Below, piece by piece: positions 1 through 64,000 of a DNA stretch of 64,000 nt (positions are counted from its first letter, which is position 1; the number at the start of each line of letters is the position of its first letter). The stretch is from Rhodothermales bacterium. GTDB taxonomy: Bacteria; Bacteroidota; Rhodothermia; Rhodothermales; BA12. The translations under genes and the position numbers were made by a program. The stretch spans positions 8,676-72,675 of the forward strand of contig CAWFGU010000021.1 in NCBI GenBank assembly GCA_963815505.1, read 5' to 3'. The notes beneath the pieces are model-generated. The model ran no database searches. It was given only the letters and a program-made list of their open reading frames with translations, and was not told the DNA's origin.

Positions 1-135
1 CTCGTCCGACCGCACGACCGCACGCGGAATCCGCCCCACTCGTTCGGCACGCGCCACCACGCACAGCAGACCGTCGAACGTGCCATCGTAGGCAACATCG
101 CCGCCAAGCGCTGGCTCCTGATATAGCCGGGTCAC
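1..135 (-). CDS. N-terminal 45 codons of a TIGR03915-type 'probable DNA metabolism protein' (partner of the radical SAM gene); runs off the window
   Basis: GTG at 135-133 overlaps the TGA of the upstream gene (GTGA). Translation VTRLYQEPALGGDVAYDGTFDGLLCVVARAERVGRIP carries the YDG(S/T)F(D/E)GLL N-terminal signature I associate with this family. Truncated, so absent from the ORF track. Confidence 0.5.
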   Translation of the reverse strand, partial: MTRLYQEPALGGDVAYDGTFDGLLCVVARAERVGRIPRAVVRSDE

Positions 136-1466
136 GCCGCCAACGCCAGCGCGCTTGGCTTGTCCGATACCGACGAGCGCTGCGGAGGTCGACCCGCTGC
201 GGCAGCGAACAGATCGAGTTGCGGCACAGCGTCCCGCTTCCGCGACGGCGCGATCAGACGCAGGCGCACCTGGTTCGGATCGTGCTCGAGCAAACGCGGT
301 CGGTGCTCGCCGACGGTCAGGAAGTATTGCGCCCGCTTCATCACGACGCCCATCTTTTTGAGATGCTCCCACCGCAGCGCCTGGTGCCGCCGCGCCGCCA
401 CGATGCGCTGCGCCGAGCGCACGCCGACGCCCGGAATGCGGAGGATGAGCGCATAATCCGCCGTGTTCACGTCGACGGGAAACAGCCACGGATTGCGCAG
501 CGCGTACCCGGCCTTTGGATCGACACCCACGTCCAGATCCGGCTCCTCGTCGGTCACGATCTCGTCGACTTCGAAGCCGTAGAAGCGCAGCAGCCAATCG
601 GCCTGGTAGAGCCGGTGCTCGCGCACGAGCGGTGCTTTGCGCTCCTGCGGTACGCGCGGGTCGGGCGAGATGGGCACGAAGCCCGAGTAGTAGACGCGTT
701 TGAGCTTCTGATCGGAGTAGAGATCGCCCGCGAGTTTGAGCACCTGGCGGTCGCTCTCTGGCGTCGCGCCGACGACGAGCTGGGTCGTCTGGCCTGCCGG
801 GGCGAACAGTTGAGGCGTCTTGCGCAGCGGCGTACGGCGTGCCGTCCGGACGTCGTCTCGGTGCGACTGGATGCCGTCGCGCAGGCTGTTCATCGGGTCG
901 AACGCACTCTTGTAGTCTTTGTCCGGCGCGACCGTCTTGAGGCCCTGCTCGCTGGGTATTTCGAGGTTGACGCTCAGCCGGTCGGCGTAGCGCGCGGCCT
1001 GGGCGACCAGCTCGTCCGACGCTCCGGGAATGATCTTGAGATGGATGTATCCGTTGAACTGATGCACCTCGCGCAGGTCCTTGGCGACGCGCACCAGCCG
1101 CTCGGTCGTCGTGTCGGCGTCCTTGAAGATGCCCGACGACAGAAACAGCCCTTCGATGTAGTTACGCCTGTAGAAATCCATCGTCAGTTCGACGACCTCC
1201 TCGACCGTGAAGGCGACACGCGTCACGTCGTTCGAGCGTCGGCTGACACAGTAGGCGCAGTCGTAGATGCAAACGTTGGTAAACAGGATCTTGAGCAGCG
1301 ACACGCACCGCCCGTCCTGAGTGTAGCTGTGGCAGATGCCGTTGCCGGTCGCGTCGCCGACGCCGGTTTTGCTGTTGCTGCGCTTGCTCCCCGACGACGA
1401 GCACGACACGTCGTACTTGGCCGCATCGGCGAGGATTTCGAGCTTTTCGATGACCTGTCGGCGCAT
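132..1466 (-). CDS. Putative DNA modification/repair radical SAM protein (TIGR03916-like)
   Basis: The real start is the internal ATG at 1466 (MRRQVIEKLEILADAAKYDVSCSSSG). The upstream 132 codons of the tracked ORF are Arg-rich read-in. Radical SAM cluster motif CIYDCAYC; C-terminal helix-hairpin-helix-like ILRIPGVGVRSAQRIVAARR. Confidence 0.85.
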   Translation of the reverse strand: MRRQVIEKLEILADAAKYDVSCSSSGSKRSNSKTGVGDATGNGICHSYTQDGRCVSLLKILFTNVCIYDCAYCVSRRSNDVTRVAFTVEEVVELTMDFYRRNYIEGLFLSSGIFKDADTTTERLVRVAKDLREVHQFNGYIHLKIIPGASDELVAQAARYADRLSVNLEIPSEQGLKTVAPDKDYKSAFDPMNSLRDGIQSHRDDVRTARRTPLRKTPQLFAPAGQTTQLVVGATPESDRQVLKLAGDLYSDQKLKRVYYSGFVPISPDPRVPQERKAPLVREHRLYQADWLLRFYGFEVDEIVTDEEPDLDVGVDPKAGYALRNPWLFPVDVNTADYALILRIPGVGVRSAQRIVAARRHQALRWEHLKKMGVVMKRAQYFLTVGEHRPRLLEHDPNQVRLRLIAPSRKRDAVPQLDLFAAAAGRPPQRSSVSDKPSALALAA

Positions 1467-1540
1467 GAATCGGGCGGAGTGGTGGGAATACTCGGCCAAT
1501 GTACATACGCATGTGTGACAACCCTGCGACACCCAGGTTT

Positions 1541-4500
1541 CTACGTCGACACCCCGCCTCCGTGCGGCTCCATTCGGCTCAGCGCGCTCGCCAGATCCGA
1601 GGCGGTGCAGGGTTTGGAAACGTAGTCGTCCATGCCCGAGGCGAGGTAGCGCTCCCGGTCGCCGACGATGGCGTTGGCCGTCAGCGCGACGATCCATGGC
1701 TGGGCGTCGTGGGGAACGGTGGCGTGGATGGTCCGGGCGGCTTCGAGGCCGTCCATATAGGGCATCCGCACGTCCATGAACACCACGTCGTAGGCGCAGG
1801 CCTGGCACGCATCGACGGCTTCCTCCCCGTTGGACACGATATCGGGTTCGATGCCCAACCACTGCAGCGAACGGAGGGCGACGGCCTGGTTGACCGGATC
1901 GTCTTCGGCGACGAGCACCTGCAGGCCTGAGAAGTCGGGCCGGGCCGACGGTGGCGCGGGCGGACGTTCAGTTCGTGAGGCAAGCGGCACGTCGATAACC
2001 GCCGTCGGGATGGAGAAGCCGAACGTCGAGCCGAGGCCGAGTTGGCTCTCGACCGACACGCTGCCGTCCATGAGTTCGGCCAGCCGCTTGGTGATGGCTA
2101 GGCCCAGTCCGGTCCCGCCGTACCGGTGCGCCGTGTTGGCCCCCAACTGATCGAACTCGGTAAACAAACGCGACAGTTTGTCCTCGGCGATGCCGATGCC
2201 GGTGTCCGAGACGGACAGGTGGAGGCGCGGTTGCAGCCCGGACACATCGACGTGCACGCGCAGGGTTACCGTTCCCTCGTGGGTGAACTTGGCCGCGTTG
2301 GAGAGCAGGTTGAGCACCATCTGTCGGATCCGGTGGGCGTCGCCGATGACGCGGTGGGGCAGCGCTTCGGCTCCTTCGATGCGAATCGTCGTGCCCTGCT
2401 TGTCGGCTTTGGGTTGCACCACGTCGACGCACTGCGTCAGCAATGCGCCCAGGTCGAACGGCCCGGCATCGATGTCGAGTTCGCCCGCTTCGACCTTGGA
2501 GAAATCGAGGATGTCGTTGATGAGCGACAGTAAACTTTCGGCCGACGAGCGGATAACGCGCAGGTACTCGGACTGCTCGCGGTCCAGATCGGTCGTCTCG
2601 AGCAGCTGCCCCATGCCGATGACACCGTTCATGGGCGTGCGGATTTCGTGGCTCATGTTGGCGAGGAACGCACTCTTGGCGCGGTCGGCGTCCTCGGCAC
2701 GACAGCGAGCGACGCGCAACTGCTCCATCGCTTCGACGCGGTGGGACACGTCGCGCGAGACACTCTGAATCTCGACTACGACCTCGTCGACCACGACCGG
2801 TTCGGCGTCGGTCTCGAACCAGATGTAGCTGCCATCCTTGCAGCGCATCCGATAGGTGCGGAGTAGGTCGCCCTCGACGATGCGTTTGGGCAGCGTAGCG
2901 GCGCGCGAGTCGGTGTCCTCGTTCAGGTCGTCCGGGTGAATCAAGGCGTAGGGCGAGGTGCCGACCAGTTCGTCCGGTGCATAACCCAGCAGGCGCTCGA
3001 CCGATGGGCTGAGCCAGCGGTAGGTGCCGTCGGGGCCATGCAGGCAAACCAGGTCGCGCATGTTCTCGGCCATCAGGCGAAACTTGCGCTCGCTCGCCTT
3101 CAACGCACGGTCGGCGGCGACGCGCTCGCTCACATCGCGCGAGACGGCGTGCATCTCGCACAACTCGCCCTCGGTGTCGAGGACGGGCGTAACGACGGTT
3201 TCGAGCCACACCGCGGAGCCGTCCTTGTGACGCACCTGCTGCACCAGCGCGAGAGGTTCACCTGCGCTCAGGTGCGCCATGCGGTCCTCCAGTTCGTCGT
3301 GCGGATCCGCTTCTCCCGAGACGACGATCGTTTCGGCCAGCTTGCCGACCAGTTCATGGGGAGCGTAGCCCAACATCCGCTCGACCGATGGGCTGATCCA
3401 CCGGAACGTGCCGTCGTCGTTGTGCAGACAGACCAGGTCTGTCGTGTTCTCGGCCATCAGGCGAAAGTGGCGCTCGCTCTCGAGCAACTCGGCGCTGGCG
3501 CGTTCCTGTACGATCAGATTGCCGATCCATTTGGCCAGCAGGCGTACGGTTTCACGGTCCAGTTCCGAAAACGACTCGTCTCGTACCCGCTCCGCCACGA
3601 AGCAAAGTGACCCGAACAACTGATCATCGACCGAGATAGGGGCGCCGATATAGCAGCCGTATGGGCACGATTCGAACCGAGGCTCTGCGCCGTGTTCCGA
3701 CGCCTCGAAGTCGGCAATGCTGAGCACGCCCGCCCCGCTCTCCACGAGAACGCTGCACATCGCATCGCGCAGGTTCATCGTGTCGCCGCGCGCGAGCGGG
3801 ATGTCGTCGGCCGAGTGGAAAGCCACGACCGTGTAGGTGTCGTCCTTGATCTCGGACACGAACCCATCATCGAGGCTCAGAATCTTTGCCGCGTACCTGA
3901 GTGCCCGTTCGATGCGCTCGTGAGCCTGCACGTCGGCGTTGCCAACGGTCAGATCGTAGAGCGCACGCATCCGGCGCTGCTGCTCGACGGTACCGTTCTC
4001 ACGCTGCTTCGCGCCGCGCAGGTCGCGTACGAGCAGCGCATGATGGCCGTCGTCCAGTTCGCGGGCTTCGAGGGAGACGGGGACCGGCGTGCCGTCGCAG
4101 TGGAGCGCATCGACCTCGCACGCCTTTGCGGTGCACGCGAACAGGCAGGCGCGCACGTCATCGCGGGCATCTTCGCCGAAAAGAACGTCGACCGCCGACT
4201 CGCCGATCAGGTCACCTGCTGCGTAGCCCAACATGCGCCTGATGGCCGGATTCGCTTCCACCACGACGCCGCTGCGGTGCAGGATCACACCTTGGCTGAC
4301 CGCCCCGGTGGCCATGCCGAGGCGTTCGAGCGCCAGATCCGTGGCCGCTCGGCTGTCGGTGAGCGCCTGTTCGAGGCGCCGAACCTGGGCGCGGTCGGTC
4401 CGCATCACCCACCCGATGCCCGACGCCAGCAGCGCCGTCAGCACAGCCACCGCCCACACGAGCGGCTCCGCTCCTTCGCCGAGGAACGGAAGGCCGATCA

Positions 4501-4549
4501 GAAGATCGACGGGAAGAAAGGAAAGGGCTTTCGTAGGCAGTTGACTCAT
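1541..4549 (-). CDS. Hybrid sensor histidine kinase/response regulator (TM, PAS, GAF, 2 x PAS, HisKA, HATPase, REC)
   Basis: H-box FLANMSHEIRTPMNGVIGM, G-boxes DTGIGI and GGTGLGLAI. C-terminal receiver VLVAEDDPVNQ...DVVFMDVRMPYMDG...KP. N-terminal hydrophobic segment. Confidence 0.9.
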   Translation of the reverse strand: MSQLPTKALSFLPVDLLIGLPFLGEGAEPLVWAVAVLTALLASGIGWVMRTDRAQVRRLEQALTDSRAATDLALERLGMATGAVSQGVILHRSGVVVEANPAIRRMLGYAAGDLIGESAVDVLFGEDARDDVRACLFACTAKACEVDALHCDGTPVPVSLEARELDDGHHALLVRDLRGAKQRENGTVEQQRRMRALYDLTVGNADVQAHERIERALRYAAKILSLDDGFVSEIKDDTYTVVAFHSADDIPLARGDTMNLRDAMCSVLVESGAGVLSIADFEASEHGAEPRFESCPYGCYIGAPISVDDQLFGSLCFVAERVRDESFSELDRETVRLLAKWIGNLIVQERASAELLESERHFRLMAENTTDLVCLHNDDGTFRWISPSVERMLGYAPHELVGKLAETIVVSGEADPHDELEDRMAHLSAGEPLALVQQVRHKDGSAVWLETVVTPVLDTEGELCEMHAVSRDVSERVAADRALKASERKFRLMAENMRDLVCLHGPDGTYRWLSPSVERLLGYAPDELVGTSPYALIHPDDLNEDTDSRAATLPKRIVEGDLLRTYRMRCKDGSYIWFETDAEPVVVDEVVVEIQSVSRDVSHRVEAMEQLRVARCRAEDADRAKSAFLANMSHEIRTPMNGVIGMGQLLETTDLDREQSEYLRVIRSSAESLLSLINDILDFSKVEAGELDIDAGPFDLGALLTQCVDVVQPKADKQGTTIRIEGAEALPHRVIGDAHRIRQMVLNLLSNAAKFTHEGTVTLRVHVDVSGLQPRLHLSVSDTGIGIAEDKLSRLFTEFDQLGANTAHRYGGTGLGLAITKRLAELMDGSVSVESQLGLGSTFGFSIPTAVIDVPLASRTERPPAPPSARPDFSGLQVLVAEDDPVNQAVALRSLQWLGIEPDIVSNGEEAVDACQACAYDVVFMDVRMPYMDGLEAARTIHATVPHDAQPWIVALTANAIVGDRERYLASGMDDYVSKPCTASDLASALSRMEPHGGGVST
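2732..3466. repeat. Internal tandem duplication of a PAS module inside the hybrid kinase (period 384 nt / 128 aa)
   Basis: FRLMAENTTDLVCLHNDDGTFRWISPSVERMLGYAPHELVG (residue 362 on) versus FRLMAENMRDLVCLHGPDGTYRWLSPSVERLLGYAPDELVG (residue 490 on). Antisense shadow ORFs 3024..3230 and 3408..3623 mirror the same duplication. Confidence 0.85.
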
Positions 4550-4635
4550 GTCCTCGAGAGGGGTCGGTGCCTCGCGGATATCGGCGGGGCACCGAGACGA
4601 GTTAAGCGCTTTCTCCGATTCGCCCGCTGCGAGCG

Positions 4636-4665
4636 GACTCGAAGCTGCCTGACTCGAAGCTGCCT
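4636..4665. repeat. Perfect 15-bp tandem direct repeat (GACTCGAAGCTGCCT x2) in the divergent kinase/ispE intergenic region
   Basis: Read directly: 4636-4650 is identical to 4651-4665. Confidence 0.9.
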
Positions 4666-4719
4666 GGAGACGCCAGATGCGCGGCGCAGTAGCTTTGGTT
4701 CGTACCGATTCTCGCTGCC

Positions 4720-5583
4720 ATGCCCCCCTCCTTGCGCCGAAGCGCTCCTGCCAAACTCAACCTCGGCTTGCACGTGCTCCGCTTGCGCGCTGACGGCTAC
4801 CGCGACATCGAGACGATCTTTTTGCCCATCGCGTGGCACGATACGATCACGGTCACCCCATCGGACGCGCTGACGCTCTCGTGCTCCGACCCCAACCTGC
4901 CGACCGACGAGCGCAACCTCGTCCTGCGCGCCGCGCTACGCCTCAGCGACGTGCTGGGCGGCAGCCGAGGCGCTCGCCTGCACCTCGACAAGCACCTGCC
5001 CTACGGCGCCGGACTGGGAAGCGGATCGTCGGACGCGGCGCACACGCTCCGCCTGCTCTGCACCTTGTGGGGAGTGGACCTTCCACACGCACAACTCGAA
5101 GCCCTCGCGGCTGAACTGGGCAGCGATGTGCCATTTTTCCTGGGCGACGATCCGGCCTACGCGACGGGACGGGGCGAGCAGTTGTCGATGCTTTCGGGTT
5201 CTGACGGCGAGATCTACCGATGCCCCTTCGCCCTCGTCGTTGCCACGCCGCCCCTCCACGTATCGACGGCTCGGGCCTACGCGCTGGTCGTTCCGAACGA
5301 CGAGCACCGGCCCGATCTGCGAGTCGTCGTCGGGTCTAACGATTTGGAGCGATGGCGACGCGAACTGGTCAACGACTTCGAGGCGCCCGTCTGCGCGCAC
5401 TACCCCGAACTAGGCCACGTGCGACAGGCGCTGCTCGACGCCGGAGCGGGCTACGCGGCTATGTCCGGCTCCGGCTCGTCGTTCTGGGGCGCGTTCGAGG
5501 ACTCCGCCCAGGCGCTCGCCGCCGCCCACGCGCTGAGCAAGCAGGGCATGCGCACCTGGCACGGCCTCGCCGACGCGCCGTGA
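4720..5583 (+). CDS. ispE: 4-diphosphocytidyl-2-C-methyl-D-erythritol kinase
   Basis: N-terminus APAKLNLGLHVLRLRADGYRDIETIF and GHMP-kinase motif PYGAGLGSGSSDAA. Confidence 0.9.
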   Translation: MPPSLRRSAPAKLNLGLHVLRLRADGYRDIETIFLPIAWHDTITVTPSDALTLSCSDPNLPTDERNLVLRAALRLSDVLGGSRGARLHLDKHLPYGAGLGSGSSDAAHTLRLLCTLWGVDLPHAQLEALAAELGSDVPFFLGDDPAYATGRGEQLSMLSGSDGEIYRCPFALVVATPPLHVSTARAYALVVPNDEHRPDLRVVVGSNDLERWRRELVNDFEAPVCAHYPELGHVRQALLDAGAGYAAMSGSGSSFWGAFEDSAQALAAAHALSKQGMRTWHGLADAP

Positions 5584-5587
5584 ACGT

Positions 5588-6079
5588 ATGCCCACATCCG
5601 CCGCGCTCGGCCAGACGAAGCCGACTGGCTGACCGCAATCGCCCTGGCTTCCAAACGCTACTGGCAGTATCCCGAAGCGTGGATCGAAGCGTGGCGCAGC
5701 AGCCTGACGTTCACCGCTGCATTCGTTTCCGAGGACGCCGTCTACGCCGACGCTGGTGCAGACGGCGTGCCCATCGCGTGCTATGCTCTGGTCGAAAAAG
5801 GCGACGCGCTCCAACTCGACCACTTGTGGGTCGCCCCATCACACATCGGATGTGGAACTGGGACAGCGTTTGCTCGACCACGCGGCCGAGGCGTCGTCGG
5901 CAGCCGGAGCGACGCACCTGCTCGCCGACTCGGATCCCAGCGCCGAAGCGTTTTACCTGCGGATGGGTGCCCGCTGCGTCGGGACGCTTCGCGCGGACGT
6001 GTGCGGGGCGCATGGCGAGTTGCCGTGTCTGCACTTCGACTTGAGGCGACGCGCCAGTGCCTGCCGATCCGTCACGTGA
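5588..6079 (+). CDS. GNAT family N-acetyltransferase, reading frame broken twice (about 5590 and about 5856)
   Basis: The ATG at 5588 is in one frame. IRRARPDEADWLTAIALASKRYW...LQLDHLWVAPSHIGCG is in a second frame with no start codon. LGQRLLDHAAEASSAAGATHLLADSDPSAEAFYLRMGA is back in the first frame. The joined text gives a normal GNAT motif A. Confidence 0.65.
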
Positions 6080-6186
6080 CCATCCATCGGCACCGGGTTT
6101 GCACATGACGTGTTGCATGTCGGCTGCATCCTTCCGGCCCGATCGCCGGTACACGGCATTCGCTCTCTCTTCCGCACATTCGCCTG

Positions 6187-7137
6187 ATGGCTCTGAAAGA
6201 CTACTATTCTGTTCTCGGCGTGGCGCCGACGGCTGACGAAGCCGCGATCAAGAAGGCGCACCGCAAGCTCGCCCGCGACTACCATCCCGATCGCAACCCC
6301 GACGACCCGTCGGCAGAAGAGCGGTTCAAGGAGGTGCAGGAGGCCTACGACACGCTAGGCGATGCCAAAACGCGCCGCACCTACGACGCGCGTCGCAGCA
6401 ATCCGTTTGCCGGTACCAACGGCCAGCCCGGCAGTCCGTACGACGATCTGTTCACGGGCTCGGGAAACCGCTACCGCGCCAACCGCGACGGCTCCTACGT
6501 CCGCTACGACACAAACGGCGGCGGCGGCGGCTTCGATCAGTCCCCCTTCGACGATTCGTCCGACTTGTTCAGCCGGTTCTTCGGCGGAGGCGCGGCATCG
6601 GCGCGGGGGCCGCGCACGTCACCGGGGCGTGACGCGGAAACGTCGATCTCGCTCTCGTTCGAGGAGGGACTCAACGGTGCGTCCAAAGAGTTCACCGTCA
6701 ACGGCGAACCCATCCGCCTTACCATACCCAAGGGCGCGTCGAACGGCATGAAGATCCGCGTCAAGGGGCGCGGAATAGCCGGAACCGACGGTACACGCGG
6801 CGACCTCTACGTAACCTTCCACGTGGCCGACGACTCTAGATTCCGCCGCGACGGCAACGACCTGCACGTGACCGAGACCGTCGACGCGTTCGAAGCCATG
6901 CTCGGCACCAGCCGCACGCTCGCGACCGCCTACGGCGACCGCATCCGCATCACGATTCCGCCCGGAAGCCAGAACGGCGATAAGCTGCGCGTGCGCGGAA
7001 AAGGGGTCGTCCGTTCCAAGAAAACCGGTGACCTCTACATCACCGTCGCCGTCGAAACGCCGCGCCTTTCCGAACAGCAGCGCGATGTCCTTCGAGAAGC
7101 CGCCAAGGAAGCCGGGATTGCAGTTCCGGACGCGTGA
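6187..7137 (+). CDS. cbpA: J-domain co-chaperone without zinc finger (CbpA-like curved DNA-binding protein)
   Basis: DYYSVLGV...HRKLARDYHPDRNP J-domain, a G/F-rich linker, C-terminal DnaJ_C repeats, and no CxxCxGxG motifs. Confidence 0.8.
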   Translation: MALKDYYSVLGVAPTADEAAIKKAHRKLARDYHPDRNPDDPSAEERFKEVQEAYDTLGDAKTRRTYDARRSNPFAGTNGQPGSPYDDLFTGSGNRYRANRDGSYVRYDTNGGGGGFDQSPFDDSSDLFSRFFGGGAASARGPRTSPGRDAETSISLSFEEGLNGASKEFTVNGEPIRLTIPKGASNGMKIRVKGRGIAGTDGTRGDLYVTFHVADDSRFRRDGNDLHVTETVDAFEAMLGTSRTLATAYGDRIRITIPPGSQNGDKLRVRGKGVVRSKKTGDLYITVAVETPRLSEQQRDVLREAAKEAGIAVPDA

Positions 7138-7169
7138 CCCACAAGCCGACGATCCGCATGCGCAACCGC

Positions 7170-7937
7170 TTACCGCGCTTGCCGACCGAACGTCAGGCTG
7201 ATGAAGGGCGAGACAAACGTCCGTTCCGCAGCGCGGCGCACGTCGGCTTCGAGCAAGCGTACTCCGGTGGGGAAGTAGTCGCCCGATACGCCGATGCGCA
7301 GCCCCTGCACGCGCGTGTCCGTCCCGAAATCGGCTCCCAGCGACAGTTCGCCCCCCAGGCCGATGATCATCCTCCCGCGCGACAGACTTTCGAGTGACGA
7401 AAACGTCCGATCGCCTTCAGGCCGTCCAGCGCACTCGATGCCCGGTGTAATGCGCCCGTCGCCATTGCAATCGTCGAAGTAGGGCGAGCGCCACGCCAGC
7501 GTCGGCCCAATCGTTGCGCCGACGAAAGGCCGGAAGTTGGACGCGATCTCGCGCCGAAACAGCCGACGCTGGCCGCCCAGTTGCATCGGCAGCACGAGCA
7601 GGTAGCTCAGCTTTTCGGGAATCGTGACGCCGCCCAGCCCGAAGAATTTGCTTTCGCGCTCGTCGGTCACGTTCGACAGGTGGAGAACGGCGACGATGGA
7701 CCAGTCGGGCGTCGCGCGCAGCCACGCATAGGTGCCCAGCCCGAACCCTGACTCCGACACGCGCACTCTACCGCCCCATCCCGCCGCATAGGTGTCGGCC
7801 GAATCCGGCGCCAAGTCGACCAGTGGCGGCGTTCCTAGCGGCCGCGGCACGAGTGTCGTGTCCTGCGCGTGGGCGCGCAGGCTGAGCAGCAGAGCGAGCA
7901 GCATCAGGCCGAGCATAGGGATCGTCCGTCGGATCAT
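7170..7937 (-). CDS. Hypothetical secreted / outer-membrane beta-barrel-like protein
   Basis: Internal ATG at 7937 gives signal peptide MIRRTIPMLGLMLLALLLSLRAHAQ. Alternating-hydrophobicity C-terminus ending ...FISLTFGRQAR. No family recognised. Confidence 0.45.
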   Translation of the reverse strand: MIRRTIPMLGLMLLALLLSLRAHAQDTTLVPRPLGTPPLVDLAPDSADTYAAGWGGRVRVSESGFGLGTYAWLRATPDWSIVAVLHLSNVTDERESKFFGLGGVTIPEKLSYLLVLPMQLGGQRRLFRREIASNFRPFVGATIGPTLAWRSPYFDDCNGDGRITPGIECAGRPEGDRTFSSLESLSRGRMIIGLGGELSLGADFGTDTRVQGLRIGVSGDYFPTGVRLLEADVRRAAERTFVSPFISLTFGRQAR

Positions 7938-8029
7938 GGCCGAAGAGTACGGACACGCACACCCCACGGCGCAACCGCACCCGAGCGGACGGCGTATTTA
8001 AGCCACTCCTCGCTATCTCGCCGCTGCCC

Positions 8030-8863
8030 ATGCGCCTTCTCGCTACTGCCGTCCTACTCACCCTTATCGGCTGTACGTCGCCCGATGCCGAAACCGCCTC
8101 GTCGCGGCTCGTCGTCGATCCGCTGTTCACTCCGACGCTCGAGACCGCTGCTGACACGCTCGCCTTTCGCGCCGCCTCGTTTGCCGGACAGGAAGCGTGG
8201 GAGCGGACACCTTACGTCTCCTTCCGTTTTGGACGCGCCGAGACGGCAACGGACTCCTCCTCCAGCCCTGCCTCGCGGCGCCACTTATGGAACCGCCGGA
8301 CGGGAGCGTACCGCATCGACATCCCTCGCCGCGACACGCTCTACACGGTTTTTCTCGACGTAACGCCGCCGACCGGGCAAGAGCGCTCGGGATCCGTTTA
8401 CCGCGACGGTGAGCAGCTGGGAGGCGACGAGGCGATGCAGTGGCTCGACAGCGCACACGGTATGTTCGTCAACGATACCTACTGGCTGCTCGCGCCGTTC
8501 AAACTGTTCGACCCCGGCGTCACGCGCGGACTGGATCCGTCCGAAGACACAGCGACAGAGAAAGCGCTGACGCTGGCGTTCGACGGCGTCGGACGCACAC
8601 CCGGCGATCGCTATTGGCTCTACGTCGACCGGCAGAGCGGGCGGGTCAACGGCTGGAAGTATCACCTCCAGGGTCAGCCTCAGGCGGGCGGACGCATCGA
8701 CCGGATGGGCAATCGCACGTTCGAGACCCCTAATGGCACGATCCGCATGGCGACGCGCCACGAGACCGGCGAGCGCGATCTCTACTCGGACGCCCTCTCC
8801 TTGCCCGAGTCCGTCAGCGACGACGCGTTCACCAATCCGGCTCCCGTTTCTCGCTTCAACTGA
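8030..8863 (+). CDS. Hypothetical lipoprotein
   Basis: Lipobox MRLLATAVLLTLIGC; no recognisable domain. Confidence 0.45.
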   Translation: MRLLATAVLLTLIGCTSPDAETASSRLVVDPLFTPTLETAADTLAFRAASFAGQEAWERTPYVSFRFGRAETATDSSSSPASRRHLWNRRTGAYRIDIPRRDTLYTVFLDVTPPTGQERSGSVYRDGEQLGGDEAMQWLDSAHGMFVNDTYWLLAPFKLFDPGVTRGLDPSEDTATEKALTLAFDGVGRTPGDRYWLYVDRQSGRVNGWKYHLQGQPQAGGRIDRMGNRTFETPNGTIRMATRHETGERDLYSDALSLPESVSDDAFTNPAPVSRFN

Positions 8864-8897
8864 GGCCGGACCGGATCGACGACTGTAACCCGACCGC

Positions 8898-10202
8898 GTG
8901 GACTACCGCTTTCGCATCGCCCGCCGCTACCTGTTCAGCCGCAGGCGCGCCAGCGTGATCACCGTGATCACGGCTCTGTCGACGGTTGGCGTGGCCATCG
9001 GTGTGGCCGCGCTGATCGTGGTACTGTCGGTAATGAACGGCTTTTACGGCTTCGCGCGCGACCTGCTCGTCTCGCTGGATCCACACGTACGCATTACGTC
9101 TGCCGGTGGCATGCCGCAACCGCGCGCAGATTCGGTCCTGACGCTCGTCTCGGGCGTGGACGGCGTCGTCGTGGCGGCGACGTATGCCGAGGGTAAAGCG
9201 CTCGTCGTGCCCGACGGGCCGCTTGCCTCGACGCAGTCGACCAACAAAATCGTTGTCGTGCGCGGTGTCGATTCGAGCGCGTTCGAGGCCGACCCCAAAG
9301 CATCGGGCGCGTCGCCCCAATCGCCGCCGGGCGACGGGAAGTTGGCACGTCAGCCGGGCGCCTTACCGGGCGTGTCTATCGGAGGGAGCCTGTCGAGCCG
9401 GTTGGGGCTGGTTCCAGGCGTCGGTCCCTACAACGGAAGCACGCTGGGGTTGCTGTCGGCTCCTGCCATCGAGCGTGCGATCACGTCGCCCTTCGCGCCG
9501 CCCGGACTGGTCCGCTTCGAAGTCCGCGACGTGTTCGACATGGATCCCGCCTACGACGAAAGCCACGTGTTCGTCGATCTGGCCGAGGCTCAGCGCCTGT
9601 TCCGTATGGACGGCGAGGTGACCGGCGTCGAGTTGCGGCTAGCCGATCTGGAAGAAGCGCAGGCTGTCGCTGCCGTCGTGGGAGCGCGGCTGGCCGAGAC
9701 GTTCCAAGACGACGAGTCATTTGTCGTCGAGACGTGGTACGACCTCAACCGCGCGTTCTACGACGTGATGGCACTCGAAAAGTGGGGCGCGGGCGCCATT
9801 CTATCGCTGATCGTGATCGTGTCGGCCTTCAACATCGTCGGCTCGCTGATGATGATCGTGATCGAGAAGCGCCGAGACGTGGGCGTGCTGGCGGCGATGG
9901 GCGTGCCGCGTTCGGGCATCCGGCACCTTTTCCTGCTAGAAGGCGCGCTGATCGGCCTAATCGGCGCGGGCGGCGGGCTGGTGCTCGGGCTTGGACTGGC
10001 GCTGGCCCAGGCGAAGTGGGGCTGGGCGAAGCTGCAGGGCAGCGGCGGCGCGTTCCTCCTCGACGCGTACCCCGTCGATGTGCAGGCGGGCGACGTAGTC
10101 GTGATCGCGGTCGGCGCATTGGCGCTGTGCCTGGTTGCAGCGCTCTATCCGGCGCGGCGGGCGGCGGCGCTCTCCCCTGCCGAAGCGGTGAGCCTGGCAT
10201 AG
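8898..10202 (+). CDS. LolC/LolE-family ABC transporter permease (FtsX/MacB-type)
   Basis: GTG start. FRIARRYLFSRRRASVITVITALSTVGVAIGVAALIVVLSVMNGF, a large periplasmic domain, and a C-terminal FtsX 3-TM bundle ending YPARRAA. Confidence 0.85.
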   Translation: MDYRFRIARRYLFSRRRASVITVITALSTVGVAIGVAALIVVLSVMNGFYGFARDLLVSLDPHVRITSAGGMPQPRADSVLTLVSGVDGVVVAATYAEGKALVVPDGPLASTQSTNKIVVVRGVDSSAFEADPKASGASPQSPPGDGKLARQPGALPGVSIGGSLSSRLGLVPGVGPYNGSTLGLLSAPAIERAITSPFAPPGLVRFEVRDVFDMDPAYDESHVFVDLAEAQRLFRMDGEVTGVELRLADLEEAQAVAAVVGARLAETFQDDESFVVETWYDLNRAFYDVMALEKWGAGAILSLIVIVSAFNIVGSLMMIVIEKRRDVGVLAAMGVPRSGIRHLFLLEGALIGLIGAGGGLVLGLGLALAQAKWGWAKLQGSGGAFLLDAYPVDVQAGDVVVIAVGALALCLVAALYPARRAAALSPAEAVSLA

Positions 10203-10473
10203 TTCGATCGACTGTCGTCCTCGTGGACGCGCCCGGCCTGCTTGGGAGACCTTCCCGACGAAATCAACAAGCACAGACAGGGCAAAACGGGAAGTCTTTC
10301 ACGGTTTATTCCCCCGACGACGGCGATGAGACTTGGAGGCGTCACCAATAGAGCGTAGCTTTTCAGGCTCAAATGCAGAGACTTGCTAGGGGCCGCCGAT
10401 GCGCGGCCCTTCGTATCTCCGCCCTCTCGACTTTCATTCCGCGGCGATTCGGTCGCCCCTTTCTCTCGACGCC

Positions 10474-10713
10474 ATGCCCCGCAAGGATCAGCTCACCGGC
10501 AAAGGACCCGTCTCGGGCAACCACGTCTCGCACGCGCACAACAAATCCAAGCGCACGTTTGCGGTGAACCTGCAGAAGAAGCGGTTCTACATCCCCGAGG
10601 AAGACCGGTGGATCACCCTGCGCGTCTCGGCGACGACGATCAAGACGATCAACAGCAAAGGCATCTCGCATGTCCTGCGCCAGGCGCGCAAGAAAGGCGT
10701 AACCGTCGCCTGA
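10474..10713 (+). CDS. rpmB: 50S ribosomal protein L28
   Basis: Internal ATG 10474: MPRKDQLTGKGPVSGNHVSHAHNKSKRTFAVNLQKKRFY... Confidence 0.95.
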   Translation: MPRKDQLTGKGPVSGNHVSHAHNKSKRTFAVNLQKKRFYIPEEDRWITLRVSATTIKTINSKGISHVLRQARKKGVTVA

Positions 10714-10770
10714 AGCCGTTTGTCGCAATTCCGGGCCTGATCGCCCATACCTTTTCTCTACTACGATCCG

Positions 10771-10941
10771 ATGGCCAAGTCCAAAGACGTTCGCCTGAAC
10801 ATCATCCTCGAATGCACCGAGGCGCCGGGCACGTCGCGCTACGCGACCACCAAGAACCGCCGCAACACCACCGGACGGCTCGAACTCAGGAAGTACAACG
10901 CCAAGCTGCGTAAGCATACGCTCCACAAGGAGATCAAGTAA
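10771..10941 (+). CDS. rpmG: 50S ribosomal protein L33
   Basis: Hand-translated 56-aa ORF, below the track cut-off: [56 protein letters not shown]. Confidence 0.95.
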
Positions 10942-11009
10942 GCGCGTCGCGCGTTCGCCCTGTTCCAACCACCTGATCCCGCTCGCCGGGACTCAATCCC
11001 CTACCCGAA

Positions 11010-11177
11010 ATGGCAAAGGTTAACAAAAACCAGCGGACCGACCGCGGTAAGAACCGTCAGGAAAACAAGATGGCGAAGATCGTCGTCGCCGAGAAGAAGG
11101 AGAACGGTCAGTATCGTTTCCGCCAGAAAATGGTCAACGTGGACAACGTCCAGGCCGAGCTCAAAGCCGCTAAGTAA
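11010..11177 (+). CDS. DUF4295-family small basic protein (conserved partner of rpmB-rpmG in Bacteroidota)
   Basis: Hand-translated 55-aa ORF MAKVNKNQRTDRGKNRQENKMAKIVVAEKKENGQYRFRQKMVNVDNVQAELKAAK. The position directly after rpmG is typical. Confidence 0.75.
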   Translation: MAKVNKNQRTDRGKNRQENKMAKIVVAEKKENGQYRFRQKMVNVDNVQAELKAAK

Positions 11178-11240
11178 GTAGCGGCACACTCTGCTCTCGT
11201 TCCCACCTCCCAGGCGGATTAGGAACGAGTCGGAGACTTT

Positions 11241-11314
11241 CGGGGAGTGGCGCAGCCCGGTAGCGCATCTGCTTTGGGAGCAGAGGGTCGTCGGTTCAAA
11301 TCCGGCCTCCCCGA
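11241..11314 (+). tRNA. tRNA-Pro (anticodon TGG)
   Basis: Folded by hand. Acceptor CGGGGAG/CTCCCCG, D arm GCGC-AGCCCGGTA-GCGC, anticodon arm TCTGC-TTTGGGA-GCAGA, variable loop GGGTC, T arm GTCGG-TTCAAAT-CCGGC, discriminator A. CCA is not encoded (followed by CCC). Confidence 0.9.
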
Positions 11315-11340
11315 CCCAGTCCGACAGGACATCCCAACTC

Positions 11341-11380
11341 GAAGCCGCCCTTCCGTTTGGAAGAGCGGCTTCGCTGTTTT
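11341..11380 (+). terminator. Intrinsic terminator after the rpmB-rpmG-DUF4295-tRNA-Pro unit
   Basis: GAAGCCGCCCTTCC-GTTT-GGAAGAGCGGCTTC followed by GCTGTTTT. Confidence 0.65.
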
Positions 11381-11461
11381 ACAGCGCGGCGACTGGACGG
11401 GCGGAACGTGTCGCCCTTCGACTTGCGGATTCGAGGTGCGACAGACCTGACTCACAACTGC

Positions 11462-12964
11462 CTACTCCTGCGGATACGCCTCGCCGTAGAGGGCGCGAGC
11501 GGCAGCTTCGTAGGTATCGCCAGTAGTCCAGACGGGACGCTGATCGGCGTCGGCAATGAGGCGGGCGGCGTGAGCGTAGGCCTGGACGAAGCGGTGGAGA
11601 TAGCCGAAGTCGAAATCTTCGTCGGCTTGGTCGGCGGCGCGGTGGTAGTAGTTAGCGACGCCGGGCAGACTGAACGAGGTGAATCCGGGGCTAAACGTAG
11701 GTGCCGGAATGCCGTTGCGGGCGAGCGACACGTTATCCGATCGGTCGAAAAGGCCTTGCTCGGGACTGGGGTCGTCGAGGACAGCCAGGCCATAGCGTGC
11801 GGCTCCTCGGGCGATCATCGCGTCGGCGGTCGTGCGGCCTTTGCCGATGAGAGTGATCGCCGTCGTATCGGTGTAGCCTCCGCCGTCGATGTTGAGGTTG
11901 TAGACGATCTGGTCGAGTGGGACAGCCGAATGATCGGCGAAGTAGGCGCTACCGATAAGGCCGATCTCTTCGGCGGTGTAGGCGACGAGCAAGACAGACC
12001 GACGAGGCGGATCTTGCGCGAGCGCGTCGGCGGCGGCGAGCAGGGCCGTCGTGCCCATCCCGTTGTCGCGGGCGCCGTTAAAGATCGAATCGGCGGCCGT
12101 GGCTCCTGCTCCCGCGTTCATGCCCGCGCCCAAGTGGTCGAAGTGGGCAGTCAGCGCCACGTACTCTTCGCGCAACTCGGGGTCGCTGCCTGGCACGACG
12201 GCGACGACGTTGCTACTCGACGGAGCGTCGGTCATCGACATGCCGGGCGTGACGATCGACGCTCGGGCGCCGCTTCGCAGGGCGTCTACGGCGTCGCTTT
12301 CCGTCACCCAGGCGTGCGGAAACGTCAGGTCGTTGGCGTCCGGCATGATCTGGGTGCGCGGTCCGGCGAGAAAGCCGCGCACGCGGTCCCACGGCACGCC
12401 CGAGCCATAGACTTCGACCAAGGCGATGGCGCCCGAACGCAGCGCCAACTCGCGCTTGGCCTCAACCACGCCCAGTGCCGCGCCGACGCCCTGCCCGTCC
12501 GGCGTCCCAATCGCAGCGACGGCGATTTTGCCGCTCGCATCGGCGTAATCGCTCGCGTCCATCCCGAAGCCGACGAAGACTGATTCGCCCTCGAACGTCC
12601 CCGCACGGCCAGATACCATCACCAGTTCGCTCTGAGCTACAGCGTTTCCATCGACTGTGAGCGTGGCGTCATCCGGCGAGCCGAGTTCGACGAAGAGGAT
12701 CGTCTGCAGGTAGCCGCTCATGCTTGACGCGGGTACCGCACCGGCATCGCGAAAGCGCCGGGCGATGTAGGCGGCGGCGCTGTCGTTGCCCGGGGTGCCC
12801 GTTCCCCGCCCCATCAGCGCGTCCGAGGTGAGGTAGCGGATGTCGGCGGATGATTGGGCCTGGGTCAGACGATCTTCGGGCGGCCCGGCGGACGCGTCGT
12901 CGGCTCTGGGGCCGGAGCAAGCGGTGAGCGTGAAAACTAAGACGAAGAGACAGCGCACGAGCAC
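11462..12964 (-). CDS. M28-family aminopeptidase with PA domain, lipoprotein
   Basis: Zinc-ligand context ALTAHFDHLG, GARDNGMGTTALL, VAYTAEEIGLIGS. A GTG at 12964 gives lipobox (M)LVRCLFVLVFTLTAC. The tracked ORF extends to 13048, so the start is uncertain. Confidence 0.8.
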   Translation of the reverse strand: MLVRCLFVLVFTLTACSGPRADDASAGPPEDRLTQAQSSADIRYLTSDALMGRGTGTPGNDSAAAYIARRFRDAGAVPASSMSGYLQTILFVELGSPDDATLTVDGNAVAQSELVMVSGRAGTFEGESVFVGFGMDASDYADASGKIAVAAIGTPDGQGVGAALGVVEAKRELALRSGAIALVEVYGSGVPWDRVRGFLAGPRTQIMPDANDLTFPHAWVTESDAVDALRSGARASIVTPGMSMTDAPSSSNVVAVVPGSDPELREEYVALTAHFDHLGAGMNAGAGATAADSIFNGARDNGMGTTALLAAADALAQDPPRRSVLLVAYTAEEIGLIGSAYFADHSAVPLDQIVYNLNIDGGGYTDTTAITLIGKGRTTADAMIARGAARYGLAVLDDPSPEQGLFDRSDNVSLARNGIPAPTFSPGFTSFSLPGVANYYHRAADQADEDFDFGYLHRFVQAYAHAARLIADADQRPVWTTGDTYEAAARALYGEAYPQE

Positions 12965-13057
12965 GTGGGATGGATGAACAGGCAAGGTAGTATAGAAAAA
13001 GCCGAGCCGGTCACCGGGACCGACTCGGCTTCGAGTTGCCAGGAGCACGCTATGTCG

Positions 13058-15193
13058 TCAGATCGCCTTGACCAGCGACAGCGTGTGACGGCCACTCGGC
13101 GTCGTGACGACCAGCAGATACGCGCCCGAGGCAACCGAACGACCAACCTCGTCGCGACCATCCCACTCGATCGTCGTGTCGTACAAGGTGCCCGGAGGCA
13201 GATCCAACACGCGCACGCGGCGGCCCATCAGGTCGTAGACGACCGCTTCGACGAGCGACGCGTCGACGGGTTGGCCGAGGCGAAGCGAGATCGAGACCGT
13301 CGTGCGGAACGGGTTCGGGAAGGCGTGCAGTGCGGCATCGCTCGACTCAGCAGGATCTTCTATGCCCACAGCCGTCGTCTCGTCGACGCAGGCCATGCAG
13401 ACTACGCCGCCTTGTGCCGGTTCGAGGGCGAGAAATGCCGAGTAGAGCGAAAGGACGCGCTGATCGAGACTGAAGCTGAGTATCTCGTTGATCTTGTCGT
13501 TGGACTGCGCTCCTCCTTCAAGCGCGCGGATCTGATAGCCGGTCCACATGGCGGCGAGCGTGCTGTCAGAACCTGTGGCTTCGGACGCGGCGACCGAATA
13601 CCGCTGAGAGAACGGCTGCGCTTGATACAAGCCCGAAAGCTCGGTGACGAAGGGGAAGTCGCCGAAGTAGCGACCGATCTGGAGGATGGGTCGGTCGGCT
13701 GAGATAGCCTCGGCGCCCTGCTCAACCCCGTAGCGACCGTACGTAAATCCGTTTTCGAGCGTAGTGTAGAGGTCGAACGCCGAAACGAACCCGCTCAGCG
13801 CGTCGATACCCGCCGTCAGCCCGTCGGCAAACGACGTGTTGCTCGTGCGCGTCGCGGTGTAGGTGCCGCCCGACAGCTTGGTCAGGTTGAGGAAGAGGTA
13901 GCTGTTGGCGACGAATGTCTGGCCGCCGAACTGGTAACTCGTCAGATTGCGGTCGGCGAAATCGACGGCGTGGATGGGCGGAAGCGCCGCGTTGGCGCGC
14001 AGATCGTCGATGATCTGGTTGGCGACGTTGGAATTGCCGAACTGGTCCGAACTCGACAGCACGAGCAAGCTCCCGGACCCGCGCGACGTAACAAACGACG
14101 TGCTCTGAGCCAGCAGCGCGGGCAGGCTGCTGTAGGTGCCGATGCGGTCCGCCGTCATCGCGTCGAACGTAGCGTTGACGGTCTGCGCGTCGGCCGGGAG
14201 CCAGGTATCCGAGATGCGCTCGACGCTCAAGCGCGACGTAAACACGTTGAACGAGTCCGCCGCCGAAAACGTCGACAAGATCTGGCTGCGCAGAGCATCG
14301 AGAATCTGCTGCCGGTTGACGTTGGTGCGCGTAGCGTCGTAGTCGATGGCAAACGCCACCTTGCGCGAGCCCGTGACGCTGAGCGCCTGAGACGGCAGCA
14401 ACGCCATCTGGTACCAGCCGCCGCCTCCCTCGCTCGTCTTGCTGACGAACAGCCCGTTCGTGAGCGGCGCGTCGACGGCGAACGTGAGGCCGCCGCCCAG
14501 CAGCGATCCCGGCACGTTGACGTAGTCGTAGGTCCCAAACTCGGCGTTGGTTGTCGTGCGGAACGCGGTACCTGGCGCCTCAACCAGTTGGGGGTTTTGT
14601 CCCAGCCGACCCTTCCACGTCAGGATGGGCAACCGGTCCAGCGCGCGGCTCGATGACCGGAGCATATTGGTCGGAATCGGCGCCGTGACGGTGCGCTCGG
14701 TCCACGTGGCAGGCATGAGGAAGGTTAGCTTCACCTTGCGAGATTCCGAGCCGAGCATCGGAAAGATCCGCAGTTCGTAGCGCCCTTGCCCTCGCTTGAA
14801 CAAGATCGACGGGTCGCGCCGCTGCCCGACGATGTCTTCATAGATCGTCGACGCGCTCCACTTGTCTAGGATGTCGGCGCGGATGATTTCGTCCTCGACC
14901 CAGAGCCACGAATCGGTCACGACGGCTTCCTCGGGCAGCGTGAAGAAGTACTCGACTTCGAGCTGGCGCGTGCTGTCCGACGCGTACCGCGATCCCTGCG
15001 CCGAAAACGTCAGGTAGAGGCCGTACTCCATGAACAATCCCTTCGGCCTGACCGACAATACGGCCTCCTCGATCGTGCCCGGGTCGCGTATGCCGTTGCG
15101 GTTGGGATCGAGCACCCGCAGGTAGTCTTGGGCGATGGCGGGCTGAACGGCGAGCGCGAGCAGGAACAGCGAGAGGAGACGGAGAGCCGACAT
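13058..15193 (-). CDS. Secreted VIT-like/vWA-like protein with T9SS C-terminal sorting domain
   Basis: Signal peptide MSALRLLSLFLLALAVQPAIAQ. Mid-region VAFAIDYDAT...LLVLSSSDQFG resembles a vWA fold. C-terminus FPNPFRTTVSISL...YLLVVTTPSGRHTLSLVKAI is a typical Por/T9SS CTD. Confidence 0.6.
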   Translation of the reverse strand: MSALRLLSLFLLALAVQPAIAQDYLRVLDPNRNGIRDPGTIEEAVLSVRPKGLFMEYGLYLTFSAQGSRYASDSTRQLEVEYFFTLPEEAVVTDSWLWVEDEIIRADILDKWSASTIYEDIVGQRRDPSILFKRGQGRYELRIFPMLGSESRKVKLTFLMPATWTERTVTAPIPTNMLRSSSRALDRLPILTWKGRLGQNPQLVEAPGTAFRTTTNAEFGTYDYVNVPGSLLGGGLTFAVDAPLTNGLFVSKTSEGGGGWYQMALLPSQALSVTGSRKVAFAIDYDATRTNVNRQQILDALRSQILSTFSAADSFNVFTSRLSVERISDTWLPADAQTVNATFDAMTADRIGTYSSLPALLAQSTSFVTSRGSGSLLVLSSSDQFGNSNVANQIIDDLRANAALPPIHAVDFADRNLTSYQFGGQTFVANSYLFLNLTKLSGGTYTATRTSNTSFADGLTAGIDALSGFVSAFDLYTTLENGFTYGRYGVEQGAEAISADRPILQIGRYFGDFPFVTELSGLYQAQPFSQRYSVAASEATGSDSTLAAMWTGYQIRALEGGAQSNDKINEILSFSLDQRVLSLYSAFLALEPAQGGVVCMACVDETTAVGIEDPAESSDAALHAFPNPFRTTVSISLRLGQPVDASLVEAVVYDLMGRRVRVLDLPPGTLYDTTIEWDGRDEVGRSVASGAYLLVVTTPSGRHTLSLVKAI

Positions 15194-15261
15194 GAATCAA
15201 GGGGCTAGAGCGAATACACCCGAAAGTACGGTGTCCATTCGAATCCTCGTTAGCCCCTACG

Positions 15262-16809
15262 TTATGCCCTGACCATCGCCGCGTCTGCTTTGGACTGCTG
15301 TTTCCCAGCGTCCTCGCTTGGCCCGGCGATTGGCAGCGTCAGCGTGAACGTGGCTCCTCTGCCGAGGATACTCTCGACTCTGACGCTTCCGCCGTGCAGC
15401 CGGGCGATGCGCTGAACGATGGCGAGGCCCAAACCTGCCCCTCCGCCGCTCTCGCCCGACCGACTCGGATCGGCTCGAACGAAGCGCTCGAACACGCGAG
15501 GCAGCACGTGGGACGCGATCCCCTCGCCGGTATCGCGGACCGAAACGTCTACCGTCTGCCCGTCGGCGCGCGCTACTTCCACATCGACCGTGCCACCGGA
15601 CGGAGTGTGACGCACGGCGTTGTCCATAAGATTGGCGAGGGCGCGCTCGACCAGGGCCGCGTCGAGGCGTACGAGGGGAAGCCCCGACTCGGACCGTGCG
15701 CGCAGCGTCACGCCTCGGTTTTGGGCTTGCACCTGCAACTCGGCGGCCACATCGTGTGCCAGTTCGGGCAGCGCAGAAGGCTCGAGCGACGGCTGGATTT
15801 CGGCGGCGTCGAAGCGGGCCAGATCGAACAGGTCGGACACCAGCCGCGAGAGCCGATCCGAACTGCGGAGCGCCTGCCGAACGTAGTTGGCGCGGTCGTC
15901 CGAGTCGATACGGTCGGCCATCACGTCGAGCGTTTCCAGATAGCCCCGCAGCGCGGCGAGCGGACTGCGCAAGTCGTGGCTCACGTTGGCGACGAGTTCG
16001 CGGCGCAGCGCGTCGTTGCGCCGCAGCGATTCGACCTGCGTCTGAATGCGCTCGGCCAGCGCATTGAACCCGCCTGACAGCCCGGCTACTTCGTCGTGCC
16101 CGTCGATAACCGCCCGCGCGTCCATCTGCCCTCTCTCGAACAGGGCGACCGTCTCTCTCAGCCGCGACACGCGACGCGTGATCCGACCGAAGAGGAAGAC
16201 GCCTGCGATGGCCGTCAGAACGAGCGCGAGTGCCAGGCCCTGCCACACGGCGTGCGCCATCACGTCGGACCGGATGACCCCAGCTACGGCATCGTAGCGC
16301 TCGTTTTGCAGGATGAGGTAGAGGTAACACCCCTCCTCGCCCATGATTCGAATCGGCGCGACGCTGAACGGGCGCACGACGTTCACGCGCGCCGGATCGA
16401 CGCCTCGGATTGGCAACTCGGCTCCGGCGAGAAACGCGTCGAGCGGACCAGGCGGGATCATGCTCATCAGCGGACGGCTGCGCGAATCGGTAAACCACTC
16501 CTTGATCATGCCAGTGCTGCCGAGCAAGTACACGTCGATGCGGCGATTGTCCATCGTCAGCCGGTCGATGATCGACTGGATCGCCACCGAGTCGATGTCC
16601 GTTTCGAGGTGAGGTTGGAAGCGAGGCGCCAGGAACGCAGCCAGATCGCGGTTGAGCGCTTGGTCGGCGGCTTCGGATGCGCGGTCGAACGCGCGCGGCA
16701 GCGTCAGCACGAGCGACACGCCCAGCACGACGAGCAGCAACAGAAACACCGCCGCGACACGCGTCGACAGCCGCCGCGTGAACGGAATGTGCGAGGTAGA
16801 ATCAGGCAT
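15262..16809 (-). CDS. Sensor histidine kinase (2 TM, HAMP, HisKA, HATPase)
   Basis: Start ATG 16809 (MPDSTSHIPF...) overlaps the regulator stop by 8 nt. H-box VANVSHDLRSPLAAL, N-box LMDNAVRHT, G-boxes DTGEGI and GGGAGLGLAIV. Confidence 0.85.
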   Translation of the reverse strand: MPDSTSHIPFTRRLSTRVAAVFLLLLVVLGVSLVLTLPRAFDRASEAADQALNRDLAAFLAPRFQPHLETDIDSVAIQSIIDRLTMDNRRIDVYLLGSTGMIKEWFTDSRSRPLMSMIPPGPLDAFLAGAELPIRGVDPARVNVVRPFSVAPIRIMGEEGCYLYLILQNERYDAVAGVIRSDVMAHAVWQGLALALVLTAIAGVFLFGRITRRVSRLRETVALFERGQMDARAVIDGHDEVAGLSGGFNALAERIQTQVESLRRNDALRRELVANVSHDLRSPLAALRGYLETLDVMADRIDSDDRANYVRQALRSSDRLSRLVSDLFDLARFDAAEIQPSLEPSALPELAHDVAAELQVQAQNRGVTLRARSESGLPLVRLDAALVERALANLMDNAVRHTPSGGTVDVEVARADGQTVDVSVRDTGEGIASHVLPRVFERFVRADPSRSGESGGGAGLGLAIVQRIARLHGGSVRVESILGRGATFTLTLPIAGPSEDAGKQQSKADAAMVRA

Positions 16810-17563
16810 CGCTTCCAGGTTGTGCCGTCGGCGCCTCACCGACGTGTCCCTGCGCCGAGCCAAAGCGGTAGCCGATGCCCCACACGGTCTGGACGAACGT
16901 CGGATCTGCGGGGTCCGGCTCAATCTTGCCCCTGAGCCGGTTGATGTGCGTGTTGACCGTGTGCGCATACCCCGCATACTGGTAGCCCCAGACCTGGTCG
17001 AGCAACTCCTGACGCGTGAACGTCTTACCCGGCTGACGCGCGAATAGGGTCAAGAGCTGCAACTCCTTGGCCGTCAACTCGGCCGGTACGCCCTCGATCT
17101 CCACCTGCCGCATCGCCGGTCGTACGACGAGCGCGCCGAACGTCAGCACCTCGTCGGCCGGATCCTCGGGATGCTCAAGTTGGACGCGCCGCAGCAGCGC
17201 CCGCACCCGAGCCACGACCTCACGCACGGAGAACGGCTTGGCGACGTAATCGTCCGCCCCCGTCTCCAACCCGTGAATCCGATCCGCCTCAGACCCGCGC
17301 GCCGTCAGCATGAGAATCGGCAGCGTCCGCCCCGACGTCCGTAACCGCTCGCACACCTCGATCCCGCTCATCCCCGGCATCATCCAGTCGAGCACCAGCA
17401 AGTCAAACTCACCTGAGAGCGCATGTTGCAACGCCAGCGCCCCGTCAGCCGCCGTCGTCACCGACATTCCAGCGTCAGAGAGATGGAGATTGAGCAGCGC
17501 CGAAAGGTCCGCATCGTCCTCGGCGACGAGGATGCGCGCGGGTTGGAAAGAGGCGTCGGACAT
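16802..17563 (-). CDS. OmpR-family response regulator
   Basis: REC domain ILVAEDDADL...DLLVLDWMMPGMSG...KP, plus a winged-helix C-terminus TVNTHINRLRGKIE...VWGIGYRF. Confidence 0.9.
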   Translation of the reverse strand: MSDASFQPARILVAEDDADLSALLNLHLSDAGMSVTTAADGALALQHALSGEFDLLVLDWMMPGMSGIEVCERLRTSGRTLPILMLTARGSEADRIHGLETGADDYVAKPFSVREVVARVRALLRRVQLEHPEDPADEVLTFGALVVRPAMRQVEIEGVPAELTAKELQLLTLFARQPGKTFTRQELLDQVWGYQYAGYAHTVNTHINRLRGKIEPDPADPTFVQTVWGIGYRFGSAQGHVGEAPTAQPGSDA

Positions 17564-18003
17564 GGAGTAGGAGTGGATAGCAATCAGAGCAGAAGCGAAG
17601 TCCGGCCTGAAACGGATCGGCGATCGGATGCAGGGTGTGGAGCTATCGCGAGGGCGGATCTGGGATCCATCCTCGCTTAGTGGTCGAAGCGCAGCGCCCG
17701 CCCTAGACGAAGCCGGGAGCGGATCAGGACAAAGAGACGACGCACGTCAGTCCACCAAAGTAGCCCGAACGGACGCAACCGAGCGTTCCGCAATTCTAAC
17801 AGAGCGCTTTGAGAGCGCGTCGCAGATGGTTCAGGCTGCCACGTCCCCCGATCCCGATCAAGCCGAGGACAGACCGATACGCTCCTCGCGCCGACGGCTT
17901 GTGGCGGTGTTGACGAGAACGCTCCCCCGTTCGCAAACAACGTCGTCGCCGTTCCCAGGCTACATCGTCAGTAGCTTCGGGCATCACGCCTCAGCCCCAT
18001 CCG

Positions 18004-19638
18004 ATGCTCGCCCTCGTTCTCGTCTGCGCCGCCGTCGCCCTGATCCTCGCCGGATGGCGCATCGGTCAGCGCGGACGCTACTTCCTCCACGTCTTCCAAC
18101 TCGAAGGCTACAAGACCAACGAGTACCGCGCGTGGGCGGCAAGCCGAACCGGAAGCCACGTCTGGCGCCTGTCGCACACGCTCGGCCTGCTCGTGATCGC
18201 CCTGGCTGCGCTGGGACTGTGGGCCGGACTGGGCTGGTGGATCGTGCCGGTCGCGCTGCTGCTCTACGGAATCGCCTTCTTCTCGGCCAAACTCTACCGC
18301 TCGGCGCGCATCAAGAAGCCGCTCGCATGGACCGATCGCATGAAGCGACTCCGCATCGCTGTCGTCGCTTGGACGCTGGTGCCCATCGTCGGCGGCATCC
18401 TGGCAGGCTTCCACTTTGGATACGGCGCGGCCGATGCCTTCGCCGGATGGATCGCCGTTCTCGCCGGGCTGTGGGCGGCTGATCTGGGCGCTCCGTTGTG
18501 GTCGCTGCTCGGCGGCTACGTCACCAAACCGGTCGAGAACAGCGTGCAAGAAGGCTTCAAGCGTCAGGCGCGAGCGACACTGGCGGCTCGGCCCGACTTG
18601 CAGGTGCTCGGCATTACGGGCAGCTATGGCAAAACGAGTGTCAAGTTCATCATCGCCGAACTGCTCAAGCAGAAGTACAACGTGCTTGCCACGCCGAGTA
18701 GCTACAACACGCCGATGGGCATTTGCCTGGTCATCAACACCAAACTCAAGAGCGAGCATCAGATCTTGCTCCTCGAAATGGGGATGCGCTACCCCGGCGA
18801 CATCGAGGAGTTATGCGACATCGCGCGGCCGCATAAGGCTGTCCTCACGAGCATCGGTATGGCGCACCTCGAAACGATGGGGTCGATCGACGCGATTGCA
18901 CACGAAAAGGCGCGATTTTGGAGCACATGAAGCCCGGCGGCGACGCGATCCTCAACGGCGACGACGAGCGCGTCCGCGTCCTCTCGGGCGTCAGCGGCAA
19001 GCAGTGGCGCGTCTCGCTCGACGACGAGTCGGCCGAGATCTATGGCTCCGATGTCAGCTACGGCAAAGAAGGTGTCCGCCTGACCGTGCGCGACGACACC
19101 GGTGAGACGGCCGAGATCAAGGCTAAGCTGCTTGGCCAGCACAACGTGATCAACCTGCTGATCGGAGTCGCCGTGGCACGCAGCTATGGACTGCGCTTGC
19201 GTCAAATCGCCGCTGCCGCAAGCCGCATCGAGCCGACCGATCACCGCCTGGCGTTGCGCGAAGAAGCGGGTCTGACCGTCATCGACGACGCGTTCAACTC
19301 CAACCCCGTCGGCGCGCGCAACGCCGTCGAGATCCTGGGCCAGATGGACGGCAAACGCGTCATCGTCACGCCCGGCATGGTCGAGTTCGGAGACCGGCAG
19401 TACGACGAAAACAAAATCTTCGGCACCCACATCGCCCGGCACGCCGATCTCGCGATCCTCGTCGGCCAGGAGCAGACGCGCCCGATCCAGGACGGCCTGC
19501 GCGAAGCAGGCTACCCCGACGACCAGATCGCCGTCGTCAGACACGTTGTTCGAAGCCCGAGACGTCGTCCGCGCCCGCACCAAGCCCGGCGACACCGTCC
19601 TCTACGAAAACGACCTACCGGATCAGTACAATGGATAG
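18004..19638 (+). CDS. Mur ligase family protein (MurF-like) with about 170-aa N-terminal multi-TM domain; frame broken at about 18913 and about 19539
   Basis: Several hydrophobic helices in residues 1-170. P-loop ITGSYGKTSVK. After the first break: ILEHMKPGGDAILNGDD...DHRLAL...VIDDAFNSNP. After the second break the third frame reads DTLFEARDVVRARTKPGDTVLYENDLPDQYNG*, with stop at 19636-19638. Confidence 0.7.
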
Positions 19639-19666
19639 TGTATATTGGCGCTAACTTGCTTTTGCC

Positions 19667-20568
19667 ATGCGTCTTTTTGTTCTATTTCTTCTCACCGCAC
19701 CGTTTCTCACCGGCTGCGACCCCTGCGCGACTTTCGGGATGGGTGGTTACAACGACCAAGATGTCGTGCTGACACAACCTCTACCTGACACAGGCGCTAG
19801 TGTAGGCGAATCGTTTTCTGTCGACTTTTCGAGGTACTGGCGATACGAAGCAGGTGACGAATGCACTGCACCATATAAATCGACGCCTCCCATAATGTGG
19901 GCGGAATCGTCGTCGAGTGATGTGGAGCTTCGATTCGAGAGTCATACGCTAGTCGGCACTGTAGGGCGTGATGCTGCTCGAGCGCGGAAACGCGTCAATG
20001 CGATGGACGTTCGTCCGGACCGTCATCGGTCGCGACCCCACTTCGCGAAGTAGAGAACGTAGAGATACGGGTCTTTGGGAGAGAGGAAGGATACTCGACC
20101 AGTCCTTACCCCAACTATTCTCGGTCGCCCAGCCCAGCGTCGTTCCGCCTGAGCACCGGGAAAGAACTATCGCCCGACTATGCTCCAAGCCCTACCAAGA
20201 TCTCGGGCAGGCGGGTACTACGAGTGCTTCACTCACCATCTGTATTTACGGGCGGCGATACACTCACGCTGCACGCGGATGTGATCGACACAGCGACAGG
20301 GTTGGCTATCACCGTCGCGTCGCGCGGTGAACCACCTCGACGATATGGCTTTTCTCCCTTGCAGTTGGTTTGGGGTGTGGATGACTCAAAAGTGTACTGG
20401 CGGGAAGGGGGACACAGCGGGCCTTTGGGATACCTGCCCGGCTTCTCAGTGGCGCCGGATTCTATTCGCGTATTGGTGCGAGAAGGCACCGATGAGGTGA
20501 CGGGGGTCGTTCATGCGGACACTTATCTGGGCAGTGAGGCATTAGCCTTTCACATCGTCTCGGAGTAG
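19667..20568 (+). CDS. Hypothetical lipoprotein in a low-G+C islet; probably one gene with a frame break near 19975-19995
   Basis: Lipobox MRLFVLFLLTAPFLTGC. The frame of ORF 20224..20568 is open back to 19972 without a start codon (…EVENVEIRVFGREEGYSTSPYPNYSRSPSPASFRLSTGKELSPDYAPSPTK…). No family recognised. Confidence 0.4.
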
Positions 20569-20585
20569 TCTAGGCTCCCGTTAAG

Positions 20586-21530
20586 CTACGCTCCCACAGG
20601 CGCCAGTCGCCCGGCGAGGAGGTAGAGGACGGCCATGCGCACGGCGACCCCGTTGGTGACCTGGTCGAGGATGACGGCGTTGGGACTGTCGGCGACTTCG
20701 CTGCTCAGCTCGACGCCTCGGTTGATCGGGCCGGGATGCAGGATGCGCAGATCAGGATGGCGATCCAGGTGCTCGGGGCGCAAGCCGAACTGCTGGTGGT
20801 ACTCGCGCAGGCTGGGAAACAGGCCGGCACCCTGGCGCTCGAGTTGCAAACGCAGCGCCATCGCCACGTTGCAGCCTTCGAGTGCTTCGTCGAGTCGGTG
20901 CGTAACGCGGACGCCCATCTCCTCTACGCCGCGCGGAAGCATCGTCGGCGGGCCGCAGAGGGTGACGTTGGCGCCGAGCGCGTTCAGGCCGTAGATGTTG
21001 GAGCGAGCGACGCGGCTGTGCGTGATGTCGCCGATGATCGACACGTTCAAGCCCTCGAAGCCTGGCGTCACGCCGGACATCGTGAGCAGATCAAGCAGGG
21101 CCTGAGTCGGGTGCTCGTGCGCGCCGTCGCCCGCGTTAACGACGACAGCATCGATGCAGCGCGTGAGGTAGTGCGCGGCTCCAGGCGAGGCGTGGCGGAT
21201 CACCGCCACGTCGGTCTTCATCGCTTCAAGGTTGCGCGCGGTGTCTTTGAGCGTCTCGCCCTTGCTGACCGACGAACCCGACGCGCTAAAGTTGACCACG
21301 TCGGCGGACAGGCGCTTTTCGGCCAGTTCGAACGAGATGCGCGTCCGCGTGCTGCTCTCGAAAAACAGGTTTACGACAGTGACGCCTCGGAGCGTCGGCA
21401 CCTTTTTGATCGGGCGCTCCAACACGGCCCGAAACTCGCGCGCGGTGTCGAGAATCAGACGGATTTCGTCGGCGCCATAGTCGGCCAGCCCCAACAGGTG
21501 CCGGTGGCGCAGTTCGGTCAGTTCGCTCAT
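20586..21530 (-). CDS. pyrB: Aspartate carbamoyltransferase catalytic subunit
   Basis: [15 protein letters not shown] and HPTQALLD motifs. Confidence 0.9.
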
Positions 21531-22132
21531 GTCTGGTCGGGCGTTACGTCAACGAGCCACACGCCCTCTCTCTCGTCTACGTCCGACAGGCGGACGCGCA
21601 CTTCCTGGCCGGGCAGCGTCGGTACGTGCATTCCCACGAAGTCCGGCGCAACCGGCAACTCGCGCAGCCCCCGATCGACGACGCACAGAAACCGGACGCT
21701 GGCCGGGCGGCCCATATCGAGCAAGGCGTCGAGGGCGGCGCGTGCGCTGCGGCCCGTGTAGAGCACGTCGTCGCACAAAACCAGGTGACGCCCTGTGATA
21801 TCGAACGGCACGTCGGTGCGGCGGACAGTCAGCGAACGCGCGCGCATCCGCACGTCGTCGCGGTACATCGTCGTGTCGAGGATGCCGACGGGCACGTCGA
21901 TGCCTTCGAGCGCCTTGACGCGGGCCGCGATGCGCTGCGCGATGGGCACGCCCCGCACCTGCAGGCCGACCAGCGCGAGCGGCGGATGATCGGCATCGTC
22001 CGAGCGAGCGGCGATTACCTCGGCGATCTGCCGCGCCATGCGGTCGAGCGTGCGGGCCAGATCGGCCTCGGTCATCAGGTGCGCCGTAACGCGGTCGGCC
22101 ATCGGCGGGAGGGGCGTGGAGTGGAGCGGCAA
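21527..22132 (-). CDS. pyrR: Bifunctional pyrimidine operon regulator / uracil phosphoribosyltransferase
   Basis: PRPP motif [20 protein letters not shown]. 4-nt overlap with pyrB. The start could be the second ATG (MADRV...). Confidence 0.85.
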
Positions 22133-22143
22133 ACTACGGCGGC

Positions 22144-22175
22144 TCGGCTTCGTCTGAACGGGATCAGGAAGCCGA
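22144..22175 (-). terminator. 8-bp hairpin straddling the stop of the small ORF, 12 nt upstream of pyrR
   Basis: On the minus strand, TCGGCTTC-N16-GAAGCCGA. No clear U-tract, so it could instead be a leader structure. Confidence 0.3.
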
Positions 22176-22409
22176 CTCAGCGCCCTTGGTCATACCCCAC
22201 ACGACCACGTTGATCTGCGCTAGTGAGACAACGAGCAGCAAGAGGGGCAGCCCGTCCCATCCGAGCATTGTTCGGTCTTTGTCAATCAGCAAAGTCGTCA
22301 TTGCCAGCACGATGAGCGTAGAGCTCACCACCCGCATTCGAGTGCTAAACCTCTTCTGCTTCGCTGCAACAGTGCGCCCTACCTCGGTCTTCATCGGCTC
22401 AGGCGTCAT
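22164..22409 (-). CDS. Hypothetical small membrane protein (81 aa, 2 predicted TM)
   Basis: VVSSTLIVLAMTTLLI and LPLLLLVVSLAQINVVVWGM hydrophobic spans. Locally lower G+C by eye. Confidence 0.35.
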   Translation of the reverse strand: MTPEPMKTEVGRTVAAKQKRFSTRMRVVSSTLIVLAMTTLLIDKDRTMLGWDGLPLLLLVVSLAQINVVVWGMTKGAESAS

Positions 22410-22560
22410 CTGCGCACCACAGTTTGTCCCCCGAGCAGCGTCCAGCCGACGTGGCGACGCCGCCCATCGCGAGGATCAGCAGCGCCAGCGAAGCGACTTC
22501 GGCGCGCGGCGTGCAGTCGGAATCGGACTTGGATGCTCGTTTGAGTAGATAGTCAGACAT
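22399..22560 (-). CDS. Hypothetical 53-aa ORF with one hydrophobic span, overlapping the next ORF (ATG inside GATGACGCCTGA)
   Basis: Hand-translated MSDYLLKRASKSDSDCTPRAEVASLALLILAMGGVATSAGRCSGDKLWCADDA. Below the track cut-off. Confidence 0.25.
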   Translation of the reverse strand: MSDYLLKRASKSDSDCTPRAEVASLALLILAMGGVATSAGRCSGDKLWCADDA

Positions 22561-22574
22561 ACTCACTGGATGAG

Positions 22575-22958
22575 TCAGTTGGCAGCCGCTTTGAGGTGAA
22601 ACAGCGGGATCGACACGCGGAAGCGGGCGCCGTTGGCGTATTCCATCAGATACGTCCCTTCCATGGTGCCTTCGGGCGCGCGCAGAATGACGTAGCTGTC
22701 GTACTCGTGGACCTCACCGGACGCCAGAATAGGTTGCTGACCGATCACGCCTTCGCCTTCGACTTCTTGCACCTTGCCGTCGCGGTCGCGGATGTGCCAG
22801 TGTCTGCGGACGAGTTGCACGTCGGCCAATCCGCGATTTTCGATGCGCACCAGGTAGGTGAACACGAACTTGCGCGCCATCCAGTCCGACTGCGCGTCGA
22901 GGTAAACCGGGCGGACGGTGACGGCAATGTCCTGCGTGGTGGCAGTGTAGGGGATCAT
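22575..22958 (-). CDS. apaG: ApaG (DUF525) protein
   Basis: Internal ATG 22958: IAVTVRPVYLDAQSDWMARKFVFTYLVRIENRG...RRHWHIRD...VEGEGVIGQQP. Confidence 0.85.
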   Translation of the reverse strand: MIPYTATTQDIAVTVRPVYLDAQSDWMARKFVFTYLVRIENRGLADVQLVRRHWHIRDRDGKVQEVEGEGVIGQQPILASGEVHEYDSYVILRAPEGTMEGTYLMEYANGARFRVSIPLFHLKAAAN

Positions 22959-23057
22959 GCGAGCGGGGCTGTGGGCTGCCAACACGTGGAGGGGGGCGAT
23001 GTTGCGGTCATTCGCTCAGGCGAGCGCTTGTGTGTGCTGCCTTCGGCTGCGCGAGGC

Positions 23058-23083
23058 CTTCTTTTCGCTTGAACGAAAAGAAG
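23058..23083. other. Perfect AT-rich 10-bp hairpin/palindrome in the apaG-korA divergent region
   Basis: CTTCTTTTCG-CTTGAA-CGAAAAGAAG read directly. Confidence 0.5.
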
Positions 23084-23323
23084 CAAAGGTTCGAGGCTGG
23101 ACTCGCTCCGCCTGACGCTGCGGCCGCTCGCTAAAATCGTCCAGACTCGCCCGCTCTGCCCACTCAAACAGGACACTTTCTTGGCGCTCGCTCGCTCTGG
23201 GTTTTGATTGCTGGACTGCGATCAGGCCGGTCTCATTTTCCACCTGCTTCACCCTCTCCCCTACAGATCGTGTGGTTTGATCCGACCGAGAACCCGATCT
23301 CGCCAAATCCACCTGCCCTTCGC

Positions 23324-25264
23324 ATGCCTGGCGAACAGCACCCCACGCGTGCCGTTGAGAGATCGTCCACCCAACCCGCCCGACTCGTGCTCGAAACCGA
23401 AGCCGTCGCACCATCCGCCAAGCCGCTCAAGACGATTCCGTCCGCTGTGATCCTGTTCGCGGGCGACAGCGGCGACGGGATGCAGATCACCGGCGCGCAG
23501 TTCACGCTGGCGACGGCTCTGGCGCGCAACGACCTGGCGACGCTGCCCGACTTCCCCGCCGAGATTCGCGCGCCTGCCGGGACTCCGTACGGCGTGTCGG
23601 GCTTCCAGCTTCACTTCGGATCGGACACCATCCGCACGCCCGGCGACGACGTAGACCTGCTCGTGGCGATGAACCCAGCGGCGCTGGTCAAGAACTTGGA
23701 GCGCGTTCGGCTAGGCGGGACGATCATCGTCAACTCGGATGCGTTCGACGCGCGCGGCCTCGAGCTGGCCAAACTGGACGCCAACCCGCTCAACGATCTG
23801 AGCCTGGGCGAGCGGTTTCAGGTGATCGAGATAGGGCTGACGACCATCGTTCGCGAGGCGCTCAAGGACAGCGGCCTGAACACCAAGGAGATGGACCGCT
23901 CCAAGAACATGTTCGCGCTGGGACTGGCGCTGTGGCTTTACGCGCGTCCGCTTGACTCGGCGCTGGACTGGGCCGCCAAGAAGTTCGCCAAAAACGCTGC
24001 CGTCCGCGACGCCAACCTGCTGCTGCTGCGCAAGGGGTTTCACTACGGCGAAACGATCGAGGCCTTTGCCGTCCGCTACGACGTACGCCCTGCCGAACTC
24101 CCCAAAGGCCGCTACCGCGCGATCCGAGGCGCCGAGGCTCTGGCTCTGGGACTCGTCACCGCCGGTCAGCGCAGCGGGCTGACGATCTTCTATGGCACCT
24201 ACCCGATCACGCCCGCATCCGATCTGCTCCACGAGTTGAGCAAGCACAAAAACTTTGGCGTGGCGACGGTTCAAGCCGAAGACGAAATAGCCGCCGTCGG
24301 CGCCGCGCTCGGAGCTAGTTTTGGCGGAGCACTCGGGGTGACCGGCACGAGCGGACCGGGCATGGCGCTCAAGACCGAGACGATCGGTCTGGCGATCATG
24401 ACCGAGCTTCCCATGGTGATCGTCAACGTGCAACGGGGAGGCCCATCGACCGGTTTGCCGACCAAGACCGAGCAGTCCGACCTGCTCCAGGCGCTCTACG
24501 GACGGAACGGCGAGGCTCCGCTTCCCGTCATTGCCGCGTCGACGCCCGGCGACTGCTTCGAGGCCGCCTACGAAGCCTGCCGCATCGCGGTGAAGTATCG
24601 GACGCCGGTCGTGCTGCTCTCGGACGGCTACCTCGCCAACGGCAGCGAGCCGTGGCTTATTCCCGACCCATCGGCCCTGCTGCCCATCGAACCGGACTTC
24701 GCGCCCACACGCAAGGAGAGCGACGCGCCGTTTCTGCCTTACGTCCGCAACGACGAAACACTGGCGCGTCCGTGGGCCAAACCCGGCACGCCCGGACTCG
24801 AACACCGCATCGGCGGGCTGGAGAAGCAGAACGAGACCGGTAACGTCAGCTACGACGCGGCCAACCACCAACTGATGACCGACCTGCGCGCGGCCAAGAC
24901 GCAGCGCATCGAGCGTGAACTGGGCCCGCCCGTCGTCGAGGGCGCGAGCAGCGGCAGCGTGCTCATCGTCGGCTGGGGGTCGACGCGTGGCGCCATCGAA
25001 GCGGCGGGCGAGCGGCTGCGCATGGAGGGATTTGCCGTCAGCAGTACCCATCTGCGTTGGCTCAATCCGCTGCCTCCGGGCTTGGACGAGCTATTCGCGC
25101 GCTTCGACCGTGTCCTGATCCCCGAACTCAATATGGGGCAGCTCAGCCGCGTGCTGCGCGAGCGCTTCCTGATCGACTGCGCCCAACTCAACAAGGTGCA
25201 GGGCGCGCCGTTCAAGGCGTCCGAGATCGAAGCCGCCGCCCGGGCGCTGATCGGCGGCGCCTGA
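23324..25264 (+). CDS. korA: 2-oxoglutarate:ferredoxin oxidoreductase, alpha (fused gamma-alpha) subunit
   Basis: ATG 23324. VILFAGDSGDGMQITG..., YGTYPITPASDLLHEL, GTSGPGMALK, QRGGPSTGLPTKTEQSDL. Confidence 0.85.
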   Translation: MPGEQHPTRAVERSSTQPARLVLETEAVAPSAKPLKTIPSAVILFAGDSGDGMQITGAQFTLATALARNDLATLPDFPAEIRAPAGTPYGVSGFQLHFGSDTIRTPGDDVDLLVAMNPAALVKNLERVRLGGTIIVNSDAFDARGLELAKLDANPLNDLSLGERFQVIEIGLTTIVREALKDSGLNTKEMDRSKNMFALGLALWLYARPLDSALDWAAKKFAKNAAVRDANLLLLRKGFHYGETIEAFAVRYDVRPAELPKGRYRAIRGAEALALGLVTAGQRSGLTIFYGTYPITPASDLLHELSKHKNFGVATVQAEDEIAAVGAALGASFGGALGVTGTSGPGMALKTETIGLAIMTELPMVIVNVQRGGPSTGLPTKTEQSDLLQALYGRNGEAPLPVIAASTPGDCFEAAYEACRIAVKYRTPVVLLSDGYLANGSEPWLIPDPSALLPIEPDFAPTRKESDAPFLPYVRNDETLARPWAKPGTPGLEHRIGGLEKQNETGNVSYDAANHQLMTDLRAAKTQRIERELGPPVVEGASSGSVLIVGWGSTRGAIEAAGERLRMEGFAVSSTHLRWLNPLPPGLDELFARFDRVLIPELNMGQLSRVLRERFLIDCAQLNKVQGAPFKASEIEAAARALIGGA

Positions 25265-25283
25265 CCACCCCGCCCTTCGGCCC

Positions 25284-25304
25284 CCCCTCCTCCGCGAGGA
25301 GGGG
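25284..25304 (+). other. 9-bp GC hairpin 20 nt after the korA stop
   Basis: CCCCTCCTC-CGC-GAGGAGGGG followed by ATGTTTCC. Confidence 0.5.
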
Positions 25305-25313
25305 ATGTTTCCG

Positions 25314-25355
25314 ATGCAACTCCGCAGCCAGTCCGCCCCAATGCAACTCCGCAGC
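25314..25355. repeat. Direct repeat ATGCAACTCCGCAGC x2 (27-nt period) in the korA-korB spacer
   Basis: 25314-25328 is identical to 25341-25355. Confidence 0.85.
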
Positions 25356-25392
25356 TAATCCATTTCCCCTCCACGATGCCCCCTGCGACCGT

Positions 25393-25413
25393 CCTCCCCT
25401 CCCGGAGGGGAGG
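25393..25413 (+). other. Second hairpin in the korA-korB spacer
   Basis: CCTCCCCT-CCCGG-AGGGGAGG, followed by a small GCCCC-GCA-GGGGC stem. Confidence 0.5.
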
Positions 25414-25451
25414 TGCCCCGCAGGGGCGGAGGGGTCCACGCCTCGTCTGAT

Positions 25452-26675
<1,224 letters not shown>

Positions 26676-26801
26676 CAGACAGATCGACTGACAGCAGGGA
26701 TGCGCAGGGCTACTTATAAATCGTCCCTACCTGTCGGTTGCGCGCCCACATTGTAGCGTTCGGCGTTTCCGATGCGCAGACGCACGTGCGTTTCTTGCCG
26801 C

Positions 26802-27923
26802 ATGACGATTCTCTACGACGCCGCGTTTCAAGCCTACACGTTCGGACAGGGCCATCCATTCACACCGCAGCGTCAGGTGATGCTAATGGAGGCGCTGCGT
26901 GAGATGGGACACGACTTGGCCTTCGCGTCGCCGCCCGTCGCTACGACGGAGGATGTGCTGAGCATCCACGATGCCGATTTCGTCGCCGCCGTGCAGAAGG
27001 CCGGACGCGGCGAGGAAGTGCCGGTCGACGATCTGTGGAAATATGGGCTGAACACGCCAGACGTGCCGCTCTTCGAGGGCATGGACTACGCGGCGCGCGT
27101 ACTCGTCGGCGGGACCAGGCACGGCGCTCTGCTCGCCGCCGAAACCTCTGAACCCGTCCTGATGCTGGGCGGAGGGTTGCACCACGCGCGCCGCGCCGAG
27201 GCGTCGGGCTTTTGCGTCTACTCGGACCACGGGGTCGCCATCCGTGCGCTTCGGGACAAGGGGTTACGGGTCGCCTACCTGGACGTGGACGTGCACCACG
27301 GAGATGGCGTCGAGGGCCTGTTCTACGACGACCCCGATGTGCTCACGATCTCGCTCCACCAAGACGGCCACACGCTGTATCCGGGAACGGGCAACGTGGA
27401 GGACATCGGCGAAGGCGCCGGAGCGGGCTACGCGCTCAACGTGCCGCTACTGCCCGAGACAGGCGACGAGGTGTATCTGCGCGCGTTCGAAACCGTCGTC
27501 CCGCACGCGCTGGCGTGGTTCGGACCCGACGTACTGCTCGTCGAAGCCGGAGCCGATGCCCACCGTATCGACCCGCTCGCCAACCTCAACCTGTCGACGC
27601 ACGCCTACCGCACGCTCTGGCGCCGCATCCATGAACTGGGGCGCGAGCACGCGGGCGGACGGATGCTCGTCACCCTGGGCGGCGGCTATCACCCCGACAG
27701 TTCGTCCCGCGTATGGCTGCTGCTGATGGCCGAGTTGCTCGGCCTCGACCTCCCCGGCACGATGCCCGTCCAGTGGCGGAAGTATTGGACCGAAGTGACG
27801 CACACCCCATTCAGCGCTACGCTCGACGACGCCGCTCCGACGACGACCGACGACTGGATTGCCGACCTGACGCGGCAGCGCACCAGCCAGCTTCTCGAGC
27901 GCTGCACCCGACTCTGGGTCTAG
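26802..27923 (+). CDS. Histone deacetylase-family protein (AcuC / acetylpolyamine amidohydrolase-like)
   Basis: GGGLHHA, DVDVHHGDGV, GGGY motifs. ATG 26802 (MTILYD...). Confidence 0.8.
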   Translation: MTILYDAAFQAYTFGQGHPFTPQRQVMLMEALREMGHDLAFASPPVATTEDVLSIHDADFVAAVQKAGRGEEVPVDDLWKYGLNTPDVPLFEGMDYAARVLVGGTRHGALLAAETSEPVLMLGGGLHHARRAEASGFCVYSDHGVAIRALRDKGLRVAYLDVDVHHGDGVEGLFYDDPDVLTISLHQDGHTLYPGTGNVEDIGEGAGAGYALNVPLLPETGDEVYLRAFETVVPHALAWFGPDVLLVEAGADAHRIDPLANLNLSTHAYRTLWRRIHELGREHAGGRMLVTLGGGYHPDSSSRVWLLLMAELLGLDLPGTMPVQWRKYWTEVTHTPFSATLDDAAPTTTDDWIADLTRQRTSQLLERCTRLWV

Positions 27924-28640
27924 CTACACGTTCAGTTTTCGAACGTGCTCCTCGGCTGCGAATCGGCGGCGCTCCCAATCACCTCGCACGATGCGGAACG
28001 GACGGTTCGCGTCACGCAGAACAGAGCAGATCGACTCGAACACGGCCCATCGTGCAGATTCATCTGGCAGGTCACGCTGCGGGTCGGGCGTCCACTCTAC
28101 GTCGGGAGCCAGGACGAGAGTGAGAGCCGGAGGTTGGGCGTGGGCGGCCCGCTCGATCCAGCCGGGACAGGCGCCGAAGTAGCGGCGAGCGTAGACGACG
28201 TTCATCCACAGATCGGTATCGCATACGATGGCGGACGGGGCGAGGGAGCGGGTGGCGGACTCGCAAGCAATCTGTCCACGCGCGGCAGCGTGGGCGTCTC
28301 GCTTGGTGACGGGCAACCCCTTGTGGTCGATCCACGTGCGTAGATACTCGGGGACAAACGGGATGCAAAAGGTGCGCGCCAGATGGCGACTCAGCCACGT
28401 CTTTCCGGTCGACTCGGGTCCGAGCAGAACGATGCGGTCGATCGCGTTCGCTGGTTGGCCGCCATTGGCCCACGGCTTCAAGCCAGAAAGATCTAGGGGA
28501 ATCGACACGCCAGGCGCACCTACCTGGGCGACGAGCGGAGCGTCGGCGGACAGCGTCACCTCGCCCCCCCACGCCAGCGCGAACGCTCGGATGAAGGCGC
28601 GCTCGCGCTCATCGTGAGGGCTCGCCAAGCGAACAGGCAT
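27924..28640 (-). CDS. NadR-type AAA ATPase / ribosylnicotinamide kinase-like protein
   Basis: ATG 28640. P-loop LLGPESTGKTWL and context FVPEYLR...CDTDL typical of the NadR kinase domain. Lies downstream of pnuC. Its stop codon abuts the acuC-like stop (27923/27924). Confidence 0.6.
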   Translation of the reverse strand: MPVRLASPHDERERAFIRAFALAWGGEVTLSADAPLVAQVGAPGVSIPLDLSGLKPWANGGQPANAIDRIVLLGPESTGKTWLSRHLARTFCIPFVPEYLRTWIDHKGLPVTKRDAHAAARGQIACESATRSLAPSAIVCDTDLWMNVVYARRYFGACPGWIERAAHAQPPALTLVLAPDVEWTPDPQRDLPDESARWAVFESICSVLRDANRPFRIVRGDWERRRFAAEEHVRKLNV

Positions 28641-28657
28641 CGAATAGGGAGGTGCAC

Positions 28658-29383
28658 TCACCGTTCGTTGATCGCGTGGTCGGAACGTCTGAGTTCTCTG
28701 TGCCACGTCCTCCACCCGACGACAGCGAGCCCGAGCAGGATGAGGTATAAAGCAGCCGTCGGCCCCAGCCCTTTGATGACGTACACGCTCGTCGCGACGG
28801 CATTGACGACGATCCACACCATCCAGTTTTCGACCCATTTGCGCGCCTGCATCACCTGCGCCGCCAGAGCGAACGAGGTCGTGAAGCCGTCTGCGTAAGG
28901 CAACGATCCGCCCGCACGCTCGAGCGCCCATCCCAGTCCCAGCGTCCCTCCGGCTGCCGCTAAAAGCAACCCACCGACCCAAGCCACAGGGCCCAGCCGG
29001 GGAGCCAGCGCGGCGTCGTCATCCGGCCCGCCAGCGTACCATGCACGCCAGCCATACACCTGAGCGACCAGGAATACGACGTAGAGCCCCATGTCGCCGT
29101 ACAGCCTGGCCTGCCAGAAAACGGGCAGGTAGAGCACTGTCGCCGCGATGCCGACCGGCCAGCCCCACACGTTCTGCCGCACCAGCAAGACGATGCTCAC
29201 GACCGTCAGAACGGCACCTGCGACCTCGATGGGATTGGAAAAGAAAGCGACGAAGGCGTCCACGAATGCGCGACAGGTGAAGCGCCAAAGGTACGAGAAA
29301 GCGCTGCCGCCGTATTGTCGCGGCGCCTTCCCCTTGGTTCGAGAGAGGTATAGCTGCCGAATCCAGCACAGCACGTGCGGCAC
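28658..29383 (-). CDS. pnuC: Nicotinamide riboside transporter PnuC
   Basis: VRQNVWGWPVGI, LYGDMGLYVVF, QARKWVENWMVWIVVN. Start uncertain. Confidence 0.8.
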   Translation of the reverse strand: MPHVLCWIRQLYLSRTKGKAPRQYGGSAFSYLWRFTCRAFVDAFVAFFSNPIEVAGAVLTVVSIVLLVRQNVWGWPVGIAATVLYLPVFWQARLYGDMGLYVVFLVAQVYGWRAWYAGGPDDDAALAPRLGPVAWVGGLLLAAAGGTLGLGWALERAGGSLPYADGFTTSFALAAQVMQARKWVENWMVWIVVNAVATSVYVIKGLGPTAALYLILLGLAVVGWRTWHRELRRSDHAINER

Positions 29384-29400
29384 CGTTACCGTCGCGCCTC

Positions 29401-29907
29401 CTACTCTGCCAACCGGCGAAATGCCCGATCGTAGTAGAGCAGCGGCTCGTCGGCTTCGGCGAACGTGATGCCATGTTCTACGCGTCCGACCACGAGGGTG
29501 TGATCTCCGGCTTCGATCATACGGTCGACCGTTCCGGCGAGGCGCGACAGGAAATGAGGGAGAACGGGCGTGTTATCGGCGTCGACGGTAGCGTTCAGGC
29601 CGTCGAACTGCTGCAACGGGGTGCGGCCCGGCATGGCGAAGCGGATCGCGACGGCTTCCTGTGATTCGTCTAGGATGTGCAAGGCAAAGCGGCCCGAATC
29701 GCGGAGGATCGGCAGGAACAGCGTCTCGTTGCCTAGCGCGAACGAGAGCAGCGGCGGATCGAGCGAGAGGCTGGTAAAGCTGCTGACCGTCAGCCCGCGC
29801 GCCACCCCGCCCGCCTGCGCCGTGACGACTGAGACGGGCTGCGCGCTCAGACGCATGGCCGTGCGGAGACTGTCGGCGGGGTCGTTGGCGTTGGTGGTGT
29901 CGAGCAT
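29401..29907 (-). CDS. Flavin reductase family protein (FMN-binding split barrel)
   Basis: VSVVTAQAGGVARGLTVSSFTSLSLDPPLLSFAL...GDHTLVVGRV. Confidence 0.8.
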   Translation of the reverse strand: MLDTTNANDPADSLRTAMRLSAQPVSVVTAQAGGVARGLTVSSFTSLSLDPPLLSFALGNETLFLPILRDSGRFALHILDESQEAVAIRFAMPGRTPLQQFDGLNATVDADNTPVLPHFLSRLAGTVDRMIEAGDHTLVVGRVEHGITFAEADEPLLYYDRAFRRLAE

Positions 29908-30084
29908 GAGCGAGAGTGAGGAGCTTCGAATAGACTACCGCGCCTGGATACTACACTGTTGTCATCTTGAGGACCCCAGACCAGGTCAGGGGCAGGCTCT
30001 GGCAACGGCGATCCCAGACTACGCAGCCTGTTCAGATCGCCACGTCGCTCCGCTCCCCGCGATGACAAGTGGCGTGGGTGGCGG

Positions 30085-31269
30085 TCACGCCTGAGCGGAG
30101 AAGGCGTTGCGGACTTTGGAGAAGAACGAGCGGGCGCGGCCTCCGCCATCAGCCTTGGGATTGGGCTGGAAGGCCGGTTCGTCGCGCAGGGCATCGAGAG
30201 CGGCCGCTTGCTCGTCGGTCAGGTCCTGCGGGGTCCAGACGTGCAAGCGAACGAGTTGGTCGCCGTGCCTGCTGCCACCGAGTTCGGGCAGTCCGCGACC
30301 GCGCATGCGCAAAGTCTTACCGCTCTGAACGCCCGGGTCGACGGTCACGCGCGACGTTCCGATCAGCGTCGGCACGTCGACTTCCGTTCCCAGTGCTGCG
30401 TCGGGTAGCGAGAGGTAGACGTCGAGCGCCACGTCGAGGCCTTCGCGTGTAAAGTGCTCGTGGGCTTTCTCTTCGATCTCGACGCGCAGGTCGCCGCCTG
30501 CTCCGCCTCGTATTCCGGCGTTTCCGGCACCTCTCAGCGTCAGGAAGTTGCCTTCGAGGACGCCCGGAGGCACGTGGATGGTAATCGTCTCCTCGCCTCG
30601 CTCGCGCCCCTCGCCCGAGCAACTGGGGCATGGCGCCTGGAGCGTCCGCCCTTCGCCCTGGCACGACGGGCACGGCTGGACGCTGACGAACTGGCCGAAC
30701 ACGCTGCGGCTGACGCGCTGCACCTCGCCCGCACCCTGGCACGTCGAGCACGTCGCGAAGCCTGCGTCGCCATCGGGCGAGCCGGTCCCGTCGCACGTCT
30801 CGCAGCCGACGAGCTTGCGGACTTTGACGTTGCGCTCGACACCGCCTGCGATCTCCTCGAGCGTGAGCGGCAGCTTGATGCGCAGGTCGCTTCCGGGGCG
30901 TCCGCGCTGAGGGCCACGCCGGCTGCGTCCGCCGCCGAACAGGTCTTCGAATCCGCCGCCGCCCGCCGCTGCCCCGAAGATGTCGCCGAAGCGGTCGAAG
31001 ATGTCGTTGACGTTGGTGAACGGCTGCTGCTGGCCTCCGCCGCCTGCTCCGCGCAGCCCGTCGTGACCGTAGCGGTCGTAGCGGGCGCGCTTGTCGGCAT
31101 TGGACAACACCTCGTTGGCTTCGGCAGCCTCCTTGAACTTGGCTTCGGCAGCCTCGTCACCCGGATTGCGGTCCGGGTGGTACTTCATCGCGACCTTGCG
31201 ATAGGCCTTCTTGATGTCGGCGTCGTTGGCGTCACGGCTGAGACCGAGGACTTCGTAGTATTCGATCAT
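30085..31269 (-). CDS. dnaJ: Molecular chaperone DnaJ
   Basis: J-domain YYEVLGL...YHPDRNP, a G/F region, and four CxxCxGxG zinc-finger repeats. Confidence 0.95.
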   Translation of the reverse strand: MIEYYEVLGLSRDANDADIKKAYRKVAMKYHPDRNPGDEAAEAKFKEAAEANEVLSNADKRARYDRYGHDGLRGAGGGGQQQPFTNVNDIFDRFGDIFGAAAGGGGFEDLFGGGRSRRGPQRGRPGSDLRIKLPLTLEEIAGGVERNVKVRKLVGCETCDGTGSPDGDAGFATCSTCQGAGEVQRVSRSVFGQFVSVQPCPSCQGEGRTLQAPCPSCSGEGRERGEETITIHVPPGVLEGNFLTLRGAGNAGIRGGAGGDLRVEIEEKAHEHFTREGLDVALDVYLSLPDAALGTEVDVPTLIGTSRVTVDPGVQSGKTLRMRGRGLPELGGSRHGDQLVRLHVWTPQDLTDEQAAALDALRDEPAFQPNPKADGGGRARSFFSKVRNAFSAQA

Positions 31270-31271
31270 GG

Positions 31272-31850
31272 TTAGGCGGCGACGACGACTTTGCTGTGGC
31301 GCAGGACGCGCTCGCCGAGCGTGTAGCCTTTCTGGTATTCGATGAGGACGGTCCCCGGCTCCACGCCGTCCGGCGCGGGCTGCTGGGTGAGCGCTTCGTG
31401 CAGGTTCTCGTCGAACGGCGACCCCTCGGCTTCGATGGGCTTGGCACCCAAACGCGTCAGCGTCTCGTTGAACTTGGTATAGACCAGGTCGACGCCGTCT
31501 CGCAGCGATTGGAGCGCCTCGGGACCTTCGGCCTTGGCCGTCGCCTCGCGCGTGCGGTCCAAGTCGTCGAAGAGGTCGAGCACGCTCCTGAGCACGCTCG
31601 CCTTGGCCTCATTCGACCATCCCGTCTTCTGCTCTTCGGTTCTGCGGCGGAAGTTCTGGTACTCGGCCGCCTGACGCTTCAACCGGTCGTCGAGCGCATC
31701 GCGTTCTTCTTGGAGCGTGCGCACCTGCTCGGCGAGTTCGTCGCGCTCGTTCTGCGACGCTTCGAGTTGTTCTTCGCGCTCGGCCAGTTCCTCGACCGTC
31801 TGCATCATCTGCTCTTCGGCAGTGGCGGTGTCGCGGGGCGTTTCGGGCAT
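31272..31850 (-). CDS. grpE: Nucleotide exchange factor GrpE
   Basis: Coiled-coil N-terminus; C-terminus GTVLIEYQKGYTLGERVLRHSKVVVA. Confidence 0.9.
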   Translation of the reverse strand: MPETPRDTATAEEQMMQTVEELAEREEQLEASQNERDELAEQVRTLQEERDALDDRLKRQAAEYQNFRRRTEEQKTGWSNEAKASVLRSVLDLFDDLDRTREATAKAEGPEALQSLRDGVDLVYTKFNETLTRLGAKPIEAEGSPFDENLHEALTQQPAPDGVEPGTVLIEYQKGYTLGERVLRHSKVVVAA

Positions 31851-31885
31851 GGGAAAACGGTAGTTGGAGTAGAGTAGAAAGAGGG

Positions 31886-32938
31886 TTAGTCGAGCAAGGT
31901 GGACTCGCGCGACAGCGTGCGGGCCGCCTGCTCGACAATGCCGACGGCTCGGGCGTAGTCCATTCGCGTCGGGCCAATCACGCCGACCGTGCCGACCGAC
32001 CCACCCAGCCGATAGCGCGCCGTGACGATCGAAAAGCCTTCCGTGTCGTCGCCTTCGCGCCCGATCGTAATGCGAGCGACGCCCGACGTGCTCGTTTCGT
32101 CTTCGAGAAGCTGCACCAAAAAGCGCTCGTCTTCGAGCATCCCGATCAGGCGACGCAACTCGGCAGGCTGCTGGAACTCGGGCTGATCCAGCAGCGGCGA
32201 CGTGCTCGATACCTCGACGCGTTCGGTCTCAGGCTCAGCAAAAAACACGTGCTGCCGGTCGACGATGAGGCGAACGACTCCAGCGCGCGTCTCATCGTCC
32301 AGATCGCGGACGCGCTCGGCGAATGTCCGGCGGATCTCCTCCATCGCCAGACCGGCGATGCGCTCGTTCAGACGCTGGACGACGCGTTCGAGTTGGTCGC
32401 GCGGTACATCGGTGTCGAGTTCGAGCAGGATGGTTTTGACGAGTCCGTCGCGTAGGCTGAGGACGAAGATGACGCGGCTGGACGAGACGGGAACGGCTTC
32501 GATGCGTTCGAGAATGCCCGTTGCCAATCGCGGTTTGAGGACGACGCCGAGCAGGTTCGACAGCGTACCCAGCAGCTTGCTCGTCTCGCGCAGCAGGCCG
32601 TCGGTGTCGCCGCTCATGCGGTCAAGTTCGGCGCGGAGTAGATGCTTTTCGGCGCGTGACAGGAGCGGTGCCGCCATCAACTCATCAACGAACGTGCGGT
32701 AGCCCTGCGCCGTCGGAATCCGTCCCGCCGACGTATGCGGCTGATTCAGGTAGCCCGCCGCTCCGAGCGCACTCAGCGTCGAGCGGATCGACGCGCTGCT
32801 GATGCCCAGGTCGTAGCGCTCGGCCAGAATCCGCGAGCCGACCGGGCCCGCCGTCTGCACGAACGCCTGCACGGCGGCGCGCAGGATCGACCGCTCGCGT
32901 TCGGAAAGCGTCGGGGATTCGGACGGTGAGCGGGACAT
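31886..32938 (-). CDS. hrcA: Heat-inducible transcription repressor HrcA
   Basis: LSERERSILRAAVQAFVQTAGPVGSR and the position upstream of grpE-dnaJ. Confidence 0.9.
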   Translation of the reverse strand: MSRSPSESPTLSERERSILRAAVQAFVQTAGPVGSRILAERYDLGISSASIRSTLSALGAAGYLNQPHTSAGRIPTAQGYRTFVDELMAAPLLSRAEKHLLRAELDRMSGDTDGLLRETSKLLGTLSNLLGVVLKPRLATGILERIEAVPVSSSRVIFVLSLRDGLVKTILLELDTDVPRDQLERVVQRLNERIAGLAMEEIRRTFAERVRDLDDETRAGVVRLIVDRQHVFFAEPETERVEVSSTSPLLDQPEFQQPAELRRLIGMLEDERFLVQLLEDETSTSGVARITIGREGDDTEGFSIVTARYRLGGSVGTVGVIGPTRMDYARAVGIVEQAARTLSRESTLLD

Positions 32939-33147
32939 GCGGAGGCGTGGAGGTGGTAAGTCGGTCGGACGCGCAAGATCGGTGCCTGGGTGCCGGAACG
33001 GCAGAACGGAACTAACGGTGGGTAGCCAGGCCGTAACGGCATGTCAGAACGGCTGTTTCTCTCTAGCTCGTGCGCTTTTGGTTGGACACGGTTAGGAATC
33101 TTGCTGCAAAACGCCGACGTTTCGCCCGACTCCACTCCCGCCACGCT

Positions 33148-33724
33148 ATGCCCTCGGCTCAACTCGACGCCTACTCCCGCGCCTACCGCGACGCTCAAAC
33201 GCGCCTTCACGCACTCATCGACGGCTTGACCGACGAGCAGTTCAACTGGAAACCCGCCGAGGGCCGCTGGTCCGTCGGCGAAGTCATCGCCCACCTCAAC
33301 ACGATGGCGCGCGGCTACCTGTTCGTCGCCGAAGAGCGGATGTCGCACGCCGACATTGCGCCGCTCGGCGACCGCCAGTTGCGTCACGGATGGATCGGGA
33401 AGCAGTTCATCAAAGCTGTCACGCCCGGCAGTCGCCCGCTCGAAGACGATGCCGCGCATGGCCCCGCCGCCTGCTCCCGGCGGACAATCGAACCTGCGCA
33501 AGGCCGAGCTGATGGCCGATTTCGACAGCTACACCGACCGATTCGTCGCCCTCATCCAGTCGTCCGAAGGCAAAGCCATCGACAAGGTGCGCGTGTCGTC
33601 GCCGTTCCTCAAAGTGCTGCGCCTGCCGCTCGCCACGTTCTTCGACGCGCTCGGCCAGCACACGCTCCGCCACGCCGGGCAAGCCGAGCGCGTCGCTCAG
33701 CTGTCTGGCTTCCCGTCAGCCTGA
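33148..33724 (+). CDS. DinB-family protein, frame broken near 33440
   Basis: N-terminal half LIDGLTDEQFNWKPAEGRWSVGEVIAHL is in one frame. C-terminal half APPPAPGG...YTDRFVALIQ...LGQHTLRHAGQAERV is in the +1 frame. Confidence 0.65.
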
Positions 33725-33791
33725 CCCCTCCCCCTCCCTCACCGGCTGCGCCCTGTGCTCCTCCTCTCGCTCCTCCTCGCCTCTCTGTCTG

Positions 33792-35840
33792 ATGCCCGAC
33801 GCATCCGCCGGCGAACCGCACGTTCCCGATTTCCCCGTTCTCTCGGCGACGACCGAACTCCATGCCACCTCGCCCGATGGGTTGATTCAGGTTGGGATCC
33901 AGGTGGACGATGCGGGCTACGCCTACTGGTCGGCGACGCGGTTCGGGCATCCGGTTTTGAAGCCGGGCAAACTGGGCATGACGCTGAGCAGCGGCGCGCT
34001 CGACCGGACGTTCAGGATCGTCGGCTCGTCGACGCGCAGTCAGGACGAGACGTGGGAGCAGCCGTGGGGCGAGCAGCGGCTGGTGCGCGACGCGTTCGAG
34101 GAGTTGACCGTCGAGCTGGAGACGCAGGCCGGGCTGCGGCTCGACGTGATCGCGCGCGCCTACGACGATGGTGTCGCCCTGCGCTACGTGATTCCCGAGC
34201 AGACTGCGCTGTCGGGCGAGATCCACATTTTGGACGAGGCGACCGAGTACGTGTTCGCGGACGATCACCACACGTGGAGCATCGACAGCTACACGTGGAA
34301 TCGCTACGAGTATCTGTATCAGGAGCGCGCGCTGAGCGATCTAGCCGGTGTCCACACGCCGATCACGATGGAAACGCCGGGCGGACTGTTCCTCGCCGCC
34401 CACGAAGCCGCCCTGACCGACTGGGCCAGCATGACGTTGTCGCGCACCGATTCAACGACGCTTAAAGCTGACCTCGTGCCGTGGCACGACGGCGTGCGCG
34501 TCCGGGGCGAGGGCCGGATGGTGTCGCCGTGGCGGATGCTGCAGATCGCCGACGACGCGGCTCGCCTGACCGAGTCGATGCTGATGCTCAACCTCAACGA
34601 GCCAAACGTGCTGGGCGACGTAAGCAGCTATGCCAAGCCGGGCAAATACGTCGGCGTGTGGTGGGAGATGCACGTCGGCAAGAGCACGTGGGGCAGCGGC
34701 CCGACGCACGGCGCGACCAACGAAAACGTGCGCCGCTACATCGACTTCGCGGCCGAGAATGAGATGAGCGGCGTCCTCGTCGAGGGCTGGAACGTCGGAT
34801 GGGACGGCGACTGGACGGCCAACGCCGACCTGTTCAGCTTTACCGAGTCCTACCCCGACTTCGACCTGCCCGCCCTGGCCGCCTACGCGCAGGAGAAGGG
34901 AACGCGGCTGATCGGTCACCACGAAACGTCTACGGGCATCGCCAACTACGAGGCGCAGATGGACGACGCGTTCGACCTCTACCGAGAAGTCGGCATCCGC
35001 GCGGTCAAGACGGGCTACGTCGGCCACGGACAGAACATTGTATGGACCGATGCGGATGGCAACGAGCACCGCGAGTGGCACCACGGCCAGTTCATGGTCC
35101 GCCATTGGCGCAAGGTGACGCAGGCCGCCGCCGAGCGAGGTATCGTGCTCAACGTCCACGAGCCGGTTCACGACACCGGCATCCGCCGCACCTACCCGAA
35201 CCTGATGACGCGCGAGGGCGCGCGAGGCCAGGAGTACAACGCGTGGAGCGAAGGCAACGGCCCGTCGCACACGACGATTCTGCCGTTCACGCGGATGCTC
35301 GCCAGCCCGATGGACTTCACGCCCGGCATCGTCCAACTCACCATTGAGGGCCGCGACAACAAAGTGCCAACGACGATCGCCAAGCAGATGGCGCTTTACG
35401 TCGTGCTCTACAGCCCGCTCCAGATGGCCGCCGATCTGCCCGAGCACTACGAGCAGCGCCCCGACGCGACAGCGTGGATACGCGCCGTCGGTGTCGACTG
35501 GGAGCAGTCGCGCACCGTCCACGCCCAGATCGGCGACTACGTGACGGTCGCTCGGCAAGAGCGCGAGACCGGCGAGTGGTTCGTCGGCAGCATCACCGAC
35601 GAGACCGGACGCATCCTCCCCCTCCACCTCGACTTCCTCGACGCCGATACGCCCTACCTCGCCCAGATCTGGCGCGACGCCGACGACGCCGACTGGCAGA
35701 CCAATCCGCACGCGATGACGACGGAACGCCGCATCGTCCGCCTCGGCGACGTGATCGACTTGCGCCTGGCTCCCGGCGGCGGAACCGCCATCCACCTGCG
35801 CCCGGCGACGGACGACGAGATGGCGCGCGTGAGGGAGTGA
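33792..35840 (+). CDS. Glycoside hydrolase family 97 (alpha-glucosidase/alpha-galactosidase type)
   Basis: LGMTLSS...WEQPWGE...ARAYDDGVALRY, GVWWEMH, VKTGYV, HEPV..TGIRRTYPN, TREGARGQEYNAW. A good signal peptide ((L)RPVLLLSLLLASLSDA from 33746/33755) sits in another frame, so a possible extra frame break near 33790. Confidence 0.85.
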   Translation: MPDASAGEPHVPDFPVLSATTELHATSPDGLIQVGIQVDDAGYAYWSATRFGHPVLKPGKLGMTLSSGALDRTFRIVGSSTRSQDETWEQPWGEQRLVRDAFEELTVELETQAGLRLDVIARAYDDGVALRYVIPEQTALSGEIHILDEATEYVFADDHHTWSIDSYTWNRYEYLYQERALSDLAGVHTPITMETPGGLFLAAHEAALTDWASMTLSRTDSTTLKADLVPWHDGVRVRGEGRMVSPWRMLQIADDAARLTESMLMLNLNEPNVLGDVSSYAKPGKYVGVWWEMHVGKSTWGSGPTHGATNENVRRYIDFAAENEMSGVLVEGWNVGWDGDWTANADLFSFTESYPDFDLPALAAYAQEKGTRLIGHHETSTGIANYEAQMDDAFDLYREVGIRAVKTGYVGHGQNIVWTDADGNEHREWHHGQFMVRHWRKVTQAAAERGIVLNVHEPVHDTGIRRTYPNLMTREGARGQEYNAWSEGNGPSHTTILPFTRMLASPMDFTPGIVQLTIEGRDNKVPTTIAKQMALYVVLYSPLQMAADLPEHYEQRPDATAWIRAVGVDWEQSRTVHAQIGDYVTVARQERETGEWFVGSITDETGRILPLHLDFLDADTPYLAQIWRDADDADWQTNPHAMTTERRIVRLGDVIDLRLAPGGGTAIHLRPATDDEMARVRE

Positions 35841-35958
35841 TTCGGTCTATGAGCTGGAACTGGTCCGCCGGCGAATCAGACGAGCTCCTTTGCAAGGAAT
35901 GCGGCATGCCGGTATCACCGATGAACGCCACAAGCATCGGTGGGGGAGGCGCGGAGTT

Positions 35959-36828
35959 TCAACTCGCGAGAACGAGCGGAGCGTCCGGCGCGCGCGGGTC
36001 GAGGTTGTAGAGCGCACACATCGCCTCGAACAGTTCGGGGTGGCGCAGCGACAGCGGGTCGGGGCGCTCGAAGAAAAACTCGGTCGCGCAGGCGAAGAAC
36101 TCGGCTTCGTTGGTGCCCGCGTAGCTGCGTAGGATGCTGCGGCCGACCTTGACACTTCTGCATCTCCTGCGCACCAGCGCGACCCACGCGTCATGGCACT
36201 CGGGAGCAACCAGCGACGGCGACCCCTCGGCTATGCCGTTGTCGAAGTCGAGCAGGTGCGCCAACTCGTGCAGCACGACGTTGTATCCATCCTCGCTGGG
36301 CCACGCGGTCTCGACCGACGGCGCGGTGAACAGGACGGCACCTTGCTGGTGTGCCATGCCGTCGAACTGGCCACCCGGCGTGTCGTCGTAGCCCTCGTCG
36401 AAGGCGTCGGGGTAGAGCAAGACGGTGTGCCGGTTCGAGATTCGGAAATCGGGACGGGCGTGCAGCAGGGTCGCATCACCGGCGGCGACGGCGACCCGCA
36501 GCGCGTCCGTCACAGGCTGACCGGCGACGCCCTCGAAGCGGTGCTCGTCCAGGAACCGGCGCACGCGGCTCTCGAAGCGTCGTTTACCGTCGGGCGAGAG
36601 TCGGTTGTAGAACGGTACGTTGGTCTTGAGCCAATCGCGGTGCGCGCGGGCGAGCGGAAGATGCGCGCGGGCGGCTCGGCGACGCTCGTCCAGATAGACG
36701 ACGACTCCGGCGACGATGGCAGCGGCCAGCGACCACAGCAGCGACACGTCGAACCTGAGCGAGACGATTAGGCCGATCGCGAGGGCGAATCCGGCGGCGG
36801 CGGCGATACGGGAGAATCGAACGGGCAT
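35959..36828 (-). CDS. M90 (MtfA-like) zinc metallopeptidase with N-terminal TM
   Basis: VVLHELAHLLD zinc motif and EFFACATEFFFERP. Confidence 0.7.
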   Translation of the reverse strand: MPVRFSRIAAAAGFALAIGLIVSLRFDVSLLWSLAAAIVAGVVVYLDERRRAARAHLPLARAHRDWLKTNVPFYNRLSPDGKRRFESRVRRFLDEHRFEGVAGQPVTDALRVAVAAGDATLLHARPDFRISNRHTVLLYPDAFDEGYDDTPGGQFDGMAHQQGAVLFTAPSVETAWPSEDGYNVVLHELAHLLDFDNGIAEGSPSLVAPECHDAWVALVRRRCRSVKVGRSILRSYAGTNEAEFFACATEFFFERPDPLSLRHPELFEAMCALYNLDPRAPDAPLVLAS

Positions 36829-36941
36829 GACGGAAGATACCAGAGACCGAAACGATGTGGATAACGAGATGGGCGCTGGGCTAAAGTCTCGGCCGCAGGT
36901 GCCGATAGCGTCAGCACTGTATCCCCCCTAGCCCCGAGATC

Positions 36942-37706
36942 ATGGAACCCTCCCTCCAGGAACTAGCCGAAGCTTACGCCAGCGCCCCAGACGAGCAGCG
37001 TCGCGCGACCGTCGTCATGTCCGGCGTCCACCTCGTCCGCTCGGTCGTCGGGCGTACGAGCGTGCCCAACCACCCGCTCGCCTCGCGCGAAGACCTGGAG
37101 AGCGCCGGACTGATCGGCCTCTTGCAGGCGCTCGACCAGTACGATCCGGCACGCGGCACGCCGTTCGCCTCGTTCGCCTACAGCCGCATCCGAGGCTCGC
37201 TGATCGACTACCTGCGCACCATCGACCCGCTCTCGCGCGACCAGCGGCGGCGCTTCGGCGAAGTGCAGCACGCCTACGAGACGCTGCGGCAGACGATGGG
37301 CGAAGAACCAGACGAAGAGGACGTGGCCGACTTCATCGGCATCACCGTCGACGAGTACCGCGACACGCTCAACCGCGCCCAGCGCCGATTCGCCCTGTCG
37401 ATCCACAGCACGATCTACGACAACTCCGAAACGGCACTCTACGAGACGCTGCCCAGTGAGGACGCCGACGCGGCGTTCAACCAGATCGAGCAGGACTCGC
37501 TGATCAGCTACATCCAAACCATTATCGGCGAGCAGTCCGAGCGCGAACAGCACATGCTGGGCCTCTACTACTACGAGGATCTGACGCTGCGCGAAATCGC
37601 TGGGCTGTACAACCTGACCGAGGCGCGCATTTCGCAGATCCTGGGCAAGAGCCTGCTCAAAATCCGCGCCCGCCTGAACGCCAACGAACTCGCGATGGCC
37701 GCATGA
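36942..37706 (+). CDS. fliA: FliA/WhiG-type (group 3) RNA polymerase sigma factor
   Basis: Region 2 GLIGLLQALDQYDPARGTPFASFAYSRIRGSLIDYLR. Region 4 LGLYYYEDLTLREIAGLYNLTEARISQI. Confidence 0.75.
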   Translation: MEPSLQELAEAYASAPDEQRRATVVMSGVHLVRSVVGRTSVPNHPLASREDLESAGLIGLLQALDQYDPARGTPFASFAYSRIRGSLIDYLRTIDPLSRDQRRRFGEVQHAYETLRQTMGEEPDEEDVADFIGITVDEYRDTLNRAQRRFALSIHSTIYDNSETALYETLPSEDADAAFNQIEQDSLISYIQTIIGEQSEREQHMLGLYYYEDLTLREIAGLYNLTEARISQILGKSLLKIRARLNANELAMAA

Positions 37707-37983
37707 CGCTGGCTCCCTACACGCGAGGCAATACCCTGAGGAAGGGCGAAAGTCACGCTTCGACGGTCGGCACTTCGATCCTACGTCAGTCGTTCCTGCG
37801 CGAGGTCGAATCTACCGTCGTGGCCTGGGAAGGCAAGGCTCCGACCGCCTCATCTCGTCGCGCGGAGGTGCGCCGCGCGCCTATCCGACGACGCGCGCTC
37901 TCTGGAGCAGCCGAGCAGCGTGGATGACTGCCGGGGTCCCCGCCCCGGTCCTCGGCCAACGAATCGGTGCGAGGCGCTACGCC

Positions 37984-38361
37984 TCACCCGCCGCGCGCGC
38001 TTCGGCCAGAGCCTGCTCCAGCGCCTCCAGAGTACTTGCCGATGCGGCGCTTGTTGACGCCCAGATCGCTGCGGCCACTCCGCGAAGCGCTGCGGACGTA
38101 GAGGGCCGAGCCTTCGCCGTGCGGGACGACGCGGATCGCCAGATCGTCGGTGAACATCAGCACGCGGAACGTGGCGTCGATGTGCAGACGGCCCTCATCC
38201 GTGATCACGGTGTGCGGGCCGACGCGGCTCAGCGCATGTTCGGCTATCAGCCAAAGCGTGCGCGGCTCGACCTCGAATGCGTTGCCGCCCGTCGCGCAGT
38301 TGGGCGTGCCGGGGCATGGCGGAAGTGGCGTCTCCGGGAGGGTATCGGCAGATGTGCTCAC
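37984..38361 (-). CDS. DUF1499 family protein
   Basis: GTG 38361 overlaps the ccmE stop (GTGA). PPCPGTPNC...FTDDL...VRSASRSGRSDLGVNKRRI. An alternative frame after about 38035 reads ASTLEALEQALAEARAAGEA* (stop 37968) and looks more natural, so a possible frame break. Confidence 0.6.
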   Translation of the reverse strand: MSTSADTLPETPLPPCPGTPNCATGGNAFEVEPRTLWLIAEHALSRVGPHTVITDEGRLHIDATFRVLMFTDDLAIRVVPHGEGSALYVRSASRSGRSDLGVNKRRIGKYSGGAGAGSGRSARGG

Positions 38362-38759
38362 GTGGCCGCCTCGGCTTCGAGCGCCTGGATCGCCCGCTCC
38401 TCGTTGTACTTCGACGGGCACTTTACCAAGATGTGCTCGGCTACGAACGCCTCGCCGTCGACTCGGCCCTCGACGACGACTTGATCAGCGTCTTCGAAGT
38501 TAGGAGGCTTGGGGTTGTGATAGACGACCGGCCTACGCGCTCCGCCCTCATCGAGCATCACGAACGAAAAAACGTTGGTCGCTGGATCGTAGGCGAATCC
38601 GGCATCGCGGTCCCACGTGCCGACGACGTGCGCGCTGGCCGAGGTGCGCTCGGCCTCGGCGAAGTCCATGTAGCCGCCGACGTTGGCGCCGAAGCTGTTG
38701 ATGAGCAGGATGCTGAATACAGCCAGCAGCACGAGGCCGCCGATGGTTTTGGGCTTCAT
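38358..38759 (-). CDS. ccmE: Cytochrome c maturation heme chaperone CcmE, CxxxY variant
   Basis: ATG 38759. N-terminal anchor MKPKTIGGLVLLAVFSILLI, OB-fold body, ILVKCPSKY in place of the HxxxY heme-binding motif. Confidence 0.8.
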   Translation of the reverse strand: MKPKTIGGLVLLAVFSILLINSFGANVGGYMDFAEAERTSASAHVVGTWDRDAGFAYDPATNVFSFVMLDEGGARRPVVYHNPKPPNFEDADQVVVEGRVDGEAFVAEHILVKCPSKYNEERAIQALEAEAAT

Positions 38760-38769
38760 AACGGTCGAG

Positions 38770-39093
38770 TTAGAGAGAGTCGATACGAGTGGTGTGCGTC
38801 GGGGATTCCTTGGCCCGGTCGAATGACTCTCGCTCATCGGCAAGTTTTTCGAGACGAGCGATGCGGCGATCCGTCCGTGCGATGAACAGGGCAATGCCGA
38901 TCCAGATAACAGTCAGGACGGCGGCGACGACGTAGAGTTTGTCTTGCTGCAGCAGGTAGACTTCCAGCCCATAAGGCGGCGCGTCCGGCACAGCCTGAGT
39001 AGATACCAGCGCAGCACCCGCAGAAACCGACGCCAACGAGTCAGCGGTGGTCGTTAGCGAGTCTTGGAGCGTCGAGAGCATCGGGAGAGACAT
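38770..39093 (-). CDS. ccmD: CcmD-like small membrane protein
   Basis: TGATG overlap with ccmC. KLYVVAAVLTVIWIGIALFIARTDRRIARLEKL. Unusually long N-terminal tail. Confidence 0.55.
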   Translation of the reverse strand: MSLPMLSTLQDSLTTTADSLASVSAGAALVSTQAVPDAPPYGLEVYLLQQDKLYVVAAVLTVIWIGIALFIARTDRRIARLEKLADERESFDRAKESPTHTTRIDSL

Positions 39094-39800
39094 CACAGCG
39101 CGGAAGGAGGATCGAGGCGGCGCTCAGCGAAGGCGAGGCGGACACGCTGCGTGTAGAGCACCCAGAACAGCGCGATGAACAGCAGGAACGACGGGTAGAG
39201 GACGACGCGCATCAGCGGATGCGTGATCTGGCTGAACGCCGGATTGCCCTCGGCACCGGGATGGAGGCTCGCCATCTGACGCGGCAGGACGTAGAGCAGA
39301 AACGGGACGGTGGCGAAAGCGAACAGGTTGTACGCCGCCCCGATGCGCGCGCGCAGCCGCTCGCCGTCGAACGCCGTCCGCAGGATGAAGTACGCCGCGT
39401 AGATCAGCATCACGACGGCCGCCATCGCCTGCTTGGGATCGTTGTTCCACCACTTGCCCGTCCCCTGATACCACGTGAAGCGCGCCCAGATCATGCCGGT
39501 CACCAGGCCCAGCGTGCCAAAAAGCAGAAGCAGCCGCGCCGCCTCGCGCGAGCGCACGTCGCGCGCAATGTCGCCCGTACGCAGGTACTGCCCCGCATGC
39601 CACGCCGACACGCCACTGGCCGCCATCAGCGTGAACCACATCGGCACGTGGAAGAACAGGTTGCGTGCCGTCTGCGCCAGGATATTGTCGACGCGCGGGA
39701 AGTCGATCAGGAAGCCGCCGAGCACGACCAGCGTCAGTCCGACGAACACGATGGCGCGGACGATGCGATAGCGGCGGAGGTTGACTTGTGCGACGGGCAT
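39093..39800 (-). CDS. ccmC: Heme exporter / cytochrome c assembly protein CcmC
   Basis: ATG 39800. FFHVPMWF, WARFTWYQGTGKWWNNDPKQ (W-rich motif). Confidence 0.85.
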   Translation of the reverse strand: MPVAQVNLRRYRIVRAIVFVGLTLVVLGGFLIDFPRVDNILAQTARNLFFHVPMWFTLMAASGVSAWHAGQYLRTGDIARDVRSREAARLLLLFGTLGLVTGMIWARFTWYQGTGKWWNNDPKQAMAAVVMLIYAAYFILRTAFDGERLRARIGAAYNLFAFATVPFLLYVLPRQMASLHPGAEGNPAFSQITHPLMRVVLYPSFLLFIALFWVLYTQRVRLAFAERRLDPPSAL

Positions 39801-40124
39801 GACAATCGGCGGTGGACTAATGCTAACGACGCGGACGCATCCACTTTCCCAACGCGACGTGAATACAGCCAAAACGCACGAGCGGTGCATCAACCGGATT
39901 CGAGAGGCTGACCACACAGAACAAACCCACCACGGGGGGCGACTCCTCTAGTCGCCCAGAGGCCAACGTGCCGCCAGTTGGACGAGACATCCCCAAATCT
40001 AGGTCGTAGGCGAGCGGCAGCTATATAAGTCCGGCGGTCACCCCAGATTGCCACCTTGCAAGGGCGGGGCAGGCTGTCGCTACGCTCCTCGCAATGACGA
40101 AGGGAAGAATCGCAGGGTTGAGCG

Positions 40125-40841
40125 TCAGTCTGCCCAGACGTACTCGAAGAGTAGCGCCGATGCCGTGATCACCGTCGCCGCGAAGAGCGCCAGCGTCGTC
40201 AGATCGCCTTGAGCCGTCGACCAGAGGAACGCGCCGGAGAGGGCGCCGCGTGTCAGGCGGACGCCGGGGAGCAGGACGGGAACGAGGAGTGGAAACAGCA
40301 GGACCGGGAGCAGGGCGGCGCCTCGCTGGTCGGCCCGGGCCAGCATCGACGCCAGCAACGTAGCGGCTCCGGCCAGTCCGACGGCGCCCAGCGCAAGACT
40401 CCCGGCCAGCAGTCCCGGATTGGCGACGCCCTGCCCCAGGACGAGCAAAAATGCGGGCGTCGTCGACGCGCTCAGCAGGCCGACGAGTACGAGGTTGAAC
40501 AGCAGTTTTCCGGCGTAGAGCGCGTTGGGGGGCGCGTGCAGGCGCAAGAACAGCAGCGTGCCCCCCTCGGCCTCGTACACGAACGCGCGCCCCAGCCCGA
40601 CCGACGCTCCGAACAGCAGCACCATCCACAGCATCGCTGCCAGAACAGTCGGCGAGGCGCCTTCGCGGCCCAGCGCGAACCACACCAGAACTGTCGTGCC
40701 GCCGGCGAACGCCAGCGTCAGGTTGAGCGCGAACCGGCTGCGCAGCTCGAGCCGCGCGTCCTTCTCGAAGACCGCCCACGCGCTGCGCATCCAGGCGCGG
40801 GCGCGGTGCGTTGCGGTTGGTGTCGCGGATGGCTGGGTCAT
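40125..40841 (-). CDS. ccmB: Heme exporter permease CcmB
   Basis: AVFEKDARLELRSRFALN and six hydrophobic spans. Start ATG 40841 chosen over tracked 40874. Confidence 0.7.
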   Translation of the reverse strand: MTQPSATPTATHRARAWMRSAWAVFEKDARLELRSRFALNLTLAFAGGTTVLVWFALGREGASPTVLAAMLWMVLLFGASVGLGRAFVYEAEGGTLLFLRLHAPPNALYAGKLLFNLVLVGLLSASTTPAFLLVLGQGVANPGLLAGSLALGAVGLAGAATLLASMLARADQRGAALLPVLLFPLLVPVLLPGVRLTRGALSGAFLWSTAQGDLTTLALFAATVITASALLFEYVWAD

Positions 40842-40882
40842 GTGCGGCGGATTCCTTGCTCCACGATACTCCACGCCTTGCT

Positions 40883-41674
40883 ATGTCGCAGCCTTCATTG
40901 GGTCCATCTTTGCCGAAATCCGACCGCACGCGCGGCGCCCTGCTCGGCCTCGCTGCCGGCGAAGCGCTCGGTCGGCCCGTCGACAAAATGAGCCACCAGA
41001 ATGTGCGGACGTACTTCAAAGGCATCAAAGGCTACGTCGGACACGAGCGGACGGACGTGAAGGCAGGCGCCATCGGCCCCATAGCACACGGCATCCCCGG
41101 CTTCGTCATCGGCATACGCGGCGACTGGAGCGCACCAGACTTCGACCTCAACGAGGACCAGGGCGATGCGCCACCCGACACCTTGCCTGGCGACGCGCAC
41201 GACGTAGCGGGCGGAACGATCTCAGTCCTCTACGACACTCCCCACCGGCGCGACAGCGTCTTGAAAACGCTCCACACGGCGGCGCTCAGATACACGATAG
41301 AGTCCATTCCCGACCAGTTCGACTCCGATCTATTCTGGATGCACCTCGAAGAGCAGGCCCAGAGCACCGAAATGGCTCAGCCGCTCGCCGACGTGCGCGG
41401 CGCCCTCGACTACTTCCCGCTCGACCTCGCTGACGCGTGCGGAGAGACCGATACAGTAATGTCGGCGTGGCTCTTTGGCGTGGCGATGTTCGCGCGCAAT
41501 CCTCACCTCGTAGAGGCGACGCTGCTATCGGCTGTCAACGTCGGCGGATGGGCGAGCATTGTCGGGGCGACGGCGGGCAGCCTGCTCGGCGCGCTCAACG
41601 GGTGGAGCGCGTTTCCGGCTGAGTGGCGCGACGGGCTGACTGGCGCCGACGACTTGCGCGCGCTGGCCGGATAG
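40883..41674 (+). CDS. ADP-ribosylglycohydrolase-family protein with degenerate metal-binding motifs
   Basis: RTRGALLGLAAGEALGRPVD and C-terminal NVGGWASIVGATAGSLLGALNGWSAFPAEW. The canonical family has GDALG and GGDTDT. Confidence 0.55.
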   Translation: MSQPSLGPSLPKSDRTRGALLGLAAGEALGRPVDKMSHQNVRTYFKGIKGYVGHERTDVKAGAIGPIAHGIPGFVIGIRGDWSAPDFDLNEDQGDAPPDTLPGDAHDVAGGTISVLYDTPHRRDSVLKTLHTAALRYTIESIPDQFDSDLFWMHLEEQAQSTEMAQPLADVRGALDYFPLDLADACGETDTVMSAWLFGVAMFARNPHLVEATLLSAVNVGGWASIVGATAGSLLGALNGWSAFPAEWRDGLTGADDLRALAG

Positions 41675-41760
41675 CGCTCTCACGTCGGCGTTACGCCGCG
41701 AGGGAAACGCCAACACGCCGGTGCGCTTCCACCCGCCTCACCTCCATCGACCTTTCCGTA

Positions 41761-42294
41761 ATGCCCGCTACCCCGCACGTCCAGAACTCCAACGAGCCGA
41801 CGAGAGCAGAAGCCATCGAAACACTCGCCGACATCCTCACCGGCTACCGCGTCTGTATGCTCGTCACACGCGACGCGTCGGAAGGCGTACTCCGGGGCCG
41901 CCCGATGGCACTGCGCAACGACCGGTTCGAGGGCACGCTCTGGTTTCTGACCGATAGCCGCTCGCACAAAGTGGACGAAGTCGAGGACGAGCGCGACGTA
42001 TGCGTAGTCATCAGCGATCCGAGCCAGGAGCGCTCCGTCTCGGTGTCCGGTAAGGCGTTCTTGTCGCGCGACCGTGCCAAGATCCATGAGGTCTGGACCG
42101 AGGCCGACATGTCGTGGTTTCCCGAAGGGCCAGACGGCGAGCACGTGGCGCTGCTGCGCATCGAGGTGACGGCGGCAGAGTATTGGGATGCCCCGGACGC
42201 CAAACTCGTCCAACTCTTCGGCCTCGCCAAAGCACTCGTCACGGGCGAGCCATACAAAGGCGAAGGATCCGAAAATGCCAAGCTGGAGATGTGA
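41761..42294 (+). CDS. Pyridoxamine 5'-phosphate oxidase-fold / general stress protein 26-like
   Basis: ATG 41761. CMLVTRDASEGVLRGRPMAL...TLWFLTDSRSHKVDEV...AEYWD. Confidence 0.7.
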   Translation: MPATPHVQNSNEPTRAEAIETLADILTGYRVCMLVTRDASEGVLRGRPMALRNDRFEGTLWFLTDSRSHKVDEVEDERDVCVVISDPSQERSVSVSGKAFLSRDRAKIHEVWTEADMSWFPEGPDGEHVALLRIEVTAAEYWDAPDAKLVQLFGLAKALVTGEPYKGEGSENAKLEM

Positions 42295-42324
42295 GGGCCC
42301 TGGTCGGGCCAGTCTTCAGACAGA

Positions 42325-42361
42325 CAACCGCTCGGCCCTCACTTCGAGAGCCGAGCGGTTG
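42325..42361. terminator. Bidirectional terminator hairpin between convergent genes
   Basis: CAACCGCTCGGC-N13-GCCGAGCGGTTG, a perfect 12-bp stem. Confidence 0.6.
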
Positions 42362-42365
42362 CGTT

Positions 42366-43325
42366 CTACCCGACGGCGGTCGGCGTGTCGAACTCGCCGA
42401 TGAAGCCGATTTCGGTTTGGAGCGCGTACCCCGTTTCCTTTTCGACCGTCGCCTGGATGTGGTCGATTAGGCCGCGCACGTCAGCGGCTTTGGCATTGTC
42501 GGCGTTGATCAAGATGTTGGCGTGGCGCTGCGTGACCATCGCTCCACCGACGCGCAGTCCTTTCATGCCGCACCCGTCGATCAGCCGCCCCGCACCGACG
42601 CCTTCGATTTTTTTGAAGATGGAGCCAGCCGACGGCTCACTGTGCAACGGCGGATGGCGCTCGCGGCGCCACTCGATGTTGGCTTCCATCACCTCGTGCA
42701 TGCGGCCCCGGTCGCCGGGCGTGAGTTGGAACGTGGCCGATAGCACGATGTCGTCCGTGATGTGGAGCGTCGAATAGTCGTATCCGAAGTCGAACCACTC
42801 GTGATCGACGATGCGGCGCGCGTTGTCCTCGCCCAGCAGTTCGGCCGACAGCGTGACCTCCTCGACGAACATCGTCCGCTCGCGTTCGGGCGGCGGCGAT
42901 AGAAAGTGCAGGTTCTGCCACAACGCCCCGCCGACCGTCGACGGGATGCCGACGTAATGCTCCAAACCGGACAAACCCGCATCGACAGCCTCGGTGATCA
43001 CGTCGGGATATAAAACCGCGCCGCTCTCGGCCCACAACTGCGCACCGTCGCGGTCGATGCGGACGTGCCGGGCGGCATTTCTGATCACGAGCCCGCGGTA
43101 GCCGCCATCGCCGACGAGAATGTTGGCGCCCAAGCCGAGGAGGAAGAAGGGAATTTCTAACTCGCGTGCCACCGTAACGGCTTCGGCAAGTTCATCTGCC
43201 GTGTGAGCTTCGAAAAACAGATCCGCCGGGCCACCGATTCGGAACGTGGTGTAGGGAGCGAGTGAAACGTCGCGCTGGAGTCGGGGACCAAGGCGAGCGG
43301 AAAGCGCTTCGTGTTTTCTAGTCAA
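42366..43325 (-). CDS. murB: UDP-N-acetylenolpyruvoylglucosamine reductase
   Basis: LAPYTTFRIGGPADLF, GLGANILV, PSAGSIFKK. Start proposed at TTG 43325; the tracked ORF runs to 43484. Confidence 0.85.
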   Translation of the reverse strand: MTRKHEALSARLGPRLQRDVSLAPYTTFRIGGPADLFFEAHTADELAEAVTVARELEIPFFLLGLGANILVGDGGYRGLVIRNAARHVRIDRDGAQLWAESGAVLYPDVITEAVDAGLSGLEHYVGIPSTVGGALWQNLHFLSPPPERERTMFVEEVTLSAELLGEDNARRIVDHEWFDFGYDYSTLHITDDIVLSATFQLTPGDRGRMHEVMEANIEWRRERHPPLHSEPSAGSIFKKIEGVGAGRLIDGCGMKGLRVGGAMVTQRHANILINADNAKAADVRGLIDHIQATVEKETGYALQTEIGFIGEFDTPTAVG

Positions 43326-43566
43326 AATCGGTGATGGAGAAGAATAGGGCAAGGGTAAGATGGGGATAACGGCGCTGGTGTAAAAGCGTGCCCGTGCAAC
43401 GACGCCGCGACACCATTGGATGCCCATCCGAACGGCGATACGGTTCACCGGCATTGCACGACGATCCACAGATGGGGCACACAACTGAGCACCGACACAC
43501 TTTCATAACACTTGGGGCGCACTATCTTCTCTTTCCACGCGCCACCCCACTTTACCGGCGCACCGA

Positions 43567-43580
43567 TTGCCATTTGGCAA
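43567..43580. promoter_or_regulatory. Perfect palindrome TTGCCA-TT-TGGCAA, 31 nt upstream of the susC ATG (candidate operator)
   Basis: Read directly; no cognate regulator identified in the window. Confidence 0.3.
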
Positions 43581-43610
43581 CAACCCCCACACACCATACT
43601 TATAGCTACT

Positions 43611-46600
43611 ATGAGAAGCACGCTCCTCAGCGCGCTCCTCGGCCTGCTCCTCGTCCCCGCTGCCTTTGCGCAGGTTGGAACGATTCGGGGCACGGTCGTG
43701 GACCAAACGGGACAGGCTGTCCCCGGCGCCAACGTTGTCTTTGAAGGCACCACGCTTGGCACCGCCACCGACCTCGACGGGATGTACGAGTTTTCGGCTC
43801 CCGCCGGCACCTACACGCTCGTCGTCACCGCCATCGGCTACCGCACGCAGCGCGTGGCAGGCATCGACCTGACCAGCAGCGGCGTCCTCACGCGCGATGT
43901 TGTCGATCAACGCCGACGTTCTCGGCCTCGACGACGTCGTCGTTACCGGATTCTCGACGACCGCACGCCGCAACGTAACGGCCTCGATCGGAAGCGTTGG
44001 AGGCGAGAAACTCCGCGACACGCCAGTCGCCACCGCTGACGCCGCCCTCCAGGGCCGCGTGGCTGGTGTGACCGTCCTGCGCTCATCGGGCACGCCCGGT
44101 GGCGGCGTCTCGGTCCGCGTCCGCGGTGCCACTTCGATTAACGGTTCCAACGAGCCGCTCTACGTCATCGACGGCGTCCCGGTCACCAGCGGCAGCTTCT
44201 CCAACGTCGGAGCAGGTAACCAGGGCCTCAACGCCCTATCGACGCTCAGCCCCTCCGACATCCAGTCGATGGAAGTGCTCAAAGATGCCGCCGCTTCGGC
44301 CATCTACGGCACACGCGGCGCCAACGGCGTCGTTCTGATTACGACGCGTCGCGGCCAGTCCGGCCAGACGACGATCGAGTTCGAAAGCAGCTTCGGCTCC
44401 AACTCGTTCGGCCCCGTCGAATACGAGTCGCTGACCGGCCCGCAGTACATCATGCTCCGCAACGAAGGCGTCGTCAACCAGTTCGGCCCGACTCGCTTCG
44501 GTACCACATTCTACGGCAACCCCGACACGATGTCGACGACCAACTACTGGGACGAAGTCACTCGTACGGGTACCGTCCAGAACTACCGCCTCTCGGCTTC
44601 GGGTGGCGACAGCCGCACGCAGTACCGCGTCTCGGGTAACTACACCGACGAAGAAGGCGCCGTCATCGAAGCCGGGCAGCAGCGCGTAGGCGGTCTGCTC
44701 AGCGTCGACCACCGCTGGAACGAGCGCGGAACGGTTTCGGCTACCGCCAACTACAGCCGCTCGACGGTTCAGCGTGTCGGTAACGACAACTACATCTACG
44801 GCGTGCTCACCAACGGTCTGCTTGCCGCTCCTAACCAGCCCGTCTACTCGGGCGACCCGGCCGCAGGGCGTCTTCAACCGGTCGTCGGGCCCCTTCTCCA
44901 ACCCGGTCGCCGAAGCGCAGAAAGACTTCGACGCCGTGCGCACGGCATTCGTCGGTAACGCAGGCATCGGCTACGAAATCCTGCCCAAGCTGACGGCTCA
45001 GGCCAACATCGGGATCAACCGCTTCGACCTGAACGAGACGCGCTTCTCGCCCTCGTTCACCTCGCAGGGCGGCGGTACGAACGGCCAGAACGTCCGCAGT
45101 GGTACGTTCTTCCAGAACGCGATCCTGCGTGGTACGCTAAACTATCGCAACCTGTTTAACGGTGTCCACAACGTGTCCGGCTTGGTCGGCTTCACGTGGG
45201 AAGACAGCGATCAGAACGAGATCACGGCGACCGGAACGCAGTTCGCGACCGACGACGTGTACGCACTCTCGATCGCTGCCGTGACGACGGCCACCGGCTC
45301 GTCGACGGAAAGCGGCCTGCGTCGCGCCGTCGCCTCGGGCGAGTACAGCTACGACAACAAGTACCTGGCTACGTTCTCGCTCAGCGTCGACCAGTCGTCG
45401 CGCTTCGGTGAGGAAAACCAGACGGGCGTCTTCCCCGCCTTCTCGCTAGGCTGGAACGCACAGCAGGAAGGATTCCTGCAGAATGTCAGCTGGATCGACC
45501 TGTTCAAGATCCGTGGATCCTACGGACTGACGGGTAACGACGACATCGGCAACTTCGCCGCACGCGCCCTCTACGGTGGCGGTCAGGACTATGCCAACAC
45601 GCCGGGCTTCGGTCCCGCGTCGCTGGGTAACGCCTTCCTGTCGTGGGAAGAGACCGAGCAGGCCTCGTTGGGCCTCGACTTCGGCTTCTTTACGGGCCGT
45701 CTTGGTGGCTCGGTCGAGATCTACCAGAAGGATACCAACCAGGGTATCTTCAACCAGCCGTTCCCCTCGTCGAGTGGATACTTCGGTCGCGTCGGCAACG
45801 TAACGGAGTTGCGTAACCGGGGCATCGAGTTCCAGCTGGACACGCGCAACATCGACACGCGCAACTTCTCGTGGAACACGACGATCAACTTGGGCTCGAA
45901 CGACAACCAGGTCGTCAAGCTCGTTGACGGTGACTTCGACGGCGAAGGCGACCCGATCGACTCGGGCTTTGCCAGCCGCATTGCCGAAGGCGAGCCGCTC
46001 GGAGCGTTCTACGGATGGCGCTGGGACGGCGTCTTCCAGAGCGAAGACGAACTGTGCAAGAGCCAGACGGGTGAGACCTCTGCCGCTCGCAACACGCGCT
46101 GTGCAGCCGCAGGATTGGCCTTCCAGAGTGGAAACAGCTCGCTCGGAGATTTCCGGTTCAAGGACATCAACAACGATGGAATCATCAACGGCGATGACCG
46201 CGAGATTCTCGGCCACGCCAACCCGGACTTGTTCGGTGGTATCACGAATGACTTCACGCTGTATGGTTTCAACGTGAGCGCTTTCCTGCAGTTCTCGCTC
46301 GGTAACGAGACGTTCAACGCGTCGCGCCAGTTCTACCAAGGACCGGGGCAGACGTTTGGCACGAGCGCCGCGTCGCTCAACCGCTGGACGCCCGAGAACA
46401 CCAACACGGACATTCCGCGTGCCACGAACAGCGATCCCAACGACAACGACCGCGACTCGGATTACTTCATGGAAGACGGCTCGTACCTCCGCCTGCGTAC
46501 GCTGACGGTTTCGTACAACGTGCCTTCGCGCTTCCTGAACCAGATCTCGATGCGCGGATTGCGCGTGTTCTTCGTGGGTGAAAACCTGTGGACGACGACC

Positions 46601-46723
46601 AATTACAGCGGTCTCGACCCCGAAGTCTCGACGTTCGACCGCTCGAACACGGCGTTCGGCACGGACTTCTTCACGTACCCGCAGTCGCAGCGCTTCACCG
46701 TAGGCGCCCGCGTCACGCTCTAA
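43611..46723 (+). CDS. SusC/RagA-family TonB-dependent outer-membrane receptor; frame broken at about 43890 and about 44870
   Basis: Signal peptide MRSTLLSALLGLLLVPAAFAQ, a carboxypeptidase-regulatory-like domain (GTVVDQTGQAVPGANVVF...GYR), a plug (LDDVVVTGFST...LQGRVAGV), and a barrel ending FTVGARVTL. Three tracked ORFs in frames 0, 1 and 2 join seamlessly. Confidence 0.85.
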
Positions 46724-46810
46724 ACAGGTCACGTCCTAAACGAAACGAACGCACCCCGCGCTGGGGACTGGTTGCCAGACTCGGCGCGGGGTGCTTTTCC
46801 CCTTTACCCA

Positions 46811-48094
46811 ATGAATCGATTTATTCTCGCATGCGGCGCACTCGCGCTGCTCGTCCTCCCGGCGTGCGATTCGGTGCTCGACACCGAGCCCATCGCCTCG
46901 CTGACACCCGAAGTGGTGTTCAGCAACGGCGAAAACCTCAACGCCGCTCTCGTCGCTACGTACAATGCTCTTCAAGGCTTCTACGACGATTACACCATCA
47001 TGCCCGAGCTGGCGGCTGACAACGCCATTCACACCGGCTCTTTCCCCTCGTGGCAGGAAGTCGACGGAATCACCAACATTCCAGCCAACAATGCCGAAGT
47101 GCTCGGGCAGTGGTCCGGCTCGTATAGTCTGATCAACCTCGCCAACAGCGTCATCGTACTGGGCGCCGACACGCCGACCAACATCGACTTCTCCGAGACT
47201 GAGAAGGCTCAGGTCATCGCTCAGGCCAAGGTGCTGCGCGCGTTTGCGTATCACAACTTGGTGCGCTGGTTCGGTGATGTGCCGCTCATCCTTCAGCCCA
47301 CCACGCCCGCTAGCGAAGGTGCTACTCTGTTCGTGGGTCGCACGGCTGCTTCGGCTGTCTACGACCAGATCGTAAAGGATCTGACCGAAGCAGAAGCTAC
47401 TCTGCCGGCTTCGGGTCCTAGCGCGTTCGTCTCTTCGACAACGGCCAAGGCTCTCCTCTCGCGCGTATATCTCTACACGGAGAACTATGCCGGAGCAGCA
47501 GCCAAAGCGCAGGAAGTCATCTCCAGCGGCTCGTTCTCGGGAGCGGATCCTGTCTGGAACCTGACCTACTCGGTCAACGACCAGAATGGCATGGCCTTCT
47601 TCGCGTACCGCGCGGGACGTTACGAGTATGCTCCGGACCCGGACATAGCGAGTGCTTACGCCAGCGCCGATTCGACGCGCCGCAAGCGCAACATCGCCTT
47701 CGTAGGCCCCGACCTGACGATCGTCAAGTACACCGATCTCGCGACGGGTTCGGACCCGCTCTTCCCGATTCGCTACGCGGAAGTGGTGCTCAACCGCGCT
47801 GAAGCACTGGCGCGCACGAGCAACGAGAGCGGCGCTCGCGACCTGTTGAACCAGATACGCCCCGACGACCTCGGCGACATAGCCGCCACGGTTACGGGTA
47901 CTGGCCTTATCGACGCAATCATTGCCGAGCGACGCCTCGAGTTGGCTTTTGAAGGTCACCGGTGGCACGATCTGATTCGTACCGGCCGTGCACAGAGCGA
48001 ACTAGGCTTCACCGACACCAAAGCGCTGCTCTGGCCGATCCCACAGCGTGAGTTGGACATCAACTCCAACCTGACGCAGAATCCTGGCTACTAA
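46811..48094 (+). CDS. SusD/RagB-family nutrient-binding lipoprotein
   Basis: Lipobox MNRFILACGALALLVLPAC. RAFAYHNLVRWFGDVPL, ERRLELAFEGHRWHDLIR, LWPIPQRELDIN. Confidence 0.85.
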   Translation: MNRFILACGALALLVLPACDSVLDTEPIASLTPEVVFSNGENLNAALVATYNALQGFYDDYTIMPELAADNAIHTGSFPSWQEVDGITNIPANNAEVLGQWSGSYSLINLANSVIVLGADTPTNIDFSETEKAQVIAQAKVLRAFAYHNLVRWFGDVPLILQPTTPASEGATLFVGRTAASAVYDQIVKDLTEAEATLPASGPSAFVSSTTAKALLSRVYLYTENYAGAAAKAQEVISSGSFSGADPVWNLTYSVNDQNGMAFFAYRAGRYEYAPDPDIASAYASADSTRRKRNIAFVGPDLTIVKYTDLATGSDPLFPIRYAEVVLNRAEALARTSNESGARDLLNQIRPDDLGDIAATVTGTGLIDAIIAERRLELAFEGHRWHDLIRTGRAQSELGFTDTKALLWPIPQRELDINSNLTQNPGY

Positions 48095-48112
48095 GCCTAC
48101 TGCGCATGCGCG

Positions 48113-48146
48113 GAGCGGCCGTCTCACCTAGGTGGGGCGGCCGCTT
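48113..48146 (+). terminator. Hairpin after susD
   Basis: (G)AGCGGCCG-N16-CGGCCGCT(T), loop contains CACCTAGGTG, followed by CTGCGTTATC (weak T-tract). Confidence 0.45.
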
Positions 48147-48300
48147 CTGCGTTATCAAACAGAGGCCCGAGTTGGAAATGGTTCGTTTCGTGCCGTCATT
48201 GCGAGAGAAAATGAGCACCCATAGGGTGAAATCAGCTCTAGTCCCGCTGGAGGCACAGCTTTTGCGGAAGACCCTGGTACCCCCTCCCCCCTATACGATT

Positions 48301-49855
48301 ATGGCAGAGACGACACCACCGCCCGCCGAGGCGCCTGAGTCGGCGCGGACGGCTACTCCGGTCAACGTCGGCCCTAAAGAACTGCTGCCGGTCAGGCGCC
48401 GCACCGCTACCGGTGTTGAGCGCATGGCCTTCGAACCAATCAAAAACGAAGGGCACGGTGACGATGACCCCTCGGATGGCGGTAGGCTCTACGTTCGGCG
48501 CGCGTTTCTCTTCGGGTCGATCTCGATCATTCTAATGGCGATCGTCTGGATCGCGATGGAGAATCCGTTCCCCAACACGGCGCTGTCTGCGTTAGCCGTC
48601 GAGCTGAGCTGGCAGGGGCTGTTCGTGTTCTCGTCGGTTGTTGCGCTGATCTTGTTTCTGATGCTGCTGTTGATGCGCTACTTCGGGCTGATGATCATGT
48701 CGTACCTCAACGTGGCGAGCTACACGCACCACGAAACCGAAGAGAGCGAGATCGGGACGCCAATGATTTCGATTATCGTGCCTGTCTATAACGAAGGCGT
48801 CCTGCTCCGCTCCACGATTCAGTCGCTGCTCCAGCAGAACTATCCCAAGTACGAAATCGTGATCGTCGACGACGGCTCGACCGACGAAACCGGTGACATC
48901 GCCCGGGAGATGGTCGGCGAGTATGGGCACGTAACGGTCAAACTCGTGGAGAAACCTAACGGCGGCAAGTCGACGGCGCTCAACGCGGGCATTCAGGTAG
49001 CCGTGAGCGACTTCGTGCTCAACGTAGACGGCGACTCGCAGCTTTCGCCCAATACGCTGCGGCGGTGTATCCGCCACTTCTCGGACCCCAAGCTGGGAGC
49101 GGTCGCGGGCAACGTCAAGGTGACCAACCGCACCAACATGATCACGCGCTTGCAGGCGCTCGAGTACGTCGAAGGCCTGAACATGGCCCGGAGCGCGCAG
49201 AGTCTGATCAAGCTCGTCAACATCATCCCCGGACCCGCTCGGGCTGTTTCGCAAGCAGGCGATCATCGACGCCGGATGGTACGCGTCGGATACGTTCGCC
49301 GAAGACTGCGACGTGACGCTCAAGATGATCCGCGAGGGCTGGAAGGTCGATTACGAACCCGAGGCGCTGAGCTACACCGAGGCGCCCGACAAGTGGCTAG
49401 ACCTGCTCAAACAGCGCTACCGGTGGACCCGCGGCATCGTCCAGGCCATCCGCAAGCACCGCGACCTGTTCTTCAACCCAACGATCAACTTTGGCGGTAC
49501 GCTCGTGATGTGGTCCATGGCGTTCGAGAGCCTGATCTGGCCCATCATGAACGTCTTCGCCAACGTCTACTTTGTTATCGTCGCCGTAACGACGGGCGCC
49601 AGCTACTACCTGATCTTCTGGTGGCTCATCCTGACGATTCTCGACATGATCGCGGCCATGTACTGCGTCGCCGTCGAGAAGGAAGAGGCTAGCCTGATTC
49701 TCTACTCGGTCTTCTACCGCATCTTCTTCATCCTCTTCGTCGACGTGTGCAAGGCGTTTGCGCTGATCGAAGAAGGACTGGGCCTGGGTATGACCTGGGG
49801 CAAGCTGCAGCGCATCGGCTCGGGCGAGGAGTCGTCTGCTCCGGCCACGACTTAG
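48301..49855 (+). CDS. Processive-type family-2 glycosyltransferase (PgaC/IcaA/NodC/BcsA-like synthase); frame broken at about 49235 (extra C in CCC)
   Basis: ATG 48301. 2 N-terminal TM and 3-4 C-terminal TM. IIVPVYNE, VDDGSTDET, NVDGDS, IPGP|LGLFRK, AEDCDVT, QRYRWTRG. Confidence 0.8.
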
Positions 49856-50044
49856 AGATTCAGCACTTCCCGCTTTGCGACACATAGTGAGACGGAGCAC
49901 CGTCTTCCTATTCAGTACCACCCCCTTACGGCGTAAAATAAGCCCTTCTGCACTCCGGCTAATGGTCGGGCACGGTGCTTGTCTTATCGCCCTCACGTTC
50001 TCCCCCCGGCAGCCCCCTCTGCCTTCACTGCGCCCTCTGGACTT

Positions 50045-50845
50045 ATGGAACTCATACCCATCCTCTCGACGATCGTCCTCGTGATGACGATCGCCACCTG
50101 CATCCTCGCTGTTGCTGCCTACTTCCTCTACAAAGCCCGCGAGCGTAAGGCGCGTAAGGCGAGAGATAACGGGACCGCCCCGGCCATCGTCGAGATGCAG
50201 GAAGAGCCTCATATGCTCGTCGCACCTCAGGGCAGCGTTCCCATCGCTGCGCTTCCTCAGGCGCAGGGTGCCTACAACGGAGACCAACGGTACCTCAGCG
50301 CCCCGGCCATGGCACCGGCAGACGGTTATTACGGCGAGCAGCAGCGCTATGACGAACAGCCTTACGCCTACGCGCAACAGTCCAACGGGAATGCGCAGCA
50401 CCAGCAGCAGTCGAGCGCCGCTCCGGGCGGCTTCGACTACGACGATCGCCGCCGCGACCAGCAGCCCGAGCGCACCTGGTCTAACACCGATGACCAGAGC
50501 AGCCGGCCCGACCAACGCCAGCAGGAACGACAGCCGCAACAGCAGCAGTCCGGCTCCATGTTTTACGAGTACACCAACGACGGCTTCATTCCCGTCGACG
50601 CTCAGCAGCAGCCTCGACGCCAGGTACTACCACCGGCGCCGCCTCCCGTACCCACGAGTAGCAGCGCCGAGGCCGCTCAGCACTACGCCAGCCGCCAGCA
50701 GGCCGAAGCCGACGGTGCTCAGGCCTTCGCGTACGAGCAGCGCGCAGAGGCCGAGCAGGCGCAGCGCCAGGCCGCGCAGATGCAGCAGCAAGCTCAGCGT
50801 CGCGACGACAACCGGCAGCAGGAAGATGGTTTCGCGTGGCTCTGA
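50045..50845 (+). CDS. Single-pass membrane protein with about 220-aa Gln/Ala/Asp-rich low-complexity tail
   Basis: MELIPILSTIVLVMTIATCILAVAAYFLYKARERKARKAR, then Q-rich sequence (…QHQQQSS…QRQQERQPQQQQSG…QAQRQAAQMQQQAQRRDDNRQQ…). Confidence 0.5.
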   Translation: MELIPILSTIVLVMTIATCILAVAAYFLYKARERKARKARDNGTAPAIVEMQEEPHMLVAPQGSVPIAALPQAQGAYNGDQRYLSAPAMAPADGYYGEQQRYDEQPYAYAQQSNGNAQHQQQSSAAPGGFDYDDRRRDQQPERTWSNTDDQSSRPDQRQQERQPQQQQSGSMFYEYTNDGFIPVDAQQQPRRQVLPPAPPPVPTSSSAEAAQHYASRQQAEADGAQAFAYEQRAEAEQAQRQAAQMQQQAQRRDDNRQQEDGFAWL

Positions 50846-50889
50846 GCCTGCGCCACCGTCCTCTCCACCTCTGACGCTCCCCCCACGCC

Positions 50890-53266
50890 ATGCTGGACTT
50901 CCTCTCTCGCTTCATTGACCATCGTGTCAACGGGCTATGGCTGTTCGTGCTCGGCGTCGGCCTAGTCGCCGCCGCCTTGCTGACGTACGTCTACCTGCTC
51001 GAAGGCGTAATGGGTACGTTTTCGATTCAGCAGGCGAACCCGGCCAAGCTCGTGCAAACCACGACCGACGCCAGACCTCGCGTGGCGCTGCTCAACTCGA
51101 ACTATACGCGGCGGGCCTACGCCGTCAACAACCCACAAGACACGACGGCGGCGTGGGTCAACCGGGCGCTCAACTCGTGGAACGACCTGCTCCTGGGCCA
51201 GGAGTTCGCCGACTACACGCAGATCGATGACGAGCAGCTCGAACGAGGCGACCTCGCGGGCTACGATCTGCTCATCCTTCCCTCTTCTCTCGCCTTGTCG
51301 GATCGGCAGATCGAGATGGTCAAGGAGTTCATGGAGCGCGGCGGCAGCATCTGGGCGTCGTGGCAACCCGGCATCTACGACGAGACCGGCGCATGGCGCG
51401 GGTGGACGTTCGCCGAGGAGGTATTCGACGTGACCTACATCGGCGAGGTGGGCCGGTCGAACAGCAACTTCCAGGCGTACACCGACACCTTTCCGGGGTA
51501 CACGCCGCCGGGGATGTACTTCCCTGAGCGCGTCACGTCCAGTGGCGTGCGCGTGGCCGACGAGGGAGTAGGCGACTCGCTCGCCGAGGGCGTGCGTGAC
51601 ACGGAGTTGCCGACGACTCTGCGTCAGCAGCGTAGACGAGACGCTCAGGTCGCCGGATTCACTCCGCTGCGCGACTACGTATGGATGGACACGTCGACGA
51701 CGCGGCTGCCACGCGCCGACTTCGCCATCGCCGACACGCTCCGCACGTCAATCAGGGGACTCGACGGAGAGACGCGCATACGCGATGCCGTCGCCGTCAC
51801 CTACTACACGTGGAACGGCCTAGACACCGAGACCCCGCGCGTGCCCTATCCCAACACCAGTTCGGGCATCCGCCGTATGACGTTGCGCGCGGGCACCCCG
51901 GTTACAGGTAACATCGCGTCGGGTTATAGAGCCAAGGTGCAGGTATTCACGCCTGCCGTCGCCCTCGAAACCAACGGCAATCGAGGCAAGCCCTTCGCCT
52001 TCTGGTACGACTTCGCCACCGAAGACCTCAACGTCAGCGAAGCGCTGCGCACCTCGACCGCGGCCGTTTATGGCACGTACGGTTCGAACAACGGGCGCTT
52101 CGTCTACATGGGCTTCCAGCGCAACGCACTCTACATCGACCGTAACGACTTAGAAGACCAGGAGGCATTCGCCCAGCTGTTCAGCAACCTGCTGCGCTAC
52201 CTGCTACGCGATCCCGTCACCTGGACCCACGACTGGCCCGCGCCCTACGATGCCGCCGCCATGATCGCTGTCGTAGACGATGCCGATCAGGCGGATGGGC
52301 TGGAAAGCGTCGCGCGGCAGCTGAGCCGCGATGGGATCGGTGGTACGTATTTCGTTCGGCCCAACGCGACCGCGGACGATGCTCTGCTCCGCCAACTCTA
52401 CTCTCAAGGCGACGTGGGCGTCTACGGTGACTTCCGCCGAAACACCGACGGGTCAACGCTGGCTCAGACGCGAACGCTTCGAGGAGATGCGCCAACAGCT
52501 CGAGCAGCGCGTCGGCGGGCGGGTGAGCGGATATCGTCCCTCGACCGCAGGTATCGTAGACACTACGACGCTGCGGGCGCTCTCGCTCGGCGGATACGGG
52601 TACTTCCTGCCCGACTCTATCGGCAGAAAGATGGCTCCCAAGATTATGGGCGTTCCGAATGAGCGGCTGGTCCGCGTAGGCTACACGTCGCGCTCGGATC
52701 GGGACATCGACATTCGGAGTCTGTCGGCCTCGCTGCTCCTGCAAGACGTGACACGTGCCGCCTATGAGGGCAGCCTCTACCGCATGGTCCTGCACACCGA
52801 CGGACTGGCGACGCCTGACGGTCTTCCGATCCTGAGCCAGGTCATCCGCTCGCTCAAAGACCAGAACTTCTGGATCGTTTCGGGCGACGAGTTGGCGCAC
52901 TGGTGGCGCTTGCGGCGCAACGTGGAAGTCGCGACGAGCCAGCCGGGACCGAACCGCGTCAACCTCGAGATCTCCAACCTCAACGCCGAGTCCGTCGAGA
53001 ACATCGCGATCAGTCTGGTGCCTGGCTTCCCCGTCGTCGACGCGTCGAGTGTGAACGTGCGGTCCGAGATCGTCGAACTGGCCGAAGAAGTCGGGCTGCG
53101 CGAGCGGACGGCCGTGCGCGCTCTGGTTTCGGCTGATGGAAGCGTGATCACGCTCCTCCTCGACCGGATGCGCCCGCAGCAGACGGCCGTCCTGCAGGTC
53201 AACCTGTGCACCAAGGAGGAAGACTGCCTCGCCCGCCTCGCCATCGCCGACTCCGGCAACGACTAA
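50890..53266 (+). CDS. Membrane-anchored large protein. The N-terminal half may be a class-I glutamine-amidotransferase-like fold and the C-terminal half is polysaccharide-deacetylase-like. Frame broken at about 52450 (extra G in GGG).
   Basis: N-terminal TM LWLFVLGVGLVAAALLTYVYLL. YDLLILPSS...EFMERGGSIWAS. AAMIAVVDDADQ...GYRPSTAG...GYGYFLPDS...ELAHWWRLRRNVEV. Family assignment is from memory of similarly annotated proteins and is not verified. Confidence 0.45.
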
Positions 53267-53326
53267 GCCCTGGTGCACGGCCTGCCCCCGTCGGCTGCCG
53301 ACCGACGCCCCGCCATCCTCCCCCCC

Positions 53327-55867
53327 ATGCGCGTTTTCTTCTTCCCCCTCCTGCTTGCGGCGCTCCTCGCCCCGCACTCGGCCTCCGCTCAGGCTATCCC
53401 GCCCGGCGTCACGGCTGCTCAGCCGCTGGCGAGCGTCGCCACGGGCCTGGGCGAATTGCGCATGACGACGGTCGACAAGCCGTTCGTGTTCGTGCACCGC
53501 CCCGACGTAGCCCCCGCCGATTGGAAGCGCCCGGTCGAGCAACTGCGCGACGTCGTGCGCTCATGGGAGGTCTTCTTGCTTGGGCTGGGCATCCCCTACC
53601 AACTCATCGACGACGACGACCTCGAGGACGGATTGCCGCGCCACGCCCGCGTACTCGTGTTGCCGGGCTCCGAACTGATCACGCGCAGGCAAGAGCGCCA
53701 GGTCGAGCGCTTCGTGTCGCGCGGCGGAGGGTTGGTGGCCCAGGGCCGCATCGGGCTGATGGACGACGACGGACGCGGCGGCGACCGCAACGAAGAGTTT
53801 TTTCGCACCCTGTTCGGCGCCGAGTATGTCGACGCGCTTCCGCCACAAGAAGGTGGCATCTTCCAATCGCTCGACGGATCGCACCCCGTTACGGCAGGAA
53901 TCGAACCCGGCTATCTGATGAACTTAGTGGCTCAGGTGCCGACATCGGCGGCGCTGCCCATCACGGCCCAGCCACTGGGCGCCCTGTTGACGTACAACGC
54001 GCCCGATCAAGCGGCCTTTGACGGTCTGACGATGCTGATGAGCGGCGAACACGAGCGGGGCCGCTTCGTCTGGACCCGCTTCCGCCCTTCCGACGTGTCG
54101 CGCGAGCCGGAGCAGCAGCGGGTATACGTGACGCTGCTGATCAACGCGCTGGCCTACGTCACCGACGTACCGGTAGCGAGCATTCGCCCATGGCCGCGTG
54201 GACGCGTGTCGGCCGTCACGCCGGTCGTGATCCCGCTCGTCGGCGACCTGAACCTCTTTCGCCCGTCGATGACCCGGCTGATGGATGCCCTCGAACGCGA
54301 GCAATCTCCGGCGACGTTCTTTCTCACGTCCGAAAAAGCGGCACTCTTCACCGACATTATGGAGCGCGGCGCGCAAATCGGCGAGTTGGCGCTGTCTTCC
54401 GCCGACGATCGCGTGCTGCGCGGACGTACGCTCGACGAGCAAATCCAGCGTTTGACCGACGGCGTCGAGTTGCTCTCGCGCTACGGCTCGAACATCAGCG
54501 GTATCCATCCGCCTGCGGGCTTCTACGACGAGAACACGATCCGCGCGATGGAGGAAGCCGGACTGCGCTACCTGCTTCGCTTCCCCCCGCACCCCAGTGC
54601 AGGCATCGACCCGTTGGGACTGACCGAACGCGCCGACTATCGCGAAACCCGCTTCGGCTACCTGATCGACCCGGACACGCTCCGCGTCATCGGCGAGGTC
54701 GGCATCTCAGATGTGAACGCGGCTGGAATCGTCTCGACCGAGGCGATTCCCAGCCAGATCACGTTCGACGACAGCATCGGCCGTCCCGTCGACGAAATCG
54801 ATCGGCTGGGCACCAGTCCTGACGCCGTTCGCAACGGCGCACCGCGCAACGTGCCACCTGATCCGCGCGATGGGGCTGTGCCCGATGTATACGATCGTCG
54901 CGACCGCACGGCGGGTTACGAAGACGAGGAGCCAGTCGCGGTCGATCCCCTCGCCGACTTTCGCACACGCGAACGGACACGGACGCGCCGCCGCCCTGGA
55001 AGCCGCACGAGTTCGGCGATCCCCGAGCCTGCGCGAACCCCGACCGCGCGGACCACGACCGCCGAGCAGCGCAGCGACCAAGCCGCCGCCGACCCAACGT
55101 TGCGGGACAACCGGACCCCCAACCGCGCCTTGCTCCACGGATTACCCGCCAATGAGTCGGATCCGCGGTTCAACAACCGTCCCCTTCGCCCCGGAGGCAC
55201 GTCGGTGATGATGGAGGGCGAGACGTCGACCGGCTACACCGATGGAACGATGGCCGACGGTGCACTGCCGACACCCGAACCCGAAGACGTGTATTCGCCC
55301 GGCACACAGGGCGTAGCCCGCCCCTTACCCCAGTCGCGCCGGCTCGTGGCGATGCCGATTCTCGGACGAACGACGTACGCCATCACGGCAAACCCGGCCA
55401 TCGGCGAGGTGCCCGCGCTGCAGTTCGCCGCCTACCGCGACGACTTCCTCAACGTCCACGACGCCCGCGGCCTCTACGTCATGCCGATCCAGGCCGAGTT
55501 GCAGGCTAAAACCGACGAGCAGGCCGATGTCGTCGCCCAGGTGGCGCGCTATGCCAGAGCCGAAGGAGCTTGGGTGGCGACGCTCAGCCAGGTCCGCGAG
55601 TGGTGGCTGCAGCGGGACCGCGTGCGCGTCTCTCTCTCCGACTTGAACGAAGACGGCGTCACCGTGACGCTCGAAAACGGCAACCGTCTGCCCGTTACCG
55701 GACTGAGCATCGACCTCTTCGTCGATGTGCCCGAGCGCCGATCCAGCCGCCTGGGCAACACATCGGCTTACCTCGCTCCGCCCGAGGAGGAAGACCGAAT
55801 GGTCCTCGTCATCGCCAGCCTCTCGCCCGGCACGTCCACGTATCGCATCGCATTCGAGCGCGACTGA
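53327..55867 (+). CDS. Secreted paralog of the preceding protein, with about 180-aa disordered insertion
   Basis: Signal peptide MRVFFFPLLLAALLAPHSASAQ. It shares three blocks with 50890..53266: SWEVFLLGLG...DDDDLEDG...VLVLPGSE...RFVSRGGGLVAQ; SGIHPPAGFYDENTIRAMEEAGLRYLL; and QVREWWLQRDRVRV. R/T/P/D-rich insertion at about 54780-55330. Confidence 0.45.
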   Translation: MRVFFFPLLLAALLAPHSASAQAIPPGVTAAQPLASVATGLGELRMTTVDKPFVFVHRPDVAPADWKRPVEQLRDVVRSWEVFLLGLGIPYQLIDDDDLEDGLPRHARVLVLPGSELITRRQERQVERFVSRGGGLVAQGRIGLMDDDGRGGDRNEEFFRTLFGAEYVDALPPQEGGIFQSLDGSHPVTAGIEPGYLMNLVAQVPTSAALPITAQPLGALLTYNAPDQAAFDGLTMLMSGEHERGRFVWTRFRPSDVSREPEQQRVYVTLLINALAYVTDVPVASIRPWPRGRVSAVTPVVIPLVGDLNLFRPSMTRLMDALEREQSPATFFLTSEKAALFTDIMERGAQIGELALSSADDRVLRGRTLDEQIQRLTDGVELLSRYGSNISGIHPPAGFYDENTIRAMEEAGLRYLLRFPPHPSAGIDPLGLTERADYRETRFGYLIDPDTLRVIGEVGISDVNAAGIVSTEAIPSQITFDDSIGRPVDEIDRLGTSPDAVRNGAPRNVPPDPRDGAVPDVYDRRDRTAGYEDEEPVAVDPLADFRTRERTRTRRRPGSRTSSAIPEPARTPTARTTTAEQRSDQAAADPTLRDNRTPNRALLHGLPANESDPRFNNRPLRPGGTSVMMEGETSTGYTDGTMADGALPTPEPEDVYSPGTQGVARPLPQSRRLVAMPILGRTTYAITANPAIGEVPALQFAAYRDDFLNVHDARGLYVMPIQAELQAKTDEQADVVAQVARYARAEGAWVATLSQVREWWLQRDRVRVSLSDLNEDGVTVTLENGNRLPVTGLSIDLFVDVPERRSSRLGNTSAYLAPPEEEDRMVLVIASLSPGTSTYRIAFERD

Positions 55868-55956
55868 TCGCTCGGCTCATCCACGACAGCATTAATTAGG
55901 GGGACGAAAAACGAGTCTTATACCCCTTGTTGCACCTCCGTACATACGCTGCTGGA

Positions 55957-56736
55957 TCAGCGAAACGGCTTCTCCTTAGACAAAAAGGCGCCCAGATCGT
56001 CGACACCGATGGGACCGTGGCGGTAGAGCAGCGGCTCGCCGAACGTCGCGCCGACGCGATAGCCAAACGTACGGGCTTGCGCTTCGACGAATGCGTGGTA
56101 GGCTGGATTGGAGATGAACGTCTGCGGTTCATTGTCGCCTTCGTCGTCCGCCCCCGGCGTGTGGAACTGCGAGCCGAAGGCGTGGAGGGCTGACATCCGC
56201 TGCTCCCACACGTCCGATACGTCGACGACGAGCGACGGGGTGAACGGAATCGACTGCATGTAGTGAAGCGCGTGGCTGGGCCGGTAGGGCTCCTGCGCCT
56301 TGCCGTCCGCGCCCGTCGTTTCGATCGCTCGCAGCCCCGAGTAGAAGAGCGCATCGCCGACGAGTCGAGCCGCCGCGCCGTGGTCCGGATGGCGGCACTC
56401 GGGCGCGTTGAGCAGCACGATATGAGGGCGGTAGGTGCGGAGGGCACGGATGATGGACAGGCGCGTCTCCGGAGTGTTTTCGATAGCTCCATCCATCATG
56501 CCCAGATTTTCGCGCGCGTGGATGCCCATGATGCCTGCGGCGACCTTAGATTCTTCGATTCGCCCTTCGGGTGTACCTCTGCTACCCAGCTGCCCTTGCG
56601 TCACGTCCACGATACCGACGCGATGCCCATCGCGCACCAAGCGGCAAACAGTCCCACCCGCACACAACTCGACATCGTCGGGGTGGGCGGCGAAGGCGAG
56701 AACATCGACTGGGTCAGAAGCACCGAAAATCAGCAT
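55957..56736 (-). CDS. bshB1: PIG-L/LmbE-family N-acetylglucosaminyl deacetylase (BshB1-like)
   Basis: VDVLAFAAHPDDVELCAGGT...GIVDVTQGQLGSRGT...RHPDHGAA. Confidence 0.7.
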   Translation of the reverse strand: MLIFGASDPVDVLAFAAHPDDVELCAGGTVCRLVRDGHRVGIVDVTQGQLGSRGTPEGRIEESKVAAGIMGIHARENLGMMDGAIENTPETRLSIIRALRTYRPHIVLLNAPECRHPDHGAAARLVGDALFYSGLRAIETTGADGKAQEPYRPSHALHYMQSIPFTPSLVVDVSDVWEQRMSALHAFGSQFHTPGADDEGDNEPQTFISNPAYHAFVEAQARTFGYRVGATFGEPLLYRHGPIGVDDLGAFLSKEKPFR

Positions 56737-56904
56737 GGGGAGAAAGTGTGTAGGAGCGGGAAGCGCATTCGGAACAATACTGTTGCGCCAAACGCCGCAC
56801 CGATTGCACGAAAGATCATAACATTGGATTCAGTAGCGCGCGAGCAGGTATAGACACTTACCCGTATTTTGCTACCGTTCACATCCAACAACCGAACTCA
56901 CACC

Positions 56905-57396
56905 ATGCCTACACGGCTCCTCACCCCTCTACTGGCTCTCGGCCTCCTGTTCACTGTCACCGCCTGCGAAAACGATACGGCGGCGGAAGAAAACATGGAG
57001 GACGTCATGGCAGAAGAGATCGCTCCGATGAACCCGGACATCGCTTCGACCTACACGGGTCCCGTACAGACGGTCTCCGGCACGATCGAAGCCCTCAACA
57101 TGGGCCTCACCAGCATTCCCGCCGAAGCTGCTCTCCAGAACATCGACGGTTGGATCTTCCAGCTCGAAGGTGCTGACTTCGAAGGCGCCGAAGAGATCAC
57201 CGACAACCTCGAGTCGCTCGCCAGCGAACTGCGCGAGAGCGACCCGGCCGACATCGACGGTGACGACATCGCCGAGCGTCTCGACCGCCTCGGAGAGCTG
57301 ACGACCGCCGCTGCCGCCTTGGCTGCCGGTGCCGCCGCTGGCGAACTCCGCGAGCTGGGCTCGATGCTGACGAGCGCCGGTGCCAGCCTCCGCTAA
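56905..57396 (+). CDS. Hypothetical acidic lipoprotein
   Basis: Lipobox MPTRLLTPLLALGLLFTVTAC; Asp/Glu/Ala-rich mature part. Confidence 0.45.
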   Translation: MPTRLLTPLLALGLLFTVTACENDTAAEENMEDVMAEEIAPMNPDIASTYTGPVQTVSGTIEALNMGLTSIPAEAALQNIDGWIFQLEGADFEGAEEITDNLESLASELRESDPADIDGDDIAERLDRLGELTTAAAALAAGAAAGELRELGSMLTSAGASLR

Positions 57397-57421
57397 ACCG
57401 GACGCAAGGTTCTAAACGCCG

Positions 57422-57463
57422 AAGCGGCGCATCTCCTACGGAGGTGCGCCGCTTTTCGTTTGT
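57422..57463. terminator. Strong intrinsic terminator between the lipoprotein gene and leuS (convergent)
   Basis: GAAGCGGCGCATCTCC-TAC-GGAGGTGCGCCGCTT followed by TTTCGTTTG. Confidence 0.75.
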
Positions 57464-57531
57464 CCTTTCTAGCCTGAACTCTTCACCGACCCACGTGAGA
57501 CTTCTGATTCCTGGCAGGTTGGATCCGTAGG

Positions 57532-59998
<2,467 letters not shown>

Positions 59999-60110
59999 GC
60001 GTGCGGATGAGTCGGGAAGTCGGGACGCCAAAGGTACGCGCCATGAACCCGGACTCGGCGCGCGCGGTTTGCTCCTTTTCCGTCCTCTGCCCAACCGCGT
60101 CCCCTCTCCG

Positions 60111-60530
60111 ATGTCCGATACCGCCACACCCGCCGAACTCCTCAGCCGCAGCAAAACCATCGCCCTCGTCGGCTACTCGGCGGACCCAACGCGCACGAGT
60201 CATCGCATCGCCCACTACCTCGCCGACGCCGGTTTCGACGTGATCCCCGTCAATCCGAAGTATCAAGAGGCGATGGGTAGGACGTGCTACGCCAAAGTGA
60301 GCCAGATCCCCGCCGACGTTCAAGTCGACATGGTCGACATCTTCCGCCAGCCCCGCTTCGTCCTCGGCGTCGTCGAGGACATCGTCGCCCGCATGGAAGC
60401 GACCGGCGACCGCCCCGTCGTGTGGACGCAGATCGGCGTGCACGCCCAGGACGCCGAAGCGCTCGCGAGCGAGGCCGGACTGCCCCTACGTCCGCAACCG
60501 CTGCACGATGGTCGAGCACGTGCGCGGTCT
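60111..60530 (+). CDS. CoA-binding domain protein (YccU/YneT-like); frame broken at about 60485; natural 3' end apparently missing
   Basis: [37 protein letters not shown]. After removing one C from CCCC the text reads [16 protein letters not shown], typical of the family. That frame then has no stop until 61062, running antisense through the Fic remnant. Confidence 0.65.
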
Positions 60531-60900
60531 CCTCGCGCACGATGCCGAGCCGCTCCATCAGGTCGAATGCCTTGCGCACCGTAGGTCCCGACAGCCCAGT
60601 GCGCTCGACCGCCGTTCGCACCGTCAGGCGCGGGCGGCGCTGCATGGCTTCGCGGACGCGCAGAACGGATCCGGCGGCTCGTCCGGCCTCCTTGATGCGA
60701 TCCCGATCGGCGGCCAAGACCGACAGCACGTCGCGCGCCGTGCCGACTGCTTGCTGAGACGTTACGTACACGCCTTGCAGAAAGAAGCGGAGCCACTGCT
60801 CCCACTCGCCGTGCGTGCGGACTCGGTCGAGGCGTTCGTAGTGCACGTCGCGGCGAGACTTGAAGTAGAGCGATCGGTAGAGCAGCGGCTCCTCGAGCAC
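60515..60900 (-). pseudogene. Fic/DOC-family protein remnant (post-motif helices plus winged-helix domain only)
   Basis: EEPLLYRSLYFKSRRDVHYERLDRVRTHGEWEQWLRFFLQGV...[37 protein letters not shown] matches the conserved C-terminal half of Fic proteins. No HPFxxGNGR motif in any frame upstream. The extreme C-terminus is replaced by antisense of the CoA-binding gene. Confidence 0.5.
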
Positions 60901-61045
60901 GTCGTGGCGGAGAGCAGAAACGTGATCAGCAACTCCGGCGTCGATTTCCGTCGAATCGGCGATCCGATCGGGCCGCTCAGACTCGCCGAACCCCTTGCGT
61001 TTCCAGTGCGTTACGCTCGGCTTGACTTCTATCCCGAGCCGCGCC

Positions 61046-62499
61046 ATGCAGCCCCTCCTTGACCTCGACCTCCTCGTCGATCCGACCGACGACCTCGACG
61101 TGCCCAAACTGAGCGCGACCGAAACGTCCGGCGCGCGCAGCGTCTACATCGAGACGTACGGCTGCCAGATGAACGTCTCCGACAGCGAAGTCGTCGCGAG
61201 CGTGCTGACCGAGAGCGGCTGGGGACTCACGCGCGACGTGGACAACGCCGACGTGGTGCTCATCAACACGTGCGCCATTCAGGGAGGGAGCCGAGCAGAA
61301 AGTGCGTCGCCGCTTGGCCGACTTCCGCGCCGACAAGGTCAAGCGTGGGCGCGACTTGCAATTGGGCGTCTTGGGCTGCATGGCCGAGCGGCTGCGCGCC
61401 AAACTGCTCGACGAGGAGAAGCTGGTCGACTTGGTCGTTGGGCCGGACGCCTACCGCGATTTGCCGCGCTTGCTCGGACTCGCACGACGAGACCGGGCAG
61501 GCGGCCGTCAACGTGCAGCTGAGCAAGGAGGAGACGTATGCCGATTTGGCGCCGATCCGCTACGACACCAACGGAGTCAGCGCGTTCGTGTCGATCATGC
61601 GCGGGTGCGACAACATGTGCGCGTTCTGCGTCGTCCCGTTCACGCGCGGACGCGAGCGGAGCCGTCCGAGCGCGTCGATTCTGGACGAAGTGAAAGCGCT
61701 GGTCGACGGCGGCTACAAGGAAGTGACCGTCCTGGGGCAGAACGTCAACAGCTATCGGAGCGAGGAGAACGGTGGGCAAGTCGACTTTGCTACTCTGCTC
61801 TACCGCATCAGCCTTCTGTCGGACGATCTGCGCATCCGCTACTCGACGAGCCATCCCAAAGACTGCTCGGCCGACCTGCTCCACGTCCACGCCGAACGCG
61901 CCGGAGTGTGCAACTTCATCCACCTGCCGGTCCAGCACGGATCGACCGAGACGCTCAAGCGGATGCGCCGGACGTATAGTAGGGAGCAGTACCTGCGTCT
62001 GATCGAGCAGGCGCGCGCCATCGTGCCGGACATCGCGTTCTCGACCGACCTGATCGCGGGCTTCTGCGGCGAGACGGACGACGAGCACGCCCAAACGCTT
62101 TCGCTGATGGAGCAGGTGCGCTACGATCACGCGTTCATGTTCGCCTACAGCGAGCGGCCCGGCACCTACGCCGCGCGCAAGTTCGAGGACGACGTGCCCG
62201 AGGCAGTCAAGAAGGAGCGCCTGAGTCAGATCATCCGCCTGCAAAACCAGCATAGCCTGGAGAGCAACAGGCGCGACATCGGCACGATTCAGACTGTTCT
62301 GGCCGAAGGCACGAGCAAACGATCCGACGCTCAACTGATGGGCCGTACCGACGCCAACCGCGTCGTCGTGTTCGACCGCGACCACTACGCGCCGGGCGAT
62401 TATGTGGCCGTCCGCGTCGAAAGCGCGTCGAGTGCTACACTCAAAGGCGTTGCGCTAGGCAAGACGACCATGGCAGGGGAAGGCGTCGCCATCGCATAA
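61046..62499 (+). CDS. miaB: tRNA-i6A37 methylthiotransferase MiaB, frame broken at about 61280 and about 61480
   Basis: [23 protein letters not shown]|[18 protein letters not shown], radical [14 protein letters not shown], and a TRAM C-terminus. Three tracked ORFs in three frames join seamlessly. Confidence 0.9.
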
Positions 62500-62605
62500 C
62501 GTTAGGCGAGCGGGGATAGGCGTACTTTATCCACAGACGCCAAAGCCGACAACACGGCCATGCCGTCACCGTCGCCCTCTCTAACGCTTCTCCTCATCGC
62601 CCGCG

Positions 62606-64000
62606 ATGAACCTGATCGTCTACGCACTTCTGGCGCAGGGCGGCATCCTGATGCTGGGCATCGTGATGTGGCTGGCGCTGGTGCGGCGCGAAGTTACCGG
62701 CGCACGTGAACTGGCGCTGCTCTCGCTGGCGTGCATGGGCTGGATCGCCGCCGACATGCTTGGCGTCTTCGTGTCCGACATCGGCGTAGTGCAGATGCTG
62801 GCGTTCGCGGGCTATCCGTTCATCGCGTTCACACCGGTTGCGTGGCTCGCATTCGCGCTCACCTACACCGGGCGCAGCGAGCAGAAAGCGTCGTGGTGGT
62901 TCCGGCTACTGCTCGGGCTGGCCGTCGTCACGACTGTCGTGTCGCTCACAGGCGGGCTCCACAACCTGCTCTACCTGACGGACAACGTGCGGCAAATCGC
63001 TGAGTGGACAGGCGGGCGTCCGGCGTATGCGGTCCGGCCGACGTATGGACCGTGGTTCTGGGTACACGGAGCAGCGAGTTGGTGGGCGACGGCGGCGGGC
63101 AGCATGCTGGTCGTGAGCGAGCACATGCACGCGATGCAGGCGCAGAAGCGGATCTCGCGATGGATCGCTCTGAGCGCGCTGCTACCGCTGGCCGTCAACT
63201 TCGCCTACGTGCTGCGCCTGGTGCCGATGGTCAAGGATCTGACCCCCATCAGCTTGGGCATCACGATCTCGGTGATGTCGGTCGTCCTGTTTCGCTACCG
63301 GCTCTCCGACGTGCGACCGTTCCGCAGGTCCGCGCTGGTCGACGCGTTGCAGGAAGCCGTCTTGGTGCTCGACGACCGGGGACGCGTGACCGACTTCAAC
63401 CCGGCGATGCGCCGCATCCTCGACCTCGACGAATCGGACCTGGCGCGCCCCTTGATCGACCGCGCCTCACGCGTCGGCATGCGTCTCCCTGACGAACTGA
63501 TCGCCGTGCACGACGCCGATGCGCCGCCCGGTGCCTCCCCGCTACCGCCTACGGTCGAACTGAACACCGAAGAAGGCGTGCGATGCTTCGAGTATCGTTC
63601 GGCCCCGCTGAGCGACCCAAACCGCCGAGGCGTCACGGCCGGTCGCGTGATCTTGCTGCTCGATGTGACCGAGCGAGAACAGCAGCGCGACGCCAGAGAG
63701 CAGGCCGAGGAAGCCTTGATGCAAGCCAACGCCGAGTTGCTCTCGCGCAACGACAGTCTCGACCAGTTCGCCCACACGGTCGCGCACGATTTGAAAAGTC
63801 CGGCCAACACGCTGCGCAACTACGTCCACCTGCTCCGGGAGGATGCCGACATGCCCGACGAGATGCGGCTCGAAAGCCTGAACGCCATCGACGCCGTGAG
63901 CGCCAAACTGATGTCGATCGTCGATGAGATGCTGCTGCTCGCCGGAGCGCGCCGTCAACCCGTCGTACCGGTCCCCATAGCGATGGAGCACGTCGTCGAC
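62606..64000 (+). CDS. Sensor histidine kinase with N-terminal 7TM domain, PAS and HisKA (3' end outside window)
   Basis: Hand-translated open frame from ATG 62606 to the window edge (465 codons, no stop). Seven hydrophobic spans, PAS-like VLVLDDRGRVTDFNPAM, coiled coil, H-box LDQFAHTVAHDLKSPANTL. Not in the ORF track because it is unterminated. Confidence 0.8.
   Translation, partial: MNLIVYALLAQGGILMLGIVMWLALVRREVTGARELALLSLACMGWIAADMLGVFVSDIGVVQMLAFAGYPFIAFTPVAWLAFALTYTGRSEQKASWWFRLLLGLAVVTTVVSLTGGLHNLLYLTDNVRQIAEWTGGRPAYAVRPTYGPWFWVHGAASWWATAAGSMLVVSEHMHAMQAQKRISRWIALSALLPLAVNFAYVLRLVPMVKDLTPISLGITISVMSVVLFRYRLSDVRPFRRSALVDALQEAVLVLDDRGRVTDFNPAMRRILDLDESDLARPLIDRASRVGMRLPDELIAVHDADAPPGASPLPPTVELNTEEGVRCFEYRSAPLSDPNRRGVTAGRVILLLDVTEREQQRDAREQAEEALMQANAELLSRNDSLDQFAHTVAHDLKSPANTLRNYVHLLREDADMPDEMRLESLNAIDAVSAKLMSIVDEMLLLAGARRQPVVPVPIAMEHVVD

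Follow-up and report, generated by a model that had tools for sequence, protein, structure and literature searches.

A conserved four-gene synthase cassette in Rhodothermales, apparently an unnamed relative of PNAG-type exopolysaccharide systems

Synthase-dependent exopolysaccharide systems fall into a handful of families, namely those for cellulose, PNAG, Pel and alginate. The systems for PNAG, or poly-β-1,6-GlcNAc, are pgaABCD and icaADBC and combine a GT2 synthase (PgaC/IcaA) with a small membrane protein (PgaD/IcaD) and periplasmic partners. Related GT2 enzymes make other polymers, and in Listeria (pssA-E) and Bacillus subtilis (ydaJ-N) PgaC/BcsA-like GT2 synthases occur together with a non-canonical CE4-like protein, showing that PNAG is not the necessary product of a GT2 of this kind. 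In the Pel system the synthase belongs outside GT2, and PelA pairs an active deacetylase with a glycoside hydrolase domain at its N-terminus. The locus described here apparently is a conserved and seemingly unnamed relative of the PNAG-type systems. An earlier sequence-only reading could name no described system of this composition, and none was found in our literature searches either, which returned only the canonical pga, ica, bcs and pel systems and an unrelated PEP-CTERM locus of Rubrivivax.

The window, that is, the whole stretch of Rhodothermales DNA that was analysed, is 64 kb long. All six consecutive + strand genes noticed before were present, and the spacers between them, given earlier as 88, 206, 190, 45 and 60 nt, measured 87, 206, 189, 44 and 60 nt and were thus right within 1 nt. 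The features are as follows.

42372-43340, - strand: murB, the divergent upstream neighbour (TIGR00179, 190 bits; cutoff 144.5)
43611-46723, + strand: susC, a susC/ragA-type TonB-dependent receptor, read across three frames; a neighbour outside the core cassette
46811-48094, + strand: susD, a susD-family lipoprotein; a neighbour in the same variable insertion as susC
48108-48152, + strand: GC-rich, terminator-like hairpin right after the susD stop codon, at the 3' edge of the susCD insertion
48252-48265, + strand: GGCACAGCTTTTGC, a motif resembling a σ54-type -24/-12 promoter; its first base lies 49 nt upstream of the GT2 start codon
48301-49855, + strand: GT2, a processive-type membrane synthase of 517 aa once frame-corrected
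49969-49982, + strand: GGCACGGTGCTTGT, another motif resembling a σ54-type -24/-12 promoter; its first base lies 76 nt upstream of the start codon of the small protein
50045-50845, + strand: small single-pass membrane protein of 266 aa, in the position of PgaD/IcaD
50890-53266, + strand: P1, 791 aa once frame-corrected, paralogue of P2
53327-55867, + strand: P2, 846 aa, paralogue of P1
55957-56736, - strand: bshB1, a PIG-L deacetylase of bacillithiol biosynthesis; a neighbour outside the cassette

The motifs on which the synthase had been recognised (VDDGSTDET, NVDGDS, AEDCD and QRYRW) were all found in the frame-corrected GT2, and the D, DxD, ED and QRYRW motifs were also kept in the distant loci L017-L020. 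With Kyte-Doolittle hydropathy, hydrophobic segments were located at residues ~63-136 (63-88 and 98-136) and ~395-493 (the C-terminal segments mainly at 410-493), which agrees with the transmembrane bundles proposed to flank the GT domain. Pfam gave matches to Glycos_transf_2, Glyco_trans_2_3 and Chitin_synth_2. The top NCBIfam match was PgaC_IcaA (208 bits, 2e-61), followed by NodC (121 bits, 7e-35), and the PDB matches included hyaluronan synthase and cellulose synthase/BcsA, with the alignment running through the QxxRW region. In this respect the protein resembled processive synthases more than it did GT2 enzymes of the single-addition type, as had been suggested. By its motifs, flanking hydrophobic segments and family matches GT2 is a predicted member of the BcsA/PgaC/NodC/hyaluronan synthase class. 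Its best family match is shared with the pga and ica systems, but the score of 208 bits lies well below the curated cutoff of the PgaC/IcaA equivalog TIGR03937 (422.3 bits). A dN/dS of 0.03-0.06 was found for the gene.

In every locus a small membrane protein gene directly followed GT2, as it follows the synthase gene in the PNAG systems. The sequence-only reading had recognised no PgaD. This protein sits at the PgaD/IcaD position, but it differs from PgaD and IcaD in that a single TM helix is joined to a long disordered tail, and homology to either of them could not be detected. No Pfam or NCBIfam match was obtained. One hydrophobic segment (residues 1-31) is followed by KARERKARKAR, and the highly conserved N-terminal TM helix precedes the disordered tail, which we read as cytoplasmic. 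The short conserved motifs are MFYEYT..GF.PV and a C-terminal AWL. The helix was near-identical in L017, L018 and L020 (the last with 32% GC), and almost unchanged between loci of 65% and 32% GC; the dN/dS of the gene was ~0.09. The glutamine richness of the protein (16-19%) was restricted to the subclade of the window and was rejected as a defining feature.

The mutual paralogy claimed for P1 and P2 was borne out by a collinear alignment in three HSPs (E 2e-9 to 1e-5). P1 is anchored in the membrane at its N-terminus. Next comes a ThuA/GH42-domain-B-like domain, which carries an insertion, and then a degenerate CE4 domain and a β-sandwich. P2 begins with a cleavable signal peptide, and its degenerate CE4 domain, placed between a ThuA-like domain and a β-sandwich, is interrupted by a disordered insert of ~235 residues (AF2 disorder at residues 433-668). 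The ThuA/GH42-B-like and CE4 domains were assigned with Foldseek, while the C-terminal β-strand-rich domain was read from AF2 secondary structure only. For P1 (AF2 model pLDDT 82) the structural matches were many CE4 structures, among them 3rxz (TMt 0.62-0.65), ArnD and the BA3943 pseudoenzyme, and also GH42; for P2 they were ThuA-like (4jqs, TMt 0.65) and CE4 (3rxz) structures. P2 matched Polysacc_deac_1 (PF01522) with 31.2 bits against a gathering threshold of 23.1 and gave a weak ThuA match; P1 had no PF01522 match. Among the 58 homologues of P1 that were found, the few with a name were called 'hypothetical' or named after a domain. When public contigs were searched for the exact P2 sequence, no record was returned. 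In public data the accessory-protein family as a whole has ~2,900 cluster representatives, and 'polysaccharide deacetylase family' is as far as any of their functional names goes.

The likeness of the two large proteins to deacetylases held for the fold but not for the active site. We scored the MT1 Asp, the MT2 HxxxH, the MT3 RPP and the MT5 His in motif columns anchored on P0120, a protein that aligns with the PDB CE4 proteins 3rxz and 7y51. The His-His pair or the MT1 Asp was kept in none of the 58 P1 orthologues and none of the 17 P2 orthologues, although the full CE4 signature was present in 52 of 136 representatives of the wider family (~40%). Since P1 and P2 have lost the metal-binding and catalytic motifs, the locus gives no support for the partly de-N-acetylated polymer that the sequence-only reading had proposed. 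P1 and/or P2 might still be enzymes that modify or cut the polymer in a non-canonical way, through metal-independent chemistry on the CE4 fold or through catalysis in the ThuA-like domain. Such activity would fit the strong purifying selection on both genes (dN/dS 0.07-0.11 for P1 and 0.07-0.08 for P2), the invariant acidic and polar residues in the CE4-like domain of P2 (E353, D361, D401, N403, T404 and D437-R439-E440) and the Foldseek matches to CE4-fold proteins with other chemistries (PuuE allantoinase, 3cl6; ArnD, 8t0j). However, the MT1 Asp and both MT2 His were replaced in every orthologue while being kept in relatives with the same type of operon, a CE4 pseudoenzyme is among the structural matches (BA3943), and the ThuA-like domain showed no catalytic signature that we recognised. 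We therefore regard retained enzyme activity as unlikely, although it is the strongest of the alternatives.

In comparison with described periplasmic partners, P1 and P2 share the CE4 fold with PgaB, but they are duplicated, lack the catalytic residues, and have a ThuA/GH42-B-like N-terminus and a β-sandwich C-terminus where PgaB has GH153; no Pfam match to the PgaB C-terminal family was obtained. Like PelA, they are multidomain periplasmic proteins of a synthase-dependent system that join an α/β domain, CE4 and a β-sandwich. PelA was among the P1 Foldseek matches (9cgy, 563 aligned columns), but with a low overall TM-score of 0.25-0.26 and an rmsd of 14.5. BA3943 of Bacillus anthracis (6hm9, 7bkf and 6hpa among the P1 matches) likewise has a CE4 fold without the canonical catalytic residues, but it comes from a Gram-positive bacterium, has one domain only and stands outside any synthase operon, so that only fold and pseudoenzyme status are in common. 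The Listeria and B. subtilis loci, which we liken to the present one by their description, differ in having BcsB-like and c-di-GMP receptor proteins, neither of which was seen here.

About ten distinct Rhodothermales loci kept the order GT2, small protein, P1, P2, even where identity had fallen to 62% for GT2 and to 37% for P2. All four genes showed dN/dS values of 0.03-0.11, indicating strong purifying selection. Gene neighbourhoods thus confirmed GT2, the small protein and both paralogues as a conserved unit but did not do so for susCD, and the functional unit is four genes (48301-55867), not six plus the PIG-L gene. A wider operon was seen in L014, L015, L017, L018, L019 (Acidobacteriota) and L020, in the order KaiC-like ATPase, TPR protein, GT2, small protein and one or two ThuA-CE4 proteins, and its CE4 domains were often intact. 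In all six the TPR protein immediately precedes GT2, an upstream position like that of PgaA in the PNAG systems; the C-terminal domain of the TPR protein is uncharacterised and presumed to be a porin. A PDB sequence search with its C-terminal 355 aa gave no meaningful match, and in a large protein database this domain was found in 4 fragments, none of them on large contigs of the clade of the window.

The earlier statement that there is no porin, no PgaD and no c-di-GMP module is accurate for the window only. The 64 kb encode neither an outer-membrane conduit nor an ATPase nor a c-di-GMP module, no PilZ or GGDEF gene lies next to the cassette there, and tblastn of the TPR proteins (L015, L017, L018), the KaiC-like ATPase and a 334-aa protein of L018 gave no match in it. 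The lack of a porin gene sets the window apart from pgaABCD. The statement did not hold for the relatives, which have the TPR protein/presumed porin and, as regulator, a KaiC-like ATPase with a weak and degenerate GGDEF match, another difference from pgaABCD. As distant relatives add these two genes upstream, the system is pga-like with an unnamed accessory architecture.

The pair upstream of the cassette is a bona fide SusC/RagA and SusD pair, like those of polysaccharide utilisation. SusC had CarbopepD_reg and Plug domains in Pfam, its three pieces covered positions 2-60, 73-364 and 396-981 of TIGR04056 (SusC/RagA), and the SusC signature TIGR04057 scored 66 bits; SusD matched SusD_RagB and SusD-like_3. 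The sequence-only reading had placed this pair at the head of the locus, which was not upheld. The pair is of import type, varies among close relatives and has no conserved link to the cassette. It was absent from L001, a relative at 90% identity, as well as from L002, L003, L007 and L014-L017, and from all more distant loci. Different, non-orthologous versions were present in L005 and L006. The susC versions of L006/L009 and L005 were only 25-40% identical to that of the window; similarity of susC to L009 (~71%) was confined to the 5' 900 nt. SusD was 29-40% identical to the SusD of L006, compared with 94% for the GT2 of the same two loci, and one susCD pair among the relatives was inverted. 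In relatives without the insertion murB directly abuts GT2, and synteny with murB was found in L001, L002, L003, L007 and L016. By these comparisons susC/susD is a strain-variable insertion between murB and GT2 and lies outside the system. Taken with the hairpin and the separate σ54-type motif of GT2 described below, this is the outcome that the sequence-only reading had named as refuting a link to susCD. SusC was also considered as an export conduit, which was ruled out by its lack of conservation.

The hairpin after susD had a predicted RNA folding energy of -47.3 kcal/mol (z -5.7), and none of 200 shuffled sequences was as stable. Homology to L001 resumed past it, at 48169, and in L006 a comparable hairpin was followed by a T run. 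The σ54 -24/-12 consensus is GG-N10-GC, and the sites at 48252 and 49969 read GGCAC-N5-TTGY. Four matches to the σ54-type motif were found in the 64 kb against 0.96 expected by chance. Each preceded a start codon read in the same direction, and their positions were conserved across the orthologous loci. The motif before GT2 was located 47-59 nt upstream in L001, L002, L003, L005 and L007, and in L006 it was 47 nt from the L001-type start. The motif before the small gene was 64-77 nt upstream in L001, L005, L006, L007, L014, L015 and L017, and in these loci it was almost the sole + strand σ54-type match. Conserved σ54-type motifs thus precede GT2 and the small gene and may be promoters, an assignment made by motif match. 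A scan of the window for the GAFTGA motif of enhancer-binding proteins found none, counts from a σ70-promoter and terminator consensus scan of 43200-57000 were the same as in shuffled sequence, and an Rfam scan of 40-60 kb gave no family.

The PIG-L gene downstream had been read as a GlcNAc deacetylase gene and as one of the pointers to a partly de-N-acetylated polymer. The protein scored 275.1 bits with the BshB1 equivalog TIGR04001 (cutoff 182.5) and has no signal peptide; as a cytoplasmic BshB1 equivalog it was ruled out as the polymer deacetylase. In most loci the gene is accompanied by leuS; it adjoins DinB in L002 and L007 and bshC in L017. The model of a six-gene locus, headed by susCD, whose product with the help of this enzyme is a PNAG/chitosan-like GlcNAc polymer lacking part of its N-acetyl groups is largely refuted by the comparative data, and we consider it very improbable. 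The genes are co-oriented with short spacers, GT2 is nearest to PgaC/IcaA, both paralogues have the CE4 fold, some susC(D) adjoins GT2 in three of the four closest relatives, and most Rhodothermia loci have bshB1 next to the cassette. Against these stand the non-orthology, inversion and absence of the susCD pairs in relatives, the hairpin that ends the pair with a separate σ54-type motif for GT2 downstream of it, the BshB1 assignment and context of the PIG-L gene, and the lost CE4 motifs of P1 and P2.

Four frame changes were found in three genes. They were located at ~43900 and 44857-44900 in susC, at ~49229-49232 in GT2 (one extra C, mapped against L001) and at ~52476 in P1 (one extra base). 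As leuS and miaB, which are essential, were likewise split across frames in the same window, the breaks in susC, GT2 and P1 are probably assembly indel errors and not marks of pseudogenes; a pseudogene reading was also ruled out by the low dN/dS. That the cassette is a decaying remnant without a product, which has lost its TPR/porin and ATPase genes and its CE4 sites, would agree with the frameshifts in GT2 and P1, the lack of TPR and ATPase genes in the window and the lost catalytic motifs, but the purifying selection on all four genes, the conserved promoter motifs, the intact orthologues in L001, L005 and L006 and the broken essential genes nearby make it the least probable reading of all.

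We favour, with a probability of roughly 60%, a four-gene synthase-dependent polysaccharide module with deacetylase-like escorts, being a reduced Rhodothermales form of the wider cross-phylum operon, with susCD and bshB1 as bystanders. At the inner membrane, GT2 would build the polymer from a sugar nucleotide and pass the chain through its own TM channel. By homology, the substrate would most likely be a UDP-HexNAc, e.g. UDP-GlcNAc. The position of the small protein and the conservation of its TM helix suggest an intramembrane partner of GT2, analogous to PgaD/IcaD. P1, anchored in the membrane, and P2, secreted, would handle the emerging polymer in the periplasm, and the missing canonical residues point to polymer-binding escorts or scaffolds, not deacetylases, as their most likely role. 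Transcription may start from the two conserved σ54-type promoters, before GT2 and before the small gene, independent of susCD.

More tentatively, and with less confidence than in the module itself, we propose that the wider operon may represent an undescribed cross-phylum polysaccharide secretion family alongside Bcs, Pga, Pel and Alg, occurring in Rhodothermia, Acidobacteriota and low-GC Bacteroidota-like lineages. The Rhodothermales form would then be a derived one in which both deacetylases have become pseudoenzymes, and its expression would be tied into a σ54 regulon that also includes two heat-shock genes, hrcA and a dnaJ-like one.

For annotation, co-oriented susCD pairs and nearby PIG-L genes should not be read as parts of exopolysaccharide loci. 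The locus brings a new accessory-protein architecture, in which a ThuA-like domain is combined with CE4 and a β-sandwich, and a synthase partner in the form of a universally conserved single-pass protein. The Rhodothermales form is also a natural experiment, as the catalytic residues were lost in both paralogues while selection remained strong, and it allows asking what CE4 pseudoenzymes do in polymer export.

All six genes that an earlier reading, made from the sequence alone, had placed in one exopolysaccharide locus headed by susC and susD were found in the window (65% GC), where they lie on the + strand as follows.

43611-46723, + strand: susC (SusC/RagA by Pfam/NCBIfam)
46811-48094, + strand: susD (SusD by Pfam/NCBIfam)
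48301-49855, + strand: GT2, a glycosyltransferase with Chitin_synth_2/Glyco_trans_2_3 character (Pfam/NCBIfam)
50045-50845, + strand: small membrane protein, no family match in Pfam/NCBIfam
50890-53266, + strand: P1, paralogue of P2
53327-55867, + strand: P2, paralogue of P1

The spacers from susC to P2 measured 87, 206, 189, 44 and 60 nt, in agreement with the 88, 206, 190, 45 and 60 nt reported before. Four frame changes were detected, two in susC (about 43900 and 44857-44900) and one each in GT2 (about 49229-49232) and P1 (about 52476), and alignment with an 83%-identical locus (L001 of the numbered public loci compared with the window) revealed single extra bases in the window. In comparison with intact L001 orthologues, the essential leuS gene (- strand) likewise occupies two frames, with the break region at 59170-59183, and miaB (+ strand) occupies three or four, at 61100-62500, which indicates roughly one indel error every 2-3 kb here in the assembly. 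Because leuS and miaB are broken too, indels introduced by long-read assembly are the simplest reading of the frame breaks, and pseudogenisation was set aside as their cause. The nearest public loci were from Rhodothermales MAGs, with 87-91% identity for P2 and 94% for leuS DNA.

Gene neighbourhoods around the homologues of P1 (n = 58) and the few close homologues of P2 (n = 17) were compared by tblastn, together with nine genome loci. About ten distinct lineages of Rhodothermales share the order GT2-small protein-P1-P2 without exception, with identities down to 62% for GT2 and 37% for P2. Purifying selection acts strongly on all four genes (dN/dS 0.03-0.11 against three close relatives). The six-gene block thus held as a four-gene cassette, including the glutamine-rich gene and both paralogues, whereas susC and susD varied among relatives.

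The three pieces of susC span positions 2-981 of the SusC/RagA model, signature motif included (NCBIfam). In L001 murB directly adjoins GT2, and about 240 bp there replace positions 43272-48169 of the window. L006/L009 carry a co-oriented susCD that shares about 71% identity with the window over its first 900 nt; beyond them protein identity is 29-40%, versus 94% for GT2. The similar stretch (window 43440-44345, L009 92-983) comprises the upstream region and the first ~730 nt of susC, and the 29-40% applies to the barrel and susD. This pattern suggests that most of the pair was replaced by recombination at a hot spot adjoining the cassette. A third SusC-like gene lies in opposite orientation in L005, and susCD was found at none of the more distant loci compared. 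A hairpin at 48108-48152 (-47 kcal/mol, z -5.7) closes the inserted segment; its counterpart in L006 is followed by a T run, and homology to L001 restarts at 48169, just past the hairpin. Being missing from L001 and all distant loci, and different in L005 and L006/L009, the susCD pair is independent of the cassette and is not the head of an exopolysaccharide block. L001 also has an LCCL-domain gene between a PNPOx-like gene and murB (2696-3662) that is missing from the window (42287-42371), a second small indel in the cassette neighbourhood.

The PIG-L gene downstream (55957-56736, - strand) had been taken for a polymer GlcNAc deacetylase. Its product exceeded the BshB1 equivalog cutoff (275 against 182.5 bits) and had no signal peptide, and its neighbours were leuS in most loci, DinB in L002 and L007, and bshC in L017. 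The gene is therefore a bacillithiol-biosynthesis gene, bshB1, in a conserved housekeeping neighbourhood and independent of the cassette.

GGCAC-N5-TTG(C/T) is the σ54 -24/-12 consensus. A conserved element of this form emerged from the alignment of intergenic regions, and four matches were found in the 64-kb window versus 0.96 expected by chance.

6089-6102, + strand: σ54-type motif, beginning 98 nt ahead of a dnaJ/cbpA-like gene (6187-7137)
32973-32986, - strand: σ54-type motif, ending 35 nt short of the start codon of hrcA (31886-32938, - strand)
48252-48265, + strand: σ54-type motif, beginning 49 nt ahead of the start codon of GT2
49969-49982, + strand: σ54-type motif, starting 76 nt before the start codon of the small gene

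Orthologous loci carry the motif at unchanged distances, with hardly any other + strand match. The only matches in the window besides the two of the cassette sit upstream of dnaJ-like and hrcA on the strand of their gene, which makes all four plausible promoters. As its motif lies downstream of the hairpin that ends the susCD segment, GT2 has its own predicted start, and the link formerly drawn between susCD and GT2 is lost. The other cassette motif suggests a second start serving the small-protein, P1 and P2 genes, and the four together hint at a σ54 regulon common to the cassette and heat-shock genes.

The GT2 motifs noted before (VDDGSTDET, NVDGDS, AEDCD and QRYRW) were all present, and hydrophobic segments lie on both sides of the catalytic domain. 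The best NCBIfam match was PgaC/IcaA (208 bits, 2e-61), followed by NodC (121 bits), and hyaluronan synthase and BcsA are among its relatives of known structure. These matches bear out the processive membrane-synthase type, and by homology GT2 would work like a processive HexNAc-type synthase; with an equivalog cutoff of 422 bits, its score does not make it a PgaC equivalog.

The small protein has one N-terminal TM helix, a strongly basic stretch and a disordered tail, which on account of the basic stretch is probably cytoplasmic. The helix (ME/DLIPILSTI..) is almost unchanged between loci of 61-65% and 32% GC; the pattern MELIPILSTI[IV]LV.TI.T.ILA..AY.LYK.RER is nearly invariant across the window (50045-50140), L017 (5170-5601), L018 (7543-8010) and L020 (6663-7106). 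Outside the helix conservation is far lower, FYEYT..GF.PV and a closing W-x persist as short motifs, and glutamine richness is limited to the subclade of the window. From its position and conservation we infer a putative intramembrane synthase partner, analogous to PgaD/IcaD.

P1 and P2 are collinear over three ordered HSPs, as expected from their earlier description as mutually paralogous giants. AlphaFold models (pLDDT 82 for P1 and 66 for P2) were compared with Foldseek. At the N-terminus lies a domain resembling ThuA or GH42 domain B (4jqs, 1t0b, GH42 enzymes), the central domain has a CE4 fold (3rxz, ArnD, many CE4 enzymes and the BA3943 pseudoenzyme), and the C-terminal domain, β-strand-rich by the secondary structure of the models and with no separate Foldseek match, reads as a β-sandwich. 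The CE4 fold was thus recovered, but Foldseek found no solved protein with the whole architecture. Residues 433-668 of P2 form a disordered insert of ~235 residues (54623-55331), rich in R, T, P, D and E, that interrupts the CE4-like domain; all three forward frames are largely open over much of it (about 54700-55200). The insert is conserved at protein level in the closest relatives, has other lengths elsewhere and is missing in distant ones, such as the 623-aa protein of L017.

Among 1.84 billion cluster representatives, a profile search returned 2,868 relatives (158 at E ≤ 1e-30), mostly of ~620 aa, and the named database members are called 'hypothetical' or 'polysaccharide deacetylase family'. 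CE4 motif columns were anchored on P0120, in which HSDDH aligns with the His-His motif and RPPY with the RPP motif of solved CE4 enzymes. The full signature (D..E, HxxxH, RPP, DD, H) was kept in 52 of 136 representatives, and neither the His-His pair nor the MT1 Asp was found in any of the 17 P2 or 58 P1 orthologues. Both paralogues have intact motifs in L019 (Acidobacteriota), as does the single anchored copy in L018; L020 pairs a degenerate membrane-anchored copy with an intact secreted one. With the motifs lost in all orthologues, P1 and P2 of the window are conserved CE4 pseudoenzymes or, failing that, non-canonical CE4 proteins. Their likeness to deacetylases therefore stands for the fold but not for the catalytic motifs, and a partly de-N-acetylated product found no support. 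Another family member, in L021 (9001-11031), has intact CE4 motifs and a T9SS Por_Secre_tail; its neighbours are CotH, VTC and LTD genes and include no GT2, which shows that ThuA-CE4 proteins are not confined to synthase operons.

Directly upstream of GT2, a TPR protein 933-1168 aa long is encoded in L014, L015 and L017 (Rhodothermia), in L018, in L019 (Acidobacteriota) and in L020 (32% GC, SprA nearby); L018 has a tandem pair. TPR repeats could be mapped in the proteins of L015, L017 and L018; in that of L017 (1144 aa) they extend to about residue 790, followed by a ~350-aa non-TPR C-terminus. The TPR gene is preceded in four loci by an ATPase gene.

L015 2029-3408; L017 1-22; L018 1-472; L020 879-2153: KaiC-like ATPase, operon head in relatives

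The L015 and L018 ATPases have a weak, degenerate GGDEF match at the C-terminus (GNERL or GDRIL). RxxD upstream of GGDEF is a feature of c-di-GMP I-site receptors; by eye, RxxD lies 5-6 residues upstream of the degenerate match in these two, and L020 has EKKD at that position. In the clade of the window murB occupies the place of both genes, and no homologue of either was found in the 64-kb window. For the C-terminal domain of the TPR protein, a search of a large protein database gave 4 fragments, of which none lay on large contigs from that clade. The absence of a porin, PgaD or c-di-GMP module noted earlier thus holds for the window with respect to these two proteins, but relatives have a TPR/porin-like protein and a degenerate-GGDEF ATPase. 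In L018 the CE4 gene is followed by a 334-aa secreted protein (9875-10879) without a Pfam match, which may be the glycoside hydrolase in the L018 form of the system.

The wider operon resembles pga in combining a synthase and a small membrane partner with a TPR/porin-like protein and a CE4 protein, and differs in accessory-protein architecture. The cassette works like pga/ica, yet it falls outside them by the GT2 score for PgaC, by the motifs and domains of P1 and P2 for PgaB, and by the lack of a PgaA counterpart in the window. Literature searches found no published description of this composition, and the sequence-only reading could not name a described system for the six-gene block either. 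We propose that GT2 and the small protein would polymerise and translocate a β-linked HexNAc-type chain, which anchored P1 and soluble P2 may bind and escort in the periplasm without deacetylation. Expression would be σ54-dependent, and outer-membrane export, if any, would proceed through a component encoded elsewhere. The interest of the system comes chiefly from its widespread, unnamed accessory family and from the conserved pair of putative pseudoenzymes.
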